Source of the DNA: a virus
Taxonomy: Duplodnaviria; Heunggongvirae; Uroviricota; Caudoviricetes
IMG/VR virus record: IMGVR_UViG_2534681764_000015
DNA: 35,465 nt
Strand: one strand, 5' to 3'
In this document: positions 1-35,465 of the stretch, in pieces
How the letters are laid out: each line of letters starts with the position of its first letter
How positions within the stretch are numbered: position 1 is the stretch's first letter
The notes under the pieces: generated by a model
Databases searched by the model: none
Seen by the model: the letters and a program-made list of their open reading frames with translations, nothing else
Told to the model about the DNA's origin: nothing
Program-made: the position numbers and the translations under genes

Positions 1-98
1 AAATTAGATACTAAATATATGTGAAGGGTGTTGAATGGGTCAACGCCTACGGGGGAGAACATCCCCCGCTAACCTTTTTCTTATTTGAGGATTTACCT

Positions 99-200
99 AT
101 GGTTGAATTTTTGATTTATCTGGCTGTAGGATTAACTATCGTATATTCACTGGCACATATTGGCATTTCTACTTTGTGTAACGCTTTCAAGTATAATTAA
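99..200 (+). CDS. small hydrophobic peptide (33 aa), hypothetical
   Basis: ATG at 99 with GAGGA 7 nt upstream; product MVEFLIYLAVGLTIVYSLAHIGISTLCNAFKYN is one predicted TM helix; below ORF-track size cutoff. Confidence 0.3.
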   Translation: MVEFLIYLAVGLTIVYSLAHIGISTLCNAFKYN

Positions 201-253
201 TTAAATCGATGAATTGAACTATAGATGATGGTCGTTTTCAAAGAGGATTATCT

Positions 254-427
254 ATGGATCTTTTTGTCTACTTTGCTACTCTGCTGTTTTTGACTATCGT
301 CGCTGGCATTAAATTGATTTTTATATCGCTGGTGGTGTTTTTCAAATTTCTAATCGGTACGCCTTACGGCTGGGTATGCTTCTTTTTGTTTATTCTTTTT
401 AGTTGCTGTAAAAAGGATACTAAATAA
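254..427 (+). CDS. small membrane protein (57 aa), hypothetical
   Basis: ATG at 254 preceded by AAGAGGA; product MDLFVYFATLLFLTIVAGIKLIFISLVVFFKFLIGTPYGWVCFFLFILFSCCKKDTK strongly hydrophobic; preferred over antisense ORF 350..556. Confidence 0.4.
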   Translation: MDLFVYFATLLFLTIVAGIKLIFISLVVFFKFLIGTPYGWVCFFLFILFSCCKKDTK

Positions 428-584
428 TAGTGTAATCTGCCTTTTCTCCTTATGGTTATTAACAGGGGATCTTCTTTGAGGATTCCCGATTAAAAGCCAT
501 AAAACACACTCCAGTACAGTGTTTTCATAGTCAGGATCTATACAACATAAAAACATAACAAGTATAGATTGAGTATTAATCCTC

Positions 585-610
585 CCGCCTCGAAAGAGGC
601 GGTTATTTTT
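585..610 (+). terminator. rho-independent terminator candidate
   Basis: hairpin CCGCCTC-GAAA-GAGGCGG followed by TTATTTTT. Confidence 0.5.
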
Positions 611-687
611 CTGGCTTTAAAGAATAATGTAGCATTATGTTCATTATAACCTCATCTTTGTTGTGCAAACCTAACCTAAACTTACTA

Positions 688-711
688 GGGACTCTTCGGA
701 GTCCCTTTTTT
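688..711 (+). terminator. rho-independent terminator candidate
   Basis: perfect hairpin GGGACTC-TTCG-GAGTCCC followed by TTTTTT; abuts stop codon of minus-strand gene 710..1654. Confidence 0.55.
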
Positions 712-1654
712 ATTGGCAGTAAGAAAAGTTAGTACCGTACATTTCATCATGAAGCATTGCAACATTGCGTTTCTGTTCTTCTTCCTCGTCTACCGCATCA
801 CTAGAAAAATGAGATTTGCCCTTAAAAGAACGAAGCAATTGCAGTGCAGCCATCGGATCACGCATCACATCGATTTTCACTTCTACTTCATCATTTGCGG
901 CCTCATCAGCCGCATTTTCAACTACTGCCACCGGAGCAACTTCTTTAGCTTTCAGTTCTTCAATCTCAGCTTTCTGTGCTTCGATGATCTGGTCTTTTTC
1001 TTCCAGCGCAGCTTTCAGTTCTGCGATCTGTGCTTCCAGTGCAGAGAAACGATCTTCAACAGCAACCGGAGAAACAGCATTAACCTGTGCTTCCAGTTCT
1101 ACGAAAGCGTCGCAAGATTCAATACGTGCTTTTTCTTCACCTTCATATGCAACCAGTTCTACTACTTCTTTCTCAGTAGTGTGGCTGTTAAAGAATACAG
1201 CAAAGTAAGGATTGCCGGATTTGGTGAAGTTCAGTTTAGCTTTTCCGGTAACTTCTTTACGACGACCAAAGGTAATGTTGCAATCAGCGGTATCCTGAAA
1301 ATCCATGTTAGGAGCGGAAACGATAGCAGTATCACCAGCAATCACTAGGTGGAACAGTTCAGAAGAGTTCTTAACGGTGAAAGTAACGATGTGGTCTACT
1401 GCAACGTCTTTAGCAGGTTTAACGCGGTCGATTGCTTTACGAATGCCGTTAGGCAGTTTACCGTCAACACCAAAGCCAGCCGCGATCAGTGCTTCACGAT
1501 GTGCTTTAAAGCCAGCGAAAGCGGATTTCTGCTGCGCAAAGGAAACATGAGCAACAACTTTCGGCTGAATCTTCTTGTTTGCTTCGGTGCCAAATTTGAT
1601 AACTGCTTTAGCGTTGGTTACTTCGTTAGTGAAAAAGTTAGCGGAAAATAACAT
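710..1654 (-). CDS. hypothetical protein with central coiled coil and acidic C-terminal tail (314 aa)
   Basis: long ORF with AGGAG 8 nt upstream of ATG; heptad-like segment ALEAQIAELKAALEEKDQIIEAQKAEIEELKAK; function not recognised. Confidence 0.6.
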   Translation of the reverse strand: MLFSANFFTNEVTNAKAVIKFGTEANKKIQPKVVAHVSFAQQKSAFAGFKAHREALIAAGFGVDGKLPNGIRKAIDRVKPAKDVAVDHIVTFTVKNSSELFHLVIAGDTAIVSAPNMDFQDTADCNITFGRRKEVTGKAKLNFTKSGNPYFAVFFNSHTTEKEVVELVAYEGEEKARIESCDAFVELEAQVNAVSPVAVEDRFSALEAQIAELKAALEEKDQIIEAQKAEIEELKAKEVAPVAVVENAADEAANDEVEVKIDVMRDPMAALQLLRSFKGKSHFSSDAVDEEEEQKRNVAMLHDEMYGTNFSYCQ

Positions 1655-1696
1655 TATAAATACTCCTGTAGAAAGTTAGTTTTAATTGTTCATTTC

Positions 1697-1740
1697 AAGC
1701 CTCCTTTGCTGCAACAAGGGAGGCTTTTTCTTTTTTTAAA
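1697..1740 (+). terminator. rho-independent terminator candidate (plus-strand polarity)
   Basis: hairpin AAGCCTCC...GGAGGCTT with extended stem followed by TTTTTCTTTTTTT. Confidence 0.5.
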
Positions 1741-1769
1741 GCCATCATATAATTCTCAGTGAAAGTGGA

Positions 1770-1949
1770 TTAACAAACTTGAACGTTAATCTTTACCTGA
1801 ATTTCGTATTTCTTCATTAGCTTGTAGAATCCGCTTCTATCAATTCCTTCCTTCTTAAAGAAGTTTTCCCCGCCTCGCTCAGTGTCGCTGTAAAAGCGTT
1901 TAGCAATATCAACAATCATTTCACGAGTGAACTTAACAGGTCTAGCCAT
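1770..1949 (-). CDS. small putative DNA-binding protein, GRP/ARP-motif family (59 aa)
   Basis: ATG at 1949 with GAGGAA 9 nt upstream (ORF track starts at GTG 1964); N-terminal ARPVKFTREMIVDIAKRFY and C-terminal GFYKLMKKYEI motifs shared with 5376..5609. Confidence 0.5.
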   Translation of the reverse strand: MARPVKFTREMIVDIAKRFYSDTERGGENFFKKEGIDRSGFYKLMKKYEIQVKINVQVC

Positions 1950-2048
1950 CAGTCGATTCCTCACATGTGGATTAATAATTTCTTAAAAAAGAGCATTTCG
2001 CTCTGAACACTTGTATTTATAAAATGATTTTCAGAAAACCCTGTAAAA

Positions 2049-2070
2049 CCACTGTATATCCGATCAGTGG
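2049..2070. promoter_or_regulatory. 22-bp palindrome CCACTGTATATCCGATCAGTGG, SOS-box-like operator candidate
   Basis: CTGT-N8-TCAG core, one mismatch from LexA CTGT-N8-ACAG; perfect 6-bp dyad arms. Confidence 0.4.
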
Positions 2071-2133
2071 GAGCACGAATTGCTAAAGAGAAGATTAATT
2101 ATTAATCAATTCGTACAATATTCAACCGAAAAA

Positions 2134-2155
2134 GCACTGTATATCTAACCAGTGC
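2134..2155. promoter_or_regulatory. 22-bp palindrome GCACTGTATATCTAACCAGTGC, second SOS-box-like operator candidate
   Basis: shares ACTGTATATC with first box; outer arm base changed compensatorily so dyad symmetry is kept. Confidence 0.4.
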
Positions 2156-2306
2156 TGTATGAATTAGCAGTGAATCAGGAGATTTTCAGAAGTGAACAAT
2201 CATTTCACACATGTATTTATAACGTGGAAATTCTTGCTTATCATCTATATGGGGACTGTTTAGAAAATTTCAACCCCCACCAGTGAGAAAAAGTATAAAA
2301 TAATCC

Positions 2307-2320
2307 TTGACAGTTGTCAA
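2307..2320. promoter_or_regulatory. palindrome TTGACAGTTGTCAA (operator or -35 candidate)
   Basis: perfect inverted repeat of TTGACA hexamer; related palindrome at 3829..3848. Confidence 0.3.
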
Positions 2321-2516
2321 TACACTTGACCTAAGCGAGAAATGACTATCAAAATTTTTGTTTGAAAATGGTAGATCAGGATTATCAACCTTTATAACCT
2401 ATTATAGCACGGAGACCTTTTGACAATTCTTTTTAAATCATTAACTTACGCCACTTTTTGGTGATTTTTTGATTAAATAATATACAAGAATTTTCTATCA
2501 AAATATTTGATGGGAA

Positions 2517-2711
2517 TTGCCCCTGAAATTCTGAATTTTGCCCCCGAACCAAAATACCCAAGATTCCACTATCCCATTTTTGCCCCTGAAACCCACTATT
2601 TTTGCCCCTGAAATTCTGGGAAACAGTGATTTTGCCCCTCATTTTTGCCCCTGAAATGCCAATAATTGCCCCTGAAAATCTAATTTTTGCCCCTGAAATT
2701 TGCCCCCGAAA
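2517..2711 (+). repeat. array of nine direct iterons, consensus TTTTGCCCCTGAAA
   Basis: copies starting 2517, 2538, 2580, 2602, 2632, 2645, 2666, 2687, 2700; spacings mostly 21 bp multiples; no ORF. Confidence 0.7.
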
Positions 2712-2844
2712 AGGATTGGTAAGAAAAACTCTTTATAAAACATTAACTTAGTGAGGGGTAAAACGGGGAATCGGGCGTGCATAGATATTATATAACACAT
2801 TCGCTACGCTCATGTGTAAAACCAAAAATAACCAAAAAGATATT

Positions 2845-2864
2845 AGGAGGGCTTTGCCCGACTG
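2845..2864 (+). repeat. left copy of 20-bp direct repeat AGGAGGGCTTTGCCCGACTG
   Basis: 19/20 identical to copy at 3238..3257. Confidence 0.6.
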
Positions 2865-2974
2865 CGCGTAGCGCTAACCAATTACTTCTAGTAACAACTA
2901 ATTTAAACTAGATGATACTAGATGGTCTTAGAAGGAATTAACTAGTTTGCTCGCTCGCTTCGCTCACTCTCAAA

Positions 2975-2997
2975 CGTCTGCGACGCCACTGCGTGGC
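2975..2997. promoter_or_regulatory. GC-rich twin palindrome CGTCTGCGACG / GCCACTGCGTGGC
   Basis: two abutting perfect palindromes in an otherwise AT-rich non-coding region; candidate protein-recognition or cleavage site. Confidence 0.3.
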
Positions 2998-3237
2998 ATC
3001 GAGAATCACTTTTGAAAGGATTTTCTTAGAAAGGGATTTTAATACTAGATGATAACTGATTCTAGTAAACGAACGAAGTGAGTAACAATCACTTTCTAGA
3101 AAGGTATTGGTTATCCCTTCGGGATCGCAACCTGCGGTTGCTGAAATTGCTTCCTGATTATTCTTTCTTCGAAAGAAAGATTCTTATATTCTAAAGATAC
3201 TTCTTCGTTTTGATGATGATTTAATCAAAATCTATGA

Positions 3238-3257
3238 AGGAGGGCTATGCCCGACTG
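3238..3257 (+). repeat. right copy of 20-bp direct repeat AGGAGGGCTATGCCCGACTG
   Basis: 19/20 identical to copy at 2845..2864; lies about 90 bp upstream of gene 3348. Confidence 0.6.
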
Positions 3258-3347
3258 AATACCAATCCCTTCCAAATAGATAAAAAATTCTCGTTATAAA
3301 TACTAGTGTAATTTGTTTGATTCACTTTCTTTTAGAGGATTTCCACT

Positions 3348-3806
3348 ATGAACCACAAGATGACTACCACTACTCCTTTTATCCTTCTGGGTCTGGATTC
3401 TGATAGCTTCCACAATGACAAGTTAATGAAGATGTTCCGTGAACGTGGTTATAACATCCTTTTCAACTCTGATGAATCCCATTTCTCTAGTGCATGGTAT
3501 GCGTTTTGCCGTAATAAGAAGCCGACCATTGTTGTTAACGTCTTCACCGATGAAGAACGCTTAAAGTACCAGAATCTACCAGCAATTATTGTTCGTGATG
3601 ATCTGCCGTTTCAAGTCCGTTCCGGTGACATTGACCTGGGTAGCTTCTTGACTCTTCGTGAACTGGATGAAGCAATGTTTAATTACGGTAAAGAAACCGC
3701 TCAGGAAGCCCCAGAACAAGATGAGGAAGACGAAGACTACGCACCAATCGCTTTCTCTTCTCACGGTGGCTTCTACGGTTACGATGAAGGCTTAGATATG
3801 CTGTAA
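3348..3806 (+). CDS. hypothetical early protein with acidic C-terminal tail (152 aa)
   Basis: ORF with AGAGGA RBS; C-terminal EAPEQDEEDEDYAPIAF; first gene after the 1.4-kb non-coding region. Confidence 0.6.
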   Translation: MNHKMTTTTPFILLGLDSDSFHNDKLMKMFRERGYNILFNSDESHFSSAWYAFCRNKKPTIVVNVFTDEERLKYQNLPAIIVRDDLPFQVRSGDIDLGSFLTLRELDEAMFNYGKETAQEAPEQDEEDEDYAPIAFSSHGGFYGYDEGLDML

Positions 3807-3841
3807 GTTAGGTCAACCCTTTGGCGTCTTGTCAAGGGGTA

Positions 3842-3870
3842 TTGACAAAAATTTCTGACTTTTTTATGAT
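3842..3870 (+). promoter_or_regulatory. sigma70-type promoter TTGACA-N17-TATGAT
   Basis: consensus -35 at 3842-3847, 17-bp spacer, near-consensus -10 at 3865-3870, about 57 bp upstream of ATG 3927; -35 is the right half of inverted repeat 3829..3848. Confidence 0.55.
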
Positions 3871-3926
3871 TATCGCACTTGACAACTTTGAACCTATTTG
3901 ACCTAGATTTGTAAAGAGGATGTAAC

Positions 3927-4259
3927 ATGAAAGAATTTACCATCACTAAATCCCTGTATGACTGGACTGTTAAAATCTCCGGCAAAACCGTTTCTGTAAC
4001 CCCTAGCCATGTAGAAAATGATTGGGGTGTATCCCGTGAAACTATCTCCCGTAGTATGCATGTTCCGTTTGATCTGATGACCTTAACTGGTATTCATGCA
4101 ATGCTGGAAGTTCGCGAGCAATTCGAAGCTGGTAATCACAATGCGACTCCAGTTAACAATCACCTTCTTACTAATGAAGAACGTGAAATCATCGAAAATT
4201 GGCGTTATGAATATGCGATTCCTTATTATGAAGAAGACCAAGTAGAAATCGATTGGTAA
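3927..4259 (+). CDS. hypothetical protein (110 aa)
   Basis: ORF downstream of strong promoter with AAGAGGA RBS. Confidence 0.6.
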   Translation: MKEFTITKSLYDWTVKISGKTVSVTPSHVENDWGVSRETISRSMHVPFDLMTLTGIHAMLEVREQFEAGNHNATPVNNHLLTNEEREIIENWRYEYAIPYYEEDQVEIDW

Positions 4260-4348
4260 TAAATTTCTATCATAAATAAAATTGTTCCGGTTGAGATGCC
4301 GGAACTAGGAGGACCAAATCACTAAACCGTTTAAGGGGAATTTTTACT

Positions 4349-5182
4349 ATGAATACTGTTACTACTATGAATACTGCTGTTAAAACTGCTTCCGTGTCTC
4401 TGGTTGTTGATAACACCAAACCACTGACCATGTCTTCTCGTCAGATCGCTGAATTTACCGGAAAAGAACACCACAAAGTTAAAGTTGATATAACTAAGAT
4501 GTTGAATGCTCTAGGTTATGAAGATCACGCGAAGTTTCGCGTCATCTATTTTGACCAATACGGACGCGAACAAAACGAATATCAACTAGACGAAGAAATG
4601 ACTCTGACTCTTGTCACTGGTTACGATGTTAAGCGTCGAATGGTTGTTATTCAGGAATGGAAACGACTGAAAGAAGAAAATGAAAAACTGCGTTCTCAGC
4701 AAGTCAACCCATACGCAAACATGACTAAGCTCGATTGGATTCGTGAGGCAATGGAATTAGAAGCCGCAAACGAACAACTGATTCAAGAAAAAGAACAATT
4801 AGTTGATCTTCATATCCGTAAAGCTATTGATGCACACAGTCTTAGCCGCTTATTAGGCGAAAAACGAGGCTCTACGAAGGTACAAATGATTCTGAAAGGT
4901 TTATGTGCTGCTGGTGTTCTTGAGCGTCGTCTGGATGCTTCTGGTAAGCCTAAAGGCTATGATCTGCTTCCTCCTGGCTATATGTTCGCTCGTATGTCGG
5001 CACACGGTCAGATCGAGTTCACTGCTGATGCTATCCCGCATCTCGTAAAACTCGGATTGCTTGAAGAAGAAAAGGCCGCAACTTTGAAATTGCCACAGCC
5101 GAATAACTCACGAGCAATCATTAATAACACTGCTTTGCTGATTCGTCAGAATGCTGGCTCTCTGGAAGTCTTCGGACTGTAA
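4349..5182 (+). CDS. Rha-family phage regulatory protein / antirepressor-like (277 aa)
   Basis: N-terminal LTMSSRQIAEFTGKEHHKVKVDITKMLNAL...YFDQYGREQNEYQLDEEMTLTLVTGYD matches the Phage_pRha signature as recalled; coiled-coil middle. Confidence 0.65.
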   Translation: MNTVTTMNTAVKTASVSLVVDNTKPLTMSSRQIAEFTGKEHHKVKVDITKMLNALGYEDHAKFRVIYFDQYGREQNEYQLDEEMTLTLVTGYDVKRRMVVIQEWKRLKEENEKLRSQQVNPYANMTKLDWIREAMELEAANEQLIQEKEQLVDLHIRKAIDAHSLSRLLGEKRGSTKVQMILKGLCAAGVLERRLDASGKPKGYDLLPPGYMFARMSAHGQIEFTADAIPHLVKLGLLEEEKAATLKLPQPNNSRAIINNTALLIRQNAGSLEVFGL

Positions 5183-5188
5183 TAATTT

Positions 5189-5216
5189 TTGCCCCTGAAT
5201 TTCAGGGGCTTTTTTG
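5189..5216 (+). terminator. rho-independent terminator built from the iteron motif
   Basis: TTTTGCCCCTGAATTTCAGGGGC hairpin followed by TTTTTTG, directly after stop of 4349..5182. Confidence 0.65.
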
Positions 5217-5375
5217 TATCTGTAGATGCGCTGAACTTTAAGCGCATCCCTCCAGATTTGGATGCATCTATAGATCAGTCCAGATTTGGACTCAACTTAG
5301 AAATGAGCGCAGTTTTGCGCCGATTGTTTTACATACAAAAAAGCCACTCCGAAGAGTGGCAAAGAGAATCAAAAC

Positions 5376-5609
5376 TCAAAAACCTGTTGCTTCTACGATC
5401 TGACCATCACCGATCTGAACATAGAATTTAATGTCCAACTTCTTCATATTCTTATAGAATTGGGCGATTGAGATCCCATGTTCACTAAGAATCTGTTCTT
5501 TCGCTTCCTTACCACGATCCGCTGTATAATAAGCGTAGGCAATATCAGCCATCTGTTCAGCGTTAAAACGGGCAGGGCGACCGCGAGTAGCTTTAGTAGT
5601 CATAGTCAT
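5376..5609 (-). CDS. small putative DNA-binding protein, GRP-motif family (77 aa)
   Basis: ATG at 5609 with GGAGA upstream (track start 5636 is GTG); TRGRPARFNAEQMADIAYAYY and FYKNMKKLDI motifs paralogous to 1770..1949. Confidence 0.5.
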   Translation of the reverse strand: MTMTTKATRGRPARFNAEQMADIAYAYYTADRGKEAKEQILSEHGISIAQFYKNMKKLDIKFYVQIGDGQIVEATGF

Positions 5610-5638
5610 TTTCTCCAAATTAAAGTGAATGTTCACCT

Positions 5639-6244
5639 TTATTTAGAGGACTTACATTTTATCGGAAAAAGTTCTCCATCGTCAACCGACATAAAGAACT
5701 CTGCCTTAATCCCGTACTTCTTCAACCGTGAATAATATGTACCCCGACTAATATCAACCTTGCGCAGCACTTCGAAGAACTCTTTAGGATTCCTGTAATA
5801 GTGGCTATATCGCACGTTAGCGAGTTCTACAAACAATTCCCTTGAATCACCATAGCCTTTCTTAAAAGCCACATTACGATAGCGTGTAATGGCATGATTC
5901 AATCTCTTCTGTTTAAGCACTTCCCTAATCGGTGTCCACTGCAACCGATAGATAGGACCGTCATCTACTCGATAGAATCGCTTAATGTCAAAATCAAACC
6001 ATTCACGAACTCTATTAAACTCTGTCTGTGATGTACGATGCTTCTTAAAGAAGTTATGAATATCGGTATACCCATGATCGCGATACAACTCGATTAAAAT
6101 CTGTTTAGCTTCCTCACGACTAAAGCCAGATGTTGTGTAATCAGTCTTCTTGTGATGGTGCTTAACTGGCAAACGATATTCATGATCGGTACAACAAGAA
6201 AAGGCTAATTCTAATGCATCTCTTTGTTGCTGATTAATTAGCAT
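5639..6244 (-). CDS. hypothetical protein with C-terminal HTH-like motif (201 aa)
   Basis: ORF divergent from terminase; C-terminal ISRGTYYSRLKKYGI resembles the C-terminal motif of the two small GRP-family proteins. Confidence 0.55.
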   Translation of the reverse strand: MLINQQQRDALELAFSCCTDHEYRLPVKHHHKKTDYTTSGFSREEAKQILIELYRDHGYTDIHNFFKKHRTSQTEFNRVREWFDFDIKRFYRVDDGPIYRLQWTPIREVLKQKRLNHAITRYRNVAFKKGYGDSRELFVELANVRYSHYYRNPKEFFEVLRKVDISRGTYYSRLKKYGIKAEFFMSVDDGELFPIKCKSSK

Positions 6245-6331
6245 ACACCCCCCTTAAATCTTAATACCCGTATTTATCAAAATATCAACAATTTAATAAA
6301 TACCTTCATATTTCGTAATGAGGGTAATTAC

Positions 6332-8236
6332 ATGAAACTGATTTCTAATAAGGCAAAATTAAAAAAGATTCTCAGAAATATCTCTGCTGCAATTCGCCCA
6401 CCTAAAGCCATGAAACCTAGCGAATGGGTAGAGGCTAATGTAGTTGCAACCGATGGTGTTAAAGCCGGATCGCTAATTAAATTGCATCCTTTCCAACGTG
6501 GGATGATGGACGCGATCACCGAAGATAGGCGAAAAATTGTGCTAAAGTGCTCGGCGCAGTTGGGTAAAACTCTTGTGCTAAACGGTATTATCTTTCATAG
6601 GATCGCCAGCAACCCCACTAATATAGGTGTTTTGCAAGCAAACGTCCGCGAGTTGAATAGCTGGATCGCGGGTAAGGTGAAGCCAGTATTAGAGGCAACC
6701 CCAGAATTAAAGGCGATGATCACCGACAAGTCAGATCGCAATGCCGTTAACAACTCATCGATTATTCAGCTTCGTAACGGATCATTCATGTATTTCATGT
6801 CGTTGAATAGTCCATCACATCTTCGCGGTAAAACACTACCTTTGATTATTCTTGATGAAGTTGATGCGGCTGATGAGTCAGACGAAGGGAACCCGATCCA
6901 GCTAGCGGAACAACGCGCAACCACTTTCGGTGATGATGCAAGGATCGTAATTGCTTCTACTCCAACTTCGCGGGATGGGGCGATAAACCAACAATGGGAA
7001 CTCTCGGATAAAAGAAAATACCACGTCGTTTGCCAGCATTGCGGACACAAACACGTAATGGAATGGAGTAGAGTATTCTTTGATTGGCATGTAATCAATG
7101 GTAAATCACTGCCGAATCCAGACACAGCCGTTTACCGTTGCCCGTCATGTGAAACTGATTGGTCAGAACCAGATCGCCTCCGTGCTGTTGCTCAGGGAGA
7201 ATGGGTCGCCACCGAACCAAATGCGGAAGTAATCGGTTTTCATGCTAACCGCCTTATGTCTCCGTTTAGTTCTATCCGTGCGTGTGTGGTGGACTTTGCT
7301 GATAGCTACGCGAATATGTCGCTGGCAACGTTCTATAATGTGGTGCTCGGTGAAACCTTCGATGATCTTAACGAAGACCGCACAGCCGACGAACTGGAAA
7401 CGCTGAAAACTGACATTAGCTTAGATAATATTCCTGATGATGTTTTGGCTCTGGTAGGTGGAGTTGACCAGCAAAAAGACCGTCTGGAATCTACCTTGCT
7501 GGGTATCTCTCGTAAAGGGATATGCGTAGTTGATCACCGATCATTCTATGATGTGAACTGCGAACGCCACGAATCACCAGCATATGACCAGCTTTACAAC
7601 TTCCTGAAAGCAAAATTCTATACCCGATCCGGTCAACGAATCCCGATGCTATCCGCTTTCGTGGACTCATCAAACGGACGAGCTACGCAAGTGATCTACC
7701 GCTTTTGCACTAGGTGGCAAAATCTATGCGCCATTAAGGGCGCAAGTAATGTTGATGCTCCAATCCTTCCGGTAAAAGACACAAGAACGGGCGGTTTTAC
7801 CCTTAAAATTCTGGGCGTAAACAACCTTAAGACGATGATCCGTGAAATGATTAACCGGAACTTGAGAGACAGCGATCCTCATACGGTCTTCCAGATTGGT
7901 GACGTTCCTGATGACTACTGCGAGCAATTGCTATCTGAACAGTTGAAACGGCAGGGTAATACCACACGTTGGGTAAAAGTTGGTCAGCAACGCAACGAGG
8001 GCTTGGACTGCCTAACCTATGCGGTGGCTAGTTATCGCCATGTACTCAATAAAATGTCATGGGAAAAACTCGAAGCCATCAAAGATAGTTTGAACCGTGA
8101 ACCAGAAGAATCCGTAGAAGCTCCTAAATCGCAATCTGACGAGCAAATCGAAGAAAATAAGCCAATCACACGACCACAACGTAAAAACATCGCCAGACGC
8201 CCAAATAGAGGCCGTAGCTGGGTAACATCGTTCTAA
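6332..8236 (+). CDS. terminase large subunit, GpA (lambda) type (634 aa)
   Basis: Walker A-like CSAQLGKT, Walker B-like LIILDEVDAADE, Cys cluster CQHCGH...CPSC, size and position ahead of portal. Confidence 0.85.
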   Translation: MKLISNKAKLKKILRNISAAIRPPKAMKPSEWVEANVVATDGVKAGSLIKLHPFQRGMMDAITEDRRKIVLKCSAQLGKTLVLNGIIFHRIASNPTNIGVLQANVRELNSWIAGKVKPVLEATPELKAMITDKSDRNAVNNSSIIQLRNGSFMYFMSLNSPSHLRGKTLPLIILDEVDAADESDEGNPIQLAEQRATTFGDDARIVIASTPTSRDGAINQQWELSDKRKYHVVCQHCGHKHVMEWSRVFFDWHVINGKSLPNPDTAVYRCPSCETDWSEPDRLRAVAQGEWVATEPNAEVIGFHANRLMSPFSSIRACVVDFADSYANMSLATFYNVVLGETFDDLNEDRTADELETLKTDISLDNIPDDVLALVGGVDQQKDRLESTLLGISRKGICVVDHRSFYDVNCERHESPAYDQLYNFLKAKFYTRSGQRIPMLSAFVDSSNGRATQVIYRFCTRWQNLCAIKGASNVDAPILPVKDTRTGGFTLKILGVNNLKTMIREMINRNLRDSDPHTVFQIGDVPDDYCEQLLSEQLKRQGNTTRWVKVGQQRNEGLDCLTYAVASYRHVLNKMSWEKLEAIKDSLNREPEESVEAPKSQSDEQIEENKPITRPQRKNIARRPNRGRSWVTSF

Positions 8237-8308
8237 TAACTCGCCGTCCTTCGGGGCGGCCTCCCCCTAAATATTGTTAATCCAATAACAATTAAATAAG
8301 GGGTAATT

Positions 8309-8803
8309 ATGAGTTTAGAACTAATTCCCTTAGTAATTCGTAAAGGTGAAAAAATCACGCTGGCGAATGAAGAGAGTGTAACAATTCAGGTAGGAAATAG
8401 TAAAGGTATCATTTATCAGGTTGATGACACTCCGGCTAATCACGAGATTAAAACCTTAGATTTTGCCGAAGGTAAATATACCATCGTAACCACTTTGGAA
8501 GAAGAACTGGTATCAATGCAGGAATTAACTGTTTTGCCAGTATTCGCCAAAATCTCCAAAAAAGACTATCTGCGGGAAACTATCGCCTTAATCGAGCAAG
8601 TTATTTTCGCCCGTTTATCTGGGGACGAAGCCGCATTATCAGCAATGACAGTGAAAGGGAATACTTTCGCCTATGAGTCATTGGCTGTTCTCCAGACTCT
8701 AAAAGTCGATTATGAACGTCAGTTATCAAAATTAATTCAAGCCGAACGACGTAAACAGGGAATTAGCCCGATTAAAAATATCAAATTACGTCTTACGCGA
8801 TAA
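8309..8803 (+). CDS. hypothetical head-module protein (164 aa)
   Basis: ORF between terminase and portal with AAGGGGTAA RBS; function not recognised. Confidence 0.5.
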   Translation: MSLELIPLVIRKGEKITLANEESVTIQVGNSKGIIYQVDDTPANHEIKTLDFAEGKYTIVTTLEEELVSMQELTVLPVFAKISKKDYLRETIALIEQVIFARLSGDEAALSAMTVKGNTFAYESLAVLQTLKVDYERQLSKLIQAERRKQGISPIKNIKLRLTR

Positions 8804-8813
8804 GGGGTAAATC

Positions 8814-10325
8814 ATGTTTAATCTTTTTCGACGCAAAAAGGCGGTAGAAACTCCAGTTAAAACTAATCACCGCCAGCAACAACAAAAAATCTTTATCGAC
8901 AAACAAGTAGAAAAATTCCAGAAAGATTTGTCTAAGCGTTCTTTGGGCTTAGTTGGTGATCGCATTGATGGACAGCTTCAACAAGACACCATTACAGGAA
9001 CCTTCAATAAGGCTCTCAAATCGAACGGTAAGCGCCTTTATGATCAGGGTCGTACTCTGGCCTTAAACACTTCCGTAGGCAGTCGATACACGCAATACAT
9101 CACCGATATGGTGGTAGGTACTGGCCTAGATCCGAAGCCGTCAATCGTTAAATCGAATGGCAAACTTGATAGCGCACTGAATAAGCAGATTGAGAATGCT
9201 TTTTGGAAGTGGGCGCAGAATGCTAAACGCTTCTCTCGTAACGGTCGCTTTAACTTCCGTGAACTGCTGGTAATGGCTGAACGTGAGCGCGTTATGGGTG
9301 GTGAGTGCTTCATCGTTTTAACCAAAGAAAACAATGAGTTAAATGTTTCTATCCTGTCTGCTGATAAGTGCGACTGGTCGCTCAACCGTGAAGTAAGCAA
9401 AGAACGCGCTATCTATCAGGGGATCGAGTATGACGTAGAAACAATGCGCCCTGTTGCATACTGGTTTCGTAAAATCAACCTACTGACTCAGACTTACACA
9501 GGTGATAACTATCGCGTAGATGCTTCGCAAGTATGCCATTATTATCAACCACTTGCGGCTGAATCTCTGCGTGGTGTGACTGACTTCCTGCCAGTGATCA
9601 AGGATATTGCGCATCAAGACGCATTCCGCGAAACCGCGATCGTCCAGAAACGTATTGCGGCTAGTTCTATGGGCTTTATCGAACGTCCGAAAGATTCTGG
9701 TGACGATTTTGATACTGGTGAAGAGGATGAACAATATCAAGCGCCGGAAGTAGTACAGGATTTTGCACCGGGCACTATTCAGGAATTGCCGGAAGGGGCA
9801 ACGATTAAATCAATCCAAGCTACTCAATCAGGCGATGATTTCAATTCCTTCAATGATGCGATGTTTACTAGCGTATCAATGGGCTTAGGAGTGTTCAAAC
9901 AGGGCTTGACTGGTGATACTTCCCAGATCAACTACTCAGCCGCGCGTTTCGGCGAATTAACCCAGCGCACACGAGTTAAAGCACTGCAAAACAAATTAAT
10001 TGAAACAGTGGTATTGCCAATTTTCGAAGCATATCTACGCCATTATTCCGCGCGTGGTATTGTTCCGATTCGTATTACTGCAATTCCGCATATTATCGAG
10101 AACACTACTATTATTCGTCCTCGTTTTGAATCCGTCGATCCATTTAAAGACGTAAGCGCCGAGATTGCTTTAATTGATAACGGACTTAAATCACGTACTG
10201 CTGTTATTTTGGAACGTGGTGATGATCCTGAAAAAGTATTCTCAGAGATTCAAGCCGAAAAGAGCGCACTAAATATTATCGTTGATGGTGAGAGCAAGGA
10301 TAACCCTTCTCAAACCGATCCCTAA
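8814..10325 (+). CDS. portal protein (503 aa)
   Basis: size and position between large terminase and prohead protease/capsid; acidic stretch DDFDTGEEDEQYQ typical of portals; call by synteny. Confidence 0.7.
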   Translation: MFNLFRRKKAVETPVKTNHRQQQQKIFIDKQVEKFQKDLSKRSLGLVGDRIDGQLQQDTITGTFNKALKSNGKRLYDQGRTLALNTSVGSRYTQYITDMVVGTGLDPKPSIVKSNGKLDSALNKQIENAFWKWAQNAKRFSRNGRFNFRELLVMAERERVMGGECFIVLTKENNELNVSILSADKCDWSLNREVSKERAIYQGIEYDVETMRPVAYWFRKINLLTQTYTGDNYRVDASQVCHYYQPLAAESLRGVTDFLPVIKDIAHQDAFRETAIVQKRIAASSMGFIERPKDSGDDFDTGEEDEQYQAPEVVQDFAPGTIQELPEGATIKSIQATQSGDDFNSFNDAMFTSVSMGLGVFKQGLTGDTSQINYSAARFGELTQRTRVKALQNKLIETVVLPIFEAYLRHYSARGIVPIRITAIPHIIENTTIIRPRFESVDPFKDVSAEIALIDNGLKSRTAVILERGDDPEKVFSEIQAEKSALNIIVDGESKDNPSQTDP

Positions 10326-10370
10326 TAACCAACGGGGGCGTAATGCCCCCAATTAATTAAAGGTGATTAA

Positions 10371-12377
10371 ATGCTTAAATTTCGCCGCGAACTTAACGGT
10401 TACGGTGGAGTTATTAACGAAGGGCATAACGATCAATACGAATTTGAAATTGCTTTCTCCAGTGAACAGCCTTATCAGCGCCAATTCTGGGATGAGCAAA
10501 ATCAAGAAATGGTGGTATTAGATGAAATTCTGGTACATACACCGGAAGCGGTTGATCTGTCTCGTCTGAATAATAACGCTCCGTTGCTGTTCAATCATAT
10601 TTTCGATAATCACATTGGTGTCGTTTGTAACGCTCGAATCGATGCGGATAACGTAGGTCGTGCTCTGGTTAAATTCTCTAAACATGGCACTTTGGCTAAT
10701 GATATTCGCAACAAAGTCATTGAAGGTACGATGGAAAAAATTTCTGTCGGCTATGACATTAAAGAATATCACATCGATTACGCCAAAGGAAAATTGATTG
10801 TTACTAAGTGGGAACCTTTTGAAATTTCATTTGTGACGGTCCCTGCCGATGATACGGTCGGTTTAAATCGCTCTCTAAATACTATCACAGTTAATTTGGA
10901 GGCTAAACGCGATATGACTAAAGAACAAATTGAAGAAATCAAAGAAGAACAAGAATCCGCTCAGGTTGAAGAAACTCCGGTAGAAGAAAATAAAGAATCG
11001 GAAGTTGAAGAAACTCAAGAGCGCCAAGTTGAAGAGAATAAAGAAAATGAAAATCTCGAAGACGGAAAAGACGCTGAACATCCTGAAAGTGTTGATGATG
11101 ATAGTTCAACTGTTCGGGAAGCAGAAGAAGTAAAAGAAGAACGTGAAGCCGCTCCGGTTGAAGAAGAAAAAATCGAAGAAGTGGCTGAACGTTCCGAAGA
11201 AGACGAATTAGAAATCCGCGAGATCGCGCGGGAACTAAATATTGACGACGAAGAATTAGAACGCGCACTAGCAATTAAAGACATGACGCCGGAAGCATTC
11301 CGCACTAAGGCACTAAATAAAATCGCTACTGCTCAACGTAACAACGAACAAATTAATAAGGAACAAATCATGGAAAAAACTTTCGATCTTAATAACGTAA
11401 TTCGCTCTCTGGTAGATGGTGCTGCTCTGGGTGCTAACGAAGCTGAATATTCCGCTATGGCTGCTGGTGCTGCAATGCAGCGTGGTCGTGCTGCTCGTGG
11501 TGGCTCTGTATTCGTTCCGGCTGCTGCTCTGCGTGCTGCTTCCGAAGGTAACACCAAAGCTACTCTGACTGATATCACCGACGAAAAACTGCTGACCGAA
11601 TCCTATGTAGAAATGCTGCTTCCGCAGTCTGTTTTGGGTCGTCTGGGTGTGACTGTTCTGTCTGGTCTGAATGCTCCGATTGCTGTACCGAAAATGACCG
11701 CTTCCAGCGTTGACGCTTTCGGCTTCGTTGATGAAAACGGTGCTGCACCGGAAAGCAAAGCTGAATTTGCAAACGTGAAAATGGCTCCGAAAACTTTTGC
11801 TGGTGGCAACCCGATCAGCCGTCAGTCTCTGAAAACTGTTCCGAATATTGCTACCCTGATCACTGATCACATTAACAAAGCTGTTCGGATCAAACTGGAA
11901 CAACTGATTCTGTCTGACAAAGACAATACTCGTGGTCCGAAAGGTCTGGTTAAACAACTGGTAGACGGTGGTCGCGTTGCTAAGAAAGCCGCTTTCTCTT
12001 ACAAAGACTTCCTGAAAGAAATTGCAGCACTGACCGACGCTGGCGTTCCTGCTCAGGCGATCAAGTTTGCAATGAGCGGTGCAACTGCTGCTGAACTGGA
12101 ATCTACCCTGAAAGATAACGGCGTTTCCGGTTATATCATCGAAAACGGCAAACTGGCTGGTTACGATGTAGTTACTTCTGGTGTTATCCCGGCAGATCAC
12201 ATCGTTCTGGGTGACTTCTCCGGTATCATGATCGGCGAATGGGGTGGTCTGGAACTGGATATGGATGACACTACCTACCGTGCACAGTCTGCTATCGTTC
12301 CGCGTATCTGGGTAGACCTGGACTTCACCGTAGTTCAGCCGGAAGCTCTGAAAGTTCTTCACATCTCCGCTGAATGA
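10371..12377 (+). CDS. prohead protease / Glu-rich scaffold-like linker / HK97-fold major capsid fusion protein (668 aa)
   Basis: N-terminal domain ends with EISFVTVPADD (HK97-type prohead protease signature as recalled); residues about 180-300 are E/K-rich low complexity; C-terminal about 350 aa are capsid-like with strongly biased codon usage. Confidence 0.8.
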   Translation: MLKFRRELNGYGGVINEGHNDQYEFEIAFSSEQPYQRQFWDEQNQEMVVLDEILVHTPEAVDLSRLNNNAPLLFNHIFDNHIGVVCNARIDADNVGRALVKFSKHGTLANDIRNKVIEGTMEKISVGYDIKEYHIDYAKGKLIVTKWEPFEISFVTVPADDTVGLNRSLNTITVNLEAKRDMTKEQIEEIKEEQESAQVEETPVEENKESEVEETQERQVEENKENENLEDGKDAEHPESVDDDSSTVREAEEVKEEREAAPVEEEKIEEVAERSEEDELEIREIARELNIDDEELERALAIKDMTPEAFRTKALNKIATAQRNNEQINKEQIMEKTFDLNNVIRSLVDGAALGANEAEYSAMAAGAAMQRGRAARGGSVFVPAAALRAASEGNTKATLTDITDEKLLTESYVEMLLPQSVLGRLGVTVLSGLNAPIAVPKMTASSVDAFGFVDENGAAPESKAEFANVKMAPKTFAGGNPISRQSLKTVPNIATLITDHINKAVRIKLEQLILSDKDNTRGPKGLVKQLVDGGRVAKKAAFSYKDFLKEIAALTDAGVPAQAIKFAMSGATAAELESTLKDNGVSGYIIENGKLAGYDVVTSGVIPADHIVLGDFSGIMIGEWGGLELDMDDTTYRAQSAIVPRIWVDLDFTVVQPEALKVLHISAE

Positions 12378-12517
12378 ACTAGCGTAGAACCTTCTGAACC
12401 TTCCCCCGATTTGGGGGAAGAAAATCTGATTCCATCTCAGGAAGAAGAATCCCAGACGGTTACGGCGAAAGCCACAGCTAAAAAGGTGGGACGTCCACCG
12501 AAAGCAAAATAATAATT

Positions 12518-12545
12518 AGCCCTGCCTAACGGTGGGGCTTTTTTG
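12518..12545 (+). terminator. rho-independent terminator candidate after capsid region
   Basis: hairpin GCCCTGCC-TAAC-GGTGGGGC (two G-U pairs) followed by TTTTTTG. Confidence 0.55.
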
Positions 12546-12574
12546 TATGTAAATACTCCATAAAGGGGGTAACT

Positions 12575-12865
12575 ATGTTCAAATTATCAGAATCACAATT
12601 ATCAAGAATGTTTAAGAGTGCTCCTGTATTTTCGGTGGAAGGTGGTAAATCAATTCGTGCTTACCATGAAATTACTACTACCGACGAATCAGGGGTAATG
12701 ACAGAGACAGAATTTCTATTTTGTCGTGAGGGAGACTTAAATCAGGGTGATATTGTCATTGTAGAAAACCAGCGTTTCAAAGTTCAATATATTAAGCGCA
12801 ATGGTGACAATACTTCTGATTGCTTTATTACTCTGGCAGGGGGTACACATGCTCGCTACCGTTAA
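12575..12865 (+). CDS. head-tail joining/completion protein candidate (96 aa)
   Basis: small ORF after capsid with AAGGGGGTAA RBS; assignment by position only. Confidence 0.4.
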   Translation: MFKLSESQLSRMFKSAPVFSVEGGKSIRAYHEITTTDESGVMTETEFLFCREGDLNQGDIVIVENQRFKVQYIKRNGDNTSDCFITLAGGTHARYR

Positions 12866-13271
12866 TAACATGCCTAGACTGAAAATCAAACGCGCCTTGC
12901 AAGATATTATCGAACAAGATCTAGGTCTGGCTTTAAACGTAGAACAAACCCAAACCGGATTTTCGGAATCTGTTGTGTGTTGGATTACTGGCATGAATGA
13001 AACTTATACGCGTGTTCGTGGCGGTAATGCAATGCAAGCTGAATGCGTTATCGAAATGCAGTTATATTCTCAGATTCATGAAACGAAAATTCATGAGGGT
13101 ATTTGCCAGATAATCCAGATTCAGCCGGATAACCCACGTTTTAAAGATTTGGGCTTCTCTATTTCAGATATCACTCCAGTAGCTTCTAATACCGATTATG
13201 ACGATGATTCTAGTGATGGGGGTATCGTTGGGACACTTAGCCTTAAATTTTCTTATCTAGCGCGTTTTTAA
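12849..13271 (+). CDS. head-tail joining/completion protein candidate (about 140 aa)
   Basis: ORF track 12801..13271; ATG at 12849 preferred because of GGGGG upstream; overlaps previous gene by 17 nt. Confidence 0.4.
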   Translation: MLATVNNMPRLKIKRALQDIIEQDLGLALNVEQTQTGFSESVVCWITGMNETYTRVRGGNAMQAECVIEMQLYSQIHETKIHEGICQIIQIQPDNPRFKDLGFSISDITPVASNTDYDDDSSDGGIVGTLSLKFSYLARF

Positions 13272-13280
13272 GGGGTAATA

Positions 13281-14114
13281 ATGAATATTACACAAGATAA
13301 CTTAGACATTTTCACGGGGTCGCATGTTGAAGTCTCCGTGTCTACTATGGTGGATAACCAGCCGGACTTTTTCGATCCTGCATTTAGTCCTATCGAGAAC
13401 ATCGCAGCATTCCCGATGATAACCGAATCCACAGAGATCCAGACGTTAGAAGAGTATGATCAGGACGCTACGGGTAAACTTGCTGGCTATCGTAAACTTG
13501 AATCAACTACGTTAGTAGTAAACCGTGTTCTGGATGACGAACATCAAGACATGTTGATGAAAGCGGTGAATGATAAAACTCCTTTACGCTTTCGTATGTT
13601 CTATGTTGTGAACTCTGGTTACAGTGCTGCTAACACAGGTTACTACGTCATTTTTGACGCTTATGTCTCGTCACATAAAACAAAATCCGGTGATAACAAA
13701 GTTACTACAATCGAGTTTAAATTAGAACCTGATGGCGGGATTCTAGATCGCGGTATTGCTACCGAAGGCCGGATCTTACGTCAAGGTGATTTTGGTTTGG
13801 GTGCTGGTGTAAATCCATTCACGGGTCCGATTGATAGCGAAGCATTAGCCGGAAACCGTTTCGTAACTTATCAGGGATCGAGCGCATCTAATCCATTTAG
13901 TGCTGATACTTCACTAATTCACGTTCAACCTAATGAAGATGGTGGATGGCAATTAACTTGCACCGCTTCCGGCGCACCACGTTTACGAGTTCGCACAGTC
14001 CAGAAAGACGGTAATTCTGGATGGGTGAAAGTGTATTCCACGGAAGAAAAACCGACACCAGCCGAGATTGAAGCCGTTTCTATCCATGACCGGATCGACT
14101 TCGGGGAATACTGA
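13281..14114 (+). CDS. hypothetical virion structural protein (277 aa)
   Basis: ORF with AAGGGGTAA RBS between head completion genes and tail fiber; function not recognised. Confidence 0.45.
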   Translation: MNITQDNLDIFTGSHVEVSVSTMVDNQPDFFDPAFSPIENIAAFPMITESTEIQTLEEYDQDATGKLAGYRKLESTTLVVNRVLDDEHQDMLMKAVNDKTPLRFRMFYVVNSGYSAANTGYYVIFDAYVSSHKTKSGDNKVTTIEFKLEPDGGILDRGIATEGRILRQGDFGLGAGVNPFTGPIDSEALAGNRFVTYQGSSASNPFSADTSLIHVQPNEDGGWQLTCTASGAPRLRVRTVQKDGNSGWVKVYSTEEKPTPAEIEAVSIHDRIDFGEY

Positions 14115-14187
14115 TTGCTTCTCTAAATAAAACATGACGCGGGGAGGTTAACGCCTCCCTTATTCCTGTTTTATGTGAGGTGATTAG

Positions 14188-17100
14188 ATGCAATCAATCC
14201 AATTTAAACGAACTAATGTTTCTGGCAAAAAGCCAACGCCGGAACAATTACAGGTCGGTGAGGTAGCAATCAACCTTAAAGACCATGTTATTTTTACCAA
14301 AGACCGAGATCATGAAGTAGTTCAAATCTCTGTTTCTCCTGAAACTCACGCGGCACTAGAATCTAAAGTTGATGCTAACAAACAAGAATTGGATAGCACA
14401 ATTGCAGTAAATGACCGCAATATTCACGCTAAAGTAGATGAAATTAAACAAACTACTGATGCAACCATCGCAGCAAATCACGCAGAAATTAACAATAAAG
14501 TTGATGTAATTAAACGCGAAACCGACGCGACAATCGAGGCCAATAAAAATAAAGCTGCTTCCGATCTTGCTGGTGTTAAAGCTGAATTGTCGGATACCAT
14601 CAACGCTAATAAAAATGCGGCTGCTGTAGCAACTCAGGAACTGGACACCCGCATCAATAAAAAAGTTGATGATATTAAATCCCGTACCGATGCAACCATC
14701 GTAAGCAATCACAAAGCAATCAATGACAAAGTTGATTTGATTAAGGCAGAAACTGACCGCACTATCGCAGCAAATCACGCCTATGCGGAAAATCAGTTAA
14801 CTGACACCTACAATAACCTTACTGGTGTGATTGCAGCCAATAAGCAAGAGGCAGCGGATAACGTCGCAGCATTAACCCGTGATGTTGAAGCCAAAAATAC
14901 AGCAATTCATAGCAAAGTTGACAATAACAAGTCTTACACTGATTCTGAATTGGCACGCTTAGAAAGCCGTATTGATGCAGCCGATGGATCAAGTGATGGT
15001 AAGTACATCAAAAAGCACGTAAACACTTGCACTGATGGCTATTTGCTGTCTAAGACCGCAAACCCTTTTGATGATCCGAGTGCTCTTAATCTTGATTACT
15101 TTGGTGCATTTCGCATGAATGACCTGGCGGGTCATATTGCAATGATCTTGCATGTTCCGCACCCATCCGGCGTTAATCATGCTCGTGGTTTTGAGTTCAC
15201 TTATGGGTCTAATCCGGTTCCTACGGTAAGAACATACGGCTATGATGAATTGGGACATTTGGCATATTCTCACCGCATGTATCATGAAGGTGATAAACCT
15301 ACTCCGGCTGAAATTGGCGCATATTCGAAAGCAGAAATTGACCGACTGTTCCAGAAGACGCTTAATTTTGGTATCGAGGGTGGTTGGTTTAAACTAGGCA
15401 CTTTGACAATGCCACAACAACACGGTCGCACGGCTAAGATCCGTTTGGTTGGTGGTAACGGTTATAACGTCGGGATGAATGGACAAGCCAATATTATCGA
15501 ATTGGTGATCCGATGCGGCAACAATAGCCCGAAAGGTGTTGTATTCAATGCGTATTATACTATTTGGCATCATGAACAACATTTTTGCGCTATTCCAACC
15601 GATGGCGACAATTACGATCTTTACGCTTACTACGGTGCACATACAGGATTTGTTTTAGCAGAATATCAAGTTTCTTCCGGTGGTGTTTCTTTAAACCTGT
15701 TGGATACTCCTGAATATCTGGGTGGTGAAAAACCTGTTGCAGACGAAATTTTTGATGCTCTTAACATTTCATCGTTCAATAACTTTAGCAACCGTGGAAC
15801 GTTAAATTTTGCTGGAAACCATCAAGGCCAATACGACATTGAGCATTTGAACGAACAGCAAACAAATGCCAAGAAAATGTTGCGTCGCTTCCGTAGTTCT
15901 GCTCCTGCCACTATCTGGCATGAGACAGTTGATGATAACGCATATCGTCTTGCTACTGGATACGAAGATACAAATCAGGAATTATTGCTGACAGTAACAT
16001 CCGGGTTACATGTCAAGAAATTAACATTGGATGGTGGTGTTGGTGGAAATTCTGGTATTGATATTCGTCGAGGACCAAACGAAGCAAGCCATTTTAATTT
16101 CATGGATTATCGCACTGGACAAGATGTTCGTAATGGTTGGTTTGGTTTTGGTGATGGAACAACCAAAGATTTTATTTGGTGGAACGACAACGGTCAAAAC
16201 TCTATAAACCTGATTGCAGATGGTGAATTACATATTTCTGGCGGTAAAGGCCAGAAAATTGTAATGAATAGCGAAGTTGCATTATCTGAAAATGCTCGTT
16301 TGGCTGTTAAAGGTGGCAATTATGGTTTGATTTTACGCAATGATGGTTCTAGCTTCCATATTCTTACTACCGATTTAAAAGATTCTTTTGGTAGTTGGAA
16401 TAATCGCAGACCATTCAGCTATGATTTTGCGGACGGTGGATTGTATTTAGGTGGTACTGCAACCGCTCGTTGTTTGCATCTCGGAATTGATGGTAGTACC
16501 CGTCTTGAAGACAACCTTTTCTTTAAAGCTGGTTCTCGTCAATCTATGGACTATATGGAACTCGTCCATTGGGGTGCAAGCAATACAGGTCGAAATAACG
16601 TTTTAAGTCTTCGTGACTCAAAAGGATTTTTCGCAGAATTTGAACGATTGGGTGATAATACCATTAAAAACACCTTCTTCGGGAAACTTAAAGTTAATCG
16701 TGGTTCTGACGCAATCGTCATGAATGCCGAAACGGGTGATTCGTCTATATATTTGCTGGGTACTTGTGCTGATAATAACAACTGGTATATCGGTAAAGGT
16801 GGTGCTGATAATGGATTAGCGTTCTATAGCTATGCTACTAATGCTGCTATCAATATTACAAACGCGGGTGATATCGCGCTAAGTCCAAAAGGTGTCGAAA
16901 TGACTCATGTCAATAACGTTCGATTCTATGTTCATGGTGAACGTTGGACTGCTAGCCAATCTGGAGGTTGGGGCGATCAATGGGGATTAGAAGCGCCGAT
17001 ATTTGTCGATCATGGTTATGTAGGACCAGATAGCTATTATCCAATTATTAAAGGAAGAAGTTTAATCACCAATCAAGGGTATACAACTGCCGTCGATTTT

Positions 17101-17598
17101 GGTATGCGTCGTGTTCCTCAAAATTGGGGGCAAGCTATTATTCGTGTTGGATCTGCGGAGGCATCGCCAGCGGCTGGTCATCCTCAAGCGGTGTTTGAAT
17201 TTCATCATGATGGTACTTTCTATTCTCCTGGTAATGGTAACTTTAACGATGTTTATATTCGTTCCGATGGTCGTCTGAAAATTAATGTTGAAGATTACGA
17301 AGAAAATGCGGTGGATAAGGTAAATAAACTCAAAGTTAAAACCTACGATAAAGTTAAATCTCTTAATGACCGAGAAGTTATAGGTCATGAGATTGGTATT
17401 ATCGCACAGGATTTACAAGAGGTATTACCGGAAGCTGTTAAAACCGCAAAAATTGGTGGTCTTGATAACCCAGAAGAAATTTTAACAATTTCAAACTCCG
17501 CAGTGAACGCGCTTTTAATTAAAGCGGTCCAAGAAATGAGCGAAGAAAATAAACTTCTTCGTGAACGTCTTGCTGCAATTGAAGCTAAATTAGGGTAA
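14188..17598 (+). CDS. long tail fiber with C-terminal intramolecular chaperone (peptidase S74-like) domain (1136 aa)
   Basis: N-terminal MQSIQFKRTNVSGKKPTPEQLQVGEVAINLKD fiber-anchor-like motif; 24-aa coiled-coil repeats; C-terminal SDGRLK...HEIGIIAQDLQEVLPE...LLRERLAAIEAKLG resembles the self-cleaving chaperone of T5 pb1 and endosialidases. Confidence 0.8.
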   Translation: MQSIQFKRTNVSGKKPTPEQLQVGEVAINLKDHVIFTKDRDHEVVQISVSPETHAALESKVDANKQELDSTIAVNDRNIHAKVDEIKQTTDATIAANHAEINNKVDVIKRETDATIEANKNKAASDLAGVKAELSDTINANKNAAAVATQELDTRINKKVDDIKSRTDATIVSNHKAINDKVDLIKAETDRTIAANHAYAENQLTDTYNNLTGVIAANKQEAADNVAALTRDVEAKNTAIHSKVDNNKSYTDSELARLESRIDAADGSSDGKYIKKHVNTCTDGYLLSKTANPFDDPSALNLDYFGAFRMNDLAGHIAMILHVPHPSGVNHARGFEFTYGSNPVPTVRTYGYDELGHLAYSHRMYHEGDKPTPAEIGAYSKAEIDRLFQKTLNFGIEGGWFKLGTLTMPQQHGRTAKIRLVGGNGYNVGMNGQANIIELVIRCGNNSPKGVVFNAYYTIWHHEQHFCAIPTDGDNYDLYAYYGAHTGFVLAEYQVSSGGVSLNLLDTPEYLGGEKPVADEIFDALNISSFNNFSNRGTLNFAGNHQGQYDIEHLNEQQTNAKKMLRRFRSSAPATIWHETVDDNAYRLATGYEDTNQELLLTVTSGLHVKKLTLDGGVGGNSGIDIRRGPNEASHFNFMDYRTGQDVRNGWFGFGDGTTKDFIWWNDNGQNSINLIADGELHISGGKGQKIVMNSEVALSENARLAVKGGNYGLILRNDGSSFHILTTDLKDSFGSWNNRRPFSYDFADGGLYLGGTATARCLHLGIDGSTRLEDNLFFKAGSRQSMDYMELVHWGASNTGRNNVLSLRDSKGFFAEFERLGDNTIKNTFFGKLKVNRGSDAIVMNAETGDSSIYLLGTCADNNNWYIGKGGADNGLAFYSYATNAAINITNAGDIALSPKGVEMTHVNNVRFYVHGERWTASQSGGWGDQWGLEAPIFVDHGYVGPDSYYPIIKGRSLITNQGYTTAVDFGMRRVPQNWGQAIIRVGSAEASPAAGHPQAVFEFHHDGTFYSPGNGNFNDVYIRSDGRLKINVEDYEENAVDKVNKLKVKTYDKVKSLNDREVIGHEIGIIAQDLQEVLPEAVKTAKIGGLDNPEEILTISNSAVNALLIKAVQEMSEENKLLRERLAAIEAKLG
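14356..14800 (+). repeat. in-frame tandem repeats (about 72 nt / 24 aa) inside tail fiber gene
   Basis: at least five KVDxIKxxTDATIxANHxxIN units. Confidence 0.6.
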
Positions 17599-17636
17599 TT
17601 GGAAAGCGGGGAGAAATCTCCGCTAAGGATTCTTAT

Positions 17637-17933
17637 ATGGGATATTGGGTAAGTAGTGAAATTAATACTAAAATCGATGCTTTAAAATGGCATGTATTTG
17701 ATATTCCTAACGGCTATGGTACTGCTCGTGCTGGTGTCGCTGTAATGCGTCATAATGCTGGTGGTGGGTGGTCTGATGCACATATTAACGTAGATGGTTT
17801 GACCGTTGCTCGTCGTCGTGGTGGGACCAATTGGGGATCTACTATAAATTCGTTTGTTCCTGCTGGCTGCACCGTCTCCTTTGGTTTAGGGGGTGAAGGT
17901 GGTGTTGAATATTTTAAATTCATGGAGTTTTAA
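17637..17933 (+). CDS. small Gly-rich protein, paralog A of tandem triplet (98 aa)
   Basis: shares FDIPNGY/W, Gly-rich loop and TVSFxLG...YFKF with the next two ORFs. Confidence 0.6.
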   Translation: MGYWVSSEINTKIDALKWHVFDIPNGYGTARAGVAVMRHNAGGGWSDAHINVDGLTVARRRGGTNWGSTINSFVPAGCTVSFGLGGEGGVEYFKFMEF

Positions 17934-17935
17934 TT

Positions 17936-18241
17936 ATGGCTGGATGGATAAATCAAAGAATGTCAAACGCTATTAGTATTTGGGCTAATGGTGGATATTT
18001 TGATATCCCCAACGGCTGGGTTACTGATTCATGCGGAATTGTTTTTGCTCATATGGAAGCCATTAACGGTGCTGGTGATCTTGATTCTGAATTGGCTGTA
18101 AATGGATTGATTGAATCAGGTCATCATGCTGGTGATGCTGGGAGTTGGGGCGCTAGTTCTTTAGTTGGCGCTGGTGCTACCGTTAGCTTTACATTGGGTA
18201 AAGGTAGTTTGCATTATTTTAAATTCAGGAGAATGCACTAA
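17936..18241 (+). CDS. small Gly-rich protein, paralog B of tandem triplet (101 aa)
   Basis: YFDIPNGW, DSEL, ATVSFTLG, YFKF motifs; start 2 nt after stop of paralog A. Confidence 0.6.
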   Translation: MAGWINQRMSNAISIWANGGYFDIPNGWVTDSCGIVFAHMEAINGAGDLDSELAVNGLIESGHHAGDAGSWGASSLVGAGATVSFTLGKGSLHYFKFRRMH

Positions 18242-18543
18242 TGGCATTTTGGGTAGATGGCGCTTTGGGGAATAGGGCGGGTAAAGCAAATCAAGGATGG
18301 TTTGATATTCCTAACGGTTGGACAGCCGACGCTTTCGGGACTATTTCATTCTGTGCTCATTCTTCCGGTGGTGGCGGTGGTGACTCTGAATTGCTTATTC
18401 ATGGTTTGTGTGTTTCTGGAAGCCATAAGGGTCATGATTGGGGACAGATTCATTCTTGTATTGCACCGCAAGGGGCGGTAATTACCGTTAGCACAAATAG
18501 GGGGATCGCTCATCTTCGTTATAGACGTTTGAGCAACCGCTAA
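18241..18543 (+). CDS. small Gly-rich protein, paralog C of tandem triplet (100 aa)
   Basis: WFDIPNGW, GGGGGDSEL motifs; ATG overlaps stop of paralog B (TAATG). Confidence 0.6.
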   Translation: MAFWVDGALGNRAGKANQGWFDIPNGWTADAFGTISFCAHSSGGGGGDSELLIHGLCVSGSHKGHDWGQIHSCIAPQGAVITVSTNRGIAHLRYRRLSNR

Positions 18544-18597
18544 ATAAATAGAATTACGGGTATGTGCCCTATTGTTTAAAATAGAAGGAAAAGAATA

Positions 18598-19068
18598 ATG
18601 ACTACTAAATTTGATATTTTTTCTGGTGGCCTCGTTGGTCTGTTTCTGCATGAAGAAGTAACTAACACCGATCTTGACAGTGAAAGCTATCTGGAAATTC
18701 CAGAATGTGCGGCTTTCCCGGAAACTGGTGTAGAACGTTCTACTATCGATGTTCCTAACTTCGGTGGTCCGTATAACCGTAAGCTGGTTGGTCGTATGTC
18801 TGTACCGGATATCGAACTTTCGATCAACTACATGCCGGGTAACGAAGTACACGAAAAACTGATTAAAGCAACCGAAGACGGTAAGCGCGTACAGCTTAAA
18901 ATTGCTTACTACATCGACGCTACGAAAAAATCTGGTGTACATATCGCTTATAACGGCTTCCTGTCTAAAACTACCATGACTGGTGGTGAGGATGCTGTAG
19001 TAGGCCGTACCTTCACCTTTGTAGTAGATGGTGCTCCGGTTAAACAAGCTGTTTTCCAGAAACTCTAA
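18598..19068 (+). CDS. major tail (tube) protein candidate (156 aa)
   Basis: immediately upstream of the chaperone pair and tape measure; biased codon usage; followed by strong terminator. Confidence 0.6.
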   Translation: MTTKFDIFSGGLVGLFLHEEVTNTDLDSESYLEIPECAAFPETGVERSTIDVPNFGGPYNRKLVGRMSVPDIELSINYMPGNEVHEKLIKATEDGKRVQLKIAYYIDATKKSGVHIAYNGFLSKTTMTGGEDAVVGRTFTFVVDGAPVKQAVFQKL

Positions 19069-19076
19069 TATTATCT

Positions 19077-19102
19077 AGCCATCCTTCGGGGTGGCTTTTT
19101 TG
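19077..19102 (+). terminator. rho-independent terminator
   Basis: hairpin AGCCATCC-TTCG-GGGTGGCT followed by TTTTTT. Confidence 0.65.
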
Positions 19103-19150
19103 TTTCCAATTCTAAATAAACATATCGAATTAACTTAAGAGGAAACAAGA

Positions 19151-19459
19151 ATGAATATTAATGAAATGCTGAAAGCTCTTTCTCCGAAACGCGAATCTCT
19201 GACCATCGGTGGATTCACTTTCTATGCTCGCCCTATGTCAGTAAAAGAATTTAACGAACATGTTTTCAATACCGATAAAGATGACCGTGATGAACGTTCT
19301 ATTCTTCGTTGTATTGAAGATGAAGACGGTAAGCCAGTATTTGAATCTATGGAACAAGTTAAAGCACTGTATACTAACGTTCGCAGTGAATTAATCGGTT
19401 TGGTTGCTCAAGCGTCATTGATGCAAGATGCGGCGGTAATTGAAAACGAGGTAAAGTAA
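19151..19459 (+). CDS. tail assembly chaperone (gpG-like) (102 aa)
   Basis: small acidic ORF directly before tape measure; position-based call. Confidence 0.55.
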   Translation: MNINEMLKALSPKRESLTIGGFTFYARPMSVKEFNEHVFNTDKDDRDERSILRCIEDEDGKPVFESMEQVKALYTNVRSELIGLVAQASLMQDAAVIENEVK

Positions 19460-19488
19460 ACCCGCTTCTGAATTTCTATTTCCGGCAA

Positions 19489-19830
19489 ATGATGAGATCG
19501 GGGCTTAGTAAAGATGAAATGGATAATATGCCAATCACTCTGTTTTGGAAGTTATACATTTTCGACACCTACTTAGAACCACAAAGCCCCGCGTTTCATG
19601 ATATGCAGAATGCGATGTTGCAATATTCCATGTATATGACGTCGCAAGGAATGACACGCGAAACTGCACGCAAACTCAAGCCTAGCCAATTCCAATTAAT
19701 TAGAGAAGAAAAACTCTTTAAAACTAAAGAAGAACTGGAAGAACTTGCACGCAAGAAAGAAGAAGAACGTAAAGCGGCAATGCTGAACATGTTTGATCCA
19801 TCTTTGCTTGAGAAACTCAGAAGCGGTTAA
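19489..19830 (+). CDS. tail assembly chaperone T-like segment (113 aa as stand-alone ORF; possibly expressed as G-T fusion)
   Basis: ORF in -1 frame relative to G; its frame is open from 19456, overlapping the last G codon. Confidence 0.5.
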   Translation: MMRSGLSKDEMDNMPITLFWKLYIFDTYLEPQSPAFHDMQNAMLQYSMYMTSQGMTRETARKLKPSQFQLIREEKLFKTKEELEELARKKEEERKAAMLNMFDPSLLEKLRSG

Positions 19831-19841
19831 AGGGGTAATTT

Positions 19842-22271
19842 ATGACAAGACATATAGTAACAATAGAAGGGGATAATAAAGGTCTAAGGAGAAGCACCAA
19901 TGAAGCCGCCGACCTTCTCGATAGTTTGTCTGAAAAGGCAAGTAATATTGATTTTGGTGGTGGCTTATCTGGTCTGACTGGATCTCTTCGTGGGATCGCT
20001 GGCTCTGCTGGTTTAGCTGCTGGTGGTATCGGCTTAGTTGCGACCGCAGTGGTTGCAGCCGCTAAAGCTGGCGCGGAATACGTTAAACAATATTCAGAAG
20101 TATCTAAGGCGACCGGACTCTCGATTGAATCCCTTCAAAGACTGGAAAAGGAATTTTCTGGTACTGGCCTAACAGTTGAAAAATTCGGTGATATCAACAA
20201 AGACACCTTAGATAAGATGGGTGATGCATGGGCTAACGGTGGTGGTATTGCTGATGACTTAGAATCGGTTGGCCTTAAGTTAGAAAACTATGCTCACTTC
20301 ATGACTGATCCGCAAGGTGGTATGAAAGCGGCGATCCAAGTGTTCTATGACATGAAGAAAGCCGGAAAATCAATGGCTGAAATCAAGTTCATGATGGAAT
20401 CTTTAGCCAGTGATTCAAGCCATATGACCAGCCAGCTTGAGAAATATAATACTGCTCAAGAGGCGATGATCGCTATTCAGAATCAATCTGTTAACGTCAC
20501 CGAAGAAAACGCTAAAAAATATGATAAATTTTCTCAAAATATCAATAAGCTGGAAAATAACCTGAAAGGTGTCGGTATGACCATTTCTGGTCCGCTGGTT
20601 GATAGTTTAAACTGGTTATTTGACTGGTTTAATATTGATTGGGAAAAGAGTTCTCTATTCAGGGCATTAGATCGACTGAATAAAGAAGGCAAGACCGCAA
20701 CTGGCGGTATTCTTAACGCCAACCATAAAGACGCTCAAAAAATTATTGACAAGTACAATAAAGAAAAGCGTTGGAATAATCTGGCAGATTGGGAAAAGGC
20801 CGCGATCCGTGGTGCTGGTGTCGATCCTCGTACTGCTGGCTTTGATGTTGAAGGATTTAAGAAACGTTTTGGTGATTCTTATAAGAAAAATGGCTCTCTG
20901 ATTGTTGTCGATAACGGGGAACATCTAACCCGCAAGGCAGATCCTAACCGTGATTTGACTATACCAAATAAACCAGTAAGACCAGAATCATTGGGTAAGT
21001 CTGGTAATGAGAAGAAAGCCGAAGAAGAAGCACGCAAGAAAGCGGAAGAGGCAGCTAAAAAGGCTAAGGAAGCCGCAGAAAAAGCACAGAAAGCACGCGA
21101 GGATGCAATCAAGCGACTGAATGCACTTGATGTTAAATTGCAAGGGCAAGTTGCAGCGTCTATCACTTCTCAAAATAGCCAGTTGCAAAACAGCTTAAAA
21201 GATGTGAACGACGCGTTAGCTCTGGGCTTAATCTCTCAGGAAGACGCAGCCGCGAAACGCCAGGCGCTAATCGATCAGAATACTGAAAACGTTTATAAAA
21301 TGATGTTGGGTGCTGATCCGATTGATGCTCTGAATGCTTTAACACAATTGCAACAAATCAGGGACAACGAGCTAGAAAGCCATAAACGGTTACTTGATGG
21401 TAAAGCTATCTCCTACGAAGAATATATGCGTCGTGTGAACGATACCGAGCAAAACTATTCTCAGATTGAAAATTCTTTACAGGGAATGGATGGTTATAAA
21501 ACCAATCAATTAACTAGTAGTTATGATTATCAAGACTCAAATAATCCGTTTGCTAAATTTAATGCAATCGATAAAGAGAAATCGGATGCTGAACAAGATT
21601 ATAAGACCGATAAACTCAAGATTGATGGGATCACCGATCCGGCTAAACGGATGGAAGCATTAGAAAAACTCAATGAAAACCATCAAAAACGAATGGCTGC
21701 AATTGAGAAGAAATATGCTGATGCTCGCCAGTCAATAGCCGATGATATGTACGGCGGTTTTGCTGCTGCAATGACTCTCTTCGGGCAGGAAAACACTAAA
21801 GCTATGCAGATGGCTTTCAATGCTCATAAAGCATTCTCTATCGGACAAGCGACGGTGAACATGTGGACGGCTGCTACCGATGCATGGAACGATCCGACCA
21901 ACGTCACCACAGGTCAAAAAATCGCGGCTGCTGCATTGGCTGTTTCTCAGAACATGGGGAACATCGCAAACATCAAGTCTACTAACGTTAGCGGTATGGC
22001 TCATGATGGTATTGATAACATCCCTCGTGAGGGTACATGGTTGCTTGATAAGGGTGAACGAGTAGTTGATCAGCGTACTAACGGTGATTTGAAAGACTTC
22101 CTTGCTGCTCAAAAATCAGGTGGTGGTAACTCTCAGCCGATTGAAGTTAATGCGCCTTTGAACATTAACGGCAACGTTAATAGCTCAGACAAGATGGTCA
22201 TGGATGCTATCAAACGTCACGCTAAGTTTGTTGCTCAGGCGATAGAAGACGTTCAGCGTCGTAAGATGTAA
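19842..22271 (+). CDS. tail tape measure protein (809 aa)
   Basis: large alpha-helical, Ala/Gly/Lys/Glu-rich protein with coiled-coil segments after the chaperone pair. Confidence 0.85.
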   Translation: MTRHIVTIEGDNKGLRRSTNEAADLLDSLSEKASNIDFGGGLSGLTGSLRGIAGSAGLAAGGIGLVATAVVAAAKAGAEYVKQYSEVSKATGLSIESLQRLEKEFSGTGLTVEKFGDINKDTLDKMGDAWANGGGIADDLESVGLKLENYAHFMTDPQGGMKAAIQVFYDMKKAGKSMAEIKFMMESLASDSSHMTSQLEKYNTAQEAMIAIQNQSVNVTEENAKKYDKFSQNINKLENNLKGVGMTISGPLVDSLNWLFDWFNIDWEKSSLFRALDRLNKEGKTATGGILNANHKDAQKIIDKYNKEKRWNNLADWEKAAIRGAGVDPRTAGFDVEGFKKRFGDSYKKNGSLIVVDNGEHLTRKADPNRDLTIPNKPVRPESLGKSGNEKKAEEEARKKAEEAAKKAKEAAEKAQKAREDAIKRLNALDVKLQGQVAASITSQNSQLQNSLKDVNDALALGLISQEDAAAKRQALIDQNTENVYKMMLGADPIDALNALTQLQQIRDNELESHKRLLDGKAISYEEYMRRVNDTEQNYSQIENSLQGMDGYKTNQLTSSYDYQDSNNPFAKFNAIDKEKSDAEQDYKTDKLKIDGITDPAKRMEALEKLNENHQKRMAAIEKKYADARQSIADDMYGGFAAAMTLFGQENTKAMQMAFNAHKAFSIGQATVNMWTAATDAWNDPTNVTTGQKIAAAALAVSQNMGNIANIKSTNVSGMAHDGIDNIPREGTWLLDKGERVVDQRTNGDLKDFLAAQKSGGGNSQPIEVNAPLNINGNVNSSDKMVMDAIKRHAKFVAQAIEDVQRRKM

Positions 22272-22321
22272 TTAAAAGCCCCCATAGTGATAAATAATCA
22301 TAAAACTATGGGGGCTTTTCT

Positions 22322-22882
22322 ATGTTCAAATCCAAGAATATTAAAATCACAGATTTTACTCTTAAATCAAAACAGCCTTTCTTCAAGGCGCAATCTATCT
22401 CCGGTAAGTTCCAGCGTCGCTTTACTGGCATCCATTTTTACGAAGCAGAATTTACCGCGAATTACATGGCTCAGGATATTAACGAAGTAAAAGAATTTGT
22501 AGCACGTCACCTTTTTGGTCGTCCTTTTAGTGTGCCACTGTCTTACTTTTCAAAATATACAGGCGATGTACGCCAGATGGTTACGGCTGCTGCTGGTACT
22601 GCTCGCGGTGGGCGTAAGGTAAGACTCTCCAACTTCACCGGAACACTGAAAGCGGGAACTGTCATCCAGTTTGAGAACCACAAGAAAATCTACACGATCA
22701 CCGAAGACGTGAAATCAGGTGGTGAAATGAAACTCTTCCCTAACTTGCGTCAAAACGTCCTGGCTGGTGAGGTGATCAAGTATCAGAACGTAGAAGGTGA
22801 ATTTGTTCTCAAAACTGAAAACATCGATTGGAAGATCGCCCAGATTGGCAAGATGAAATTCGAATTAGTGGAGAATGTATAA
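22322..22882 (+). CDS. minor/distal tail protein (186 aa)
   Basis: first gene after tape measure, same operon; position-based. Confidence 0.55.
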   Translation: MFKSKNIKITDFTLKSKQPFFKAQSISGKFQRRFTGIHFYEAEFTANYMAQDINEVKEFVARHLFGRPFSVPLSYFSKYTGDVRQMVTAAAGTARGGRKVRLSNFTGTLKAGTVIQFENHKKIYTITEDVKSGGEMKLFPNLRQNVLAGEVIKYQNVEGEFVLKTENIDWKIAQIGKMKFELVENV

Positions 22883-23535
22883 TGGCAACTATTCAGGAAT
22901 CATTCAGCAAACTATGCACTAATCTGGACTTCATCGAGGTCTACAACGACCAGACAGGTCAGAACGTGTCTAGATTGACGCTACCGCAGCTTTTTTCCAC
23001 TGGATCGATGTTTCACATTATCGAAGTGATTACCGCGTCAGGGGACGTTCTACGGCTTACAGATGGGTACTTCGATTTGGACTATAACGGATTTACATAT
23101 CTCGCAACGGGTGATTTTCTTCAAATCTCATCAAATACCGAAGAGAAGGAGATCAACAACAACGGGATTAACGTAACCGTTTCTAACGTTCGCGAGGAAT
23201 ACATTACCCTGATTCGAAACAAGCAATTCGATAAATCAGATGTGAAAATCGAAATGGTGTTCCTGAACCCTAACACGGGCAAGGTTGAAACCACTTACCC
23301 TGTTTTCCGTGGGGTAGTCGATTCCATCGGGATTAACATCGAACATGAAGATGATGAGTGTAAAAACGAATCAGAATTTCAGCTTAATAGTATCTGGGAA
23401 GTTCTAGATAAAAACGCTCGTAGTCATGCCTCCGATGGTATCCACCGATCCTATGCCGGAAACGAGAATGATCTATTCTTCTCAAGGACCGGGCGCTGGC
23501 AATCGGAAAGCAAGTGGCATTCATCGAAGAAATAA
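22882..23535 (+). CDS. minor tail protein, gpL-position (218 aa)
   Basis: ATG 22882 overlaps upstream stop (TAATG); ORF track 22828..23535 uses an upstream in-frame start. Confidence 0.5.
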   Translation: MATIQESFSKLCTNLDFIEVYNDQTGQNVSRLTLPQLFSTGSMFHIIEVITASGDVLRLTDGYFDLDYNGFTYLATGDFLQISSNTEEKEINNNGINVTVSNVREEYITLIRNKQFDKSDVKIEMVFLNPNTGKVETTYPVFRGVVDSIGINIEHEDDECKNESEFQLNSIWEVLDKNARSHASDGIHRSYAGNENDLFFSRTGRWQSESKWHSSKK

Positions 23536-23581
23536 TCCCTTCTCCCTAAGCCTAGTAAATAACAGCATGGAGGTATTCAAC

Positions 23582-24001
23582 ATGCTAAAAACTAGGCTTA
23601 TCACCGATTACATCAATTCTTTAATAGGTCAGGAGTTCGTTCAAGGCGAGAATGATTGCAATATAATTGCATGTAAGATCATCGATATTCTCGCTGGTAC
23701 TGACCTATATAATTCTCTTTATAAAAAATATTCAACTAAAGAAGAAGGCTTGAAAATCTGCAAAGAATTAAGCGGATACACAAATATCCTTCAACCAATT
23801 AAGAAACATTTCAAATTAGTCACTGATGATTTACAGGACGGCGACTTACTGGTCACAGCCCACAAATTAGGAAACCGCAAATATTATTCCGTAGTTCCTC
23901 ATTATTCCGGTTATGGCCTCGTTGAAGAAGATGGTATCTGGATGACCATTCCTGTTTCAGACATTGACTATGAACAAGTTTATAGATTCGGGGGTGAATA
24001 A
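23582..24001 (+). CDS. tail assembly protein, gpK-position, possible NlpC/P60-like Cys-His protein (139 aa)
   Basis: ATG 23582 with GGAGGT 8 nt upstream; ENDCNIIAC and downstream His; position between L-like and I/J-like genes. Confidence 0.45.
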   Translation: MLKTRLITDYINSLIGQEFVQGENDCNIIACKIIDILAGTDLYNSLYKKYSTKEEGLKICKELSGYTNILQPIKKHFKLVTDDLQDGDLLVTAHKLGNRKYYSVVPHYSGYGLVEEDGIWMTIPVSDIDYEQVYRFGGE

Positions 24002-27000
24002 TGGGATTTGAAATATTAGTAGGCGCGGTTATTGCTGGTGCGTCTGCTGGGATGGCTGCTGCTGCAACATTTTCTGTTATGACCGCAGTCGCTATCGGGA
24101 TGGCTGCTGGTGCAATGACCTTGATCGCTTCCACTGTAGGCGCACCAAAAACACCGAAAGTACAAAGCCCAGATAATGCGGTGACACTAGGAACATCAAA
24201 CGATCCGAAAACAGTATTACCCGTTCTTTTTGGTACTACCCGCACGGGTGCAATCTGCGTTTACAAGGCAATTTCACAGCGTGAAAATAACAAGCTGGTA
24301 CAAATTTTTGCTATTGCCGAAGGTGAGATCGATCACTTTAAAGCACTGCACATCGATAATAAAAACGTTCTCATTAGCCAGAATATGACAATTCGTGATG
24401 GCATTCTCGATAAAGGAAACATTAAAGACGAATACCGCAAAGTTTTAGAAGTCGAGTTTCGCACGGGTAAAAATCCTAACACTGCATTGGATTTAGCTAA
24501 ACATCATTTGGGCGCTGATTGGGATGATCGGTATCAGGGTAACGGCATTGCGACCATGTGTATTGTTTTACGTCGTGATGACAAATCTTTGGCTGCTGGT
24601 GTTGATATTCTCCAGCCTAATAGCCAGGTAGCGGTCGATGTTATGGGCTTAAAGATTCGTAACCTTGAAACCAATGCTATTGAGGCTAGCACTAACGGCG
24701 TGGACCAGATTTTCCATTATCTGACAAATACAAAGTATGGTCTTAGTGTACCGATTGAAAATATTAACGTTGATTCATTCCTGAAAGTGCGTAAACAAGT
24801 ACGCCAGATGGATTTACATTCCAACGGTGCATGTGATCCGAACGCCAGCTTTAAAGAGAACTTAACTAGCCTTATGCAGACTTTCGGCGGGGTGATGTTC
24901 GAATCCTTTGGACGTATTACGCTGAAACTGGATGCTCCTGATATTGTTAAGCATACCTTCAATGAAGACAATATCATGATGGGAAAAGTATCACTGAAAA
25001 CAGGTGGCACTAACGGTTATTTCAATACCATTAACGCGATGTATCAAGAACCATCAATCGACTATTCAGAGCAAATGCTACGTTATCCGGCTGATGCTGA
25101 AAACGATGCTACTATTCGTCAAGATGGTCGAATTATCGCTAAAGATATTGAATATCGTTTTGTTAAGTCTAAAGCCCAGATTGATAAACTTGCGAGTGTA
25201 GAACGAAATAAATCTCGTATCACTCAGGTTATCAGCTTTATGACTACTGACGCATTCACCGCCGAAGTATGGGACGTTATCAGCGTAACCTATGATGAAT
25301 TGAAACTGAATAATTCACTTTGGCGCATTACTGCAATTGATCGTTCTATTGATTCTGGTATTGCTGGGATGATGACTATCACCGCCACAGAATATAATTC
25401 TCAGGTTTATACTGACCTGAACTATGCGGCAACTCCAGACAATAGACCTACTGGTTTACCGGATTCAATGACAGTACAGAAACCGACTAATTTCAGAATT
25501 AAGGCAACTGGTGAGACAATCCACGGTAAAAACGTTACTTTGACATGGGATGCACCGGAAGATTTTAACCGCTACGGTTTCCAGATTGATTACCGTGTAA
25601 GTGGATCGCCTAACTGGATTAAGCTGGGGCAGACTTCACAGCAAATTTTCAATATCAATGCACTGGCAAAAGATCGCTCCTACGATTACCGCGTTTGTGC
25701 TTTCGGTATTATTGCTCGTTCCGAATGGGTGGAACTGGTTAACCAGAATCCTACTGTTACCTATGAATTGCCGACTCCGGTTATTCGAATCAAAAATCAG
25801 GGTAGCACGCCTGGTACTTTCGAAGGCAATGATCTGATTATCGAATGGGAAAATCAGCAACAATTAGATGTGATGATCAACGGTGAAGCTAACAAGTTTA
25901 GTGACCTGTTTGAAGCATACATTATCAAGGTAACTAACAAGGCTGGTAAGTCTATTCAGTACCGTACCCGCGATCCTGAATCATGGACTTATACGCTTGA
26001 TATGAACCAGTTTAACGGCCTTTCCCGTGAATTGACGGTAGAAGTATCAGTCAAGGGCTATAACAACTCAGAGAGCGCCCCAGCGCGTTTAGTGGCTATC
26101 AACCCACAACATAAGCCGATGAAAGGTTTTAGTGCGCGTGGTGGCTTTAATACTGCGTTTGTTAGCTGGGCGGATGACGTAGAACATGACTATGCAGGGT
26201 CAATCATCCAGTATGCAACCGATAATACTTTCTCCGATGCAAGGGCAGTGACTACCAATAGCGTTAGTCATACTTCCTTTGATTTGGCTGACGGTGATTA
26301 TTATATCCGTGGTGCTCACTATGATATTTTCGGTATGGATGATGCTGTTTGGTCTGAACCGTATTTCATGCAAATGAAATCTACCATTAGCTGGGACGAT
26401 CAGGACAAAGAAGCACTGGAAGACCTGATTGGTTTACAAGATCGCTTAGATGAAACCATCGCGGATGCTATTGCTCAAGCTGGCGCTAATGCCGATGCTA
26501 AGATTGATGCAATGCATAAACAGATTACTACCGAAACCGGAAAGACGGTCCAAGCCTCAGCCGATACCCTTAAGAATCTGATTGCTACCAGTGAGCAAGC
26601 CAGCGCAACTAAGATTGATCAGGTTAAAGCTGAACTGAAAGGCGATATCACCAAAGAAGTTAGCGCATCCGCTACTACCCTGAAACAAGCAATTGCTACC
26701 AGTGAGGCAGCAAGCGCAAGTAAGATTGATCAAGTTCGGGTAGAAATGGATGGCAAGATTGCTGGTGTGAATCAGGAAGCAGATGTAAAAATCGATGCTT
26801 TGAAGGGAACCATTAACAGCAAATATAATCTGGCAGTTAATGCAGATGGTCGCGTGGCTGGTATTCATATGAGCGCAACCAATGATCCGGCAGAACCGAC
26901 AAGAATCATCTTTACGGCTGATAAAATCGCGGTAGCTCCACAAGACGGATCAGAAGTTTGTCCGTTTGGCATCGAAGATAACAAAGTTTATCTTGATAAT

Positions 27001-27747
27001 GCGATGATTCGTAATGCTGCAATTGGCACAGCCCAGATTAGTGATGCTAGTATCACCACGGCTAAGATCGGCACAGCCCAGATTAACGGCGCTCACATCC
27101 AACACGCACAGATCGGAACAGGTCATATCATTGATGGCTCTATCGATAATGCTAAAATTGGTAACTATATCCAGTCTTATAACTGGAATGGTAACGATGG
27201 ATGGTATATCGGCAAAGATGGCACTTGTCATTTTAGACACGCTAATATTCGTGGTCATTTGGTGGCTGATTCCGGCGAAATGAACAACGTAACGATTAAT
27301 TCAAGTTGCCGCATTTTGGGTATGCTTGATGCTAATCAGGTGCGTGGTGACTTCGTGAAAGTGGTTGGTAGGAGTTTCCCGCATCGCCAACCAAACTGGC
27401 CTGATGGTGCAATCACTGTAAGGGTCGAAGATGATCATCCATTCGATCGCCAAATAGTGATTCCAGCGATTCATCATAACGGGTCTGTTCGTAGTGGCGA
27501 AAGTAGCGATCATTGGGATACTTGCCGACTAATCGTTAAGAAAAATGGTGGTGTTCTATATGATCGCACTGCAACTTCTGGCTGTATGTACAGTGGAGTT
27601 ATTGACATGCCAGCCGGACACGGGGCAGTAACAATGACTTTTGAAGTTTACTGTAAGGGCGTTAACAACTATAACCCAAGTGCATATATCAGCGATCTAA
27701 CGGTAATGGTAACTAAGAAAGCCGCTACTGGTATTTCTGTTTCTTAA
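24001..27747 (+). CDS. central tail fiber / tip attachment protein J-like with gpI-like N-terminus (1248 aa)
   Basis: N-terminal hydrophobic Gly/Ala segment and VLPVLFGTTRTG recall the lambda gpI C-terminus; fibronectin-III-like repeats; C-terminus DDHPFDRQIV...IDMPAGHG...MVTKKAATGISVS recalls the lambda gpJ receptor-binding end. Confidence 0.85.
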   Translation: MGFEILVGAVIAGASAGMAAAATFSVMTAVAIGMAAGAMTLIASTVGAPKTPKVQSPDNAVTLGTSNDPKTVLPVLFGTTRTGAICVYKAISQRENNKLVQIFAIAEGEIDHFKALHIDNKNVLISQNMTIRDGILDKGNIKDEYRKVLEVEFRTGKNPNTALDLAKHHLGADWDDRYQGNGIATMCIVLRRDDKSLAAGVDILQPNSQVAVDVMGLKIRNLETNAIEASTNGVDQIFHYLTNTKYGLSVPIENINVDSFLKVRKQVRQMDLHSNGACDPNASFKENLTSLMQTFGGVMFESFGRITLKLDAPDIVKHTFNEDNIMMGKVSLKTGGTNGYFNTINAMYQEPSIDYSEQMLRYPADAENDATIRQDGRIIAKDIEYRFVKSKAQIDKLASVERNKSRITQVISFMTTDAFTAEVWDVISVTYDELKLNNSLWRITAIDRSIDSGIAGMMTITATEYNSQVYTDLNYAATPDNRPTGLPDSMTVQKPTNFRIKATGETIHGKNVTLTWDAPEDFNRYGFQIDYRVSGSPNWIKLGQTSQQIFNINALAKDRSYDYRVCAFGIIARSEWVELVNQNPTVTYELPTPVIRIKNQGSTPGTFEGNDLIIEWENQQQLDVMINGEANKFSDLFEAYIIKVTNKAGKSIQYRTRDPESWTYTLDMNQFNGLSRELTVEVSVKGYNNSESAPARLVAINPQHKPMKGFSARGGFNTAFVSWADDVEHDYAGSIIQYATDNTFSDARAVTTNSVSHTSFDLADGDYYIRGAHYDIFGMDDAVWSEPYFMQMKSTISWDDQDKEALEDLIGLQDRLDETIADAIAQAGANADAKIDAMHKQITTETGKTVQASADTLKNLIATSEQASATKIDQVKAELKGDITKEVSASATTLKQAIATSEAASASKIDQVRVEMDGKIAGVNQEADVKIDALKGTINSKYNLAVNADGRVAGIHMSATNDPAEPTRIIFTADKIAVAPQDGSEVCPFGIEDNKVYLDNAMIRNAAIGTAQISDASITTAKIGTAQINGAHIQHAQIGTGHIIDGSIDNAKIGNYIQSYNWNGNDGWYIGKDGTCHFRHANIRGHLVADSGEMNNVTINSSCRILGMLDANQVRGDFVKVVGRSFPHRQPNWPDGAITVRVEDDHPFDRQIVIPAIHHNGSVRSGESSDHWDTCRLIVKKNGGVLYDRTATSGCMYSGVIDMPAGHGAVTMTFEVYCKGVNNYNPSAYISDLTVMVTKKAATGISVS

Positions 27748-27852
27748 AATTTAATTCTAATAATTAATCCCGCTTAATTCTTTTGAGTTAGGCGGGATTA
27801 TTTTTATCTAAATAATTCTGCCATTAAATTATATAAAAATATCGGGGGCGTA

Positions 27853-28131
27853 ATGACTGAAATTATATATGGCGGTATCGGTGTTATCGCCTTAATTTGT
27901 GGTGGGCTTTGGAGACTTCACCGAAATCAATTAGCCACAGAAAATAGATTGTCGAAATTGGAATCCAGCGACGCATTGTTAAACCAGAAGTTTGAGACGA
28001 TGCAGAATAACCATACTCAGATTGCTGAACGTGTTTACCAAATGGAACAAACACTACACGGTATAGAGAAGAAAGTGGTTGCGATGGACGCCAAATTTGA
28101 CCAAGTTCTCGACATACTCAAACAAAAATAA
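27853..28131 (+). CDS. membrane-anchored coiled-coil protein (92 aa), possible lysis accessory
   Basis: N-terminal TM helix IIYGGIGVIALICGGLW then coiled coil. Confidence 0.5.
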   Translation: MTEIIYGGIGVIALICGGLWRLHRNQLATENRLSKLESSDALLNQKFETMQNNHTQIAERVYQMEQTLHGIEKKVVAMDAKFDQVLDILKQK

Positions 28132-28149
28132 TAATAAAGGGGTGAATAT

Positions 28150-28320
28150 ATGAAGAATAAACTTAAGAAATATTTTGGTTATCTCTTGATTGTCGCCCTC
28201 ACTTATAACGTAGCTATTAGACCTCTGCTAACGTCCTTTGGGCTTGAACTCCCGGCTATGACCGTGGATGAACAATTGCTAAGGACACTGGCGGGGGTCT
28301 TTTCGTTATTAGGGGGCTAA
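28150..28320 (+). CDS. small membrane protein (56 aa), possible holin-like
   Basis: ATG 28150 with AAAGGGGTGAA RBS; hydrophobic YFGYLLIVALTYNVAI; below ORF-track cutoff. Confidence 0.35.
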   Translation: MKNKLKKYFGYLLIVALTYNVAIRPLLTSFGLELPAMTVDEQLLRTLAGVFSLLGG

Positions 28321-28321
28321 C

Positions 28322-29005
28322 ATGGCAACCAGTACCAATAAACGAAACGCTCTAAGGACAAAGAAAGCGTTACGCCAATGGACTGATAAAGCAACCGATA
28401 CATTCGAAAGGGCGATAGGGGAAGGGGCGATCTTTGCTGCTCGTGCACTCCAGAAGAAGATTAACAAGAATGTTGATAGACCTACTCGATGGACTCAGCA
28501 AGCTGTAGGTAATACCAACTACAAGAACCGATCAGGGACGAGACACCAAATCTTCATCAAGGGCGCAAGGGATAAGGACAAGAAGATCGGCAGTCAGGAT
28601 GACTATCTGAAACACTATTTCGATGGTGGCAAAATCAATAAGCTAGTTCCAATCGCTAACGGCAAGGTCTTAGACGCCCACGGGAACATTAAGGCCATCA
28701 AAGGCGGTAAGATGATGCGTAACCTCGAAAACGGCAACTTCATCAAGGTAGAGAACAAGGAAGGGACTTTTATCATGAAGAAGTACAAGCCTAAGAAATC
28801 CCGAACCAAACGCGCTAGGAATGGATCGGCGGTGGCAAAACGTCGCTTAGAGAAACGCATACAGAAACAGAGCAAGCGAATTGTTGCCGTTAAATCGGAT
28901 AAAATTTCTACTCGTTATTCGACGCTAGGATCGTGGGAAAGCAACGAAGCAATGATGCTTGAAAACATCAATAAGCACATTAAATCGCGCATGAAATACG
29001 TTTAA
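28322..29005 (+). CDS. highly basic hypothetical protein (227 aa)
   Basis: Lys/Arg-rich throughout; start overlaps previous stop. Confidence 0.55.
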   Translation: MATSTNKRNALRTKKALRQWTDKATDTFERAIGEGAIFAARALQKKINKNVDRPTRWTQQAVGNTNYKNRSGTRHQIFIKGARDKDKKIGSQDDYLKHYFDGGKINKLVPIANGKVLDAHGNIKAIKGGKMMRNLENGNFIKVENKEGTFIMKKYKPKKSRTKRARNGSAVAKRRLEKRIQKQSKRIVAVKSDKISTRYSTLGSWESNEAMMLENINKHIKSRMKYV

Positions 29006-29043
29006 TCCATAAATACCCTCATAGAAACTTATGGGGGTATAAC

Positions 29044-29391
29044 ATGGCTAAAAATATTTTCACTGAATTTCCTACTTATCCGGTCGATCAGCTTTCCGGT
29101 ATTTTTATTAATGGCATTAGCCCAGAATCTATGACACATGATTTTGAGGCGAAGAGAGTTAAACATAAACAATATAAAGAATGTATCCGCGATCATGAAA
29201 AAGGGACCGTGTTTTGTGTCGCTACATTGGCTAAACGTCCTAAGTATCGTTTTCGTGTCGGACAAGAAGTTGATGTGGTTAATCCTTATAGCTTTAACTG
29301 TCTGGGCGATGCACGCGCGGTGTGTGTAGGCACAACTAATTACTACATTAAAGGACTCAGATTTACCGGGTATATAATGGAATACATCTAA
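29044..29391 (+). CDS. hypothetical protein (115 aa)
   Basis: GGGGGT RBS and downstream terminator; preferred over antisense ORF 29029..29472. Confidence 0.5.
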   Translation: MAKNIFTEFPTYPVDQLSGIFINGISPESMTHDFEAKRVKHKQYKECIRDHEKGTVFCVATLAKRPKYRFRVGQEVDVVNPYSFNCLGDARAVCVGTTNYYIKGLRFTGYIMEYI

Positions 29392-29405
29392 CTCTAATAA
29401 ATACA

Positions 29406-29431
29406 AGCGACCAATTTCGGTCGCTTTTTTA
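29406..29431 (+). terminator. rho-independent terminator
   Basis: hairpin AGCGACC-AATTTC-GGTCGCT followed by TTTTTT. Confidence 0.6.
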
Positions 29432-29443
29432 TTTGGAGGAATC

Positions 29444-30481
29444 ATGGAGATTTTATTTGCTGAATATATCAACTACACCGGATTTACAAGAAAAACGCCT
29501 CTTGACTATGAACCTATTGCCATTAAACGTTGTGATGAGTTGGGGTACATCTATAACGGTTTTGTTGTGCCGTGGAAAGGGCAACATACACCCGTTTCTA
29601 TAACCTGCAAGAAACATAGCACAACGCGAACAATTGCTTTCAAAACTCTTAAAAAACAAGGTGCGTGTCTTGAATGCTATAAAGAATCATTAAAACTTCC
29701 TAAGAAAAAGAATAGAGATAAGGAAGCTGTATTAGATAAAGCAAGCAATGTGCTGGAACGCAAAGATATGGTTTTAGTTGGATTGTTAGAAGATTATAAA
29801 GGATTAGACACAAAAGTTTCTTATAAGTGCAATTGCTGTGATACTGCATACGAAACCATAATCACTAGAATCATAAACGATGATGCTGGGTGTCGTCATT
29901 GTGGGTCAATTAAGAGAGGAATCAATAAGAGAAAACACACAGACGACGAATGGATGGATCTAATTGAGCATGAATGCAGGAACAAACGACTTGAATTAAT
30001 AGAACAACCTAAATCTCCTATATTGTCAACATCAAAAATACACATCAAATGTGAAAAAGGTCATCTTTCTGATTCTTTGGTAGTTTATGGTTTAGTGTAT
30101 GAAAACTTAGGCTGTCCATGTTGTTCTAAAAATGGTTATAACAGAAGTAAGTCGGGAGTTTTCTACGTTCAACAGGTCGGAGATTATATAAAATATGGAA
30201 TAACAAACCATCTAAACCCACAAAAGCGAGTAACTCAACAAGCTAGGGAATCAGGGTTAAAACACAAGTTATTGTGGTATATAACGTTCGGTGACGGAAA
30301 AGTTGCCAATGACCTAGAGTATTCCGTAAAACATAACATAGGAAATCACGCTGCACCAAAAGAACTAATCCCAGACGGATATACAGAAACATGTGACATA
30401 ACCAAAGAAGCGCAGATTAGAAAAATGGCAATGGATTTTTGTAAAAACTCCAACAACTATAAAATTACATATAGGGGGTAA
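29444..30481 (+). CDS. Cys-rich protein with C-terminal GIY-YIG / T5orf172-like motif, paralog 1 (345 aa)
   Basis: three CxxC-type pairs (CKKH...CLEC, CNCC...CRHCG, CEKGH...CPCC) then GVFYVQQVGDYIKYGIT...RV; homologous to 31247..32245. Confidence 0.6.
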   Translation: MEILFAEYINYTGFTRKTPLDYEPIAIKRCDELGYIYNGFVVPWKGQHTPVSITCKKHSTTRTIAFKTLKKQGACLECYKESLKLPKKKNRDKEAVLDKASNVLERKDMVLVGLLEDYKGLDTKVSYKCNCCDTAYETIITRIINDDAGCRHCGSIKRGINKRKHTDDEWMDLIEHECRNKRLELIEQPKSPILSTSKIHIKCEKGHLSDSLVVYGLVYENLGCPCCSKNGYNRSKSGVFYVQQVGDYIKYGITNHLNPQKRVTQQARESGLKHKLLWYITFGDGKVANDLEYSVKHNIGNHAAPKELIPDGYTETCDITKEAQIRKMAMDFCKNSNNYKITYRG

Positions 30482-30482
30482 T

Positions 30483-30836
30483 ATGTTAAGTAAGCATTTT
30501 TCTCGCAAGGAATTTAAATGTAAATGCGGAAAATGTGATTATGATACAATCGACGCTGAATTACTGGTAATTCTTGAGGATGTACGAGAGCACTTCGGGA
30601 AGCCAGTAATTATTAACAGTGGGAACCGTTGCCCGACTCATAACAAGAATGTAGGCGGGGCAGCCAATAGCTATCACGTTCGAGGCCGCGCGGCTGACAT
30701 TGTTATCAAGGGTGTCTCGCCTGATATTGTTCATGCTTATCTTGATGGGAAATATCCTACTCAATACGGCTTAGGAAAATATAAAACCTTTACGCATATT
30801 GATTCCAGATCAAAAAAATCACGGTGGAATGGATAA
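30483..30836 (+). CDS. endolysin, peptidase M15 (L-alanyl-D-glutamate peptidase / VanY-like) family (117 aa)
   Basis: zinc-site motifs SYHVRGRAADI and FTHIDSR, small size like T5-type endolysins. Confidence 0.75.
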   Translation: MLSKHFSRKEFKCKCGKCDYDTIDAELLVILEDVREHFGKPVIINSGNRCPTHNKNVGGAANSYHVRGRAADIVIKGVSPDIVHAYLDGKYPTQYGLGKYKTFTHIDSRSKKSRWNG

Positions 30837-30840
30837 AACA

Positions 30841-30867
30841 AAAGCGCCTCTGGTGGGCGCTTTTTTG
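30841..30867 (+). terminator. rho-independent terminator
   Basis: hairpin AAGCGCC...GGCGCTT followed by TTTTTTG immediately after endolysin stop. Confidence 0.65.
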
Positions 30868-30981
30868 TTAGAATATGCTGGCGACGTTAGCTATATTTCT
30901 GACCATTTTTTCATTATAGACAAATATACCGCAGATGATAAAGTGGTATTCGACGAAGTTGATCCGTCTCTGGTTGAAGCA

Positions 30982-31200
30982 ATGAAAGAACCTGAGATCG
31001 TCATTGAAGAAACAAAAGAAGAATCTCCAGCAGTTGAACCAGTGGTCGAAGAAGTTAAGTCAGATGTTGAAGAAGCACCGGAAGTTAAAGTAGAATCTCC
31101 GGTAGCCAACATTTTCTCGGACGAAGCAGAGCATCGTTCTCCTGCACATGACACTGATTCATTTTGCGATCTTACTGGTTTCCAAAACTACAATAATTAA
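30982..31200 (+). CDS. acidic hypothetical protein (72 aa), doubtful
   Basis: ORF track 30799..31200 spans the terminator hairpin; first ATG after it is 30982; no clear RBS. Confidence 0.2.
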   Translation: MKEPEIVIEETKEESPAVEPVVEEVKSDVEEAPEVKVESPVANIFSDEAEHRSPAHDTDSFCDLTGFQNYNN

Positions 31201-31246
31201 TTCTTATAAATAGTAGTGAATATTATTTTATTGAGGATTCACTACT

Positions 31247-32245
31247 ATGAATACTACTTTAGCAAAGGATATCGAATTTACCGCAAAAAGCAAACGTGCG
31301 ACCCCTCCGGTCGAATATGAAACCAGAATCATTAAAGTTTGTCAAGTGCATGGATGGTTATACAGTGGTTTTGTGCTTCCTGTAAAGAAACCATTCCAGA
31401 ACACCAAAGTTTGCATAGAAGTTAACGGAAAGGTTAAAACGCCATGTATTAGTCATGTTCTAACTGGTCAGTTTACTGGCAAAGATAGAGTATCACCGCC
31501 TAAGAAGGAGTTTAGATTTACCGAAGAAGAACACTTAGAAAACGCTCGCAAGTTCTACAAGCCGATAGGGTGGGATGTGTTAGGTCTGGCTGAACCTTAT
31601 CAGGGTGTTGACACTAAACTAATTCTTCGTTGTAAGTGCCACGGAAAGATTCACAAGAAAGGTGATTTACACAATAACCGCAGACAAGGCGGGTTAACAT
31701 GCCCTTTGGTTAGGGGGGTACTTAAATCAATTCAGAATGGTAGAAAACAGGTTATCAGAAACAAGTTTGCACAGCGCCCTATGCACTTTTATCTAATTCG
31801 TGTTGGCGAGAAGTTTTTCAAATATGGAATTACCACTCGCAAAGATCCGATGCAACGGGTAAGAGAACACCAGAAGCACACCAGCGAGAAAATCACCTTT
31901 GAATGCTCACATTTGTTTAACATTGGATGGAAAGCTGGTGATTTAGAAATGGGGATTAAAAAGAATATTCAGGGCAAGAAAATCCCACGTAAGGTAATGA
32001 ATAGCGGATTCACAGAAACGCTACCGATTAGCAAGCTGAAAGATGTTAAATCATTCATCAATGAATACATCCACACCAACCCATCTAAGCCAATGTATTT
32101 TGATGATACCAACGCAATCAATCTGAACAACTACATTAGTGATGAAGACATAGAACGAGATTTATCGCAGTGGATGAATGCACCGTTAGCTGATTTAACA
32201 CCGGAAGACTTAGAACTCGATTTAAGCCCTTTAGAGGCTCTTTAA
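31247..32245 (+). CDS. GIY-YIG / T5orf172-like motif protein, paralog 2, Cys-depleted (332 aa)
   Basis: aligns with 29444..30481 at EYETRIIKVC...GFVLP, YQGVDTK, FYLIRVGEKFFKYGIT...QRV, GFTET. Confidence 0.6.
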   Translation: MNTTLAKDIEFTAKSKRATPPVEYETRIIKVCQVHGWLYSGFVLPVKKPFQNTKVCIEVNGKVKTPCISHVLTGQFTGKDRVSPPKKEFRFTEEEHLENARKFYKPIGWDVLGLAEPYQGVDTKLILRCKCHGKIHKKGDLHNNRRQGGLTCPLVRGVLKSIQNGRKQVIRNKFAQRPMHFYLIRVGEKFFKYGITTRKDPMQRVREHQKHTSEKITFECSHLFNIGWKAGDLEMGIKKNIQGKKIPRKVMNSGFTETLPISKLKDVKSFINEYIHTNPSKPMYFDDTNAINLNNYISDEDIERDLSQWMNAPLADLTPEDLELDLSPLEAL

Positions 32246-32257
32246 TACAATTAAATT

Positions 32258-32290
32258 AAAAAGGGGTACGGATGTACCCCTTAACTGTTT
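32258..32290. terminator. bidirectional terminator between convergent genes
   Basis: hairpin AGGGGTAC-GGAT-GTACCCCT flanked by A-run upstream and T-rich downstream. Confidence 0.6.
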
Positions 32291-32318
32291 TAGCTCGTTA
32301 TACGTCGATTTAGGCCGC

Positions 32319-33998
32319 TTAAATTCCAAATTCCTGTAATGGACCTGGTATTTCCTCTTCTGGTTTCCAGTTCTTATCTGTCAGCATGTCTAAACATGGA
32401 TGCAAAACAAGCCCGTTACTCTCCAGAATCTGCCTATCATTGATAGTTTTCAAATCAATGAATATCCGGCCTTTCCTCGTTCCTCTTGAATTTTCTATTA
32501 CAACTCTCTGGGTCTTTCCATCGATGTATTCCAGCACAAACAAGTTTTTATTTCTGTCAATCCTGCTACACCCGATCCGCTTTAGAGCTTGCTTAATCTT
32601 AAACCGGACCTTTAGTCGTTCCTCGTTATAAACATCTTCTAAATCAAATTCTGCGAGCTTCTCCCAGCCTTGAGAGTCCACAGAATACATTTCCTCTTCT
32701 GCCATCTTGATCTGATTGTAGAGTGTTTCACGCTCGCTATTGAGGGTAGTAATCTGATCGGCTAGCTCCTTCGTTGCTCCTGTCATAGCAGAAAGGGCAA
32801 TCAGGTTATCAATCTTGCGTGATATTTCATCAACCTGTACTTTCAACGCCGGAACCGGATTAGCCTTGTCCTCAGCAATCCAGATTTTATCAGCCAGCAA
32901 TTGCAATACAGCTTTCTCTAATTGATCACCTCGAAAACTCCAGTTTGGATGCTCGCAATCAAGTCTACGTGAACGGGTCGCATCACATGTATAACGATAC
33001 TGGTCAGAACGTTTGTTCGTTCCCTTCACTTTAACCATAGCGCAACCGCAATGATCACATTTCAATAGGCCAATACCACTAAGCAGGGGGATCGGTTTAA
33101 CTTCTTCCTTGTCTCCAAAGTTCCATGCTCTAGCACCAATATTTTTCTTAAGGTGATAGAACGTAGCATCATCAATAACACGAGGGTAATAATCCTTTAA
33201 CTCATAGTTAACACCATCTACAGAGACTTCCTTGATACCAATCAAAGCGCGGGTATGGAACAACCTTTCAACCATTGCCCGTGACCATTTTGAATGCTTC
33301 TTATTACTAACCGCTGGTGGCGGTGTATATGTCTCGTTAAGGTGATCCAGTATTTCGGCGGTTGAACGTCCATTCTTCCGTAATTCCACAATCTCCTGAA
33401 CAACAGGGAAGTATGTAGGATGAGGCAACACATAACCGGAAGTGGTATCCGTCCACCACATATTCTTTCCAACTTCCTCGATTGCCACTGCCGGATTCTG
33501 GGGATTTTCTTGATGGGCTTTAATCTTAATCAGTGCGCTTGAGTTAGTACGATTGCGCTTAGTCTGGCTTTCCTCATTACCACGGATGAATAAAAGGATG
33601 GAGAACATCAGGTCCATCGGGTTAGCGGTAACAGTATCCAGCGAGTAGATCTTGTTATCCATGCCAGTAACAATGGTTATCCCCCTACGGATGATTGAAA
33701 GGAATAACTCCTGCGCACTGACAATATCGGCACGGGATAAGCGGTCCAAGTTTTCAATGAATAGCCAGCTACCAACAGGAACGGATCTACCAATTGCATC
33801 AAGGAAACGAGATAGCGCCCCTGTTTTGGAGTTAGCACCCTTAAACGCAGATACACCCAGATCCTGATAATCATTTACCAGTTCAAGGTCATACTTTGCC
33901 GCAACCTCTCTCGCCATCCTGATTTGTCGTTCATAACTCGAACCATCATTCTGACGCATAGACGAGAAGCGAATATACGAATACAGTTTAGTTTTCAT
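32319..33998 (-). CDS. large serine recombinase (integrase-type) (about 559 aa)
   Basis: N-terminal LYSYIRFSSMRQ catalytic-Ser motif of the resolvase/invertase domain, Cys cluster CDHCGC...C...C (zinc ribbon), C-terminal coiled coil; ORF track extends to TTG at 34013. Confidence 0.85.
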   Translation of the reverse strand: MKTKLYSYIRFSSMRQNDGSSYERQIRMAREVAAKYDLELVNDYQDLGVSAFKGANSKTGALSRFLDAIGRSVPVGSWLFIENLDRLSRADIVSAQELFLSIIRRGITIVTGMDNKIYSLDTVTANPMDLMFSILLFIRGNEESQTKRNRTNSSALIKIKAHQENPQNPAVAIEEVGKNMWWTDTTSGYVLPHPTYFPVVQEIVELRKNGRSTAEILDHLNETYTPPPAVSNKKHSKWSRAMVERLFHTRALIGIKEVSVDGVNYELKDYYPRVIDDATFYHLKKNIGARAWNFGDKEEVKPIPLLSGIGLLKCDHCGCAMVKVKGTNKRSDQYRYTCDATRSRRLDCEHPNWSFRGDQLEKAVLQLLADKIWIAEDKANPVPALKVQVDEISRKIDNLIALSAMTGATKELADQITTLNSERETLYNQIKMAEEEMYSVDSQGWEKLAEFDLEDVYNEERLKVRFKIKQALKRIGCSRIDRNKNLFVLEYIDGKTQRVVIENSRGTRKGRIFIDLKTINDRQILESNGLVLHPCLDMLTDKNWKPEEEIPGPLQEFGI

Positions 33999-34010
33999 AC
34001 CATTTCCAAA

Positions 34011-34047
34011 CAAAAACGCCCCTACCGCGTATTATAACGATAGGGGC
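34011..34047 (-). terminator. rho-independent terminator candidate for gene 34062..34481
   Basis: minus-strand hairpin GCCCCTA...TAGGGGC followed by GTTTTTG. Confidence 0.45.
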
Positions 34048-34061
34048 TAGGTGATTAAAGA

Positions 34062-34481
34062 TTAAAGAATTTCACGGCAGCTAATCAGGGAATAAGACGT
34101 ATCACCTTTTTTAACATCAAATATAGGAGAACCATCAATAGAATGCAGATATTTGATGTAGGCTTTACCATCTTCGGAACCATAATATTCTTCTTTCTCG
34201 TTCTTATCTTCTTTCAATTTAGGGCTTTTGATTGTCTTATCATATACCGGATCGTTGAAAGCAAATTGACTATTATCATCATTCACTCGAACCTTTACAC
34301 CGATAAAACCACGGTATTTGCCAGACGGCGCATGATAATAACGGTCGCCATCACTCAGGTAGCGTGTATCATCTCCTTTATATTCGAAGTAGGAATTGCA
34401 CACATAATAGGTATAGGTATTAGCATTCGCAGCACCAACCAAACCCAGAGCAAGAACAACACCCGCGATAATCTTTTTCAT
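34062..34481 (-). CDS. secreted/periplasmic hypothetical protein with signal peptide (139 aa)
   Basis: N-terminal MKKIIAGVVLALGLVGAANA signal peptide; two Cys (possible disulfide); AGAGGAAA RBS. Confidence 0.55.
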   Translation of the reverse strand: MKKIIAGVVLALGLVGAANANTYTYYVCNSYFEYKGDDTRYLSDGDRYYHAPSGKYRGFIGVKVRVNDDNSQFAFNDPVYDKTIKSPKLKEDKNEKEEYYGSEDGKAYIKYLHSIDGSPIFDVKKGDTSYSLISCREIL

Positions 34482-34793
34482 AGTAGAATTTCCTCTTGTT
34501 ATTTGAATTACGATATATTTATATCGTTAAAAGTTGATGCTAATTACCAGACCAAACACAACCGCACCAATCAAATCAATCCAGTTAATACACAATCCGC
34601 TATATTCTTTCTTGAATGTCTTGGATGAAATGCCATCATGAAATTGTTTCATTGCTCACCCCATACTAACGACAAGACAAGAAAGACTAATCATAGTTGT
34701 GAGACTACCTCCCACGAATGAGATAAAAGCTAACATGTTTGATTCTCCAGTTTAAAAAGCGGTGGGAATTGCACCCACCAAATTAGAAATTAA

Positions 34794-35180
34794 TTAAGCG
34801 CGAACGATGGTCAGAGTATCCAGCAAACCTTTTTCGTATAATTCGAAACACGTTTTATATTGCTCAATCTGGAAACCATAGCGGGTGATCTTATTCAGTA
34901 GGACAATCGCGCTATTCTCATCTAGGTATTGTCCTTGCTGTCCAATGACATAAGTCTCGCGGGATAGTTTCAGCTTACGGAAACCTTTAACACCTAATTC
35001 CTTAGCAACCGCTTTAATCTCTTTAATCTCACCCTCAGCCGCAACATATTCAGCGTCGATAATCTCAGGTGATGATCTCAGTGCTACCAGAACTAAGGCC
35101 ATTGCTTCTTCTTCTGTACGCGCAACACCAGCTTTCTCGAAAGTCATCTCACCAAATTTACGAATCATGATATTGAACAT
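34794..35180 (-). CDS. hypothetical protein (128 aa)
   Basis: ORF only. Confidence 0.5.
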   Translation of the reverse strand: MFNIMIRKFGEMTFEKAGVARTEEEAMALVLVALRSSPEIIDAEYVAAEGEIKEIKAVAKELGVKGFRKLKLSRETYVIGQQGQYLDENSAIVLLNKITRYGFQIEQYKTCFELYEKGLLDTLTIVRA

Positions 35181-35192
35181 TGTTTTGCTGCC

Positions 35193-35465
35193 TTACTTCT
35201 TGCTGATAAACTCTTTAGCGATAAAGTTGATTACTTCTTTCAGCTTCTTGTCTGTATCGATGCACGCCGGTAATTCTTCTTTAATCTCCTGCGGCAGATA
35301 CACATTGCCTTTAAAGTGGAGGAAACCATCATTACCAATCATGTAGGAGAACATCCATTCACAATCGTTATCCGCTTCCCAGAACGCTACGGTCTCATCG
35401 CCAATCAAGGTAATGTCCATGTTGCGACGTGCTGCGTAGTTGATGATTGCTTTACCGATGTTCAT
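35193..35465 (-). CDS. hypothetical protein, start at or beyond window edge (90+ aa)
   Basis: ORF reaches the last base of the window. Confidence 0.4.
   Translation of the reverse strand: MNIGKAIINYAARRNMDITLIGDETVAFWEADNDCEWMFSYMIGNDGFLHFKGNVYLPQEIKEELPACIDTDKKLKEVINFIAKEFISKK

Follow-up and report, generated by a model that had tools for sequence, protein, structure and literature searches.

What do the three small proteins encoded on the minus strand of this phage's early region do? They are called here A, B and C, and they lie in a window of 35,465 nucleotides (the whole stretch of DNA analysed, an E. coli-type Caudoviricetes prophage). Since neither a small terminase nor a repressor is identified in the phage, either role could fall to a member of the group, and an earlier note on this DNA had suggested both, as packaging specificity or as the lysis-lysogeny switch. 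The reading favoured here, which we rate as having an even chance of being right, is that A, B and C form a lineage-specific family of paralogues which bind DNA sequence-specifically and would regulate transcription from the promoters of their own prophage.

The relationship first noticed among the 59-aa, 77-aa and 201-aa products is real and was understated. The open reading frames exist, and the motifs quoted for them are present: the pairs ARPVKF/GRPARF, DIAKRFY/DIAYAYY and GIDRSGFYKLMKK/GISIAQFYKNMKK in A and B, and ISRGTYYSRLKKYGI in C. The similarity is well above what chance would give: A and B matched each other by BLASTP (E=1e-9), and their families were aligned by hhalign with 97% probability (E=5e-11). 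The C-terminal motif by which C had been connected to the others was borne out, as the C-terminal domain of C aligned with A (95.5%) and with B (89%), while a second copy of the domain, at residues 36-105 of C, had been missed; it aligned with A (96%, E=5e-9) and with the C-terminal domain of C itself (E=1.8e-5). C holds the domain twice, and the window therefore contains four copies; a domain HMM run against the six-frame translation of the window recovered exactly these four (A, B and twice C), the next best match having E=0.25. A, B and C are thus paralogues, and their domain was previously unannotated. The coordinates are summarized in Table 1.

Table 1. Location of the genes, domains and sequence elements considered in the window
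Feature	Position	Strand	Details
Gene A	1770..1949	-	59 aa; MARPVKFTRE arm, HTH and short strand; ORF and 25 homologues
Gene B	5376..5603	-	75 aa (77 aa if read from 5609); RGRPxRF arm, HTH and beta-hairpin
Gene C	5639..6244	-	201 aa; conserved N-terminal helix, then two domain copies
C domain 1	5930..6139	-	Residues 36-105; hhalign to A
C domain 2	5660..5863	-	Residues 128-195; hhalign to A and B
Intrinsic terminator at end of C-B operon	5343..5360	-	Terminator scan
Gene p314, partner of A	710..1654	-	314 aa; N-terminal domain, coiled coil, acidic tail
Predicted antisense RNA between A and p314	1656..1736	+	-10-like ATAAATAC, terminator 1697-1726, T-run
ATAAATAC element and hairpin/T-run before A RBS	1985..2020	-	ATAAATAC 2013-2020; hairpin and T-run 1985-2004
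Sigma-70 consensus promoter toward A	2292..2320	-	TTGACA-17-TATACT
Palindrome TTGACAnnTGTCAA	2307-2320		Over -35 hexamer of A promoter
Iteron array	2517..2709	+	9 copies TTGCCCC(T/C)(G/C)A, partly 21-22 bp spacing
C-TerL intergenic region	6245..6331	.	Candidate target of C and B
ATAAATAC, -10-like, for C	6270-6277	-	Back to back with the next
ATAAATAC, -10-like, for TerL	6296-6303	+	Back to back with the former
IHF-like core in C-TerL region	6283-6295		

The MARPVKF start is invariant in the 25 homologues of A, so the 59-aa start is correct; the ribosome-binding site, GAGGA, lies 8 nt upstream. For B, the second ATG is preferred because of its homologues and the spacing from GGAG. ARPVKF in A and RGRPxRF in B are both invariant, as is GISIAQFYK in the HTH of B across E. 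coli, Salmonella and Proteus. The GRP arm is missing from both domains of C, which are linked by a basic disordered segment. C and B form one operon; just past B there is a hairpin with a T-run in all the relatives shown, the stem differing in sequence in Salmonella and Proteus.

That these are small DNA-binding proteins, as the note had held, agrees with the AlphaFold models, in which each domain consists of an N-terminal arm followed by three helices and a beta-hairpin, with the pI of 9.0-9.6 of all three, and with the remote relatives found among 1.84 billion representatives, which were only tandem-HTH proteins (Pfam HTH_Tnp_1, HTH_23, HTH_28 and HTH_7). The model of B (pLDDT 79) comprises H15-27, H32-41, H46-55, E61-64 and E68-71; that of C (pLDDT 71, pTM 0.62) comprises H43-57, H62-68, H73-83, E87-93 and E98-101 in domain 1, and H135-147, H153-162, H167-177 and E181-187 in domain 2. 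The models, although built on shallow alignments, establish the fold class of the family at the level of prediction. Weak structural matches were obtained to the HTHs of Myb, CENP-B, Brinker, Tc3, IS3 transposase and sigma region 4. None of the Pfam, PHROG, NCBIfam and PADLOC models was matched by A, B or C, and the sequence search of the PDB gave a single, non-significant match, to the tandem-HTH protein 2lvs (E=0.3).

Among known types, the HTH of resolvase/Hin and IS3 transposase comes closest. Hin and gamma-delta resolvase (HTH_7), as well as HTH_23 and HTH_28, share with A and B the G/A-R-P arm directly before a three-helix HTH, and the recognition helix pattern S-x-(S/T)-(F/L/Y)-Y-(K/R) is also that of Hin/resolvase; the models place the arms of A and B ahead of helix 1. 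The A/B profile aligned weakly with Hin in full register from GRP through the HTH (hhalign, P=0.003). On the other hand, A, B and C are stand-alone reading frames devoid of a serine-recombinase catalytic domain, the family has an additional C-terminal beta-hairpin, and neither C domain has the arm. Pfam HTH_7 (PF02796) did not match A, B or C at E<=1, and among 28 members of the A and B families two matched it, below the gathering score (best E=0.059). The IS3-type HTH_Tnp_1 (PF01527) was matched by 5/28 members, again below the gathering score (best E=0.017), and by the remote homologue P0086 with 22.9 bits, below 24.1; compared with IS3-family OrfA, the window proteins are all sub-threshold and lack the leucine zipper and the transposase context. 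DNA binding by A, B and C, their target sites and the direction of regulation are what we infer. To meet a new family of small HTH proteins in the early region of a phage is unsurprising by itself; what matters is that three core genes of a prophage belong to one family, presumably of DNA-binding proteins.

The core position of these genes is apparent from the related prophage loci of E. coli, Salmonella and Proteus, which are integrated in ycdX. Wherever a locus is long enough for all three, A, B and C are present and their order is unchanged, while the neighbours Rha, p110 and p152 are variable or swapped for others. Of 5,426 complete genomes of E. coli, 63 were found to have the lineage, which occurs in Salmonella and Proteus too. 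No relative of it is characterised, and the whole early region is annotated as 'hypothetical'. Searches of GenBank phages and PLSDB plasmids returned no relatives of the region, C, the A-like gene or p314, Rfam gave no match in the window, and nothing pertinent was found in the literature on a ycdX prophage.

Gene A is the first of the A-p314 operon, and the order A then p314 holds in all 31 classified loci. The ATAAATAC-hairpin-T-run layout ahead of its ribosome-binding site is conserved in all relatives. Between the two genes lies a predicted antisense RNA, whose -10-like element abuts the start codon of p314. The same layout recurs with different sequences in T1, T2 and T3 prophages and in the cassette of a T4-like phage, the putative promoter-plus-terminator unit being found in five sequence-unrelated versions with the terminator correctly oriented. 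The pairing of A with p314 persists over a large distance, as the contig of the T4-like phage contains iterons, promoter, A-like gene, terminator and p314-like gene.

Plasmid copy-control modules are arranged as copB-copA-repA in R1 and copG-rnaII-repB in pMV158. By analogy, the module of A, predicted antisense RNA and p314 resembles these cop-antisense-rep modules in its order of promoter, small DNA-binding protein, countertranscribed RNA and iteron/origin-binding initiator (the roles of A, the RNA and p314 being predicted here). In some relatives a palindrome, as a possible operator, overlaps the -35 of the operon promoter. The module differs from those of the plasmids in that A is an HTH rather than a ribbon-helix-helix protein, p314 is unlike any Rep family, and the element is an integrated phage. 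The palindrome was present in version I leaders and in Salmonella and absent from version II leaders; as a universal operator of A it is, then, not general. The cop-antisense-rep-like replication module delimited in this way is common to the prophage lineage and a T4-like phage.

The iterons had been proposed as a target of the family, a suggestion that the comparison of loci contradicts. The iteron type tracks the type of the p314 N-domain in 31/31 loci and is independent of the A, B or C type; because of that covariation the iterons are assigned to p314, which is not a member of the family. Going by the covariation, p314 would be the iteron-binding protein and probably the replication initiator. 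The types of A combine with those of p314/iterons in all four ways, and a specific co-adaptation of A with p314 or with the iterons is therefore not apparent; identical C and B occur with different iterons. Binding of A to the CACTG-N10-CAGTG palindromes was also discarded: the boxes are found with either A type, many loci lack them, and they are LexA-box-like.

Within a replication-type module so composed (promoter, A as first gene, countertranscribed small RNA, p314 and iterons), A may regulate the A-p314 operon or its antisense promoter, as in the plasmid modules. Like B and C, it is built from a module of about 60 residues, in which a basic (G/A)RP arm is followed by a three-helix HTH of the resolvase/Hin and IS3-transposase type and then by a beta-hairpin. 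We consider it unlikely that A instead assists p314 in the initiation of replication, as an accessory origin-binding or architectural protein, with B and C as architectural DNA-bending proteins. A is always encoded with p314 beside iterons, also in the T4-like phage, and its arm-plus-HTH design is like that of the Hin domain that anchors in the minor groove; however, the free combination of A and p314/iteron types speaks against such a partnership, and the cop-like gene order with its predicted antisense unit suggests control, not catalysis, for A.

Returning to the family as regulators, C is with its two HTH domains a built-in pseudo-dimer, and C and B would be expressed from a promoter back to back with that of TerL. 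They may act on the C-TerL intergenic region or, more generally, on promoters with a ATAAATAC core, and thereby switch on or time late transcription. In most loci the C-TerL region measures 85-88 bp, in L033 and L038 55 bp, and it is highly conserved, even in Proteus and Salmonella. Here the early module meets the packaging module at a recombination junction: the region itself hardly varies, while on its two sides TerL alleles (54-59% identity) and C alleles (49-99%) are reassorted, C and B belonging to the regulatory side. An operator covarying with A, B or C was not found. Some likeness in logic exists to Mor and C of phage Mu, activators of the middle and late promoters that are also paralogous small HTH proteins in separate transcription units, one of them beside the late genes. 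This is analogy only, since there is no sequence or profile similarity and no Mor-family Pfam match; besides, the Mu proteins are dimers with a C-terminal HTH.

In support of the regulator reading, the ATAAATAC motif occurs in 8 exact copies in the window, against 1.8 expected, a count reached in 0/100 shuffles. All 8 copies are intergenic, although intergenic DNA accounts for 11.6% of the window, and 7 of them precede a start codon by 25-63 nt. Salmonella and Proteus conserve it at homologous sites as well, with TAAAAT at one of those in Proteus. Promoters with this core lack a -35 element and are similar to the T4 late TATAAATA. It seems improbable, though, that they are used only with the family, in a cascade from A to C/B that redirects the host RNA polymerase, C being sigma-region-4-like or sigma-appropriating. 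If this were true, a new type of phage transcription programme would have arisen from duplicated resolvase-type HTH domains. It may be that ATAAATAC is no more than an unusual form of the sigma-70 -10 element; a consensus promoter and a ATAAATAC promoter interchange in some relatives. The promoters concerned precede early, late, lysis and antisense units.

The family is probably not the small terminase. In that alternative, which we regard as unlikely, C and/or B would be the DNA-recognition subunit of a gpA-type terminase, encoded divergently from TerL. A TerS was not detectable anywhere in the window with Pfam or PHROG, C and B always adjoin TerL, and the back-to-back promoters would permit co-expression. 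Across C types, C keeps both its N-terminal helix (ELELAxSC) and its C-terminal tail. Like lambda Nu1 and Sf6 gp1, the proteins are small and basic, with an N-terminal HTH and a gene adjoining a gpA-type TerL, and Sf6-type TerS also have GRP-arm HTHs (hhalign, P=0.02). However, the profile searches matched no terminase small subunit in Pfam, PHROGs or NCBIfam, be it Nu1 (PF07471), Sf6-type (PF20901) or other; the orientation is divergent; and the model of C shows two HTH domains with disordered linkers and no coiled-coil or oligomerisation segment, B being a single domain.

The assortment of alleles also weighs against that role, as C and B vary independently of three TerL alleles that differ by >40%. 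TerL alleles 54-59% identical, the first 50 residues included, are paired with C proteins 87-99% identical to that of the window, one same TerL allele also being paired with a 49%-identical C, and in L003 and L004 C and B are identical while their TerL alleles are 93% and 57% identical to that of the window. The IHF-like site between inverted ATAAATAC motifs recalls lambda cosB, but the spacing of these motifs before TerL is not constant (26, 34 or 42 bp), which weakens their interpretation as one dimer site or cosB. The upstream ORFs of phage DCP80, considered as a pointer to a TerS homologue in the window, showed no similarity. Together, the family, the iteron assignment and the module offer concrete and testable handles on the regulation of this phage group.

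Small proteins are found among the known RDFs of serine integrases. That a member of the family (A or B would be the most plausible) is such an RDF, or another protein-binding, anti-repressor-like modulator of the large serine integrase or of LexA, is very unlikely: the prophage has a large serine recombinase whose RDF is not identified, and three LexA-like boxes lie upstream of A, but A, B and C are basic and HTH-shaped and unlinked by position to the integrase, the A-like gene of the T4-like phage has no integrase context, and the LexA boxes are missing from many relatives that retain A. The integrase in question, of 564 aa (32319-34013), is the only recombinase present in the prophage.

Genes A, B and C, on the minus strand of the early region, were all genuine open reading frames in which the motifs quoted in the earlier note were found, and the small-protein family proposed there is real, larger than described and uncharacterised. 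A and B matched each other with E=1e-9 in BLASTP and 97% probability in hhalign, which also aligned the C-terminal part of C with A (95.5%) and B (89%). Two separate matches of A within C were obtained by BLASTP, and splitting the C alignment revealed a second copy of the domain at residues 36-105; this N-domain matched A (96%) and the C-domain of the same protein (E=1.8e-5). Over the window, the domain HMM found exactly these four copies and none elsewhere. In the AlphaFold2 models (pLDDT 79 for B and 71 for C), each copy is formed by three helices followed by a beta-hairpin, preceded in A and B by an extended (A/G)RP arm, while C has a basic disordered linker between its two domains and a conserved N-terminal helix ahead of them. 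All three proteins are basic. The features considered are collected in the table.

Coordinates of the features considered in the window
Feature	Position	Strand	Remarks
p314 gene	710-1654	minus	
Predicted antisense RNA	1656-1736	plus	~65 nt; between A and p314
Intrinsic terminator of antisense unit	1697-1726		
Gene A	1770-1949	minus	59 aa
Conserved hairpin and T-run	1985-2004		just before A ribosome-binding site
ATAAATAC element	2013-2020		in A leader; the copy given as 2020 below
LexA-box-like sites	2050-2069, 2135-2154, 2153-2172		CTG-N10-CAG; upstream of A
Consensus sigma-70 promoter of A	2320-2292		-35 hexamer within palindrome TTGACAnnTGTCAA
Iteron array	2517-2709		9 copies of TTGCCCC(T/C)(G/C)A
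Mini-hairpin block	2800-3260		between iterons and p152
Rha-B intergenic region	5210-5340		convergent
Terminator of C-B operon	5360-5343		
Gene B	5376-5603	minus	75 aa (77 aa if from 5609)
Gene C	5639-6244	minus	201 aa
TerL gene	6332-8236		lambda-type gpA large terminase
164-aa product	8309-8803		between TerL and portal
~340-aa paralogues	29444-30481, 31247-32245		flanking M15 endolysin
Large serine recombinase gene	32319-34013		
ATAAATAC copy of antisense unit	1656		
ATAAATAC copies before A	2020, 2220		
ATAAATAC copies before p152, C and TerL	3296, 6277, 6296		
ATAAATAC copies before genes at 29044 and 29444	29009, 29397		

None of the Pfam, PHROG, NCBIfam and PADLOC models matched A, B or C, and a scan of 28 family members gave only scattered, sub-threshold matches to HTH_Tnp_1, HTH_7 and models like them. 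When 1.84 billion representatives were searched with a profile, only 13 proteins came up: members of the family, some divergent relatives of A, and repeat proteins with tandem HTHs of the Pfam classes HTH_Tnp_1, HTH_23, HTH_28 or HTH_7. The domain did not qualify for any of the named families. Since no library model matched and the remote relatives are of HTH class, the domain is a new and narrow family within the resolvase/transposase HTH branch. The earlier description of the proteins as DNA-binding is well supported at the level of fold, charge and HTH relatives, from which we infer that A, B and C bind DNA.

The window is a prophage of ~35 kb and 41% G+C, with portal, protease-capsid fusion, tail and lysis genes besides those of TerL and the serine recombinase. 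Of 5,426 complete E. coli genomes, 63 carry kin prophages, in which the early region is annotated as 'hypothetical' except for Rha; nothing similar at the DNA level was found among deposited phage genomes. The element interrupts ycdX in E. coli, whose place at the equivalent prophage end is taken by a truncated PHP-domain gene in the loci of Salmonella (next to ghrA) and Proteus. Loci were gathered from IMG/VR (34) and from genomes (five: E. coli, Proteus and three Salmonella), with the order TerL, divergent C-B, variable genes, a non-coding region of 1.2-1.7 kb, A and the ~314-aa protein p314. As C, B and A were present in this order in all loci of sufficient length, while the genes between B and A (Rha-like, p110, p152) were variable or replaced, the three can be taken as core genes of the lineage. 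No helicase, primase, RDF, CI/Cro-type repressor or small terminase (TerS) was recognisable within the whole window. Two ~340-aa paralogues, alike in their N-termini and with a T5orf172/GIY-YIG-like C-terminal segment, are probably morons or homing-type genes.

The iteron array had also been named as a possible target of A, B and C, to be tried in binding assays. The window iterons are replaced by GTGTAGGTTT repeats in arrays of relatives and by GCTAGGGAT repeats in Proteus, and p314, which combines an N-terminal domain with a coiled coil and an acidic tail, has N-domains of at least three unrelated types, each with its own iteron (TTGCCCCTGAA, GTGTAGGTTT or GCTAGGGAT; comparisons included L004 13440-13570 and L002 12205-13663). 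Iteron type agreed with N-domain type in 31 of 31 loci classified, type T1 (MLFSAN...) pairing with TTYAGGGGCAA and type T2 (MKNSKR...) with GTGTAGG. Salmonella N-domains 78-79% identical to T1 or T2 kept the matching iteron despite different C-termini. The two types of A occurred with T1 and T2 in all four combinations, and L003 and L004, two loci with identical C and B, differed in their iterons. The iterons, which track the p314 N-domain independently of A, C and B, are therefore assigned to p314, which contradicts the earlier suggestion. p314 is probably an origin-binding initiator; searches detected no Rep homology, known family, or plasmid or phage-database relatives for it.

Concerning gene A, its leader of ~290 nt contains, in this version, three LexA-box-like sites, two of which overlap as in colicin operators. 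Such sites were found in some relatives only, with a near-consensus TACTGTATGAATATACAGTA in the Salmonella locus L040. Since no CI-type repressor was recognisable in the window, SOS control may be direct. The 'version II' leaders are devoid of the -35 palindrome and have a ATAAATAC-type promoter instead. Between A and p314, on the other strand, a -10-like ATAAATAC element lies directly against the p314 start codon, and an intrinsic terminator in the matching orientation comes 35-45 nt after it. The same antisense layout is seen, in unrelated sequence, in T1, T2 and T3 prophages, a canonical TAAAAT taking the place of ATAAATAC in Proteus. The most distant A homologue (P0079, 64 aa) is in a 168-kb T4-like phage contig, in a cassette ordered as GC-rich hairpins, about ten AGCGATTAC iterons, promoter, A-like gene, terminator with antisense element and a 204-aa protein 38% identical to the Proteus p314 N-domain (E=1.6e-14). 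This recurrence, extending to a T4-like phage, indicates that A is coupled to the iteron-binding protein in a module of two genes, for which a countertranscript is predicted. The arrangement is like the cop-antisense-rep control known from plasmids R1 and pMV158, and by this analogy A would be a regulator of the A-p314 module, of replication type. No operator covarying with A was found.

The mini-hairpin block consists of GC-rich mini-hairpins (e.g., GGAGGGCTTTGCCC, GACGCCACTGCGTGGCATC) alternating with AT-rich CTAGTA/CTAGAA repeats. Its make-up is modular and differs between relatives, and it may be the origin or cos; a comparable block stands ahead of the iterons in the T4-like cassette.

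The 8-mer ATAAATAC occurs in eight exact copies versus 1.8 expected, a number reached in 0 of 100 shuffles. All eight are intergenic (intergenic DNA being 11.6% of the window) and lie near the start of a gene, at sites that Salmonella and Proteus share. Early copies read AAAAAATTCTCGTTATAAATACtaGTGT and late ones ATAAATACCyTCAT. It is a promoter-core-like element without a -35, which may be a variant of the sigma-70 -10 element or may instead depend on a phage factor. It resembles the late promoter of T4, TATAAATA, and a less likely reading builds on this resemblance, in which these promoters would be used only with the help of the A/B/C family. No link could be made between ATAAATAC and one particular member of the A/B/C family.

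Genes C and B form an operon divergent from TerL, with an intergenic gap of 85-88 bp in most loci. This region, which hardly changes between E. coli and Proteus, contains an IHF-like core and two ATAAATAC elements, one lying 25 nt before the start codon of C and the other 28 nt before that of TerL. Since their spacing varies among relatives (26, 34, 42 bp), they behave as independent promoter-type elements and not as one dimer site. In otherwise similar E. coli prophages (the window, L004, L007 and L033), three TerL alleles were found with 54-59% mutual identity, the N-terminal 50 residues included. C proteins 87-99% identical to that of the window accompanied different TerL alleles, the same TerL allele was also paired with a 49%-identical C, and L003 and L004, with their identical C and B, had different TerL alleles. 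This reassortment on both sides places the recombination junction in the C-TerL intergenic region itself; C and B are on its regulatory side, facing conserved DNA rather than a conserved protein partner.

The TerS role contemplated in the earlier note was attractive for C/B because the window has no detectable TerS. It is weakened to a minority possibility by the free reassortment of C/B with respect to TerL alleles, the divergent orientation, and the absence of both a TerS profile match and an oligomerisation segment. Together these points favour a reading in which C/B regulate the late promoter region. For the three proteins as a group, the best-supported function is regulation at the level of promoters, to which we give about even chances; A would then act within the replication module, whereas the junction with the late operon would be the place of action of C and B. 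HTH proteins of this kind are very common; the more unusual part is the architecture of the surrounding module.

Some other observations concern these regions. The 164-aa product, with a weak match to PHROG 'head-tail joining' (E=1.9e-7), would be a positional TerS candidate. The Rha-B region contains a variable number (0 to ~8) of short stem-AAAWYT-stem hairpins, such as TCCAGATTTGGA and GCGCTGAACTTTAAGCGC (compared in L040 10859-11077 and L042 10872-11142); the Rha terminator GCCCCTGAATTTCAGGGGC, of the same type, contains an iteron-like TTGCCCCTGA whatever the iteron type. Finally, Escherichia phage DCP80 (PQ671644.1, 1-45000), classed as a T4-like Gaprivervirus, carries in its first ~22 kb a lambda-type structural module with the gene order of the window and a TerL 43% identical to that of the window, followed by the T4-type genes endonuclease VII, motA, ndd and rIIA; the record represents a true hybrid or else a chimera of assembly.

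Follow-up and report, generated by a model that had tools for sequence, protein, structure and literature searches.

Three likely LexA operators clustered in the switch region of an uncharacterised Escherichia coli prophage

That prophages couple their induction to DNA damage through SOS boxes in their control regions is known, and the principle is not new. In CTX-phi, which has no classical cleavable repressor, host LexA acts on several unequal boxes at the early promoter PrstA. In coliphage 186 (tum) and for the Gifsy antirepressors (PMC3121763), the promoter of the antirepressor itself carries the box, and what the antirepressor inactivates is a CI-type repressor. LexA can also be the prophage repressor itself, for which the Bacillus phage GIL01 provides the precedent: its promoter P1 is controlled by LexA together with a small co-repressor, gp7 (PMC4551915, PMC6182141). 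Outside of phages, colicin operons carry double SOS boxes (Lu and Chak, 1996, as cited in PMC2994835); two LexA dimers are expected on the adjacent boxes, keeping tightly shut a function whose leaky expression would be lethal. Here we analyse a phage control region that, judging from its sequence, likely belongs with these systems: a cluster of three operators for host LexA in the lysis-lysogeny switch region of a temperate phage. What is new is the lineage, which is unstudied and whose early proteins match no curated family except for a Rha domain.

The window, by which we mean the whole stretch of 35,465 nucleotides that was analysed, is an uncharacterised E. coli prophage of about 35 kb. 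In strain GN4741 it splits ycdX, next to ghrA, and the element, about 35.7 kb there, ends with a small terminase gene on one side and a large serine recombinase, together with a handful of cargo genes, on the other (recombinase at 32319-34013 of the window). Strains that carry such a prophage naturally include PE15 (NZ_CP041628.1), HeN100 (NZ_CP044443.1) and GN4741 (NZ_CM177112.1). Related prophages, 80-99% identical, are found in 61 of 5,426 complete E. coli genomes, the switch version described here (type A) in 31 of the 5,426, and the lineage is spread over E. coli, Shigella, Salmonella and Proteus. Nucleotide searches of phage and plasmid collections returned no close relative, and the best match of the large terminase is 43% identical. 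Terminase, portal, capsid, tail and lysis genes are carried on the plus strand. The boxes sit in a non-coding stretch of 1.4 kb, with the leftward genes p64 and p314 to their left and the rightward genes p152, p110 and Rha to their right. p64 (1770..1949, minus strand, ATG at 1949; 59 aa) is the first leftward gene and p314 (710..1654, minus strand) the second; the rightward early genes occupy 3348..5182 on the plus strand, 1.2 kb downstream of the boxes. The last of them, at 4349-5182 (plus strand), encodes a Rha-family, anti-repressor-like protein (Phage_pRha, 2.8e-11; PHROG anti-repressor families, 2.7e-17) and is separated from the boxes by 2.2 kb, in which a 1.2-kb non-coding stretch and two genes are found.

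The remaining early proteins are hard to classify. Pfam, PHROG and NCBIfam gave no match for p64, p314, p152, p110, p86, p201 or the integrase-adjacent genes, and the same collections detected no CI-like, S24 or Cro repressor and no replication gene in the element; Rfam found no RNA family anywhere in the window. For the p314 protein, a scan of one genome per species gave no match, and a protein search returned only hypothetical proteins 96-99% identical to it, of no use in deepening the alignment; many type A relatives have a different gene, of 333-341 aa, in place of p314. The AlphaFold model of p64 (pLDDT 77.7) has helices at residues 9-21, 28-34 and 38-47 in a helix-turn-helix-like arrangement; the best matches in a fold search were DNA-binding helix-turn-helix domains, none of them significant, and a sequence search of the PDB came back empty. 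The initial annotation, which placed the sites in a control region upstream of a small DNA-binding gene on the minus strand, was right about the location: the boxes are intergenic, in the switch region, upstream of the gene for this 59-aa three-helix protein. p64 is a candidate SOS-controlled gene. An open reading frame of 44 aa that starts inside the boxes (2152-2286) was rejected as coding: it has no ribosome-binding site, it is broken by frame-disrupting indels in one relative (L001) and the region is unrelated in Salmonella.

Reading the sequence directly places CCACTGTATATCCGATCAGTGG at 2049-2070 and GCACTGTATATCTAACCAGTGC at 2134-2155, exactly where the initial annotation had reported two symmetric 22-mers. 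A search for CACTG-N10-CAGTG with up to one mismatch over the 35,465 bases returns these two sites only, both of them exact. From the base composition we calculate an expectation of about 0.02 exact matches per window; chance therefore does not account for two of them at a distance of 85 bp. Within the 22-bp dyads lie two 20-bp boxes of the LexA type: box 1, CACTGTATATCCGATCAGTG, at 2050..2069 (dyad 2049-2070), which is weak and contains a GATC, and box 2, CACTGTATATCTAACCAGTG, at 2135..2154, which is strong. A third element, CTGTATGAATTAGCAG at 2155-2170, abuts the second site and had been described as half-site-like. It turns out to be the CTG-N10-CAG core of a full box, box 3 (TGCTGTATGAATTAGCAGTG, 2153..2172), which overlaps box 2 by 2 bp, their centres being 18 bp apart, and which in most relatives has a perfect CTGT-N8-ACAG. 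All three boxes thus fall within 125 bp, 100-220 bp upstream of the p64 gene. The consensus CTGT-N8-ACAG, against which the sites had been judged from the start, is the right yardstick since the host is E. coli and the E. coli LexA consensus applies. Presenting the 22-mers as an equal pair captured two sites that do exist, but the functional grouping is probably another one: boxes 2 and 3 as a tandem operator, and box 1 as a distal weak operator 85 bp leftward.

The outermost bases of the two dyads (C..G in one, G..C in the other) had been taken as a compensatory change arguing for selection on symmetry. This argument carries no weight, because C2155 is also the first base of the CTG of box 3 and because the outer arms of relatives change without compensation (AACTG, TACTG, CAGCG, CAGAG, CAGGG, CAGGT). 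The likeness between boxes 1 and 2 nevertheless extends beyond the LexA consensus: 17 of their 20 bases are common, including the non-consensus C1 and G20, and their distance of 85 bp corresponds to about 8 helical turns. Both features would suit a phage-encoded dimeric regulator that recognises CACTG-N10-CAGTG (p64 or the Rha-family protein, for example), the SOS resemblance then being coincidence or mimicry, and the element does encode several uncharacterised helix-turn-helix-like proteins. We regard such a regulator as unlikely to explain the boxes, because the chromosomal dinB SOS box has identical CACTG...CAGTG arms and for further reasons that come from relatives (see below). The published papers searched contained no match to the box sequences.

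How well the boxes resemble LexA sites was measured with a heterology index (HI) of the Lewis type, lower values being nearer to the consensus, using a symmetrised count matrix made from the 18 E. coli SOS boxes of Table 4 in PMC3009722. These 18 boxes have HI values of 2.0-12.2; if every box is scored with a matrix that omits it, the values extend up to 17.0. Box 2, with an HI of 6.6, stands well clear of all other sites in the window, and its score is reached in none of 300 random 35-kb windows (Markov-1). Box 3 is borderline at 11.7, a value that it owes to GCAG in place of ACAG, and 0.23 such sites are expected per random window; the same GCAG-weakened box 3 is present in GN4741. Box 1 is weak: its HI of 14.0 is outside the range of the 18 sites, and 1.08 such sites are expected per random window. 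In a control on 19.5 kb of K-12 sequence, the top ranks went to the two lexA boxes (7.0 and 8.7) and the uvrA/ssb box (9.5), of which the second lexA box and the uvrA/ssb box are outside the training set; the next best position in these 19.5 kb has an HI of 16.1, worse than box 1, and no position outside the known SOS boxes reaches 14 or better. The SOS-box resemblance that the initial annotation proposed is therefore uneven, box 2 scoring within the validated range and above both random and K-12 background, box 3 at its edge and box 1 at a level that chance alone produces about once per random window. Box 2 has the score of a genuine SOS box, as do all three boxes in relatives. The PSOSP predictor (PMC12527982) classifies prophages by the lowest HI found in promoter regions; with SOS-dependent prophages averaging 7.5, this element would count as SOS-dependent on box 2 alone.

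The scores also bear on another explanation, that the boxes are a non-functional relic, a local duplication in AT-rich DNA that happens to look like the LexA motif. Boxes 1 and 2 do belong to a 25-nt direct repeat (84% identity in a repeat search), and matches to the loose core CTGT-N8-ACAG, one mismatch allowed, show no enrichment over the window as a whole (12 found, 10.2 expected), so that the signal resides in the clustering and in the quality of the sites. The whole 2040-2120 block is moreover highly conserved, so that box 1 is not singled out by its conservation. A relic is nonetheless hard to reconcile with a box 2 score that is absent from 300 random windows and from 19.5 kb of K-12 outside the known SOS boxes, and with three boxes that keep a fixed spacing in Salmonella despite diverged flanks and even score better there; we give this explanation very little credence. 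A LexA site at box 1 is credible mainly through its conserved position and through the canonical box that replaces it in the Salmonella relatives.

Relatives were recovered from IMG/VR, metagenomes and assemblies using the p64 protein and DNA patterns, giving a type A set of 28 distinct sequences (the window, 20 further E. coli and 7 Salmonella). Short DNA patterns run against the viral collection gave mostly chance matches among those listed; with an HI filter, the tandem-box pattern also picked out, among the matches listed, good tandem boxes in unrelated viral contigs. The 85-bp and 18-bp spacings are kept throughout the type A set, save for a 1-nt indel in two sequences. The CTG and CAG of boxes 1 and 2 are invariant in 28 of 28 sequences, as is the CCAGTG of box 2. 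The triplets of box 3 do vary, with CCG for CTG in five E. coli variants (HI 11.9 or worse) and CAA in one sequence of the 28. Over the 21 distinct E. coli sequences, variable columns number 2 of 18 in the triplets, 12 of 30 in the box centres and 83 of 292 in the surrounding DNA, a contrast that goes in the expected direction and is statistically modest. Retention of CTG and CAG while centres and flanks drift is the pattern expected of LexA sites. Box 2 scores between 5.7 and 10.6 in relatives and box 3 between 5.3 and 10.6 in most of them, and box 1 between 12.3 and 16.8 in those from E. coli. In Salmonella, box 1 reads CTGTATATTTACACAG / CACTGTATATTTACACAGGT (HI 7.5) or CTGTATATTTTCACAG / CACTGTATATTTTCACAGGG (HI 10.0): it has a canonical CTGT-N8-ACAG core and has lost both the CAGTG arm and the GATC. 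This change, the most telling of the comparative results, indicates that the position is selected for a LexA-type site and not for the particular 22-mer of the initial annotation, as would be expected of a LexA site and not of a CACTG-specific site or a hairpin. On sequence, score, host and conservation, the boxes thus qualify as candidate gammaproteobacterial SOS boxes.

Relatives with another switch version complicate the picture. In E. coli, a type B switch has the same gene order and no site at HI 12.5 or better in the region, the place of boxes 2 and 3 being taken by additional copies of an AGCAC..TGCTAAAGCGG motif; a Proteus version, again with the same gene order, is likewise without boxes. 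LexA is therefore not indispensable to the phage family and another regulator must exist, which is a point in favour of the phage-encoded regulator considered above. As the reader of the boxes, such a protein fares poorly in the comparison: the CACTG/CAGTG arms drift in relatives whereas CTG and CAG stay, box 3, with its TGCTG...CAGTG/CAGTA arms, is conserved alongside boxes 1 and 2, and among the p64 variants that accompany type A, identity to one another can be as low as 55%, the other early proteins reassorting independently. Switch types with and without boxes freely exchange variants of p64, p152, Rha, p86 and p314, and no phage protein co-varies with the boxes. With neither a repressor-family match nor co-variation, the boxes do not classify as operators of a phage repressor of the CI/Cro type, and host LexA is the better candidate to bind them.

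Facing the boxes, on the minus strand, is a strong sigma-70 promoter (2292..2320; TTGACA-17-TATACT, 11 of 12 matches, 15.1 bits in our own promoter matrix), and a near-consensus leftward promoter is present in every switch type. A leftward transcript from this promoter would run through the dyads, which might then act as RNA hairpins, that is, as weak terminators or processing sites. Each dyad can form a 6-bp stem followed on the minus strand by UUUUU (box 2) or UUUU (box 1), the fold of the leftward RNA is more stable than that of shuffled sequences (z = -2.9) and in two relatives, L143 and L145, two changes lengthen the box 2 stem to 7 bp. These stems are however only 6 bp long with loops of 10 nt, and the plus strand folds equally well (z = -2.6), as any palindrome would. 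The arm substitutions seen in relatives are not compensated, and box 3 is conserved and yet makes a poor hairpin. The loops, for their part, follow the preference of LexA, with T after CTG, A or C before CAG and an AT-rich centre. With uncompensated arms and both strands alike, the boxes behave neither as an intrinsic terminator nor as a structured RNA, and we judge it most improbable that they are hairpins in function.

If the boxes are LexA operators, they should have promoters to act on. Box centres are variable and contain no conserved promoter hexamers, so the boxes would have to act on adjacent promoters; candidates inside the centres (TTCATA-16-TACAGT on the minus strand; TATATC or TATGAA as a -10 on the plus strand) were dropped since their hexamers are not conserved in relatives, as was a leftward candidate, TTGAAT-16-AATAAT (2125..2098), which loses its -10 in the Salmonella relatives. 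On the plus strand, a predicted promoter P_R occupies 2091..2119, with a -35 AAGATT (2091-2096), a 17-bp spacer and a -10 TACAAT (2114-2119). Its predicted start is near 2126, boxes 2 and 3 lying 15 nt past the -10, at about +9 to +46. Across relatives P_R reads (A/T)(A/T)GATT-17-TACA(A/T)T. In E. coli its score is weak, 2.2-3.8 bits, but the Salmonella relatives have a good one, TTGATT-17-TACATT, at 10.0 bits. None of the sigma-70 candidates that overlap the boxes in E. coli is convincing, and P_R reaches only 2-4 bits there. On the minus strand, a predicted weak promoter P_L (2051..2079) combines a -35 TTCGTG (2079..2074), a 17-bp spacer and a -10 TACAGT (2056..2051), with box 1 covering the spacer and the -10 and a predicted start near 2044, about 95 nt before the p64 ATG. 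P_L scores 6.2 bits and is identical in 28 of 28 sequences, an invariance that is no proof of a promoter because its hexamers lie inside other conserved motifs. The strong 2320..2292 promoter is at a distance from box 3 that is not conserved (about 113 nt here, about 35 nt in the Salmonella locus L177), so the boxes are unlikely to occlude it; through convergent transcription it may counteract the rightward promoter.

Our working model is a divergent pair of LexA-gated early promoters. In an undamaged lysogen, LexA dimers on the boxes would hold early prophage transcription off. Upon DNA damage, RecA-stimulated self-cleavage of LexA would free the promoter or promoters, and expression of the early genes would then drive the prophage towards induction, the step from derepression to induction being one that we infer. 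Our best guess is that the predicted P_R, which leads to p152, p110 and Rha, would be blocked just past its start by boxes 2 and 3, while P_L (2079..2051), covered by box 1, would lead to p64 and p314.

Two neighbouring elements may contribute to control. Next to box 1, a palindrome, AGCACGAATTGCT (2072..2084), is invariant in the 28 type A sequences and is the only block of the switch region common to types A and B, with further copies in type B at the place of boxes 2 and 3, which makes it an obvious candidate operator for a second, non-LexA regulator. In the p64 leader, a hairpin followed by a U-tract (AGAGCGAAATGCTCT TTTTTT, 1984..2004, minus strand) resembles a terminator or attenuator; its stem is kept through a different sequence in type B (GAGCG..CGCTC) and with a G-U pair in variants, and the hairpin sits at the junction where the p64 module recombines.

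A bolder reading, which we think doubtful, is that in this family, where no CI-type repressor is detected, host LexA itself is the maintenance repressor of the early or lytic promoter, as in GIL01, and that the switch region of about 500 bp is an exchangeable cassette. Under this same doubtful reading, the cassette would come in three versions among prophages of one gene order: type A with three SOS boxes (E. coli and Salmonella), type B with AGCAC..TGCT repeats and no SOS box (E. coli) and a third in Proteus. Were it true, the trigger of induction would be a swappable module within a single phage lineage. Irrespective of this, prophages with the same gene order that carry either SOS-box or box-free cassettes constitute a useful natural experiment. 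If LexA binding is confirmed, the boxes would be the first experimental handle on the switch of this phage, and natural type A and type B lysogens would offer a ready comparison of SOS-dependent and SOS-independent induction, one that bears on predicting which antibiotics mobilise prophages.

How does this locus compare with known LexA-controlled systems? Chromosomal SOS boxes such as those of dinB (CACTGTATACTTTACCAGTG) and uvrA/ssb (TACTGTATATTCATTCAGGT) are likewise 20-bp CTG-N10-CAG dyads; the dinB box has its CACTGTATA...ACCAGTG frame in common with box 2, and the uvrA/ssb box shares an unusual TCAG half-site with box 1. In contrast to these chromosomal boxes, the predicted sites described here are in a prophage switch region and are three within 125 bp. 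Two adjacent boxes are found in colicin operons and at the lexA gene, as with boxes 2 and 3 here, whose position relative to the promoter is a prediction. At the lexA gene the boxes are 21 bp apart, versus a period of 18 bp here with 20-mers that overlap by 2 bp. The colicin boxes overlap more than boxes 2 and 3 do and lie just after the -10. As with 186 tum and Gifsy, we propose that host LexA, and not the cleavage of a phage repressor, couples induction to damage, and the rightward genes downstream of the boxes include an anti-repressor-like one of the Rha family; unlike in those phages, 2.2 kb separate this gene from the boxes, and the element yielded no CI-type repressor. GIL01 has a Gram-positive host, another box consensus and belongs to another type of virus; it needs the co-repressor gp7, of which no counterpart was identified here, and, unlike in GIL01, the box-free relatives point to another means of control within the family. 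What the prophage described here would have in common with GIL01 is the arrangement itself, LexA acting on several boxes of unequal quality at an early promoter, with no classical cleavable repressor.

The palindrome AGCACGAATTGCT beside box 1 (2072-2084) shows no variation among all type A sequences, the E. coli and Salmonella switch regions with three SOS-box-like sites. In the switch regions of type B, the E. coli version that has no boxes (e.g. locus L016, about 4700-4860), it is multiplied to two full and two half copies, which occupy the place held by the SOS boxes in type A. AGCACGAATTGCT is probably the operator of a further regulator. Box 1 itself (2050-2069) contains a Dam site (GATC) that every type A sequence from E. 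coli keeps; several Salmonella variants have the box without this site. SOS-box-like sites in tandem, with an identical 18-bp period and CAGTGCTG junction, are also found in unrelated metagenomic viral contigs (L252, 5611-5684, where four sites stand in a row; L229, about 7137-7257; L231, 483-520), so that tandem boxes 18 bp apart may be an operator design that recurs. A perfect CTGT-N8-ACAG core (20-mer GGCTGTTAAAGAATACAGCA, heterology index 11.5) lies within the p314 coding sequence at 1185-1200, and type B loci carry it likewise; it may be due to chance because 0.23 sites of such quality are expected per window.

Taking in the whole window together with the related loci L040, L190 and L173-L189, the prophage lineage is found in E. 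coli, Shigella, E. fergusonii, Salmonella and Proteus. Its insertion site is the ycdX (PHP phosphatase) gene, and within the lineage neither a CI-type repressor nor a replication gene was detectable. The early genes show strong mosaicism, with Rha variants 38-100% identical. Small helix-turn-helix-like domains are paralogous between p64 (1770-1949(-)), p86 (5376-5606(-)) and repeats within p201 (5639-6244(-)), which have in common the motif (G/A)RP..F...E......A...Y......GI....FYK..KK and gave no match to curated families. The gene after p64 exists in two versions, of 314 aa or 333-341 aa (window 710-1654(-) compared with 5297-6322 of locus L001); their N-termini are unrelated, and an acidic coiled coil in the middle and the motif ..LHD..Y.TN.S at the C-terminus are common to both.

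The 1.4-kb non-coding stretch holds an iteron-like array at 2515-2710 (about nine irregularly spaced copies of TTTTGCCCCTGAAAT). Relatives have this array as well; it might serve as an origin, or as an array for packaging or for binding a regulator. A 20-nt direct repeat, AGGAGGGCT(T/A)TGCCCGACTG, occurs at 2845-2864 and 3238-3257, each copy resembling a ribosome-binding site followed by a mini-ORF of 3-5 codons.

Four copies of the motif TTATAAATAC, which in its extended form reads TAAATAC-W-N-GTGT, are present in the window against 0.12 expected (1654-1663(+), 2013-2022(-), 2213-2222(-) and 3294-3303(+)), with a weaker copy at 421-433(+), and every copy falls in the early region. One copy each precedes the start codons of p152 and p64 by 45-75 nt, one lies between box 3 and the strong leftward promoter, and Salmonella relatives keep the motif. 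Its core, TATAAATA, is identical to the T4 late-promoter consensus. The stretch at 3154-3235 shares about 77-78% identity with an intergenic element that is repeated in RB49-like T4-type phages and that in RB49 sits immediately upstream of the small ORF RB49ORF130w. The element includes a hairpin, TTCTTTCTTCGAAAGAAAGA, with AT-rich sequence after it.

Follow-up and report, generated by a model that had tools for sequence, protein, structure and literature searches.

A helically phased iteron array and a co-varying protein family in an uncharacterised Escherichia coli prophage

We analyzed a 35,465-nt stretch of temperate phage DNA (IMG/VR record IMGVR_UViG_2534681764_000015; hereafter, the window) and found that its nine short direct repeats form a genuine, helically phased array in an uncharacterised E. 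coli prophage (Table 1). Relatives carry arrays of unrelated motifs at exactly this position, and the type of array matches the N-terminal variant of the protein encoded at the position of A314, a 314-aa ORFan, with no discordant locus. We infer from this co-variation that the array is very probably the specific double-stranded DNA target of A314 and is bound cooperatively.

The window encodes a gpA-type large terminase (TerL; 6332-8236), a lambda-type portal, a head protein with protease-like and major-capsid-like matches, tail genes, an M15 endolysin, and a large serine recombinase (32319-34013, minus strand). The host was identified through a collection of E. coli genomes: 58 of 5,426 complete genomes carried the prophage, inserted at ycdX, codB, or hicB, and all 64 prophage places in these genomes were chromosomal. 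Megablast against isolated phages and against plasmids gave no close match, and a literature search on the iteron motifs and on ycdX prophages found nothing relevant. A scan for a two-iteron pattern in one genome per species returned chance matches only, because the representative E. coli genome does not contain the prophage. Found in about 1% of complete E. coli genomes as well as in Shigella, the family has no studied relative, and no replication gene was recognizable in the full prophage of ~38 kb. ARAGORN called a tRNA-Glu(ttc) of 91 nt at 13036-13126 (minus strand), inside the opposite-strand ORF 12801-13271; this tRNA call is probably a false positive.

Table 1. Features of the array region in the window, and array types found at the same position in relatives
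Feature	Position	Strand	Sequence or remark
A314, 314-aa ORFan, putative iteron binder	710-1654	-	Role proposed from co-variation
64-aa GRP-arm/HTH protein	1770-1964	-	Promoter-proximal in the leftward operon of A314
Sigma-70 promoter	2292-2320	-	Near-consensus TTGACA-17-TATACT, leftward into the 64-aa HTH gene and A314; -35 inside palindrome TTGACAgtTGTCAA
Type A iteron array	2515-2711	+	Nine direct copies of TTTTGCCCCTGAAA, eight good and one degenerate, mostly on a ~21.3-bp lattice
Iteron 1	2515-2528	+	AATTGCCCCTGAAA
Iteron 2	2536-2549	+	TTTTGCCCCCGAAC
Type E-like heterologous copy	2555-2575	+	AAATACCCAAGATTCCACTAT; occupies the 42-bp gap of the array; type E motif AAATCCCCAAGATTCCAC occurs five times in L232
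Iteron 3	2578-2591	+	TTTTGCCCCTGAAA
Iteron 4	2600-2613	+	TTTTGCCCCTGAAA
Iteron 5, degenerate	2630-2643	+	TTTTGCCCCTCATT; similar to type C motif TTTTTGCCCCTC
Iteron 6	2643-2656	+	TTTTGCCCCTGAAA
Iteron 7	2664-2677	+	AATTGCCCCTGAAA
Iteron 8	2685-2698	+	TTTTGCCCCTGAAA
Iteron 9	2698-2711	+	ATTTGCCCCCGAAA
GAAAAGGATTGG motif, then AT-rich element AAAAACTCTTTATAAAACATTAACTTA	2712-2750	+	Imperfect IHF-like core; common to type E and partly to type C
Degenerate inverted iteron	2753-2766	-	GAGGGGTAAAA here; GAGGGGCAAAA in most relatives
Intrinsic terminator after the Rha-like gene	5187-5216	+	5' arm plus preceding T-run equals the iteron; no co-variation with array type
Type B array			AAACCTACACTA; 6-9 copies
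Type C array			TTTTTGCCCCTC; 7 copies
Type D array			(A/T)TCCCCG; ~20-25 copies in two clusters around an AT-rich spacer (regex count 19)
Type E array			AATCCCCAAGATTCCAC / AAATCCCCAAGATTCCAC; 5 copies

The array in the window and the DNA around it

The initial annotation had described nine same-orientation copies of one motif within 195 bp of a gene-free region, and the recount bore this out. Eight exact copies of TTGCCCCYGAA lie on the plus strand, starting at 2517, 2538, 2580, 2602, 2645, 2666, 2687, and 2700, and the ninth copy, at 2632, is degenerate (TTGCCCCTCAT). When one mismatch was allowed, the whole window held nine matches, the eight of the array and one at 5189, against an expectation of 0.98; none of 100 dinucleotide-preserving shuffles reached nine. 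Outside the array and the terminator, matches to the 14-mer TTTTGCCCCTGAAA with up to three mismatches occurred at the chance rate (6 observed, 5.3 expected). The start-to-start spacings claimed for the nine copies were reproduced exactly (21, 42, 22, 30, 13, 21, 21, and 13 bp). A lattice of ~21.3 bp holds seven of the copies, and each of the remaining two lies 13 bp from a lattice copy. The proposal that most copies share one helix face likewise stood: the best period was 10.7 bp (R = 0.85), a phasing equalled in 0.35% of random placements (P ~0.004). These features, phased direct repeats about two helical turns apart, are those of iteron origins and are consistent with an array of the cooperative protein-binding kind.

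The only ORFs overlapping the array are short and derived from the repeats themselves; the array sits within a 1.4-kb noncoding stretch (1965-3347), and the matching ~1.4 kb is free of genes in the RefSeq annotation of almost all relatives. The type A array is conserved, at the same place, in 15 IMG/VR contigs and ~33 complete E. coli genomes with 6 to 14 copies, usually 6 to 9, the 14 being found in UTME-9 (L235 4761-5043). Insertions and deletions among relatives comprise whole iteron units. Chance and coding repeats were rejected as explanations of the array, as was a CRISPR array, given units of 14 bp, spacers of 0 to 28 bp that are conserved between relatives, and no cas genes.

AT-rich DNA flanks the array on both sides (2420-2515 and 2718-2750). 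Host-factor sites in the vicinity were few: one DnaA box lies ~100 bp away (2813-2821) and is not conserved in the other array types, and the search for a perfect IHF consensus near the array found imperfect, IHF-like sites only. A weak -10-like TATAAA follows the last iteron in types A and E and is absent from types B and D, and a scan for sigma-70 promoters found none in the array or directly after it. A strong predicted promoter, ~200 bp to the left of the array, points leftward (2320->2292) into the unit comprising the 64-aa GRP/HTH gene and the A314 gene. To the right of the array lies a rightward unit of p152, p110, and the Rha-like gene, with its own promoter-like signals 500 to 600 bp downstream of the array.

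The surrounding DNA contains several further elements. A type E-like copy occupies the 42-bp gap of every type A array, and most arrays of types A and C are immediately preceded by one to three type B-like copies (L001 2856-2897 and comparable loci). A cassette, AGGAGGGCTNTGCCCGACTG, occurs twice (2845-2864 and 3238-3257), each time behind a -10-like hexamer; its hairpin is kept in relatives through compensatory changes (GGGC/GCCC, TGGC/GCCA, GGCC/GGCC, and GGC/GCC), and it may form the 5' stem-loop of transcripts. Repeated intergenic sequences of RB49-like T4-type phages match positions 3154-3235 at ~78% identity. In this region of the window (3113-3240), a promoter-like stretch follows two stable hairpins, ATCCCttcgGGGAT and GCAACctgcgGTTGC, and RB49 retains both hairpins with different sequence. 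On this comparison, the region looks like a "promoter plus stem-loop" cassette common to a temperate siphophage and T4-type phages.

The motif reappears in the terminator after the Rha-like gene, as the initial annotation had noticed. This element lies 9 nt past the Rha-like stop codon and has the makeup of an intrinsic terminator, a perfect 8-bp stem (GCCCCTGAA/TTCAGGGGC, 5191-5209) with a 3-nt loop followed by TTTTTT. The identity of its sequence with the iteron is unlikely to be chance. A functional link to the array is unsupported, however, because the same terminator also occurs in type B phages. Where the region was visible, 8 of 9 type A loci and 6 of 9 type B loci had the terminator with the type A motif, and the type B phages that share it have a different iteron and a different protein.

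Array types and the protein encoded at the A314 position

Across the five array types (Table 1), the repeats are direct, C-rich and G-poor on the plus strand, and spaced mostly by 11 or 21 to 23 bp, with best periods of 10.6 to 11.3 bp. Phasing was pronounced in types A, B, C, and E (R of 0.79 to 0.94) and reached only 0.55 in type D. That independent motif types share helical phasing suggests double-stranded DNA read on one face of the helix. We also weighed an element acting at the RNA level: a protein sponge, a C-rich site for Rho loading, or a trans partner of the 5191-5209 hairpin. Such a role would account for the copies lying on one strand, for the base composition shared by all five motifs, and for the motif serving as the 5' arm of the terminator. 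It is nevertheless very unlikely, since the phasing at 10.6 to 11.3 bp that independent motif types show is characteristic of double-stranded DNA, no Rfam family matched the window at the gathering threshold, no predicted promoter drives the array, and the terminator is independent of array type.

Type A arrays accompany A314 at 16 loci, and type B arrays accompany the 343-aa protein B343, together with an 80-aa coiled-coil ORF, at 14 loci representing 12 distinct prophages. Among complete genomes, the A gene occurs together with the A array in ~33, the B gene in 18, the whole D module in 6, and type E in 1; the B array was checked directly in 3 of the 18 B-gene genomes and deduced in the others from a missing type A segment. 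The lysogens PD23 and 266917_2 have A314 genes 99.6 to 99.7% identical to that of the window. The compared genomes are related, so these counts do not represent independent events. Short metagenome contigs with the A314 gene alone are mosaic junctions, not transcripts.

The distribution of matches and mismatches along the proteins suggests which part carries the specificity. In their N-terminal parts, A314 and the type C protein are 47% identical, and the iterons of the two types share the core TTTTGCCCCT. Types C and E have a common C-terminal domain yet differ in both N terminus and iteron, indicating that specificity follows the N-terminal domain. In a related protein, P0129, this coiled coil and C-terminal domain follow an ORF6N DNA-binding domain, an arrangement that supports the N terminus as an exchangeable DNA-reading module.

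Recombination between these phages separates the array from most genes other than that of A314. Situated between the A314 gene and the array, the 64-aa HTH gene and the left noncoding part have at least three alleles, which occur with several array types; alleles of p152, p110, the Rha-like gene, and TerL assort freely as well, and one mosaic breakpoint falls exactly at the start of the array. The outer segments (A314 gene and array) stay matched while the middle and the rest recombine, which argues for functional coupling. This co-variation establishes that protein and array are coupled, but not in which process. It also redirects the search for the binder. GRP-family proteins, the Rha-like protein, and a terminase small subunit had been put forward for binding assays, and all are disfavored, since the co-variation points to the protein encoded at 710-1654 (minus strand). 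The 64-aa GRP/HTH protein in particular is not the iteron binder, because its alleles do not follow array type.

The leftward unit and its surroundings hold other regulatory-looking elements. Three paralogues combine a GRP arm with an HTH (1770-1964, 5376-5636, and 5639-6244, all minus strand); the 201-aa paralogue has two GRP-arm/HTH copies, and the latter two genes are transcribed divergently from TerL. Two CACTG-N11-CAGTG palindromes (2049-2069 and 2134-2154) look like operators of the 64-aa protein. The motif TTATAAATA occurs five times against 0.9 expected (1654, 2014 minus strand, 2214 minus strand, 3294, and 31204). Three of the copies lie 43 to 54 nt upstream of the starts of p152, a 332-aa gene, and the 64-aa HTH gene, and TerL has a counterpart, TTAATAAATAC, at 6292. 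The motif resembles the T4 late-promoter sequence TATAAATA, with no clear -35 accompanying it. The p152 product (3348-3806) ends in ...EGLDML, resembling a beta-clamp-binding motif; this is a resemblance only.

The N-terminal half of A314 is basic and its C-terminal half acidic; a coiled coil and a short conserved C-terminal peptide complete the protein. All variants at its position follow this plan, with a basic N-terminal part of ~170 aa (pI 8.5 to 9.8), a coiled coil, and an acidic C-terminal half (pI 4.1 to 5.0). Comparison of A314 with Pfam, PHROG, and PDB sequences and folds gave no match, placing it in no known Rep or O family. An exhaustive HMMER search of 1.8 billion representative proteins returned 11 matches, one of them a spurious repeat protein; A314 has only two full-length distant relatives in that set. 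The A314 family is a new protein family. AF2 models were weak for A314 (pLDDT 58, with residues 30 to 115 alone reaching 70 to 84) and unusable for the type B protein (pLDDT 42). A profile-profile comparison of the A and B proteins aligned only the 20-residue C-terminal peptide (probability 78%) and revealed no homology of the N-terminal domains. A314 (codon adaptation index [CAI], 0.63) and the type B protein (0.70) have the highest codon adaptation of the phage, equal to the tail tube protein and above the major capsid protein, so A314 is probably abundant. Most C termini of the family end in ...AA (YAYAA, RKAA, RRAA, LKAA, and DFAA), which resemble ClpXP-type degrons in sequence only; that of A314 itself reads ...FSYCQ.

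Type B phages contain three extra, inverted copies of AAACCTACAC (L104 4421, 4439, and 5476, minus strand; also in L105 and L106). They lie in the coding sequence of B343 and the 80-aa ORF, 1 to 2 kb from the main array, where ~0.07 would be expected per 10-mer. No equivalent secondary cluster of inverted sites was found in the type A window.

Candidate roles of the array

We considered three roles proposed earlier for the array, namely, a recognition site for the terminase small subunit (TerS), a replication origin, and an operator array. The first has become highly improbable. Short repeats are the TerS sites of lambda (R sites with an IHF site) and P1 pac, and an IMG/VR contig of a relative (2529292882_000018; L005, L021; 34,246 bp) begins and ends inside the array. 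The two ends of this contig are exactly contiguous, though, which fits a circular assembly (or concatemeric genome) opened at its sole repeat better than true molecular ends. The initial annotation saw no small-subunit gene beside TerL, but a TerS gene does exist (phrog_57, E 8.5e-17): in all relatives examined, it is located directly to the left of the first window position, ~20 nt past the site of its stop codon. TerS is ~95 to 100% identical, and its N-terminal HTH identical, between type A and type B phages, and TerL alleles are independent of array type. The packaging reading fails because TerS does not change with the array type. Moreover, the array is 3.6 kb upstream of TerL and ~2.5 to 3 kb from the TerS gene, with opposite-strand genes between, rather than adjacent to either. 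Rejecting a cos or pac site matters for the annotation of packaging sites in such prophages.

The terminase genes themselves are arranged in an unusual split. The TerS gene (L102 17998-18552; L106 42560-43117) lies beside the attachment site, ~6 kb from TerL, with opposite-strand genes between. The window TerL is 57 to 58% identical to that of four relatives while adjoining genes are 88 to 99% identical, suggesting that the large terminase alone has been replaced by another allele.

Of the three proposals, replication-origin iterons fit best, and we tentatively favor a complex of the array with A314 that serves as a lytic replication origin with an iteron-type initiator. Very probably, the basic N-terminal domain of A314 reads one iteron and the coiled coil links bound molecules, so that copies ~21 bp apart on one face are filled cooperatively, building a nucleoprotein complex. 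Acting like an iteron-plasmid Rep or lambda O, A314 would then mark the origin and distort or open the flanking AT-rich DNA, while its acidic C-terminal half and conserved C-terminal peptide may recruit host replication proteins. Five exchangeable specificities of protein and array could keep the initiator from use by co-resident relatives. Classically, an iteron origin consists of direct iterons two turns apart, and its cognate protein of ~300 aa is encoded nearby. The window has this layout, with AT-rich flanks and, from the co-variation of the five types, a nearby putative cognate protein whose specificity appears to match the site. The origin reading is further favored by the two iteron clusters flanking an AT-rich spacer in type D, by the confinement of the motif to a single locus rather than to promoters throughout the genome, and by the absence of any other recognizable replication gene in the prophage. 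Against it, the host-factor sites are weak (one nonconserved DnaA box and no perfect IHF site), the iterons are 13 to 14 bp long versus the 17 to 22 bp typical of plasmid iterons, A314 shows no Rep similarity, and a CAI of 0.63 to 0.70 points to an abundance that initiators do not usually have.

The main rival, a possible reading that ranks behind the origin, retains the proposed operator array in a modified form: A314 would be a transcription regulator and the array a regulatory or immunity array. The protein could repress through a looped or filamentous complex as in Mu, or act as an activator or enhancer-binding protein, its targets being the leftward promoter or else rightward transcription into a 600-nt leader and the p152-p110-Rha operon. 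In that case, the five specificities would represent types of heteroimmunity or of regulatory individuality. The array does lie between divergent units (leftward HTH/A314 and rightward p152 onward) and near the strong leftward promoter, and protein and site co-vary as repressors and operators do among heteroimmune phages. The TATAAA element would center the last iteron near -43, the ORF6N domain that precedes the A314-like coiled coil and C-terminal domain of P0129 is of the "anti-repressor" kind, and the three inverted type B copies in the B343 operon would permit looping. On the other hand, no sigma-70 promoter is predicted in or just past the array, TATAAA is missing from types B and D, and the rightward operon has its own promoter-like signals well downstream. 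The hypervariable 64-aa HTH module, with palindromic operator candidates at 2049-2154, already looks like an immunity or switch module, and a very high CAI is not expected of a prophage repressor. Coexistence offers a further point in favor of regulation: UTME-9, the one polylysogen examined, combines a type A prophage (at hicB) with a type B prophage (at ycdX). These prophages differ in their HTH alleles as well as in the A/B module, however, so UTME-9 does not separate immunity from replication specificity.

High codon adaptation suggests another role, in which A314 would be an abundant genome organizer like phi29 p6 or ParB that nucleates on the array, spreads along or wraps phage DNA, and marks copies of the phage's own genome for replication, protection, or a switch in transcription. 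We regard this as quite unlikely. A314 and B343 have the highest CAI of the phage, the site repeat of ~21 to 23 bp is comparable to the 24-bp binding period of p6, the coiled coil permits oligomerization, and the copy number varies from 6 to 14 at one nucleation locus. Yet there is no sign of spreading and no gene for a partner NTPase, A314 resembles neither p6, ParB, nor KorB, and its abundance is indicated by codon adaptation only. Another reading, also unlikely, is that the A314 family forms a modular self-recognition system instead of a mere origin or operator, an abundant marker nucleated by the array on the phage's own genome copies. The parts of such a system would be an interchangeable N-terminal reader, the coiled coil, and the acidic tail. 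At least five specificities, together with the stray heterologous iterons, could then reflect kin discrimination or cross-exploitation among co-infecting relatives.

Phased direct repeats with a small oligomerizing binder are also typical of the plasmid partition centromeres of ParR/parC and TubR/tubC, and a role of this type can hardly be credited here. A partition system is unlikely because the partner gene is absent: neither the window nor a full-length relative contained a gene for a ParA-, ParM-, or TubZ-type NTPase. Integration by a serine recombinase, with chromosomal placement at every one of the 64 genome places, also speaks against it.

Comparison with known systems

The array and A314 together offer the best handle on how this phage replicates or switches. 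The five matched protein/site pairs may amount to a natural specificity-swap set for a DNA-binding fold that databases do not recognize, and orthogonal protein-DNA pairs for engineering could come from the series.

Theta-plasmid iteron origins (R6K gamma ori with pi, P1 oriR-incA with RepA, and pSC101 with RepA) share with the array five to nine same-orientation repeats at about two turns, a nearby cognate protein of ~300 aa without an enzymatic domain, an AT-rich flank, and co-varying specificity types. Unlike them, the iterons here measure 13 to 14 bp rather than 17 to 22 bp, no similarity to the winged helices of Rep_3 or RepA is detectable, no DnaA box is conserved, the phage integrates, and the protein is apparently abundant. 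The resemblance to lambda O and ori-lambda, and to the O/ori types of lambdoid phages, lies in an N-terminal domain that reads iterons and a C-terminal part that recruits (roles that are putative in A314) and in the joint exchange of protein and site. The lambda iterons, in contrast, are dyad symmetric, 19 bp long, and inside the O gene, which is followed by a P-like loader gene, whereas the sites here are direct and lie ~860 bp from the A314 gene, beyond another gene, with no recognizable loader.

Short clustered iterons are also found in the Rep-ori systems of SaPI/PICI islands and in P4 alpha/ori/crr; type D, whose clusters flank an AT-rich spacer, is comparable. The SaPI/PICI Rep-ori pairs are island specific, and the secondary type B copies in the B343 operon recall P4 crr. 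The initiators of these systems have helicase/primase domains, and A314 has none. The Mu repressor binds ~9 short sites (O1 to O3) that occupy ~200 bp separating divergent units, possibly together with an IHF-like site, and combines an N-terminal DNA-binding domain (as proposed for A314), a coiled coil, and a C-terminal regulatory tail. The array here differs in that its sites are strictly direct and phased and do not overlap a predicted promoter, and no winged helix is detectable. Phi29 p6, abundant as A314 probably is, binds with a periodicity of ~24 bp, and it both activates the initiation of replication and modulates transcription; it is a protein of 103 aa that recognizes bendability rather than sequence, and A314 is not similar to it. 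Lambda cosB (R1 to R3 and I1) with gpNu1 presents short repeats, an inverted copy across an IHF-like site, and a gpA-type terminase, but here the Nu1-like small subunit does not co-vary and the array is not beside the terminase genes. Iteron arrays with a dedicated binding protein are known; the A314 family, its apparently high abundance, and a natural series of five specificities at a single locus are new.

Follow-up and report, generated by a model that had tools for sequence, protein, structure and literature searches.

A hairpin-rich non-coding region ahead of the early operon of an Escherichia coli prophage family may be a transcribed cis-regulatory leader

We found that 413 bp of DNA (positions 2845-3257) in a temperate prophage contain two copies of a 20-nt repeat, a strong local enrichment of small hairpins with kept stems and varying loops, a left half that is exchanged as a mosaic among relatives, a segment (3154-3235) homologous to the promoter-early stem-loop (PeSL) cassettes of RB49-like phages, and, in the repeat itself, the core of a hairpin motif of mobile elements that we call R1. 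We suggest that the region may be a transcribed cis-regulatory leader that combines promoters with attenuating or stabilizing stem-loops. This is our leading interpretation, a plausible one that falls just short of probable. Positions are those of the window, that is, the whole 35,465-bp stretch of DNA that was analysed.

The region lies ahead of a rightward early operon

The window is a member of a family of E. coli temperate prophages that was found in 57 of 5426 complete genomes. The phage is ~37 kb and its integration site is ycdX. Searches of species-representative genomes with a protein pattern and a DNA pattern returned zero relatives. The family thus appears to be restricted to Escherichia and Shigella, and no distant homologues for analysis of covariation came from those genomes. 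A search of a plasmid collection gave no match.

The 413 bp sit within a 1.4-kb gene-free stretch, with leftward regulatory genes on one side and a rightward early gene on the other, and are the larger part of a ~640-bp non-coding leader located between an iteron array and the rightward early operon. This operon encodes a 152-aa protein (ATG at 3348, preceded on the + strand by the Shine-Dalgarno sequence AGAGGA at 3334-3339), a 110-aa protein and then a Rha-like regulator. The 152-aa protein is an orphan with no relative in PHROG, Pfam or PDB. PDB sequence searches with the 314-, 201- and 152-aa early proteins and a large protein-database search with the 314-aa protein returned only 'hypothetical' relatives from Escherichia and Shigella, and domain searches with the 314-aa protein gave no recognizable domain. 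Just outside the region, a second candidate promoter is present on the + strand of 3272..3347; its putative -10 (TATAAA, 3295-3300) is kept in all variants. There is also a divergent promoter/operator at 2292-2355, and transcription reading rightward from it would run through the 413 bp.

The iteron array, which is also outside the region, consists of ~11 direct repeats of TTTTGCCCCTGAAA (2515..2710, + strand), with an inverted copy at 2752-2763. The type of array covaried in 29 of 29 cases with the leftward gene product, a protein of either 314 or 333 aa. The Rha-like protein was rejected as the iteron binder: relative L024, which has CCTACAC iterons, encodes a Rha that is 100% identical.

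The first-pass annotation had stated that no meaningful open reading frame is present, and we agree. None of at least 40 aa lies wholly inside 2845-3257, and the sole overlapping one (2777-2911, 44 aa, GTG start) is at the left edge. Indels of 1-2 nt in the hairpins distinguish the relatives, so that small open reading frames are not conserved in frame, and these frameshifts eliminated a small coding sequence (for example, ATG 3234, MKEGYARL...) as a reading of the region. A scan for tRNA and tmRNA found nothing within the region, and a scan of 1600-6400 against Rfam at permissive thresholds gave sub-threshold noise (best match 31 bits, compared to a cut-off of 81 bits).

Hairpins are concentrated in the region and their stems are kept

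The window contains 19 perfect GC-rich triloop hairpins. Eight of these calls, which overlap and represent seven distinct hairpins, are inside the 413 bp, a density of ~19 per kb compared to 0.54 per kb overall, or a local enrichment of ~36-fold. Both strands fold far better than shuffled sequences (z = -5.3 and -5.5). The GC-rich stems all differ in sequence. No hairpin in 2845-3257 is followed by a T-run, and a terminator scan called no terminator there.

On the + strand, the second hairpin of pair 1 (2864..2874) is GCGC-GTA-GCGC; its stem is the same in 28/28 relatives and its loop is GTA or GAA. Pair 2 (2975..2997, + strand) is the GC-rich island that had been described as two abutting palindromes. 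Both are present, CGTC-TGC-GACG (2975-2985) and GCCAC-TGC-GTGGC (2985-2997), and they overlap at G2985. Pair 3 (3113..3141, + strand), which had been noted as adjacent hairpins near 3115..3143, consists of ATCCC-TTC-GGGAT (3113-3125) and, one base away, GCAACC-TGC-GGTTGC (3127-3141). Hairpins that had not been listed before are those of both 20-nt repeats (GGGC-N3-GCCC), the one at 2864-2874, and an AT-rich hairpin at 3162-3180 (+ strand; TCTTTCTT-CGA-AAGAAAGA) that is perfect only in the window. Upstream of repeat 1, a hairpin ACACAT-N11-ATGTGT (2795-2818, + strand) is followed by an A-rich tract; this block (2795..2844) is kept in relatives with the window's iteron type.

We counted conservation of the hairpins over 28 aligned relatives. 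The stems at 2864-2874, 3113-3125, 3127-3141 and in repeat 2 were invariant and the loops varied. All 11 base pairs of pair 3 were unchanged in 28/28 (loop TGC, TTC or TTT), and the stem of repeat 2 also varied in length, symmetrically. In pair 2, one compensatory change, from U-A to C-G, splits the relatives into two main groups (13 vs 15 of the 28), the window having U-A. The first-pass annotation had proposed covariance of the hairpins as a check. The second hairpin of the island is missing from the relatives that carry CCTACAC iterons, a group that we call T2. Based on the enrichment, the kept stems and the compensatory change, the hairpins are a selected feature of the region.

G-N-A triloops are found on the + strand for repeat 1 and the hairpin at 2864-2874; in pairs 2 and 3, all four hairpins have them on the - strand. 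C-GNA-G triloops form unusually stable DNA mini-hairpins, and the pattern makes a DNA-level role for the hairpins possible.

The first-pass annotation had also noted short repeated motifs between the two copies of the 20-nt repeat, and we found several. There are 8 copies of CTAG in 2845-3347 (16 per kb), compared to 1.7 per kb window-wide. An AT-rich block at 2877..2950 contains short repeats with CTAG (ACTAGATG at 2907 and 2917, TTCTAGTAAC and AACTAGTTT) that are probably protein-binding sites; the block is missing from T2 relatives. At 2955..2967 (+ strand), TCGCTTCGCTCAC is unchanged in both main iteron types, inside a module that is otherwise swapped. The segment from 3002 to 3112 contains ATCACTTT at 3005 and 3088, GAAAGG-N-ATT at 3029 and 3099, and a third ACTAGATG at 3044, and extra repeat units are inserted within it in relatives L002, L003, L025 and L035. 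An imperfect palindrome with 25-nt arms and the centre TCTAGA spans 3074-3121.

The 20-nt repeat matches the core of a motif of mobile elements

Repeat 1 (AGGAGGGCTTTGCCCGACTG, 2845-2864) and repeat 2 (AGGAGGGCTATGCCCGACTG, 3238-3257) are direct, 19/20 identical and 393 bp apart, as had been reported. A search for further copies, which had been recommended, found only these two in the window (up to 3 mismatches, both strands); based on 100 shuffles, 0 matches are expected. Each copy is itself a hairpin with the form GGGC-N3-GCCC. On the + strand, repeat 1 reads AG / GA / GGGC - TTT - GCCC / GA / CU and then G, and its loop is GTA in most relatives. Repeat 2, also on the + strand, forms the same hairpin with the loop TAT; among relatives its stem-loop appears as GGGC-TTT, GGGC-TTTA, GGC-GAA or GGGC-TA. 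One flank of repeat 2 (ATGAAGGAGG) is identical in 26/28 relatives and another (GACTGAAT) in 28/28. CTG is directly 3' of the repeat hairpin, and each copy adjoins an upstream -10-like hexamer, GATATT for repeat 1 and TATGAA for repeat 2.

The R1 motif has an outer helix, GGAA, GGAGGGC-GNA-GCCC-GACUG, GA, and the other side of the outer helix. At least 120 metagenome contigs contain it beside transposase genes of IS21, IS3-type and IS256 elements. It is found across many habitats, and the GC contents of the hosts range from 34% to 67%. Within IS21, IS3-type, IS256 and other mobile elements, it is placed just inward of the element end, and it always faces inward. No metagenome contig was found that has both ends of one insertion sequence, as the contigs are broken at these elements. 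Among 56 distinct instances of the outer helix, double-sided changes occur at 15 of 16 pairs, and pairing is 95.9% compared to 63.7% for shuffled sequences. G.U pairs are tolerated and A.C pairs are not (31 vs 4). This strand-specific bias indicates that the motif functions in single-stranded form, in the sense corresponding to the + strand of the prophage and to its early genes; the bias is also compatible with single-stranded DNA (G.T). There is no consistent T-tract after the motif (10/70), nor a T-run after the prophage hairpins, and classical intrinsic termination is thus not expected. Loci that bear R1 had no match in Rfam at permissive thresholds, and a search of the literature for its sequence and for structured RNAs associated with insertion sequences found nothing relevant.

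Both prophage repeats are exactly the 20-nt inner hairpin of R1, AG-GA-GGGC-N3-GCCC-GA-CU, with its A-U and G-C pairs, tandem G.A/A.G, GGGC/GCCC stem and triloop, and in repeat 2 the 5' GAA is present as well. The two repeats rank first and second among the matches to the R1 covariance model in the window: repeat 1 scored 19.4 bits (E = 0.018, model positions 20-39) and repeat 2, at 3236-3259, scored 18.5 bits (E = 0.028, model positions 18-41). By our estimate, the 16 fixed bases would be matched by chance roughly 1e-5 times in the window (length x 2 strands / 4^16), and there are two matches. In contrast to R1, the prophage copies have neither the outer helix (median 16 bp, closed by ..AAC / GUU..) nor the 3' GAG. 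Their flanks pair over just 2-3 bp and the matches to R1 are local. Also unlike R1, the prophage copies are two direct copies 393 bp apart and are away from the ends of transposable elements: no transposase gene or insertion-sequence end was found near 2845-3257 in the window.

It is possible, if doubtful, that the 20-nt repeat is a minimal copy of an uncatalogued structured single-strand element (RNA, possibly DNA) with a very broad phylogenetic distribution. The element would consist of a long variable helix and a near-invariant cap, GGAA-GGAGGGC-GNA-GCCC-GACUG-GA, in which A-U and G-C pairs and tandem sheared G.A pairs lead to a GC stem of 4 bp that is closed by a GNA triloop. The cap contains a perfect Shine-Dalgarno sequence. 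The breadth and conservation of R1 suggest that it is recognized by a universal cellular machine, such as the ribosome, RNA polymerase, a nuclease or the replisome. R1 could represent a regulatory RNA, an insulator or a ribozyme of a new class that serves mobile DNA, and the prophage could have borrowed it for control of its early operon. If R1 is a functional RNA or a signal in single-stranded DNA, then it would provide mobile DNA with a control element that is general and open to testing.

A candidate promoter block is homologous to PeSL cassettes

The right part of the region contains a candidate promoter block on the + strand (3154..3238), with the AT-rich hairpin described above, a -35 TTGATG (3210-3215), a 17-nt spacer and a -10 TATGAA (3233-3238). 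The sequence from 3154 to 3235 matches intergenic cassettes of 59 RB49-like T4-type phages, with 77-78% identity over 81 nt (E about 1e-7) and 1-4 homologous copies per RB49-like phage genome. These are PeSL cassettes (Arbiol et al. 2010, PMC2839356; Comeau et al. 2014, PMC4122927). As promoters, the cassettes of RB49 and phi1 gave about 13,000 Miller units, and a PeSL stem-loop reduced expression of lacZ to the same degree as did the rrnB T1 terminator (PMC2839356).

The proposed -10 hexamers of the prophage (GATATT at 2839-2844 on the + strand, TATGAA, and CATGAA in some relatives) are weak, and a consensus promoter scan called none of them. TATGAA lacks the final T; compared to RB49, repeat 2 takes the place of the last bases of a good -10 (TATATT).

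The left half is exchanged as a module

The left half of the region is swapped jointly with the neighbouring iteron array and its putative binding-protein gene, and swap points are inside the 413 bp, at about 3000. In T2 relatives, a hairpin ACGGC-GTA-GCCGT replaces repeat 1, and repeat 2 is kept. In L015 and L017, the replacement modules are unrelated in sequence and likewise carry GC-rich hairpins. Presence or absence at the repeat boundaries was compared in about 40 relatives, and none had gained or lost the segment from repeat to repeat. The region is therefore not a single discrete element bounded by repeats, as the first-pass annotation had proposed, but consists of several parts.

These findings also make it very improbable that the region is a miniature transposon with a 20-bp target duplication: the direct repeats are 19/20 identical and their sequence is otherwise typical of insertion-sequence ends, but terminal inverted repeats are lacking, none of the relatives had an empty site, T2 relatives keep repeat 2 without repeat 1, the interior is mosaic, and each repeat is a functional-looking hairpin kept with its flanks.

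Possible functions of the region

We infer three things: transcription of the region, a promoter role for the hexamers, and attenuation or stabilization of transcripts by the hairpins. A leader is suggested by the position of the region, with divergent regulatory genes on one side and the first early gene on the other, and by the homology of 3154-3235 to a class of cassettes with measured activity. The selection for hairpins, the broken small reading frames and the strand sense of R1 also point to a leader. In the mechanism that we propose, stacked promoter-plus-stem-loop cassettes would be transcribed from the + strand. Weak rightward sigma-70 promoters ending at 2844, at 3210-3238 and possibly at 3272-3300 would produce a nascent RNA that folds into three pairs of abutting GC-rich triloop hairpins and two 20-nt repeat hairpins after the -10-like hexamers. 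The hairpins would attenuate or insulate against transcription from upstream, or cap and stabilize the 5' ends of early transcripts, or both. The CTAG, ATCACTTT and GAAAGG-N-ATT repeats may be binding sites for regulators. The first-pass annotation had listed a structured non-coding RNA among its candidates. Our analysis supports a region that is non-coding, structured and not random, for which a role as a structured RNA or in regulation is the reading that we prefer. There was no match in Rfam.

An alternative is that the region is related to a replication origin, which had also been listed as a candidate. In this case, the iterons together with the hairpin- and AT-rich region would be the phage origin. 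The hairpins would be extruded in ssDNA and act as signals for single-strand initiation or for the primosome, those at the left on the + strand and those at the right on the - strand. We consider this unlikely. The iterons and a covarying putative binding protein are immediately upstream and swap with the left half, and AT-rich DNA (2877-2950) is nearby. No replication gene was recognized in the ~37-kb phage, so an origin and initiator must be among the unknowns. The strand pattern of the C-GNA-G triloops and the CTG after the repeat hairpin also fit, as does the occurrence of R1, facing inward, in IS3-type, IS21 and IS256-family elements. These families are described as transposing via a replicated figure-of-eight and minicircle (PMC3299598). 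However, no DnaA boxes were found next to the iterons or in the region, GATC is depleted (3 in 1.38 kb vs 4.6 per kb overall), and the minimum of the cumulative GC skew is near 6 kb, away from 2845-3257. With 4-6 bp, the hairpins are very short. A repressor and its operators would account for the iteron module equally well, and L027 has a natural deletion of 3090-3265.

It is also possible, with a rather low probability, that the region is a double-stranded platform for protein binding, similar to an operator or enhancer. Phage regulators would bind CTAG, ATCACTTT, GAAAGG-N-ATT and the palindromes, and the hairpins would have no role as single strands. The candidate binders are the 314-aa protein, a 64-aa helix-turn-helix protein or Rha. 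The short repeats are dense, are in both orientations and differ in copy number between relatives, the left half covaries with the specificity module, and the palindrome at 3074-3121 is perfect in L033. But the stem sequences are all different, and so no single DNA-binding protein explains the GC-rich hairpins. In addition, the loop-only variation, the symmetric shortening of the repeat 2 stem and the strand-specific wobble of R1 favour folding of a single strand.

Trans-acting small RNAs are less probable still. One such RNA, from the - strand, would start at a promoter-like site (3088..3059, 9/12 match) and extend to the hairpin pair at 2997-2975, which on that strand is followed by TTTGAGAG; the strong folding would also fit. 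However, no match was found in Rfam at any threshold, the promoter-like site is not kept in relatives with the inserted repeat block, and no complementarity to a target was found.

A lambda-type cohesive-end site (cosN-like) at the twin palindromes, another of the earlier candidates, is very unlikely. The large terminase is of the lambda gpA type (phrog_15, E = 1e-139), so a cos site is expected somewhere in the phage, and the island is partly two-fold symmetric. But about 3.3 kb and a leftward gene separate the island from the large terminase gene downstream, and the sole Nu1-like gene (a weak match, E = 0.018) is on the far side, ending just before window position 1. Moreover, in L016, L019 and L021, with large terminase genes 93-96% identical, the island is replaced by a single different hairpin and there is no second palindrome. 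Thus, in contrast to a lambda-type cos, 2975-2997 neither adjoins the terminase genes nor is kept with a shared terminase.

Comparison with known systems

Stable GNA-loop hairpins clustered by iterons, with CTG after a hairpin, are reminiscent of iteron origins and of the single-strand initiation signals of the G4 and phiX type. In contrast to those signals, the prophage hairpins are much smaller, and DnaA boxes, clusters of GATC and a recognized initiator are all lacking.

The leader that we favour can be compared to the nut/boxB leader RNAs of lambda-type phages and to the put RNAs of HK022. These also have small hairpins, some 0-1 nt apart, in the early leader downstream of early promoters, and a boxA-like CGCTCAC block precedes one of the prophage hairpin pairs. 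In contrast, we recognized no N-like or Q-like protein in the prophage, there was no match in Rfam, and the prophage stems are 4-6 bp with triloops rather than a boxB pentaloop or the roughly 65-nt fold of put.

The region can also be compared to the PeSL cassettes. PeSL hosts are T4-type phages, and neither PeSL paper (PMC2839356, PMC4122927) mentions prophages; in contrast, the prophage described here is temperate, with a lambda-type head and a serine recombinase. There are dozens of cassettes in PeSL phages, dispersed and flanking shuffled genes, whereas the window has one homologous copy (a self-BLAST of 3150-3260 found no second copy except the 20-nt repeat) and no sign of cassette-mediated gene shuffling. 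The prophage also differs in stacking several hairpin pairs with no genes between them, and in having a -10 that is degraded by the repeat 2 hairpin. On the other hand, both are intergenic and directly upstream of an orphan gene, and both contain stem-loops and an AT-rich tract, followed by a sigma-70 -35 and -10 that in the prophage are candidates. Paired abutting GC hairpins upstream also occur in cassettes of the RB49 family, and GGGC...GCCC stems have been noted in the PeSL literature for PeSL cassettes and for deletion hot spots of T4. The PeSL stem-loop may sit just after the -10; in the prophage, pair 3 is upstream and repeat 2 is straight after the -10, both in 28/28 relatives.

For this prophage family, the analysis locates the control region of the early operon, with exchangeable modules: the iterons with their binding-protein gene, the hairpin cassettes, and the promoter cassette. 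Through a promoter cassette common to this phage and to virulent T4-type phages, the range of PeSL-type regulatory cassettes would now include a temperate phage. The tail-fibre genes of the prophage are up to 96.8% identical to those of RB49-like phages, so DNA exchange between them is real. The analysis also documents that regulatory DNA, besides tail fibres, is exchanged between temperate and virulent phages.

The region lies in a gene-free stretch of a temperate prophage

The window is a temperate E. coli prophage, with genes for a lambda gpA-type large terminase (6332-8236), a portal, a protease-capsid fusion, a tape-measure protein, an endolysin and, on the - strand, a large serine recombinase (32319-34013). 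Its long tail-fibre genes (14188-18543) are 80-97% identical to those of RB49-like virulent T4-type phages (96.8% to KFS-EC). As the prophage is temperate and its head is of the lambda type, this shows recent exchange between temperate and virulent lifestyles. Of 5426 complete E. coli genomes, 57 have a close relative of the 2000-3400 stretch on the chromosome, and the plasmid collection gave no match. The prophage copy in strain PEC41 interrupts ycdX and is ~36.5 kb long; one of its genes, weakly Nu1-like, ends immediately before the start of the window. We recognised no replication, repressor or small-terminase genes in the ~37-kb phage (window 1-35465 plus 8400-10700 of the relative L001); the sole Nu1-like match (E = 0.018) is beside the attachment junction, and 7.5 kb separates it from the large terminase gene. 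Two paralogous proteins (29444-30481 and 31247-32245; phrog_681 'endonuclease') bracket the lysis genes, and the first has a weak, sub-threshold CapR-like match at its N-terminus. A 91-nt tRNA-Glu called by ARAGORN at 13036-13126 (- strand), within an ORF at 12801-13271, is probably a false positive.

Around the 413-bp region (2845-3257), 1.4 kb of sequence (1965-3347) is free of genes. To the left are leftward genes for a 64-aa helix-turn-helix-like protein and a 314-aa coiled-coil protein. Their promoter is near-consensus (TTGACA-17-TATACT, within 2292-2355) and overlaps the palindrome TTGACAGTTGTCAA, likely an operator; a divergent rightward promoter-like site within the same interval adjoins this promoter and shares the palindrome. 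Between these and the region is an array of direct repeats, TTTTGCCCCTGAAA (~11 copies; 2515-2710), with an inverted copy at 2752-2763. To the right are genes for a 152-aa orphan protein (3348), a 110-aa protein and a Rha-like regulator, and 3' of the last is a perfect palindrome of the array repeat, GCCCCTGA-ATT-TCAGGGGC (5191-5209). Five relatives (L008, L010, L014, L027 and L035) have an unrelated version of 1965-2500.

All of the features listed in the first-pass annotation were found where it had placed them. The two copies of the 20-mer (repeat 1, 2845-2864; repeat 2, 3238-3257) are the only ones in the window with up to 3 mismatches allowed, none being expected by chance, and each itself folds as a hairpin, GGGC-N3-GCCC. 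There are also a GCGC-GTA-GCGC hairpin (2864-2874), twin palindromes (2975-2997) and a hairpin pair (3113-3141). The whole 35-kb window has 19 perfect GC-rich triloop hairpins, and eight of them fall in these 413 bp; for each strand, folding is better than that of shuffled sequences by ~5 standard deviations. With 8 sites in 2845-3347, CTAG is ten-fold enriched, and GATC is depleted over 1965-3347. Some CTAG repeats look like tandem operator half-sites (AACTAGTTA...). As had been noted, there is no meaningful ORF: none of at least 40 aa lies inside, and short ORFs have no frame conservation in relatives.

The left half of the region is mosaic

We compared 12 chromosomal and 22 IMG/VR relatives, plus IMG/VR copies found by repeat pattern. 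T1 relatives have the TGCCCC-type iterons of the window and T2 relatives have CCTACAC iterons; L015 has TCCCCG repeats and L017 has TCCCCG and ATGTACA repeats. Array type covaried with the neighbouring leftward protein (314 aa in T1, 333 aa in T2) in 29 of 29 cases, and did not covary with the Rha-like protein. Apart from a coiled coil the 314-aa and 333-aa proteins are unrelated, including in their N-terminal halves. As one module, the array and this protein could set specificity in immunity, replication or partition.

The left half of the region (2845 to ~3000) moves with this module. In T2 relatives, ACGGC-GTA-GCCGT is in place of repeat 1, the CTAG block is absent and one different hairpin, ACGCC-TAC-GGCGT, replaces the twin palindromes; the GC-rich hairpins of L015 and L017 are different again. 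T1 and T2 share sequence from ~3000 rightward. Repeat 2, with flanks ATGAAGGAGG and GACTGAAT, was kept in 28 of 28 aligned T1/T2 relatives and in L015 and L017, with stem/loop variants GGGC-TTT, GGGC-TTTA, GGC-GAA and GGGC-TA. It is absent only from L027, in which a deletion of 3090-3265 between CAATC(A/C)CTT repeats removed the third hairpin pair (3113-3141), the promoter block and repeat 2. Other variants have IS5 inserted near 3055 (L004), additional repeat units after 3060 (L002, L003, L025 and L035), or the imperfect palindrome at 3074-3121 made perfect, with ~21-bp arms (L033). None of the relatives examined had gained or lost the repeat-to-repeat unit. Thus, the direct repeat, initially taken to bound an element, delimits none.

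Stems are kept while loops vary

We judged stem and loop conservation on a 28-sequence alignment. Four hairpins (2864-2874, 3113-3125, 3127-3141 and repeat 2) have invariant stems, apart from symmetric shortening in repeat 2, while their loops vary (GTA/GAA; TGC/TTC/TTT; and those of repeat 2). The hairpin at 2975-2985 has one compensatory change, U-A to C-G, the only within-family covariation event, and the AT-rich hairpin at 3162-3180 is not conserved in this alignment. Invariant base pairs alone prove nothing about folding. Because loops vary and stems are kept, and because hairpins recur in non-homologous replacement modules, the comparison argues that folding matters.

The repeat matches a hairpin motif of mobile elements

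An IMG/VR search for AGGAGGGC-N3-GCCCGACTG found, besides the prophage family, unrelated phage contigs in which the motif caps a long hairpin beside IS21 or IS3 genes. A metagenome scan for GGAGGGC-N3-GCCCGACTGGAG gave at least 120 contigs; these have 34-67% GC and come from soil, water, sludge and gut (motif loci: L038, L043, L047, L059 and L068-L069 from IMG/VR; L070-L189 from metagenomes). Among the matches listed, the consensus is ..AAC (5' arm), GGAA, GGAGGGC-GTA-GCCC-GACTG, GA, GTT.. (3' arm), with a median outer helix of 16 bp and 75% GNA loops. The prophage 20-mer is identical to the inner part (A-U, G-C, tandem G.A/A.G, GGGC/GCCC, triloop).

In 56 instances with distinct arms, 15 of 16 outer-helix pairs had both-sided changes. 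Of the outer-helix cells, 95.9% were paired, compared to 63.7% in shuffles (0 of 500 reached the observed value), and the covariation score was 0.78, compared to at most 0.16 in slid controls. With symmetric scoring, stem mismatches were G.U 31 times and A.C 4 times, which indicates that the motif folds as a single strand in the sense written here. A covariance model of the motif (R1) had its top two matches in the window at repeat 1 (19.4 bits) and repeat 2 (18.5 bits); matches in the prophage span the inner hairpin only, and the outer helix is absent.

Among the matches listed, neighbouring genes encode IstA/IstB of IS21, IS3-type integrase-core transposases, IS256-type Mutator transposase, DUF1670 proteins and a tyrosine recombinase. 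In these matches the motif is within ~50 nt of the element tip, just inside the end, where contigs often break. Where it shares the strand of the transposase gene it precedes the start by 35-113 nt, and otherwise it is on the opposite strand, just past the stop of the last gene; it faces inward in both cases, and no consistent T-tract follows it. The motif had no Rfam match, and no match was found in the searchable literature. This motif is the more surprising result: it covaries strongly and is broadly distributed, and we found no catalogue entry for it. It may have been described beyond the searchable literature, and may be a single-strand element of RNA or DNA.

Possible functions of the region

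The best-supported reading, in which we have somewhat less than even confidence, is that the region acts in cis as a + strand leader of the early genes, put together from promoter-plus-stem-loop cassettes. We favour it because the region is placed between regulatory genes and the first early gene, because it is homologous to a class with measured promoter and attenuator activities, and because its strand-specific motif is oriented in the sense of the early genes. The role of the hairpins would be to attenuate transcription coming in, or to insulate against it, and/or to protect 5' ends, and the short repeats would bind regulators. Weak points are that the hairpins have no T-runs, that the -10 hexamers are poor and that the GNA loops change strand between the left and right hairpins.

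A less likely possibility is that the region functions instead as DNA, as an origin or single-strand initiation site. A strand switch of the GNA loops is expected of very stable DNA mini-hairpins. In addition, the iteron module adjoins the region and the phage has no recognisable replication genes. The motif also occurs in transposon families that pass through a replicated intermediate (PMC3299598). However, we found no DnaA boxes, no GATC clustering and no other positive mark of an origin. A cohesive-end (cosN-like) site, proposed initially, is unlikely because the GC-rich island has been replaced in relatives whose large terminase genes are 93-96% identical. A small repeat-flanked insertion, also proposed, is unlikely on comparative anatomy: no relative gains or loses the unit, and T2 relatives without repeat 1 keep repeat 2.

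An early leader built from cassettes would have a counterpart in T4-type phages. We found that 3154-3235 matches intergenic sequences of 59 RB49-like (Krischvirus) phages at 77-78% identity, with 1-4 copies per genome. These copies are the promoter/stem-loop (PeSL) cassettes of Arbiol et al., in which strong sigma-70 promoters are joined to stem-loops that cut reporter expression as much as rrnB T1 (PMC2839356). The matching copy in RB49 is upstream of an orphan gene and follows two abutting hairpins, GTCGC-TTT-GCGAC and GTGCC-GTA-GGCAC, the same architecture as the 3113-3141 pair followed by the promoter block in the prophage. The prophage differs from RB49 in that its repeat 2 hairpin is placed right where the -10 box ends: TATGAA stands in place of TATATT, and GGAGGGC follows directly. 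What appears to be new here is that a temperate phage outside the T4 type has a PeSL-type cassette, and that further hairpin pairs are stacked with it.

Follow-up and report, generated by a model that had tools for sequence, protein, structure and literature searches.

A gp37-type tail fiber with a predicted self-releasing chaperone in a siphovirus-type E. coli prophage, followed by three small genes in the gp38 slot

Introduction

What kind of tail fiber does this prophage encode, where does its mature chain end, and what sits on its tip? The window analysed here, a stretch of 35,465 nucleotides, is an E. coli prophage of siphovirus type, with genes for terminase, portal, capsid, tail tube and tape measure. 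An initial annotation had read one of its genes as a tail fiber with coiled-coil tandem repeats and a self-cleaving C-terminal chaperone like those of T5 pb1 and the endosialidases. Its observations were partly confirmed and its interpretation partly supported: the main interpretation holds, and the repeat details and the closest relatives do not. The features of the locus are listed in Table 1.

Table 1. Features of the fiber cassette and its flanking genes (positions in the window)
Feature	Position	Strand	Remarks
Putative fiber anchor, 277 aa	13281..14114	+	N-terminal half tail-tube fold; extreme C-terminus gp36-like
Tail fiber gene	14188..17598	+	1136 aa; gp37-type distal long-tail-fiber homolog
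N-terminal connector domain, residues 1-56	14188..14355	+	Homologous to gp37 N-terminus
Hendecad coiled-coil rod (predicted), residues 57-265	14356..14982	+	19 x 11 residues; 22-residue super-repeat
gp37 shaft and tip, residues 280-1025	15025..17262	+	Ends in strand NDVYIR
Gp34_trimer-like domain, residues 644-745	16117-16422	+	Pfam PF21446, E=7.9e-14
Predicted autocleavage site R1025/S1026 with Lys1031 (SDGRLK)	17263..17280	+	
C-terminal intramolecular chaperone (Peptidase_S74), residues 1026-1136	17263..17598	+	Helix-like terminus
Small ORF a, 98 aa	17637..17933	+	Predicted C1q/TNF-like jelly roll; gp38 slot
Small ORF b, 101 aa	17936..18241	+	Paralog of a; coupled by TAA-TT-ATG (alignments, junction sequence)
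Small ORF c, 100 aa	18241..18543	+	Paralog of a and b; overlapping stop/start TAATG (alignments, junction sequence)
Canonical tail tube protein, 156 aa	18598..19068	+	Downstream edge of fiber cassette

Results

The fiber gene resembles gp37 along its whole length

The reading frame that had been placed at 14188-17598 was recovered on the plus strand and encodes 1136 aa. A match with E=1e-126 to PHROG 1699, annotated as 'long tail fiber distal subunit', bore out its assignment to a tail fiber. NCBIfam gave no match for the fiber, the upstream 277-aa protein or the small downstream ORFs. BLASTP aligned fiber residues 280-1125 with residues 66-905 of gp37 of the Krischvirus phage MIZ4 at 82% amino acid identity over 846 residues, and the N-terminal 51 residues were 41% identical to residues 4-54 of the same protein (E=7e-10). 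At the DNA level, gp37 of the lytic phage KFS-EC was 96.3% identical over nt 1597-3411 of the fiber gene. The connector domain matched PHROG 35830 and 17885; it is identical in the E. coli loci L001-L004 and closely conserved in the remaining relatives, and across 55 E. coli genomes carrying a relative the DNA is conserved up to about residue 65. The shaft and tip gave PDB matches to T4 gp34 and Mu S, and tip residues 865-1025 stay conserved from one cassette type to another. By sequence comparison, the fiber is homologous to gp37 of the T2/S16/Krischvirus class from one end to the other, a homology that had escaped the initial annotation. The fiber itself is an ordinary member of a known and well-understood class, the S74-chaperoned gp37-type fibers.

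A predicted hendecad rod separates the connector from the shaft

Tandem repeats had been described at residues 57-205 with a period of 24 residues. The repeats are real, but the measured period is 22 aa and the register runs from residue 57 to 265. Copies of the repeat are spaced by 66 nt (22 aa) in the DNA, and the self-similarity of the protein is maximal at an offset of 22 (z=9.3, 300 shuffles), with harmonics at 11, 33, 44, 55 and 77. The consensus string given with the earlier description is itself about 22 long. The 22-aa repeat is the super-period of an uninterrupted hendecad register: hydrophobic periodicity was found at 3.67 (z=11.5), the heptad signal at 3.5 was absent, and the core falls on positions 1/5/8, of which position 8 alternates between N and I. 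About four 22-mers are clean and three degenerate. Tandem Repeats Finder reported no repeat in the fiber gene, the pattern being visible only at the protein level, and a weak Pfam Apolipoprotein match in the rod is consistent with an 11/22-mer periodicity. Krischvirus gp37 lacks this 209-residue segment. The predicted coiled coil would be about 31 nm long if alpha-helical, and probably serves as a rigid spacer of that length.

The suggestion that this shaft is expandable by recombination was not supported. Exactly 19 hendecads were found in eight of ten related fibers, Salmonella included, with deviations of +5 and -12 aa in the two most divergent. The DNA copies of the repeat, which are only 65-71% alike, are too diverged to recombine.

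The C-terminal domain carries the Ser/Lys pair expected for self-cleavage

The Pfam search that had been proposed as a check of the chaperone matched Peptidase_S74 (PF13884) to residues 1026-1085 with E=4.3e-14 and a score of 53 bits (cutoff 22), covering profile positions 1-58 of 58. The serine codon previously located at 17263 is TCC and encodes residue 1026 in the context DVYIR-SDGRLK. Both HEIGIIAQDLQEVLPE and a C-terminal helix-like segment were found in the translated fiber, as had been described; the terminal segment, ISNSAVNALLIKAVQEMSEENKLLRERLAAIEAKLG, lies within the last 111 residues and looks helical, judged from the sequence alone.

The conserved Ser/Lys+5 pair consists of Ser1026 and Lys1031, which correspond to Ser1264 and Lys1269 of T5 pb1, in which Ser1264 acts with Lys1269 in the cleavage mechanism (PMC4690869). 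The pair is invariant in all aligned homologs (alignments A1, A5 and A6), and together with Asp1027, Arg1029 and Leu1030 it is invariant across fibers that are otherwise 44-99% identical over their last ~335 residues. The SDGRLK serine also aligns with the cleavage position in the SDRRIK motif of S16 gp37, which is cut at DLNVS^SDRRIKK (PMC7917993). Cleavage at an identical junction, DVYIR^SDGRLKI, was predicted in T4-like phages of Yersinia, whose gp38 adhesin docks on a face uncovered once the chaperone is lost (PMC7917993); the cleavage junction is already in the literature. Since the SDGRLK serine stands at the S16 cleavage position, and since the Ser/Lys pair is invariant and matches that of T5 pb1, the mature fiber is expected to end at residue 1025.

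The likeness to T5 pb1 and the endosialidases extends to the shared S74 family; the closest relatives are instead gp37 proteins of T2/S16/Krischvirus-type phages. A profile of these S74 domains searched against the PDB matched S16 gp37 (6f45, E=4e-8), MYRF (7dc3, E=5e-4) and 8jov (E=1e-3), and neither phmmer nor the profile search of the PDB recovered the chains of endoNF or, at E<=1-10, those of T5 pb1. From the sequence alone, no residue of the fiber could be assigned as the oxyanion/sensor Arg of the K1F/T5 mechanism, whose placing needs a trimer model.

gp38 and a gene triplet occupy the same slot

Among the sister prophages and the Krischvirus phages, gp38 and a triplet of small genes are interchangeable at one slot, immediately after the fiber gene. 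The window contains no gp38 anywhere, and ORFs a, b and c gave no match to the Pfam profiles GP38 and Gp38_N at E<=1. In the sister prophage L002, whose fiber is 92% identical to this one, the downstream gene scored 4e-72 and 1e-19 in the same test, and a remnant of gene c is retained. In MIZ4, gp38 directly follows gp37; in phage G37-3 the triplet follows gp37, and no gp38 was found in the 98.6% of the genome searched. KFS-EC keeps only an a/c hybrid ORF of the triplet; in the search for a displaced gp38 it was not among the 60 listed of 815 matching records. The same tip class (DVQIR/DVHIR), with Q or H in place of Y1023, occurs in sister prophages L003 and L004, which have no accessory gene. 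Fibers of this type therefore do not necessarily need a cap. The subtype of the intramolecular chaperone (IMC) varies together with the set of accessory genes; a strict link was rejected, since locus L020 has a different IMC start and still carries the triplet.

The three paralogs are 25-39% identical to one another. Their predicted fold is a jelly roll resembling gC1q/TNF domains, with C1q/TNF proteins as the top matches and further matches to phage fiber C-terminal domains. The order a-b-c after an S74 fiber was found in all triplet-bearing loci (15/15) and recurs in distant metagenomic loci; the three ortholog groups stay together, translationally coupled and in fixed order, even in systems of 25-35% identity. 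Among E. coli loci the triplet is fairly conserved and not hypervariable. It accompanies at least three unrelated tip domains, which have only the terminal NDVYIR strand in common. Trp4 was considered as a mimic of the three Trp prongs of gp38, an idea weakened by its distribution: it is invariant in 32 enterobacterial sequences and not in distant homologs. When species-representative genomes were scanned for the small-ORF family, the sole match, 20 residues in a Bryobacteraceae MAG, was spurious, and giant proteins from an exhaustive profile search were ankyrin, NHL or other repeat proteins and were judged spurious. No description of the triplet was found in the BASEL and Gp38 papers or by literature searches on C1q and adhesins.

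A tube paralog precedes the fiber in a prophage without gp34, gp35 or gp36

No gp34, gp35 or gp36 gene is present in the window. The only trace is a gp36-like extreme C-terminus on the upstream tube paralog, a match of only 28 residues that includes the common fiber motif KPTPAE. This 277-aa protein probably anchors the fiber N-terminus. The separate tube protein downstream was identified by PHROG 158 (E=3e-20), weak Pfam lambda TTP matches and the RefSeq annotation of its relatives. Only chromosomal prophages of E. coli are known to carry this backbone. Megablast with the upstream 14 kb matched neither phage records nor plasmids, and the capsid is at most 44% identical to the capsid of any sequenced phage.

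Discussion

Taken as a whole, the locus is best explained by a gp37-type fiber with a coiled-coil spacer, S74 release, a proposed triplet cap and a 277-aa anchor, a reading to which we assign a probability of roughly 80%. The comparisons establish the domain identities, the homologies, the conserved catalytic pair and the equivalence of the gene slots; cleavage itself, the coiled-coil structure, the anchor role, and the stoichiometry and adhesin role of the triplet are deduced from them. In the mechanism we propose, three C-terminal chaperone domains would nucleate trimerisation and the folding of the beta-structured tip. Once the correct trimer has formed, Ser1026, activated by Lys1031, would cut the R1025/S1026 bond and the chaperone would leave, so that the NDVYIR strands at the new end would present a flat, triangular platform. 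The cleaved tip of a gp37-class fiber is normally a docking platform for a separate adhesin and not itself the receptor-binding end, a point that the initial annotation also missed; by analogy, an adhesin would dock on the platform here as in S16 and T2. gp38 does so by inserting three Trp into three equivalent pockets (PMC6851490). At this locus the receptor-binding cap would be the triplet of coupled C1q/TNF-like paralogs, possibly as an a-b-c heterotrimer. At the other end, the fiber N-terminus would probably plug onto the 277-aa tail-tube paralog, which ends in a gp36-like C-terminal motif.

We put forward only tentatively, as possible and still doubtful, the fullest form of this proposal: that the triplet is a tip adhesin of a kind not described before, an a-b-c heterotrimer of C1q/TNF-like subunits that sits on the NDVYIR platform after S74 release, replaces the monomeric gp38 and belongs to a module that passes between lytic T-even phages (G37-3, G2248) and siphovirus-type temperate prophages in E. 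coli and Salmonella. If so, the 1:3 symmetry mismatch of gp38 would give way to a 3:3 match.

The small ORFs could instead be folding or assembly factors, or have another accessory function, and travel with the 3' end of gp37 while the gp37 tip binds the receptor. We consider this a real, if minority, possibility. Trojet et al. mention 'specialised LTF chaperones' as one possible role of small ORFs downstream of g37; the conservation of the triplet among E. coli loci fits such a role, and simple physical linkage would also produce the co-variation of IMC subtype and accessory set. Yet the fiber already has its own intramolecular chaperone, the predicted jelly roll is typical of binding heads and matches phage fiber C-terminal domains, and the triplet takes exactly the slot of the gp38 adhesin, including in G37-3, which showed no gp38 in the part searched. 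Docking is favoured over domain-specific folding help because the unrelated tips that the triplet accompanies share only the NDVYIR strand.

A triplet acting as adhesin need not be a heterotrimer. Most members of the C1q/TNF family are homotrimers, and the identities among the paralogs are compatible with distinct specificities, so that a, b and c might form three alternative caps, giving mixed fibers with three specificities. We regard this as rather doubtful, given that the fixed order and coupling of three ortholog groups is a pattern more typical of obligate co-subunits.

It is unlikely that the fiber works like pb1 or an endosialidase, with its own tip at residue 1025 binding the receptor without an adhesin and its repeat shaft varying by recombination. 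The common S74 domain, the prophages L003 and L004 and the loss of most of the triplet in KFS-EC would all suit such a fiber. Against it, the protein is a close relative of a gp37 that a gp38 adhesin follows, a true GP38 stands after the 92%-identical fiber of L002, the accessory-free fibers differ at the tip residue 1023, there is no detectable sequence similarity to the pb1 or endoNF chains, and the rod is conserved in length, with DNA repeats too dissimilar for such variation. Very improbable, finally, is a degenerate S74 relic that helps folding and no longer cleaves, leaving all 1136 residues in the virion fiber: cleavage of this fiber is a prediction, but Ser1026, Asp1027, Arg1029, Leu1030 and Lys1031 are invariant, the S74 profile is matched over its full 58 positions, and a chaperone left in place would cover the face on which gp38 docks in the sister loci.

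At 96-97% DNA identity, lytic T-even phages and a lineage of temperate siphovirus-type prophages have shared modules directly and recently, which bears on host-range prediction and on therapeutic T-even phages gaining specificities from prophages. The locus also suggests how nature fits the distal fiber of a T-even phage to a non-contractile tail, with a tube paralog that has a gp36-like end and a coiled-coil spacer, which could be of use in fiber engineering. The family in the gp38 slot is an uncharacterised three-gene family; if it is an adhesin, receptor prediction based on gp37/gp38 would miss it. Phage G37-3 offers a simple experimental handle on the triplet.

Comparison with known systems

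The nearest counterparts are the gp37 fibers of T2/S16/Krischvirus-type Straboviridae (MIZ4, KFS-EC and G37-3; Yersinia fPS-2/-65/-90; S16, PDB 6F45), which are homologous from connector to C-terminus and share the DVYIR/SDGRLKI junction (PMC7917993), a C-terminal chaperone whose release, predicted for this fiber, bares an adhesin docking face, and the downstream gene slot. Unlike T-even gp37, this fiber belongs to a siphovirus-type prophage and not to a four-protein myovirus fiber (gp34-gp35-gp36-gp37). It has a predicted 209-residue hendecad coiled coil between connector and shaft. The gene before it encodes a tube-fold protein whose C-terminus is gp36-like, and after it come, in place of gp38, three genes for C1q/TNF-like proteins of ~100 aa.

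With the chaperones of endosialidase K1F (3GW6), T5 pb1 (4UW8) and the GA-1/phi29 appendages, the fiber shares the Pfam family, the C-terminal position, a Ser and Lys(+5) at the start of the domain, a terminus that looks helical here, and the expected course of trimer folding followed by self-release. The similarity is detected only through the Pfam profile, and the preceding fiber domains are unrelated. The chaperone has 111 aa here and 133 in T5 pb1, and with the L-shaped T5 fiber nothing but the S74 family is shared, no pb1 chain having been recovered by phmmer or by profile search of the PDB that would show homology to its body or receptor-binding 'bullet' domain.

The triplet resembles gp38 of T2/T6/S16 (Pfam GP38 and Gp38_N) in its place after gp37 and its expected docking on the post-cleavage tip, and differs in having no sequence similarity to it. 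The gp38 adhesin is one monomer of 260 aa that carries a polyglycine sandwich and three Trp prongs, whereas the triplet comprises three ~100-aa jelly-roll proteins with, as predicted, one N-terminal helix each. Compared with C1q/TNF heads (the C1q A/B/C heterotrimer, collagen VIII NC1, BclA and phage fiber C-terminal knobs), the small ORFs are shorter (~100 aa against ~130 aa) and free-standing, without a collagen or fiber stalk. Among tube paralogs with appendages, such as SPP1 gp17.1* and the Sf11 'neck whiskers protein' gp24 (PDB 9occ), the 277-aa protein differs in its gp36-like connector end and in its proposed role as holder of a separate 1136-aa fiber.

A T-even-type long tail fiber gene in an E. 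coli prophage

The window is a prophage and not a T-even phage. Its backbone is that of a chromosomal prophage present in 55 of 5426 complete E. coli genomes, and its siphovirus-type genes encode a terminase, a portal, a protease-capsid fusion, a tube protein and a tape measure. No match to the upstream 14 kb was found in phage and plasmid records. At the fiber cassette, which is flanked upstream by a gene for a 277-aa protein and downstream by the canonical tube gene, T-even-like DNA is confined to one segment.

The fiber ORF is intact and encodes 1136 aa. It matched PHROG 1699, 'long tail fiber distal subunit', at E=1e-126 and is homologous to gp37, bearing out its initial annotation as a tail fiber. 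DNA similarity to gp37 of the lytic T-even-type Krischvirus phages starts at nt 864 of the gene and was 82.7% for MIZ4; for KFS-EC it was 96.3% from nt 1597 to the stop codon. The MIZ4 gp37 protein aligned in two parts, residues 66-905 with fiber residues 280-1125 at 82% identity and residues 4-54 with fiber residues 1-51 at 41% identity (E=7e-10). The fiber is thus a complete gp37 in which ~225 extra residues, predicted to form a coiled coil, are inserted behind the N-terminal connector. Distant gp37 proteins of other Straboviridae, and PHROG 35830, also matched fiber residues 1-165, so an N-terminal rod of this kind is not confined to the prophage. As a fiber, the protein is an ordinary representative of its known class; the chassis it sits in is unusual.

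Elsewhere in the window, a 258-bp internal piece of the Krischvirus 'inhibitor of prohead protease' gene (inh; 98-99% identity) lies inside a short ORF. The genes flanking it are paralogs of 345 and 332 aa, in which a T5orf172/GIY-YIG-like '...YGIT...' motif was recognised by reading the sequence, and some sister prophages have a GIY-YIG nuclease gene within the fiber cassette. Exchange between T-even phages and prophages may proceed by way of mobile nuclease genes. The inh fragment is separated from the nuclease-like gene by a 117-aa ORF that by eye resembles a peptidase M15/YcbK-like cell-wall peptidase (SYHVRGRAADI motif).

Features of the window and of related loci
Feature	Sequence	Coordinates	Remark
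Fiber ORF	window	14188-17598 (+)	
T-even-like DNA	window	about 15051-18559	
Predicted coiled-coil rod	window	14356-14982	fiber residues 57-265
Gp34_trimer-like domain	window	fiber residues 644-745	E=7.9e-14
Ser1026 codon	window	17263	
Spacer, fiber stop to ORF a	window	17599-17636	38 nt
ORF a	window	17637-17933 (+)	
ORF b	window	17936-18241 (+)	
ORF c	window	18241-18543 (+)	
ORF beside inh fragment	window	29444-30481	
117-aa ORF	window	30483-30836	
ORF containing inh fragment	window	30799-31200	
inh fragment	window	30926-31183	
ORF beside inh fragment	window	31247-32245	
ORF c remnant	L002	5771-5923	
gp38 slot	KFS-EC (L006)	4855-5178 and 5111-5284	
Shortened ORF b	L014	5300-5521	
168-aa gp38-like protein	L011	6559-7065	PGWVGSS...GQRWMS attachment-like N-terminus
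168-aa gp38-like protein	L012	10141-10647	PGWVGSS...GQRWMS attachment-like N-terminus

A predicted hendecad rod and a putative tail anchor

The N-terminal tandem repeats of the initial annotation are real, but their period is 22 residues and not 24: copies are spaced 66 nt in the DNA, and self-similarity of the protein is maximal at offset 22 (z=9.3 vs shuffles), with harmonics at 11, 33, 44, 55 and 77. Nor do they stop at residue 205, as had been described. Residues 57-265 comprise 19 consecutive hendecads (11-residue rows) without an indel, with hydrophobic residues at positions 1, 5 and 8. This stretch is free of proline; its hydrophobic periodicity was 3.67 (z=11.5), and a heptad signal was absent. 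We infer that it would form a trimeric alpha-helical hendecad coiled coil of ~31 nm. At core position 8, Asn and Ile alternate in successive repeats; Asn layers in the trimeric coiled-coil cores of bacterial adhesins bind anions. A weak match of the fiber to Pfam Apolipoprotein is explained by the 11/22-mer periodicity of the rod.

Tandem Repeats Finder reported no repeat in the fiber gene. The DNA copies of the rod are alike at only 65-71%, and exactly 19 hendecads were found in the rods of 8 of 10 related fibers, Salmonella ones included, which argues against the earlier proposal of a shaft expandable by recombination. In the two most divergent relatives, rod length deviated only slightly, by +5 and -12 residues.

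Across all E. coli relatives, what is conserved is the 277-aa gene together with the N-terminal ~65 residues of the fiber. At its C-terminus, the 277-aa protein shares 46% identity with Krischvirus gp36 over the last 28 residues of both (E=3e-5); in T4, the gp37 N-terminus has gp36 as its partner. This gp36-like C-terminal motif is kept throughout the protein family, and two longer homologs have extra gp36-style repeats inserted ahead of it. We infer that the 277-aa protein is a putative anchor of the fiber to the tail, and this tube/gp36 hybrid deserves follow-up.

Alternative genes in the gp38 slot

The protein gp38 docks as a monomer, with three Trp entering three equivalent pockets of the gp37 base (PMC6851490). 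No gp38 was found anywhere in the window. Directly 3' of the fiber gene, the gp38 slot is instead occupied by three small paralogous ORFs of ~100 aa each, a, b and c (the triplet), as it is in the sister prophage L001 and in nine IMG/VR prophage loci. The sister prophage L002 has a bona fide gp38 in the slot (Pfam GP38 4e-72, Gp38_N 1e-19), and a 50-aa remnant of ORF c directly behind it points to replacement of the triplet by gp38 in this lineage. The slot is empty in the sister prophages L003 and L004. In the more distant L011 and L012, a 168-aa gp38-like gene is located 3' of the tube gene instead; its product has a gp38-like N-terminal attachment region and lacks the glycine-rich domain. 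A displaced gp38 has reportedly been seen in RB49.

Among the Krischvirus phages, the same position holds gp38 in MIZ4, the triplet in G37-3 (97% identity to that of the window) and an a/c hybrid ORF in KFS-EC. No gp38 was found in the lytic G37-3 by a search whose positive control worked, the unsearched stretch, 150001-152346, consisting of the gp34 and gp35 genes. The KFS-EC hybrid is a single 107-aa ORF, of which the first 94 residues are those of ORF a and the tail is similar to the central part of ORF c; it looks like the product of a deletion between paralogs or of an assembly collapse. In the IMG/VR prophage L014, ORF b is cut to 73 aa, with a and c both intact, possibly reflecting triplet decay in a resident prophage.

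Each of the 15 loci that carry the triplet has an S74 fiber followed by a-b-c; these fibers are 954-1176 aa long and have tip domains of three or more unrelated kinds, every one ending NDVYIR/SD.RLK. This order recurs in Salmonella prophages, at 25-35% identity, and again in distant metagenomic contigs, where the tip strands differ. The junctions are translationally coupled (TAA-TT-ATG for a/b, TAATG for b/c). The family is very small, comprising 35 clusters at 90% identity, with 19 representatives among 1.8 billion, all unannotated, and no model for it was found in Pfam, PHROG or NCBIfam. The AlphaFold model of ORF a (pLDDT 83) has an N-terminal helix and a jelly-roll sandwich, and a Foldseek search with it returned C-terminal domains of phage tail fibers. 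In the spacer before ORF a, the AAGGA ribosome-binding site directly follows a short hairpin, AGCGGGGAG-AAAT-CTCCGCT; the hairpin has no T-run, is shared with G37-3 and may modulate triplet translation.

The triplet could serve as an alternative cap or adhesin on the fiber tip after cleavage, possibly as an a-b-c heterotrimer. Caveats to this reading are that L003 and L004, with the tips DVQIR and DVHIR, need no accessory gene, that most of the triplet is gone from KFS-EC, and that Trp4 of the small ORFs is invariant in the enterobacterial set only. This three-gene family, just beyond the gene singled out by the initial annotation, deserves follow-up.

Predicted autocleavage and known S74 chaperones

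Pfam Peptidase_S74 matched fiber residues 1026-1085 over its whole 58-position profile, at 53 bits (cutoff 22; E=4.3e-14), and since this exceeds the cutoff, the earlier prediction of an S74 chaperone withstood the profile search. Ser1026 (codon TCC) lies in the context DVYIR-SDGRLK. Autocleavage at R1025/S1026, leaving a mature chain to residue 1025 as had been proposed, is predicted by homology and well supported by the S16 cleavage site, a shared junction and the invariance of Ser1026 and Lys1031 in every alignment made.

The nearest solved relative of the C-terminal domain was the S16 gp37 C-terminus (6F45), at E=1e-4 with the single sequence and E=4e-8 with a profile from nine such domains; the next PDB matches of the profile were MYRF (5e-4) and the phage fiber 8jov (1e-3). 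The endoNF and T5 pb1 chains were not recovered by sequence or profile searches of the PDB with this domain. The suggested kinship to T5 pb1 and endosialidases holds through the Pfam family only, T-even gp37 being closer.

In T5 pb1, Lys1269 activates the scissile Ser1264, which departs with the chaperone (PMC4690869); their counterparts in the fiber are Lys1031 and Ser1026. S16 gp37 is cleaved at DLNVS^SDRRIKK, and the gp37 junction of the Yersinia phages fPS-2, -65 and -90, DVYIR^SDGRLKI, where the predicted cut after DVYIR opens the gp38 docking site (PMC7917993), is identical to that of the window fiber.

Follow-up and report, generated by a model that had tools for sequence, protein, structure and literature searches.

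Three small tandem paralogs behind a gp37-like phage tail fiber: a candidate three-chain fiber-tip module in the genomic slot of the gp38 adhesin

Three small paralogous genes lie directly 3' of the side tail fiber gene of an Escherichia coli prophage, in a slot that related loci fill with the adhesin gene gp38. The prophage is of siphovirus type, is integrated in hicB, and was analyzed as a single ~35-kb stretch of DNA (35,465 nucleotides), here called the window. We propose, with a probability of about one half, that the three gene products form a 1:1:1 heterotrimeric fiber-tip cap or adhesin that replaces gp38 without being homologous to it. That the triplet has a structural tip or adhesin role of some kind is somewhat more probable than this specific arrangement, and we consider it very probable that the triplet is functionally tied to the fiber in front of it, which ends in a chaperone domain of the Peptidase_S74 family (S74 fiber).

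The prophage encodes a large serine recombinase, a lambda-J-type central fiber (Ig_GpJ_C), and lambda-like tail tube proteins. Outside the fiber region, no close relative of the window was found among 50,697 phage records. The side tail fiber precursor (14188..17598, + strand; 1136 aa) is a mosaic whose distal half is T-even gp37-like. It contains the Pfam domains Gp34_trimer, gp37_trimer, and Peptidase_S74 (aa 1026 to 1085, E = 4.3e-14) and matches the PHROG family “long tail fiber distal subunit” (E = 1e-126), and its distal part shares 82 to 97% DNA identity with gp37 of Krischvirus and Tequatrovirus phages. An exchangeable tip domain, tip A (16646..17228, + strand), is the only part of the fiber in which collinearity with prophage PK8568 is lost; PK8568 has a different tip (tip B') yet an identical triplet. 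A protein sequence nearly identical to tip A is found in gp37 of Krischvirus MIZ4 and Tequatrovirus DalCa, and the fibers of phages G2248 and UPWr_E1 carry tip A plus an extra domain of ~100 aa.

The fiber ends in an intramolecular chaperone domain of the self-cleaving kind (aa 1026 to 1136; 17263..17595, + strand) that aligns with its counterpart in S16 gp37 (PDB 6F45) and contains the Ser-Lys cleavage motif S-D-x-R-x-K. Cleavage is predicted before Ser1026, between NDVYIR and SDGRLK, at the position that aligns with the junction of NVS and SDRRIK in S16 gp37, and by analogy with the Peptidase_S74 family, the chaperone probably removes itself at this site. On its other side, the triplet is followed by a gene for a 156-aa tail tube protein (18598..19068, + strand; Pfam Phage_TTP_12, PHROG_158 “major tail protein”), which in the prophage delimits the module on the right. 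These Pfam and PHROG assignments agree with a preliminary description of the locus, which had placed the three genes between a fiber with its own chaperone domain and a tail tube gene.

The same description had reported open reading frames of 98, 101, and 100 aa with a 2-nt gap and a TAATG overlap, and both the coordinates and the spacing hold. ORF1 (17637..17933), ORF2 (17936..18241), and ORF3 (18241..18543), encoding paralogs 1, 2, and 3, are all on the + strand, with 2 nt between ORF1 and ORF2 and TAATG as the overlapping stop and start codons of ORF2 and ORF3. Shine-Dalgarno-like sequences (GGAG/AAGGA) can be read directly 7 to 9 nt 5' of all three starts, those of ORF2 and ORF3 within the 3' end of the preceding gene. 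The paralogy that had been claimed was borne out by pairwise BLASTP comparisons (E = 1.8e-12, 6.2e-9, and 9.4e-15), in which the pairs scored 50 to 61 bits compared to a maximum of 29 bits in 100 shuffles. In an alignment of the three proteins, 19 columns are invariant, among them M1, W4, F-D-I-P-N-G, and several glycines, and the differences between the paralogs are concentrated in loop regions. The motif list given earlier proved too general: F-D-I-P-N-G is present in all three proteins and YFKF in paralogs 1 and 2, but paralog 1 reads FDIPNGY and lacks DSEL, and paralog 3 reads AVITVS and HLRY rather than ATVSF and YFKF. All three share one predicted architecture, Trp4 and an N-terminal helix followed by an eight-stranded jelly-roll. 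They end in YFKFMEF (paralog 1), YFKFRRMH (paralog 2), and LRYRRLSNR (paralog 3, which also has a GGGGG loop). The ratio dN/dS, calculated against E. coli, Krischvirus, and Salmonella orthologs, is lowest for ORF3 (0.08 to 0.20). Because it is 0.08 to 0.29 for all three, we take them, on this sequence evidence, to be real genes under purifying selection.

The preliminary description had not recognized the family, and profile searches likewise gave no confident assignment. ORF1 and ORF2 matched no Pfam family at E <= 1, C1q/TNF included, the sole Pfam match of ORF3 was at chance level, and PHROG returned only weak, chance-level matches for the three paralogs. The Pfam and PHROG gp38 families did not match the triplet. 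Neither the window nor the whole genome of phage KFS-EC contains extra copies or fused versions of the triplet domain.

Structure prediction of the monomers, which had been proposed as a check, gave a consistent picture for the two proteins modeled. AlphaFold2 models of ORF1 and ORF2, built from shallow family alignments, reached pLDDT values of 80.4 and 81.7, respectively. Both have an N-terminal helix (residues 3 to 15 in ORF1 and 7 to 17 in ORF2; pLDDT 50 to 60) that is not packed against the rest of the protein, followed by a compact jelly-roll of eight strands with a pLDDT of about 90. The nearest folds to the modeled jelly-roll are those of C1q/TNF heads and carbohydrate-binding modules, at 5 to 13% identity, and the best fold matches in BFVD are C1q-domain, collagen-repeat, and tail fiber proteins. 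The models thus point to a fold of the kind used in terminal knobs that are often trimeric and often bind glycans. The likeness to carbohydrate-binding modules and TNF-like lectins is one of fold alone at this level of identity, and sugar-binding residues are not assignable in the triplet.

Monomeric carbohydrate-binding modules scored as well as C1q/TNF heads in these comparisons; the fold alone is no proof of a trimer.

The family is small and occurs in one constant arrangement. A word-indexed search of 5.8 billion proteins returned 10, 6, and 16 clusters for paralogs 1, 2, and 3, all from Escherichia, Shigella, or Salmonella, and a profile search of 1.84 billion representatives gave 23 matches at E <= 1e-3, 17 of which are proteins of 97 to 129 aa. 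The full triplet locus is present in 22 of 5,426 complete E. coli genomes, where it is annotated as three hypothetical proteins, in 9 IMG/VR prophage contigs, and, at 59 to 65% identity, in several Salmonella prophages and Logan loci. Only four phage isolates carry any family member, and all are Krischvirus (RB49-like, T4-like): G37-3, G2248, and UPWr_E1, in which the triplet lies between gp37 and the holin gene, and KFS-EC. A metagenomic T7-type fiber (Phage_T7_tail plus S74) is followed by the triplet and then by a holin gene, and one further metagenomic fiber locus carries the triplet. Without exception, the intact loci inspected consist of three genes in 1-2-3 order immediately 3' of an S74 fiber. 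The fiber is the sole constant neighbor of the triplet across contexts, which extend over myovirus, siphovirus, and podovirus settings.

Positions 1 and 3 also keep their identities over long distances. Even in remote loci, their best matches are ORF1 and ORF3 of the window (59 to 73 bits versus 20 to 49), an orthology that is clear even at 30 to 45% identity, while position 2 is more diverged. The triplication is therefore old, with all three copies retained. Constant copy number and positional orthology favor, at the level of sequence, an obligate heteromer over interchangeable alternatives such as the one in which each paralog forms its own homotrimeric cap, so that fibers carry one of three tips and host range is broadened. 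We consider homotrimeric caps unlikely, even though every protein has the complete anchor-plus-knob architecture, C1q/TNF-like heads are usually homotrimers, and the loop regions are where the paralogs diverge most. Interchangeable alternatives would be expected to come and go, and the copy number is invariant in the intact loci examined. Furthermore, the tight translational coupling suits equimolar subunits, and the gp38 anchor that the triplet appears to replace itself consists of three non-identical helices. We prefer the 1:1:1 heterotrimer because of the constant copy number, the orthology of paralogs 1 and 3, the coupling, and the three non-identical anchors.

The connection with gp38 comes from the exchange of cassettes behind the fiber. 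The DNA block that is common to the window and Krischvirus G37-3 runs from within the fiber gene to just past the ORF3 stop codon. Behind tip A, MIZ4 and DalCa have a T2/S16-type gp38 (260 to 266 aa), whereas the window has the triplet. Behind tip B, RB32 has gp38 and G37-3 the triplet, and the triplet also stands behind variants of tip B in PK8568 (tip B') and a Salmonella prophage. The boundary of the cassette falls within the last ~20 fiber codons, after the sequence QEMSEE. A single prophage backbone is found in three states: fiber plus triplet in the window, fiber plus gp38 in E. coli TO6, and fiber alone in DEC5A, a sister prophage with a tip-A-like fiber and no adhesin gene of any kind. 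In TO6, gp38 is accompanied by a 70-aa remnant of ORF3, to which the nine initial codons of a Krischvirus ORF are joined.

Two possible correlates of adhesin type within the fiber gene were considered. No covariation between the triplet allele and the type of fiber tip was evident, as a single allele occurs with A, B, and B' tips alike. Nor is the chaperone's C-terminal tail (…KLLRERLAAIEAKLG versus …KELKTPFFTKIARKISKYFKF) functionally matched to the adhesin type, since one locus (L024) has the triplet behind a gp38-style tail; chaperone tail and adhesin correlate because they are physically linked at the boundary of the cassette.

That the triplet is swapped with gp38 as a cassette speaks for a role connected with the fiber. 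It is therefore very improbable that the triplet is unrelated cargo, for example lysis-associated or exclusion proteins that hitch-hike behind the fiber gene. In prophages, the tail operon continues on both sides of the triplet, at a long distance from the lysis genes, and the S74 fiber is the only neighbor that stays constant. Inspection of the sequences, whose GRAVY values are about 0, revealed neither signal peptides nor transmembrane segments in the triplet proteins.

Triplet and gp38 were mutually exclusive: intact triplets occur without gp38, and gp38 occurs where the triplet is missing, has collapsed, or survives only as a remnant. This is the pattern expected if both do one job. No significant gp38 homolog was found in the window or in the full PK8568 prophage by tblastn with three gp38 proteins. 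In G37-3 and G2248, gp38 is absent after gp37, and the sequenced stretches contain no match. RB49 keeps a g38-like adhesin at a distant locus (Trojet et al., PMC3157838), and this displaced RB49-type gp38 is also absent from G37-3 and G2248, where the flanks match KFS-EC at 96 to 97% identity and a 0.9-kb segment is missing. G37-3, G2248, and UPWr_E1 are not among the 44 records that contain the RB49-type gp38 N-domain (at least 95% identity); the gp38 status of UPWr_E1 was checked in part.

The genome of KFS-EC, assembled as a whole from records, provides the complementary case. This phage has tip A in its fiber and carries a displaced RB49-type gp38 of 258 aa with 57% identity to MIZ4 gp38, and its triplet has collapsed through a deletion that joins codon 89 of ORF1 to codon 48 of ORF3, followed by a 1-nt frameshift. 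The argument that KFS-EC shows the triplet to be dispensable, and hence not an adhesin, is ruled out by the presence of the displaced gp38. Rather, the sequence of this genome supports redundancy of the triplet with gp38.

The predicted N-terminal helices suggest how the triplet might attach. In the S16 gp37-gp38 structure, the N-terminal bundle of gp38 consists of three short helices with a conserved Trp at each apex, and the three Trp residues enter equivalent hydrophobic pockets at the base of gp37, one every 120 degrees (PMC6851490). The helix units of gp38 read PGW-IGSS, QRW-MSQA, and PCW-MSQF, and the triplet proteins have one such unit each at their N termini (MGYW-VSSEINT, MAGW-INQRMSN, and MAFW-VDGALGN). 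When gp38 sequences were scored with a profile of the triplet N terminus, the Trp of helix 1 scored best in 4 of 4 sequences and lay within the top 0.4 to 0.8% of Trp-centered background windows. Helices 2 and 3 (W22 and W37) were indistinguishable from background. The analogy of three chains with one anchor each to one chain with three anchors is attractive and unproven.

A likeness of the triplet N termini to all three gp38 helices was ruled out by the same scoring, in which helix 1 alone stands out. In distant family members, position 4 is also Y, L, M, or N.

Taken together, the observations are consistent with the following sequence of events. The fiber would trimerize by means of its own C-terminal chaperone and then lose the chaperone before Ser1026, as is typical of the Peptidase_S74 family. 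Translational coupling, which is seen in the arrangement of the genes, may supply the three paralogs in equal amounts, and these would assemble 1:1:1 into a knob with the predicted C1q/TNF-like jelly-roll fold. By analogy with S16 gp38, the three N-terminal helices, with Trp or another hydrophobic residue at position 4, could serve as the attachment piece and fill three symmetry-equivalent pockets at the fiber base. Contact with a host ligand, plausibly a glycan, might then be made by the knob's distal loops, among them the Gly-rich loop and variable segments of paralog 1, although this last step is speculative. In the prophage, such a cap would tune adsorption and host range rather than be essential, because the fiber is an accessory side fiber that stands beside a lambda-J-type central fiber. 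The preliminary description had suggested a heterotrimeric fiber-tip or adhesin module, which is supported in part: the S74 linkage, the exchange with gp38, the C1q/TNF- and carbohydrate-binding-module-like fold, and the Trp plus helix all speak for it.

Several observations weigh against a cap. Sequence variability of the triplet is moderate and dN/dS does not exceed 0.29, compared to the extreme hypervariability of gp38. One triplet allele stands behind the very different tips A, B, and B', so that, if the triplet docks on the fiber, the interface would have to lie within the last, conserved strands (N-D-V-Y-I-R). The DEC5A sister prophage does without an adhesin gene. Finally, only helix 1 of gp38 resembles the triplet N termini, and Trp4 is not universal in the family.

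An alternative role in fiber assembly is improbable in our estimation, slightly more so than homotrimeric caps. According to this explanation, the triplet proteins are nonstructural factors, comparable to T4 gp38 and gp57A or to Tfa of lambda and Mu, that help to fold or transiently protect the tip and are absent from mature virions. The place directly 3' of a fiber gene is the classical one for fiber chaperones, T4 gp38 occupies the slot of the adhesin gp38 (PMC6851490), and transient “chaperone caps” have been proposed in Alteromonas (PMC10579305). Tfa of lambda, Mu, and P2 and T4 gp38 are likewise small proteins encoded right 3' of the fiber gene, but the triplet resembles them in neither sequence nor fold, and the fiber studied here has an intramolecular chaperone.

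The closest known counterpart of the fiber-tip cap that we favor is the adhesin gp38 of T2, T6, Ox2, and S16 (PDB 6F45). Both are encoded directly 3' of a gp37-type fiber with a cleaved C-terminal chaperone, occupy the same genomic slot in a mutually exclusive manner, and are exchanged as cassettes with a breakpoint in the last ~20 fiber codons. Both combine a Trp-tipped helix anchor, predicted in the case of the triplet, with Gly-rich segments, and their coding sizes are similar (about 260 aa for gp38 versus 299 aa for the triplet). They differ in that there is no sequence homology and that gp38 is one chain and the triplet three. The body of gp38 is a beta-helix and a polyglycine (PGII) sandwich with hypervariable loops, whereas that of the triplet proteins is a predicted jelly-roll with Gly loops of only 3 to 5 residues. 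Furthermore, gp38 has a long GRM/HVS array, which the triplet lacks, and the sequence variability of the triplet is much lower.

C1q is a heterotrimer of tandemly encoded A, B, and C chains. C1q/TNF heads have 10 strands in ~130 residues, compared to 8 strands in ~80 residues in the triplet proteins, and C1q carries a collagen-like stalk in the same chain, whereas the triplet proteins have neither such a stalk nor a Pfam C1q signal. Tentatively, and with less confidence than the heterotrimer itself, we suggest that the triplet may amount to a gp38 split into three chains of another fold, a C1q-like heterotrimer that would break the symmetry of the fiber and present one asymmetric receptor face, in a cassette portable among myo-, sipho-, and podoviruses.

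The cyanophage Pam3 fiber gp24, which its authors liken to S16 gp38 (PMC9608196), also combines a docking helix, a TNF-like sandwich, and Gly-rich distal elements. In contrast to the triplet proteins, which are ~100 aa long and encoded after a long fiber, gp24 is a homotrimeric whole fiber that docks on the baseplate, with a glycine-rich domain of 125 residues and a separate chaperone.

An adhesin or cap encoded 3' of the fiber gene is thus of a known kind. What appears to be new, as judged from the models, is its construction from three small paralogs of C1q/TNF-like fold that share no homology with gp38 and are able to move between tail morphotypes. No account of the triplet genes was found in the literature searched on Krischvirus, G37-3, G2248, UPWr_E1, KFS-EC, and C1q/TNF-like fiber tips. 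Both the prediction and the engineering of host range for T-even-like phages at present assume that the receptor is bound either by the gp37 tip (T4 type) or by a gp38 adhesin (T2/S16 type). If our reading is correct, genes that are now annotated as three hypothetical proteins would represent a third fiber-tip design and a heterotrimeric C1q-like head in a bacterial virus. This would explain host recognition in the gp38-less Krischvirus phages G37-3 and G2248, to which UPWr_E1 may belong, and likewise in a family of prophages of E. coli and Salmonella. S74 fibers could also be retargeted with it, as a compact ~0.9-kb module whose recombination boundary is defined. Sister genomes that carry the triplet, gp38, or nothing behind one fiber make the question directly testable.

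A scan for promoters and terminators around the triplet gave no transcription unit of its own. The 38-nt spacer between the fiber gene and ORF1 contains a GC-rich hairpin without a U-tract (17605..17624, + strand; -13.3 kcal/mol, z = -2.6). The hairpin is also kept in KFS-EC, and in G2248 the equivalent site carries a putative terminator annotation.

The triplet has been hit by several scars of recombination or decay (L003:5855-6290, L018:6479-6691 and L013:6001-6222, together with sequences P0012, P0029 and P0032). In the Krischvirus KFS-EC (L003:5855-6290), ORF1 is fused to ORF3 in a chimera that also carries a frameshift, and the join lies at a microhomology of Gly codons. The sister prophage of E. 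coli TO6 (L018:6479-6691) encodes a 70-aa fusion in which the start of a Krischvirus small ORF is followed by the C terminus of ORF3. In a further scar, the ORF3 C terminus is joined to the N terminus of a T-holin, and frameshifted copies of ORF1 and ORF2 also occur. Comparison of KFS-EC (L030:269-1045) with L031 and L032 defined the RB49-type "displaced" gp38 of Krischvirus genomes as a 0.9-kb presence/absence cassette flanked by a pair of conserved small genes, one on each side.

Distant triplets were found on metagenomic contigs (L033:106-3109 and L035:3-4083). One is preceded by a chimeric fiber, composed of a T7 gp17-type N terminus, a T-even gp37-type distal half and S74, and has a holin downstream, and the other is followed by a second fiber gene encoding 902 aa.

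In the window, a conserved GC hairpin with an 8-bp stem (positions 17605 to 17624; −13.3 kcal/mol, z = −2.6) that lacks a U-tract lies between the fiber stop codon and ORF1, and the equivalent site in the Krischvirus G2248 is annotated as a terminator. The hairpin may set the ratio of fiber to cap expression or stabilize the mRNA. The fiber and triplet are bracketed by two tail-tube-like genes (13281 to 14114 and 18598 to 19068). The first encodes a 277-aa protein in which a TTP-like N-terminal domain is combined with a C-terminal extension that has the motif KPTPAEIEA at its end; the motif is also present in the fiber (aa 370). This protein might form a ring that anchors the side fiber. On the minus strand, an ORF of 233 aa that starts with TTG (18346 to 19047) lies antisense to both ORF3 and the tail tube gene, overlapping each of them. 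It is most likely spurious because the two sense genes show conservation and purifying selection.

The prophage has hicB as its integration site and inserted there by means of a large serine recombinase (32319 to 34013, minus strand), as seen in the window and in L004. Among the scanned ORFs, no replication or lysogeny genes were recognized except a Rha-family regulator; several ORFs lack annotation. Relative to L004, indel polymorphisms among the sister prophages fall at window positions ∼23535, 29330 to 30473 and 30992 to 32317. Both PK8568 and DEC5A carry a NUMOD3 homing endonuclease gene that the window lacks. A 332-aa ORF and a 345-aa protein, the latter with a weak, subthreshold match to CapR homology, are found only in the window among the sister prophages.

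Follow-up and report, generated by a model that had tools for sequence, protein, structure and literature searches.

A single-chain central tail-tip protein from an E. coli prophage with a gpI-like N-terminal region, a predicted baseplate hub and a lambda J-type receptor-binding domain

Results

The sequence analysed here (the window) is the 35,465-nucleotide tailed-phage record IMGVR_UViG_2534681764_000015. An open reading frame at 24001–27747, exactly as delimited in the initial annotation, encodes a product of 1248 aa, the central protein of the tail tip in an E. coli prophage, with homologues of 71–98% identity in prophages of E. coli, Salmonella, and Providencia. The upstream genes encode the tape measure protein, the distal tail protein (Dit), a DUF2163 hub protein, and a DUF6950 protein, and there is translational coupling: the ATG at 24001 shares one base with the TAA of the preceding gene (TAATG overlap) and is preceded by a ribosome-binding site, GGGGGTGA. 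The features of the region are as follows.

22322–22882, plus strand: distal tail protein (Dit); phrog_1302 "distal tail protein", E 1e-16
22882–23535, plus strand: separate small hub protein with the HDI/attachment domain, DUF2163/phiJL001 Gp84_N type
23582–24001, plus strand: DUF6950 protein at the gpK/RcGTA g14 position; Pfam DUF6950, E 6e-12
24001–27747, plus strand: whole gene, including the stop codon, for the 1248-aa central tail-tip (hub-fibre) protein
24001–24141, plus strand: residues 1–47, Ala/Gly-rich hydrophobic segment with room for two helices
24142–24210, plus strand: residues 48–70, plug-like linker APKTPKVQSPDNAV..., aligning with gpI plug region 157–176
24211–24285, plus strand: residues 71–95, gpI-like beta strands TVLPVLFGTTRTGAICVYKAIS, corresponding to gpI 197–218 and T5 pb3 262–285
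24286–25470, plus strand: residues 96–490, hub domains of HDII to HDIV type
25471–26400, plus strand: residues 491–800, three fibronectin type III (FN3) domains
26554–26648 and 26665–26759, plus strand: two copies, with 72% nucleotide identity, of a proximal-fibre direct repeat of 111 nt (37 aa)
26791–27276, plus strand: residues 931–1092, tail-tip fibre domain of the central straight fibre (Pfam PF09327 Phage_Tail_Tip)
27394–27744, plus strand: residues 1132–1248, lambda-J-type receptor-binding domain (Ig_GpJ_C)

The small hub protein lies barely above the cut-off of Pfam PF09931 (26.4 bits; cut-off 26), matches phrog_2048 (E 7e-28), and is named by PGAP as a DUF2163 or baseplate hub domain-containing protein. 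Its translation contains only two cysteines, and the four cysteines of the gpL/g13 iron-sulfur site are absent from it. The DUF6950 protein, for which a 139-aa start agrees with the PGAP annotation, has an invariant Cys26 and His94. Its structure model (pLDDT 91) finds the NlpC/P60 proteins RipD, MepS, and LytE as top folds, at TM 0.46–0.56 and E values of only 0.1–0.4 (0.1–0.2 for the best); an NlpC/P60-like fold is probable. Lambda gpK 60–83 matches DUF6950 weakly (E 0.067), and no JAB domain was found in the protein at this position. At BLAST level, the window has no counterparts of gpM, gpL, or gpK.

The N-terminal region and lambda gpI

The initial annotation likened the first 90 or so residues to the C-terminal portion of lambda tail-tip assembly protein I. 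BLASTP aligns residues 3–106 with gpI 103–222 (29% identity, E 4e-5), pairing the hydrophobic segment with gpI 103–155, and the proposed similarity has statistical support in such pairwise comparison. The two parts of the region behave differently. Residues 1–47 consist of 45% Gly and Ala by hand count, have 19-residue Kyte-Doolittle means of 1.4–1.8, and when taken alone are no closer to gpI than shuffled sequence (962 of 5000 shuffles reach the score), a likeness that is compositional only. This is what would be seen if the gpI resemblance were a compositional or convergent artefact and the hydrophobic N-terminus did no more than serve the producing cell as a signal or as an anchor in its membrane; the lack of a Pfam match at the N-terminus and a PDB-wide search with the first 140 aa as a single sequence, in which gpI is the top match at an E value of only 0.04, point the same way. 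However, the significant signal sits outside the hydrophobic part, in the patterns APK..TP.[VI]Q..DN and VLPVL[FY]G..R.G. Residues 47–95 score 64 against the gpI C-terminus, compared with 21.4 +/- 4.0 for shuffled sequence (0/5000; z of about 10), and it is for this portion that the claimed likeness holds. The motif VLPVLFGTTRTG, quoted in the initial annotation, is found within it at residues 72–83.

Profile methods argue further against an artefact, which we regard as extremely improbable. A profile built from 27 homologous N-termini matches gpI in the PDB at E 4e-6 and T5 pb3 262–320 at E 2.4e-10, and hhalign against an artificial joining of gpI(101–223) and gpJ(1–123) returns one collinear alignment across the junction, beginning at residue 49 (E 2.1e-9). 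By the same program, residues 97–124 align with gpJ 22–52. The 1248-aa protein has no match to Pfam PF06805 (Lambda_tail_I); the model spans only gpI 14–97, the ubiquitin-like beta-grasp domain, and a Pfam match at the N-terminus is therefore not to be expected. Inspection of the sequence reveals no lipobox or obvious cleavage site. In the AlphaFold2 monomer model, residues 1–71 are disordered (pLDDT about 25), strands 79–83 and 85–91 have pLDDT values of 76–83, and the strands at 98–118 are also confident.

When gpI is compared with the whole window by tblastn, 24073–24321 is the sole match, in agreement with the earlier observation that there is no separate I-like gene; the ubiquitin-like half of gpI (1–100) finds no match. 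By sequence comparison, only the C-terminal, virion-resident half of gpI (TAPI-C: hydrophobic helices, plug, and beta strands) is represented, and with the ubiquitin-like domain missing, the joined part is less than all of "I". The plug of gpI comprises residues 159–175 (PMC11101478), and the roles of its helices H1/H2, plug, and strands have been described (PMC11101478, PMC10721106, PMC12617516). Residues 1–47 may be the counterpart of H1/H2 and of the iris/penetration domain with which the megatron proteins of RcGTA and R4C begin (PMC7296036, PMC10276861). A hydrophobic 47-residue segment is kept at the extreme N-terminus among distant relatives.

The hub and FN3 domains

Foldseek searches with the hub model return DT57C pb3 (E 8.6e-32), T5 pb3 (E 9.4e-30), JBD30 (E 3e-22), T1 (E 4.5e-20), and lambda gpJ (E 8e-19), all at a probability of 1.00, and the hub and tail-tip matches (E 1e-31 to 1e-18) also include Chi. 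Global TM-scores against solved hubs are low (0.16–0.27) because domain orientations differ in the monomer model. A profile comparison with T5 pb3 530–943 gives E 2e-21. The match to Pfam PF13550 (Phage-tail_3) is weak, with 19.8 bits at residues 285–447 (threshold 23 bits); relatives of 78–86% identity have a precomputed match to this family. The fibronectin-III-like domains noted earlier in the middle of the protein are three in number in the AlphaFold2 model, at about 496–582, 595–700, and 711–792, with strands at pLDDT 80–92. Foldseek returns FN1–FN3 tandems at E of about 1e-15, and Pfam fn3 matches weakly at 506–575.

The hub portion is no lambda J. BLASTP detects no likeness to gpJ outside the last 180 aa, the NCBIfam model NF049904 (lambda_TipJ) reaches 194.5 bits against a cut-off of 1950 with only residues 1069–1248 aligned (model 974–1163), and the genes upstream are not M, L, and K. 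These observations bear on the possibility of a genuine lambda-J orthologue into which the adjacent I gene was recently drawn through loss of a stop codon, making the fusion derived and lineage-specific. The gpI-like and gpJ-like segments do follow the order of lambda genes I and J, and TAPI fused to TAPJ in some prophages was mentioned by Iyer, Burroughs and Aravind in 2006 (PMC1779556). However, in addition to the divergence of the hub and the different families encoded upstream, the ubiquitin-like half of gpI is missing and not joined to the chain, and the contiguous state extends to distant lineages (described below); we consider such a capture very unlikely. The fusions of Iyer et al. differ from the present protein, which has only TAPI-C, without the ubiquitin-like domain, and whose partner is not a lambda-type J hub.

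The fibre and the receptor-binding tip

The repeat peptides pointed out in the initial annotation, ATSEQASATKIDQVKAELKG (residues 862–881) and ATSEAASASKIDQVRVEMDG (residues 899–918), are parts of the 37-aa tandem repeat. Its copy number among relatives is one or two: proteins of 1197–1228 aa have one copy, and those of 1245–1260 aa, together with one 1177-aa partial, have two. Two Pfam families lie well above threshold in the distal part, PF09327 (Phage_Tail_Tip/DUF1983; 67.8 bits, E 1e-18, threshold 22 bits) and PF12421 (Ig_GpJ_C; 119.5 bits, E 1.4e-34, residues 1132–1248, gathering score 26.2 bits). Profile searches of the PDB match the fibre to the T1 tail fibre (9l9p_S, E 1e-41) and also to an F2-pyocin fibre.

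The resemblance of the last 130 or so residues to the C-terminal domain of gpJ is firmly borne out, with BLASTP aligning residues 1073–1247 to lambda gpJ 952–1131 (41% identity, E 1e-34). In the PDB, the receptor-binding domain matches A8 gpJ (9wca, E 2.3e-44) and lambda gpJ (8iyk, E 2e-33). From its homology with the lambda domain that binds LamB and the A8 domain that binds OmpC (PMC11338833), an outer-membrane porin, as proposed originally, is a reasonable candidate for the receptor; the identities (43% to lambda gpJ and 46% to A8 gpJ) are too low for the receptor of the 1248-aa protein to be named or for specificity to be transferred. The receptor-binding module is exchanged independently among relatives, with a natural exchange boundary at about residues 1095–1120. 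The closest solved receptor-binding domain is that of the A8 gpJ chimera (PDB 9wca/9wcb; OmpC-binding, E. coli prophage origin), and the natural boundary lies near its engineered junction at lambda gpJ residue 964 (PMC11338833).

Distribution of the contiguous arrangement

A search of 1.84 billion representative proteins with the N-terminal 140 aa gave 29 matches, every one of them at or near the N-terminus of the matched protein. Nineteen are proteins of 650–2330 aa, and the short ones resemble pieces of large ones truncated at contig ends. The contiguous arrangement reaches distant lineages, with identities down to 26%, and T5 pb3 262–320 is contiguous as well. The arrangement is thus widespread, and the split I|J of lambda is one variant among several. 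The initial annotation described the functions of I and J as fused. It is correct that a gpI-C-like part and a gpJ-like tip reside in one chain, but "fused" implies a special event whereas the contiguous state is common, and neither the ubiquitin-like half of I nor a lambda J hub takes part.

Discussion

The gene at 24001–27747 probably specifies the larger of the two proteins that make up the baseplate hub of a siphovirus-type E. coli prophage, and its product runs on into the central fibre. A plug, hub, and porin-binding tip in one chain are already known from other phages, and their combination is confirmed here but ordinary.

Several known systems share parts of this architecture. In lambda, gpI 103–222 contains the homologous hydrophobic segment, plug motif, and VLPVL(Y/F)G strands; gpI-C and then gpJ-N line up collinearly along the present chain, and the hub fold, FN3 domains, tail-tip fibre domain, and receptor-binding domain are shared, with 41–43% identity across the last 132–180 aa. 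In contrast, lambda uses two chains where one is found here. The prophage chain has three FN3 domains and lacks the ubiquitin-like domain, and the protein at the K position lacks a JAB domain. The partners are Dit, the DUF2163 hub, and the DUF6950 protein instead of M, L, and K, and the small hub is without the four-cysteine iron-sulfur site. The solved two-protein hubs of RcGTA (g13 and g15) and roseophage R4C have the same order of Dit, small Gp84_N/DUF2163 hub, small protein at the peptidase position, and large hub, the latter starting with a hydrophobic iris/penetration domain by which the channel is closed (PMC7296036, PMC10276861). The parallel with RcGTA is one of architecture since no sequence match to the g13 or g15 chains was found in PDB searches. 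Unlike these systems, which have a fibre-binding domain and separate fibres, the protein studied here has a lambda/T1-type central fibre and receptor-binding domain, and its small hub differs from that of RcGTA in lacking the iron-sulfur cysteines. The best structural match of the hub is pb3 of T5 and DT57C. In both T5 pb3 and the present protein, an (I/V)PV(V/L)YG strand comes after a plug and the hub is followed by FN3 domains; the tip of the pb3 plug is residue 233, and pb3 262–320 comes just after the plug (PMC10038345). However, HDI forms part of pb3 but is encoded separately in the prophage, and the plug of T5 is inserted internally instead of being a hydrophobic segment at the N-terminus. 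Fibre (pb4) and receptor binding (pb5) are assigned to separate proteins in T5.

By homology with the solved tips of lambda, T5, and RcGTA, a mechanism can be proposed. From N to C terminus, the chain comprises a hydrophobic segment, plug-like linker, gpI-like strands, hub, three FN3 domains, repeat fibre, and receptor-binding domain. Three copies would form a closed cone beneath the small hub protein and the ring of Dit, and the three N-terminal segments, placed in the hub lumen by homology, would obstruct the channel and grip the tape measure protein at its C-terminus. When the C-terminal domains attach to a trimeric porin of the outer membrane, the fibre and the FN3 strings may be rearranged, whereby the hub domains would open and release the plugs. 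The hydrophobic N-termini could then enter the outer membrane first, followed by the tape measure protein and the DNA.

Alternatively, the N-terminal segment may serve only as lumenal plug and tape-measure holder, with the tape measure protein alone making the outer-membrane channel. Insertion by gpI is still a hypothesis in the lambda papers (PMC11101478, PMC12617516), that of the megatron N-terminus is likewise a proposal (PMC7296036), and the T5 study is sceptical that siphophages in general have a pore-lining hub helix (PMC10038345). Against a role restricted to plugging, a 47-residue segment of this hydropathy is conserved at the N-terminus across distant relatives, the H1/H2 helices of lambda are no longer seen in the open-state density and are directed at the membrane (PMC11101478), and the plugs of T5 refold and anchor in the nanodisc (PMC10038345). 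We consider this alternative unlikely and favour a segment that both plugs the channel and enters the membrane.

One possibility, with a likelihood a little short of even, is that the I/J boundary of lambda cuts a segment (plug, strand, strand) that is continuous elsewhere, making gpI a fission product that gained its ubiquitin-like domain later. If so, the ubiquitin-like domain of gpI would be processed by the JAB domain of gpK, and the plug and membrane-insertion segment would be the sole virion function of "I". The E. coli prophage, having neither ubiquitin-like nor JAB domain, would then be a minimal natural system for testing outer-membrane insertion.

The gene and its prophage

The open reading frame at 24001-27747 is a genuine gene, which lies on the + strand and encodes 1248 aa. 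Its ATG shares one base with the upstream TAA (TAATG) and is preceded by a ribosome-binding site, GGGGGTGA, as is typical where the genes of a tail operon are translationally coupled. Residues 72-83, 862-881, and 899-918 are the peptides quoted in the initial annotation. Joining of two genes by an assembly or frameshift artefact was rejected, since distant relatives and over 100 protein clusters keep the start and the unbroken reading frame.

The window represents an E. coli prophage. Of 5426 complete E. coli genomes, 57 contain the 6.5-kb stretch surrounding the gene at 80-99% identity, chromosomal every time. Megablast of 22000-28500 against phage genomes gave no match; at the DNA level the element has no near relative among sequenced phages and is known solely as a prophage. 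Protein relatives at 71-98% identity occur in E. coli, Salmonella, and Providencia. The best protein from a phage record is that of Escherichia phage DCP80, at 38.6% identity. This 141-kb record (PQ671644), assigned to Straboviridae/Gaprivervirus, contains motA and endonuclease VII, together with a siphovirus-type gene run upstream of the 1252-aa homologue; it could be an assembly chimera or an unusual mosaic. The prophage of strain ES2 is located in ycdX and adjoins a large serine recombinase. In the region 29554-32909 of the ES2 locus, the end of the prophage lies beside this 559-aa recombinase and a truncated ycdX, which points to integration into ycdX.

An N-terminal segment related to lambda gpI

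Residues 3-106 align with lambda gpI 103-222 at 29% identity (BLASTP, composition-corrected, E 4e-5). With the first 140 aa alone against all PDB sequences, gpI was the top match at an E-value of only 0.04. An exhaustive search of 1.84 billion representative proteins with the same 140 aa returned 29 matches at E <= 1e-3, and 26 of these were aligned with the window sequence (alignment A1, 27 N-termini). The resulting profile matches gpI 110-213 (E 4e-6) and residues 262-320 of the T5 baseplate hub protein pb3 (E 2.4e-10) in the PDB. The word-indexed search with the 140-aa N-terminus recovered only fragments of close relatives, and tblastn against phages only DCP80. Pfam returned noise for the N-terminus, because its Lambda_tail_I model spans just gpI 14-97, the ubiquitin-like domain.

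The initial annotation held that the first 90 or so residues resemble the C-terminal part of gpI, and this applies to one portion of them. Residues 47-95 score 64 against the gpI C-terminus, compared to 21.4 +/- 4.0 for shuffled sequences, and none of 5000 shuffles reached 64, whereas the hydrophobic residues 1-47 score no better than shuffled sequence. The homology therefore rests on the motifs APK..TP.(V/I)Q..DN, which is the plug region of gpI (159-175), and VLPVL(F/Y)G..R.G; the hydrophobic stretch is common to the two proteins as a feature only. The sole tblastn match of gpI in the window is the start of the 24001-27747 gene, in agreement with the earlier remark that a separate I-like gene is missing.

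Continuity across the lambda I/J boundary

With gpI 101-223 joined artificially to gpJ 1-123, an hhalign comparison of the A1 profile gave a single alignment (E 2.1e-9, probability 96%). It passes from the gpI plug and strands directly into gpJ 22-52, with LLSVIDAISEGPIEG... paired with LVQIFAIAEGEIDHF..., and the gpI tail and gpJ residues 1-20 appear as an insertion. The gpJ N-terminus by itself reaches E 1e-3 against the profile. AlphaFold2 predicts the gpI-like strands (79-83 and 85-91) and the gpJ-like strands (98-107 and 110-118) all with confidence (pLDDT 76-86). In lambda, gpI attaches to gpJ via beta-sheet augmentation of hub domain II (PMC10721106); in the 1248-aa protein, by contrast, the corresponding strand elements are covalently continuous.

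The contiguous form is not confined to this prophage. All 29 matches fall at or near a protein N-terminus, and 19 of the proteins are 650-2330 aa long; the short matches look like contig-end fragments of long proteins, and one (P0154) seems to have its start called too far upstream. None of these matches was a free-standing gpI-like protein. T5 pb3 has the homologous strand, identified by the profile match, within a single-chain hub directly after its plug (PMC10038345), and fusion of TAPI to TAPJ in some prophages was described by Iyer et al. (2006; PMC1779556), who also defined the TAPI-C domain. The arrangement was thus already known, and "fusion" is not to be taken as a special event; the split into I and J in lambda may be the derived state.

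A two-protein hub without the ubiquitin-like and JAB domains

The gene is preceded by the tail genes listed here together with its internal repeat.

Features in and upstream of the tail-tip gene
19842-22271, upstream, tape measure protein
22322-22882, upstream, distal tail protein (Dit), phrog_1302
22882-23535, +, small hub protein with a phiJL001 Gp84_N attachment domain (PGAP: DUF2163 or "baseplate hub domain-containing")
23582-24001, +, DUF6950 protein, 139 aa
26554-26648 and 26665-26759, direct repeat in two copies, 72% nucleotide identity

Similarity to gpJ by BLAST is absent outside the last 180 aa, and the match to NCBIfam lambda_TipJ reaches 194 bits, where the cut-off is 1950. On these two grounds, a full lambda-J orthologue was rejected. 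The AlphaFold2 model of residues 1-800 (mean pLDDT 73; residues 1-71 disordered) matches solved siphophage hub and tail-tip chains with probability 1.00, including DT57C pb3 (E 1e-31), T5 pb3 (E 1e-29), and lambda gpJ (E ~1e-18), as well as JBD30, T1, and Chi. The fibronectin-III-like and repeated middle part noted earlier corresponds to three FN3 domains in the model and a 111-nt (37-aa) direct repeat, to which two of the quoted peptides belong; relatives have one copy (proteins of 1197-1228 aa) or two (1245-1260 aa).

Lambda gpM, gpL, and gpK gave no tblastn match in the window, and PDB sequence searches with the small hub and DUF6950 proteins gave nothing useful. The small hub barely clears the Pfam Gp84_N model (26.4 bits; cut-off 26). 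With no more than two cysteines, it cannot hold the four-cysteine iron-sulfur cluster found in lambda gpL and RcGTA g13. The upstream genes follow the two-protein hub plan known from the solved RcGTA and roseophage R4C structures, in which the megatron's N-terminal hydrophobic iris/penetration domain shuts the channel and has been proposed to pass into the outer membrane (PMC7296036, PMC10276861). As PDB searches gave no sequence-level match to RcGTA chains, this parallel is architectural only. Several E. coli relatives have a free-standing NUMOD3 homing-endonuclease-type gene between the small hub and DUF6950 genes (2111-2881 of locus L005), which is absent from the window (corresponding gap 23536-23581).

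In the DUF6950 protein, Cys26 (GENDCN) and His94 are both invariant, and the model is confident (pLDDT 91). The closest folds are the NlpC/P60 proteins RipD, MepS, and LytE (TM 0.46-0.56), with E-values of only 0.1-0.4 that make the assignment tentative, and with gpK hhalign yielded no more than a match of the motif at the catalytic cysteine (E 0.09). The protein is probably the counterpart of gpK and RcGTA g14 without a JAB domain, none being found in it. The ubiquitin-like half of gpI is likewise absent from the whole window (tblastn, Pfam). These domains are predicted to be a functional pair in lambda-type operons (PMC1779556), and the absence of both fits this prediction. The suggestion that I and J functions are joined thus holds for the C-terminal part of gpI, which is contiguous with the hub, but not for the ubiquitin-like half, nor does lambda-J similarity by BLAST extend before the last 180 aa.

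An exchangeable, probably porin-binding tip

The lambda gpJ-like C-terminus is well supported: residues 1073-1247 align with gpJ 952-1131 at 41% identity (BLASTP, E 1e-34), and Pfam places Phage_Tail_Tip at 931-1092 (E 1e-18) and Ig_GpJ_C at 1132-1248 (E 1.4e-34). The closest solved relative is "A8 gpJ" (PDB 9wca, E 2.3e-44), a lambda gpJ chimera with a C-terminal part from an E. coli strain and OmpC as receptor (PMC11338833). In line with the outer-membrane protein receptor proposed initially, the receptor is probably a trimeric outer-membrane porin. Naming it from the closest solved domain was rejected, since identities over the receptor-binding domain itself, 46% to the OmpC binder A8 and 43% to LamB-binding lambda gpJ, are not discriminating, and the specific porin is not readable from sequence.

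Relative P0005 shares 96-99% identity as far as residue 1100 and 66% beyond it, whereas P0065 is 83-89% identical over residues 1-800 (N-terminus, hub, and FN3), but 98% from residue 941 onward. In P0127 and in the Salmonella relative P0101, the C-terminus is unrelated (20-24%). These segment-wise identities indicate that the tip (27301-27747, after approximately residue 1100) is swapped independently of the rest. The natural boundary at residues 1095-1120 or so is near the engineered junction of gpJ chimeras at lambda residue 964 (PMC11338833).

A possible mechanism and its implications

Module order, module homologies, gene neighbourhood, and modular exchange can be read directly from the data, and together with structures of lambda, T5, and RcGTA they suggest how the protein could act. 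Three copies would build a closed cone beneath the Dit ring and small hub, with the N-terminal segments in the lumen as a plug holding the C-terminus of the tape measure. Binding of the C-terminal domains to the porin would rearrange the fibre and FN3 strings and open the hub domains. The plugs would then be freed and the hydrophobic N-termini could go into the outer membrane, a step that is a hypothesis even in lambda (PMC11101478, PMC12617516).

The initial observation is confirmed, and its interpretation is in essence right apart from the qualifications made here. The protein is a mosaic in which a non-lambda two-protein hub, with a built-in plug of the gpI C-terminal type, is combined with a lambda/T1-type fibre and porin-binding tip. 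Nothing in this is surprising to a phage structural biologist, and the value lies chiefly in annotation and comparison. The RefSeq name is only "phage tail tip domain-containing protein", and as the C-terminal half of gpI lacks a Pfam model, the plug/penetration segment is unannotated in the family. In addition, the family provides receptor-binding alleles that are new and sit on a non-lambda chassis, its natural boundary for exchange of porin-binding domains is near that used to retarget lambda particles (PMC11338833), and it could serve as a minimal E. coli system in which to test the idea that gpI inserts into the membrane.

Two other genes of the prophage deserve mention. In a single 668-aa ORF (10371-12377, +), a prohead serine protease (Peptidase_S78, residues 40-162) is joined to an HK97-type major capsid domain (410-664). 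A 1136-aa fibre-like ORF (14188-17598, +) contains a trimerisation domain of the T4 gp34 type along with a Peptidase_S74 intramolecular chaperone domain. Its position between head and neck genes is an odd one for a tail fibre, and it may thus be a head fibre; its ES2 homologue is longer (3711-nt CDS) and annotated as "tail fiber domain-containing protein".
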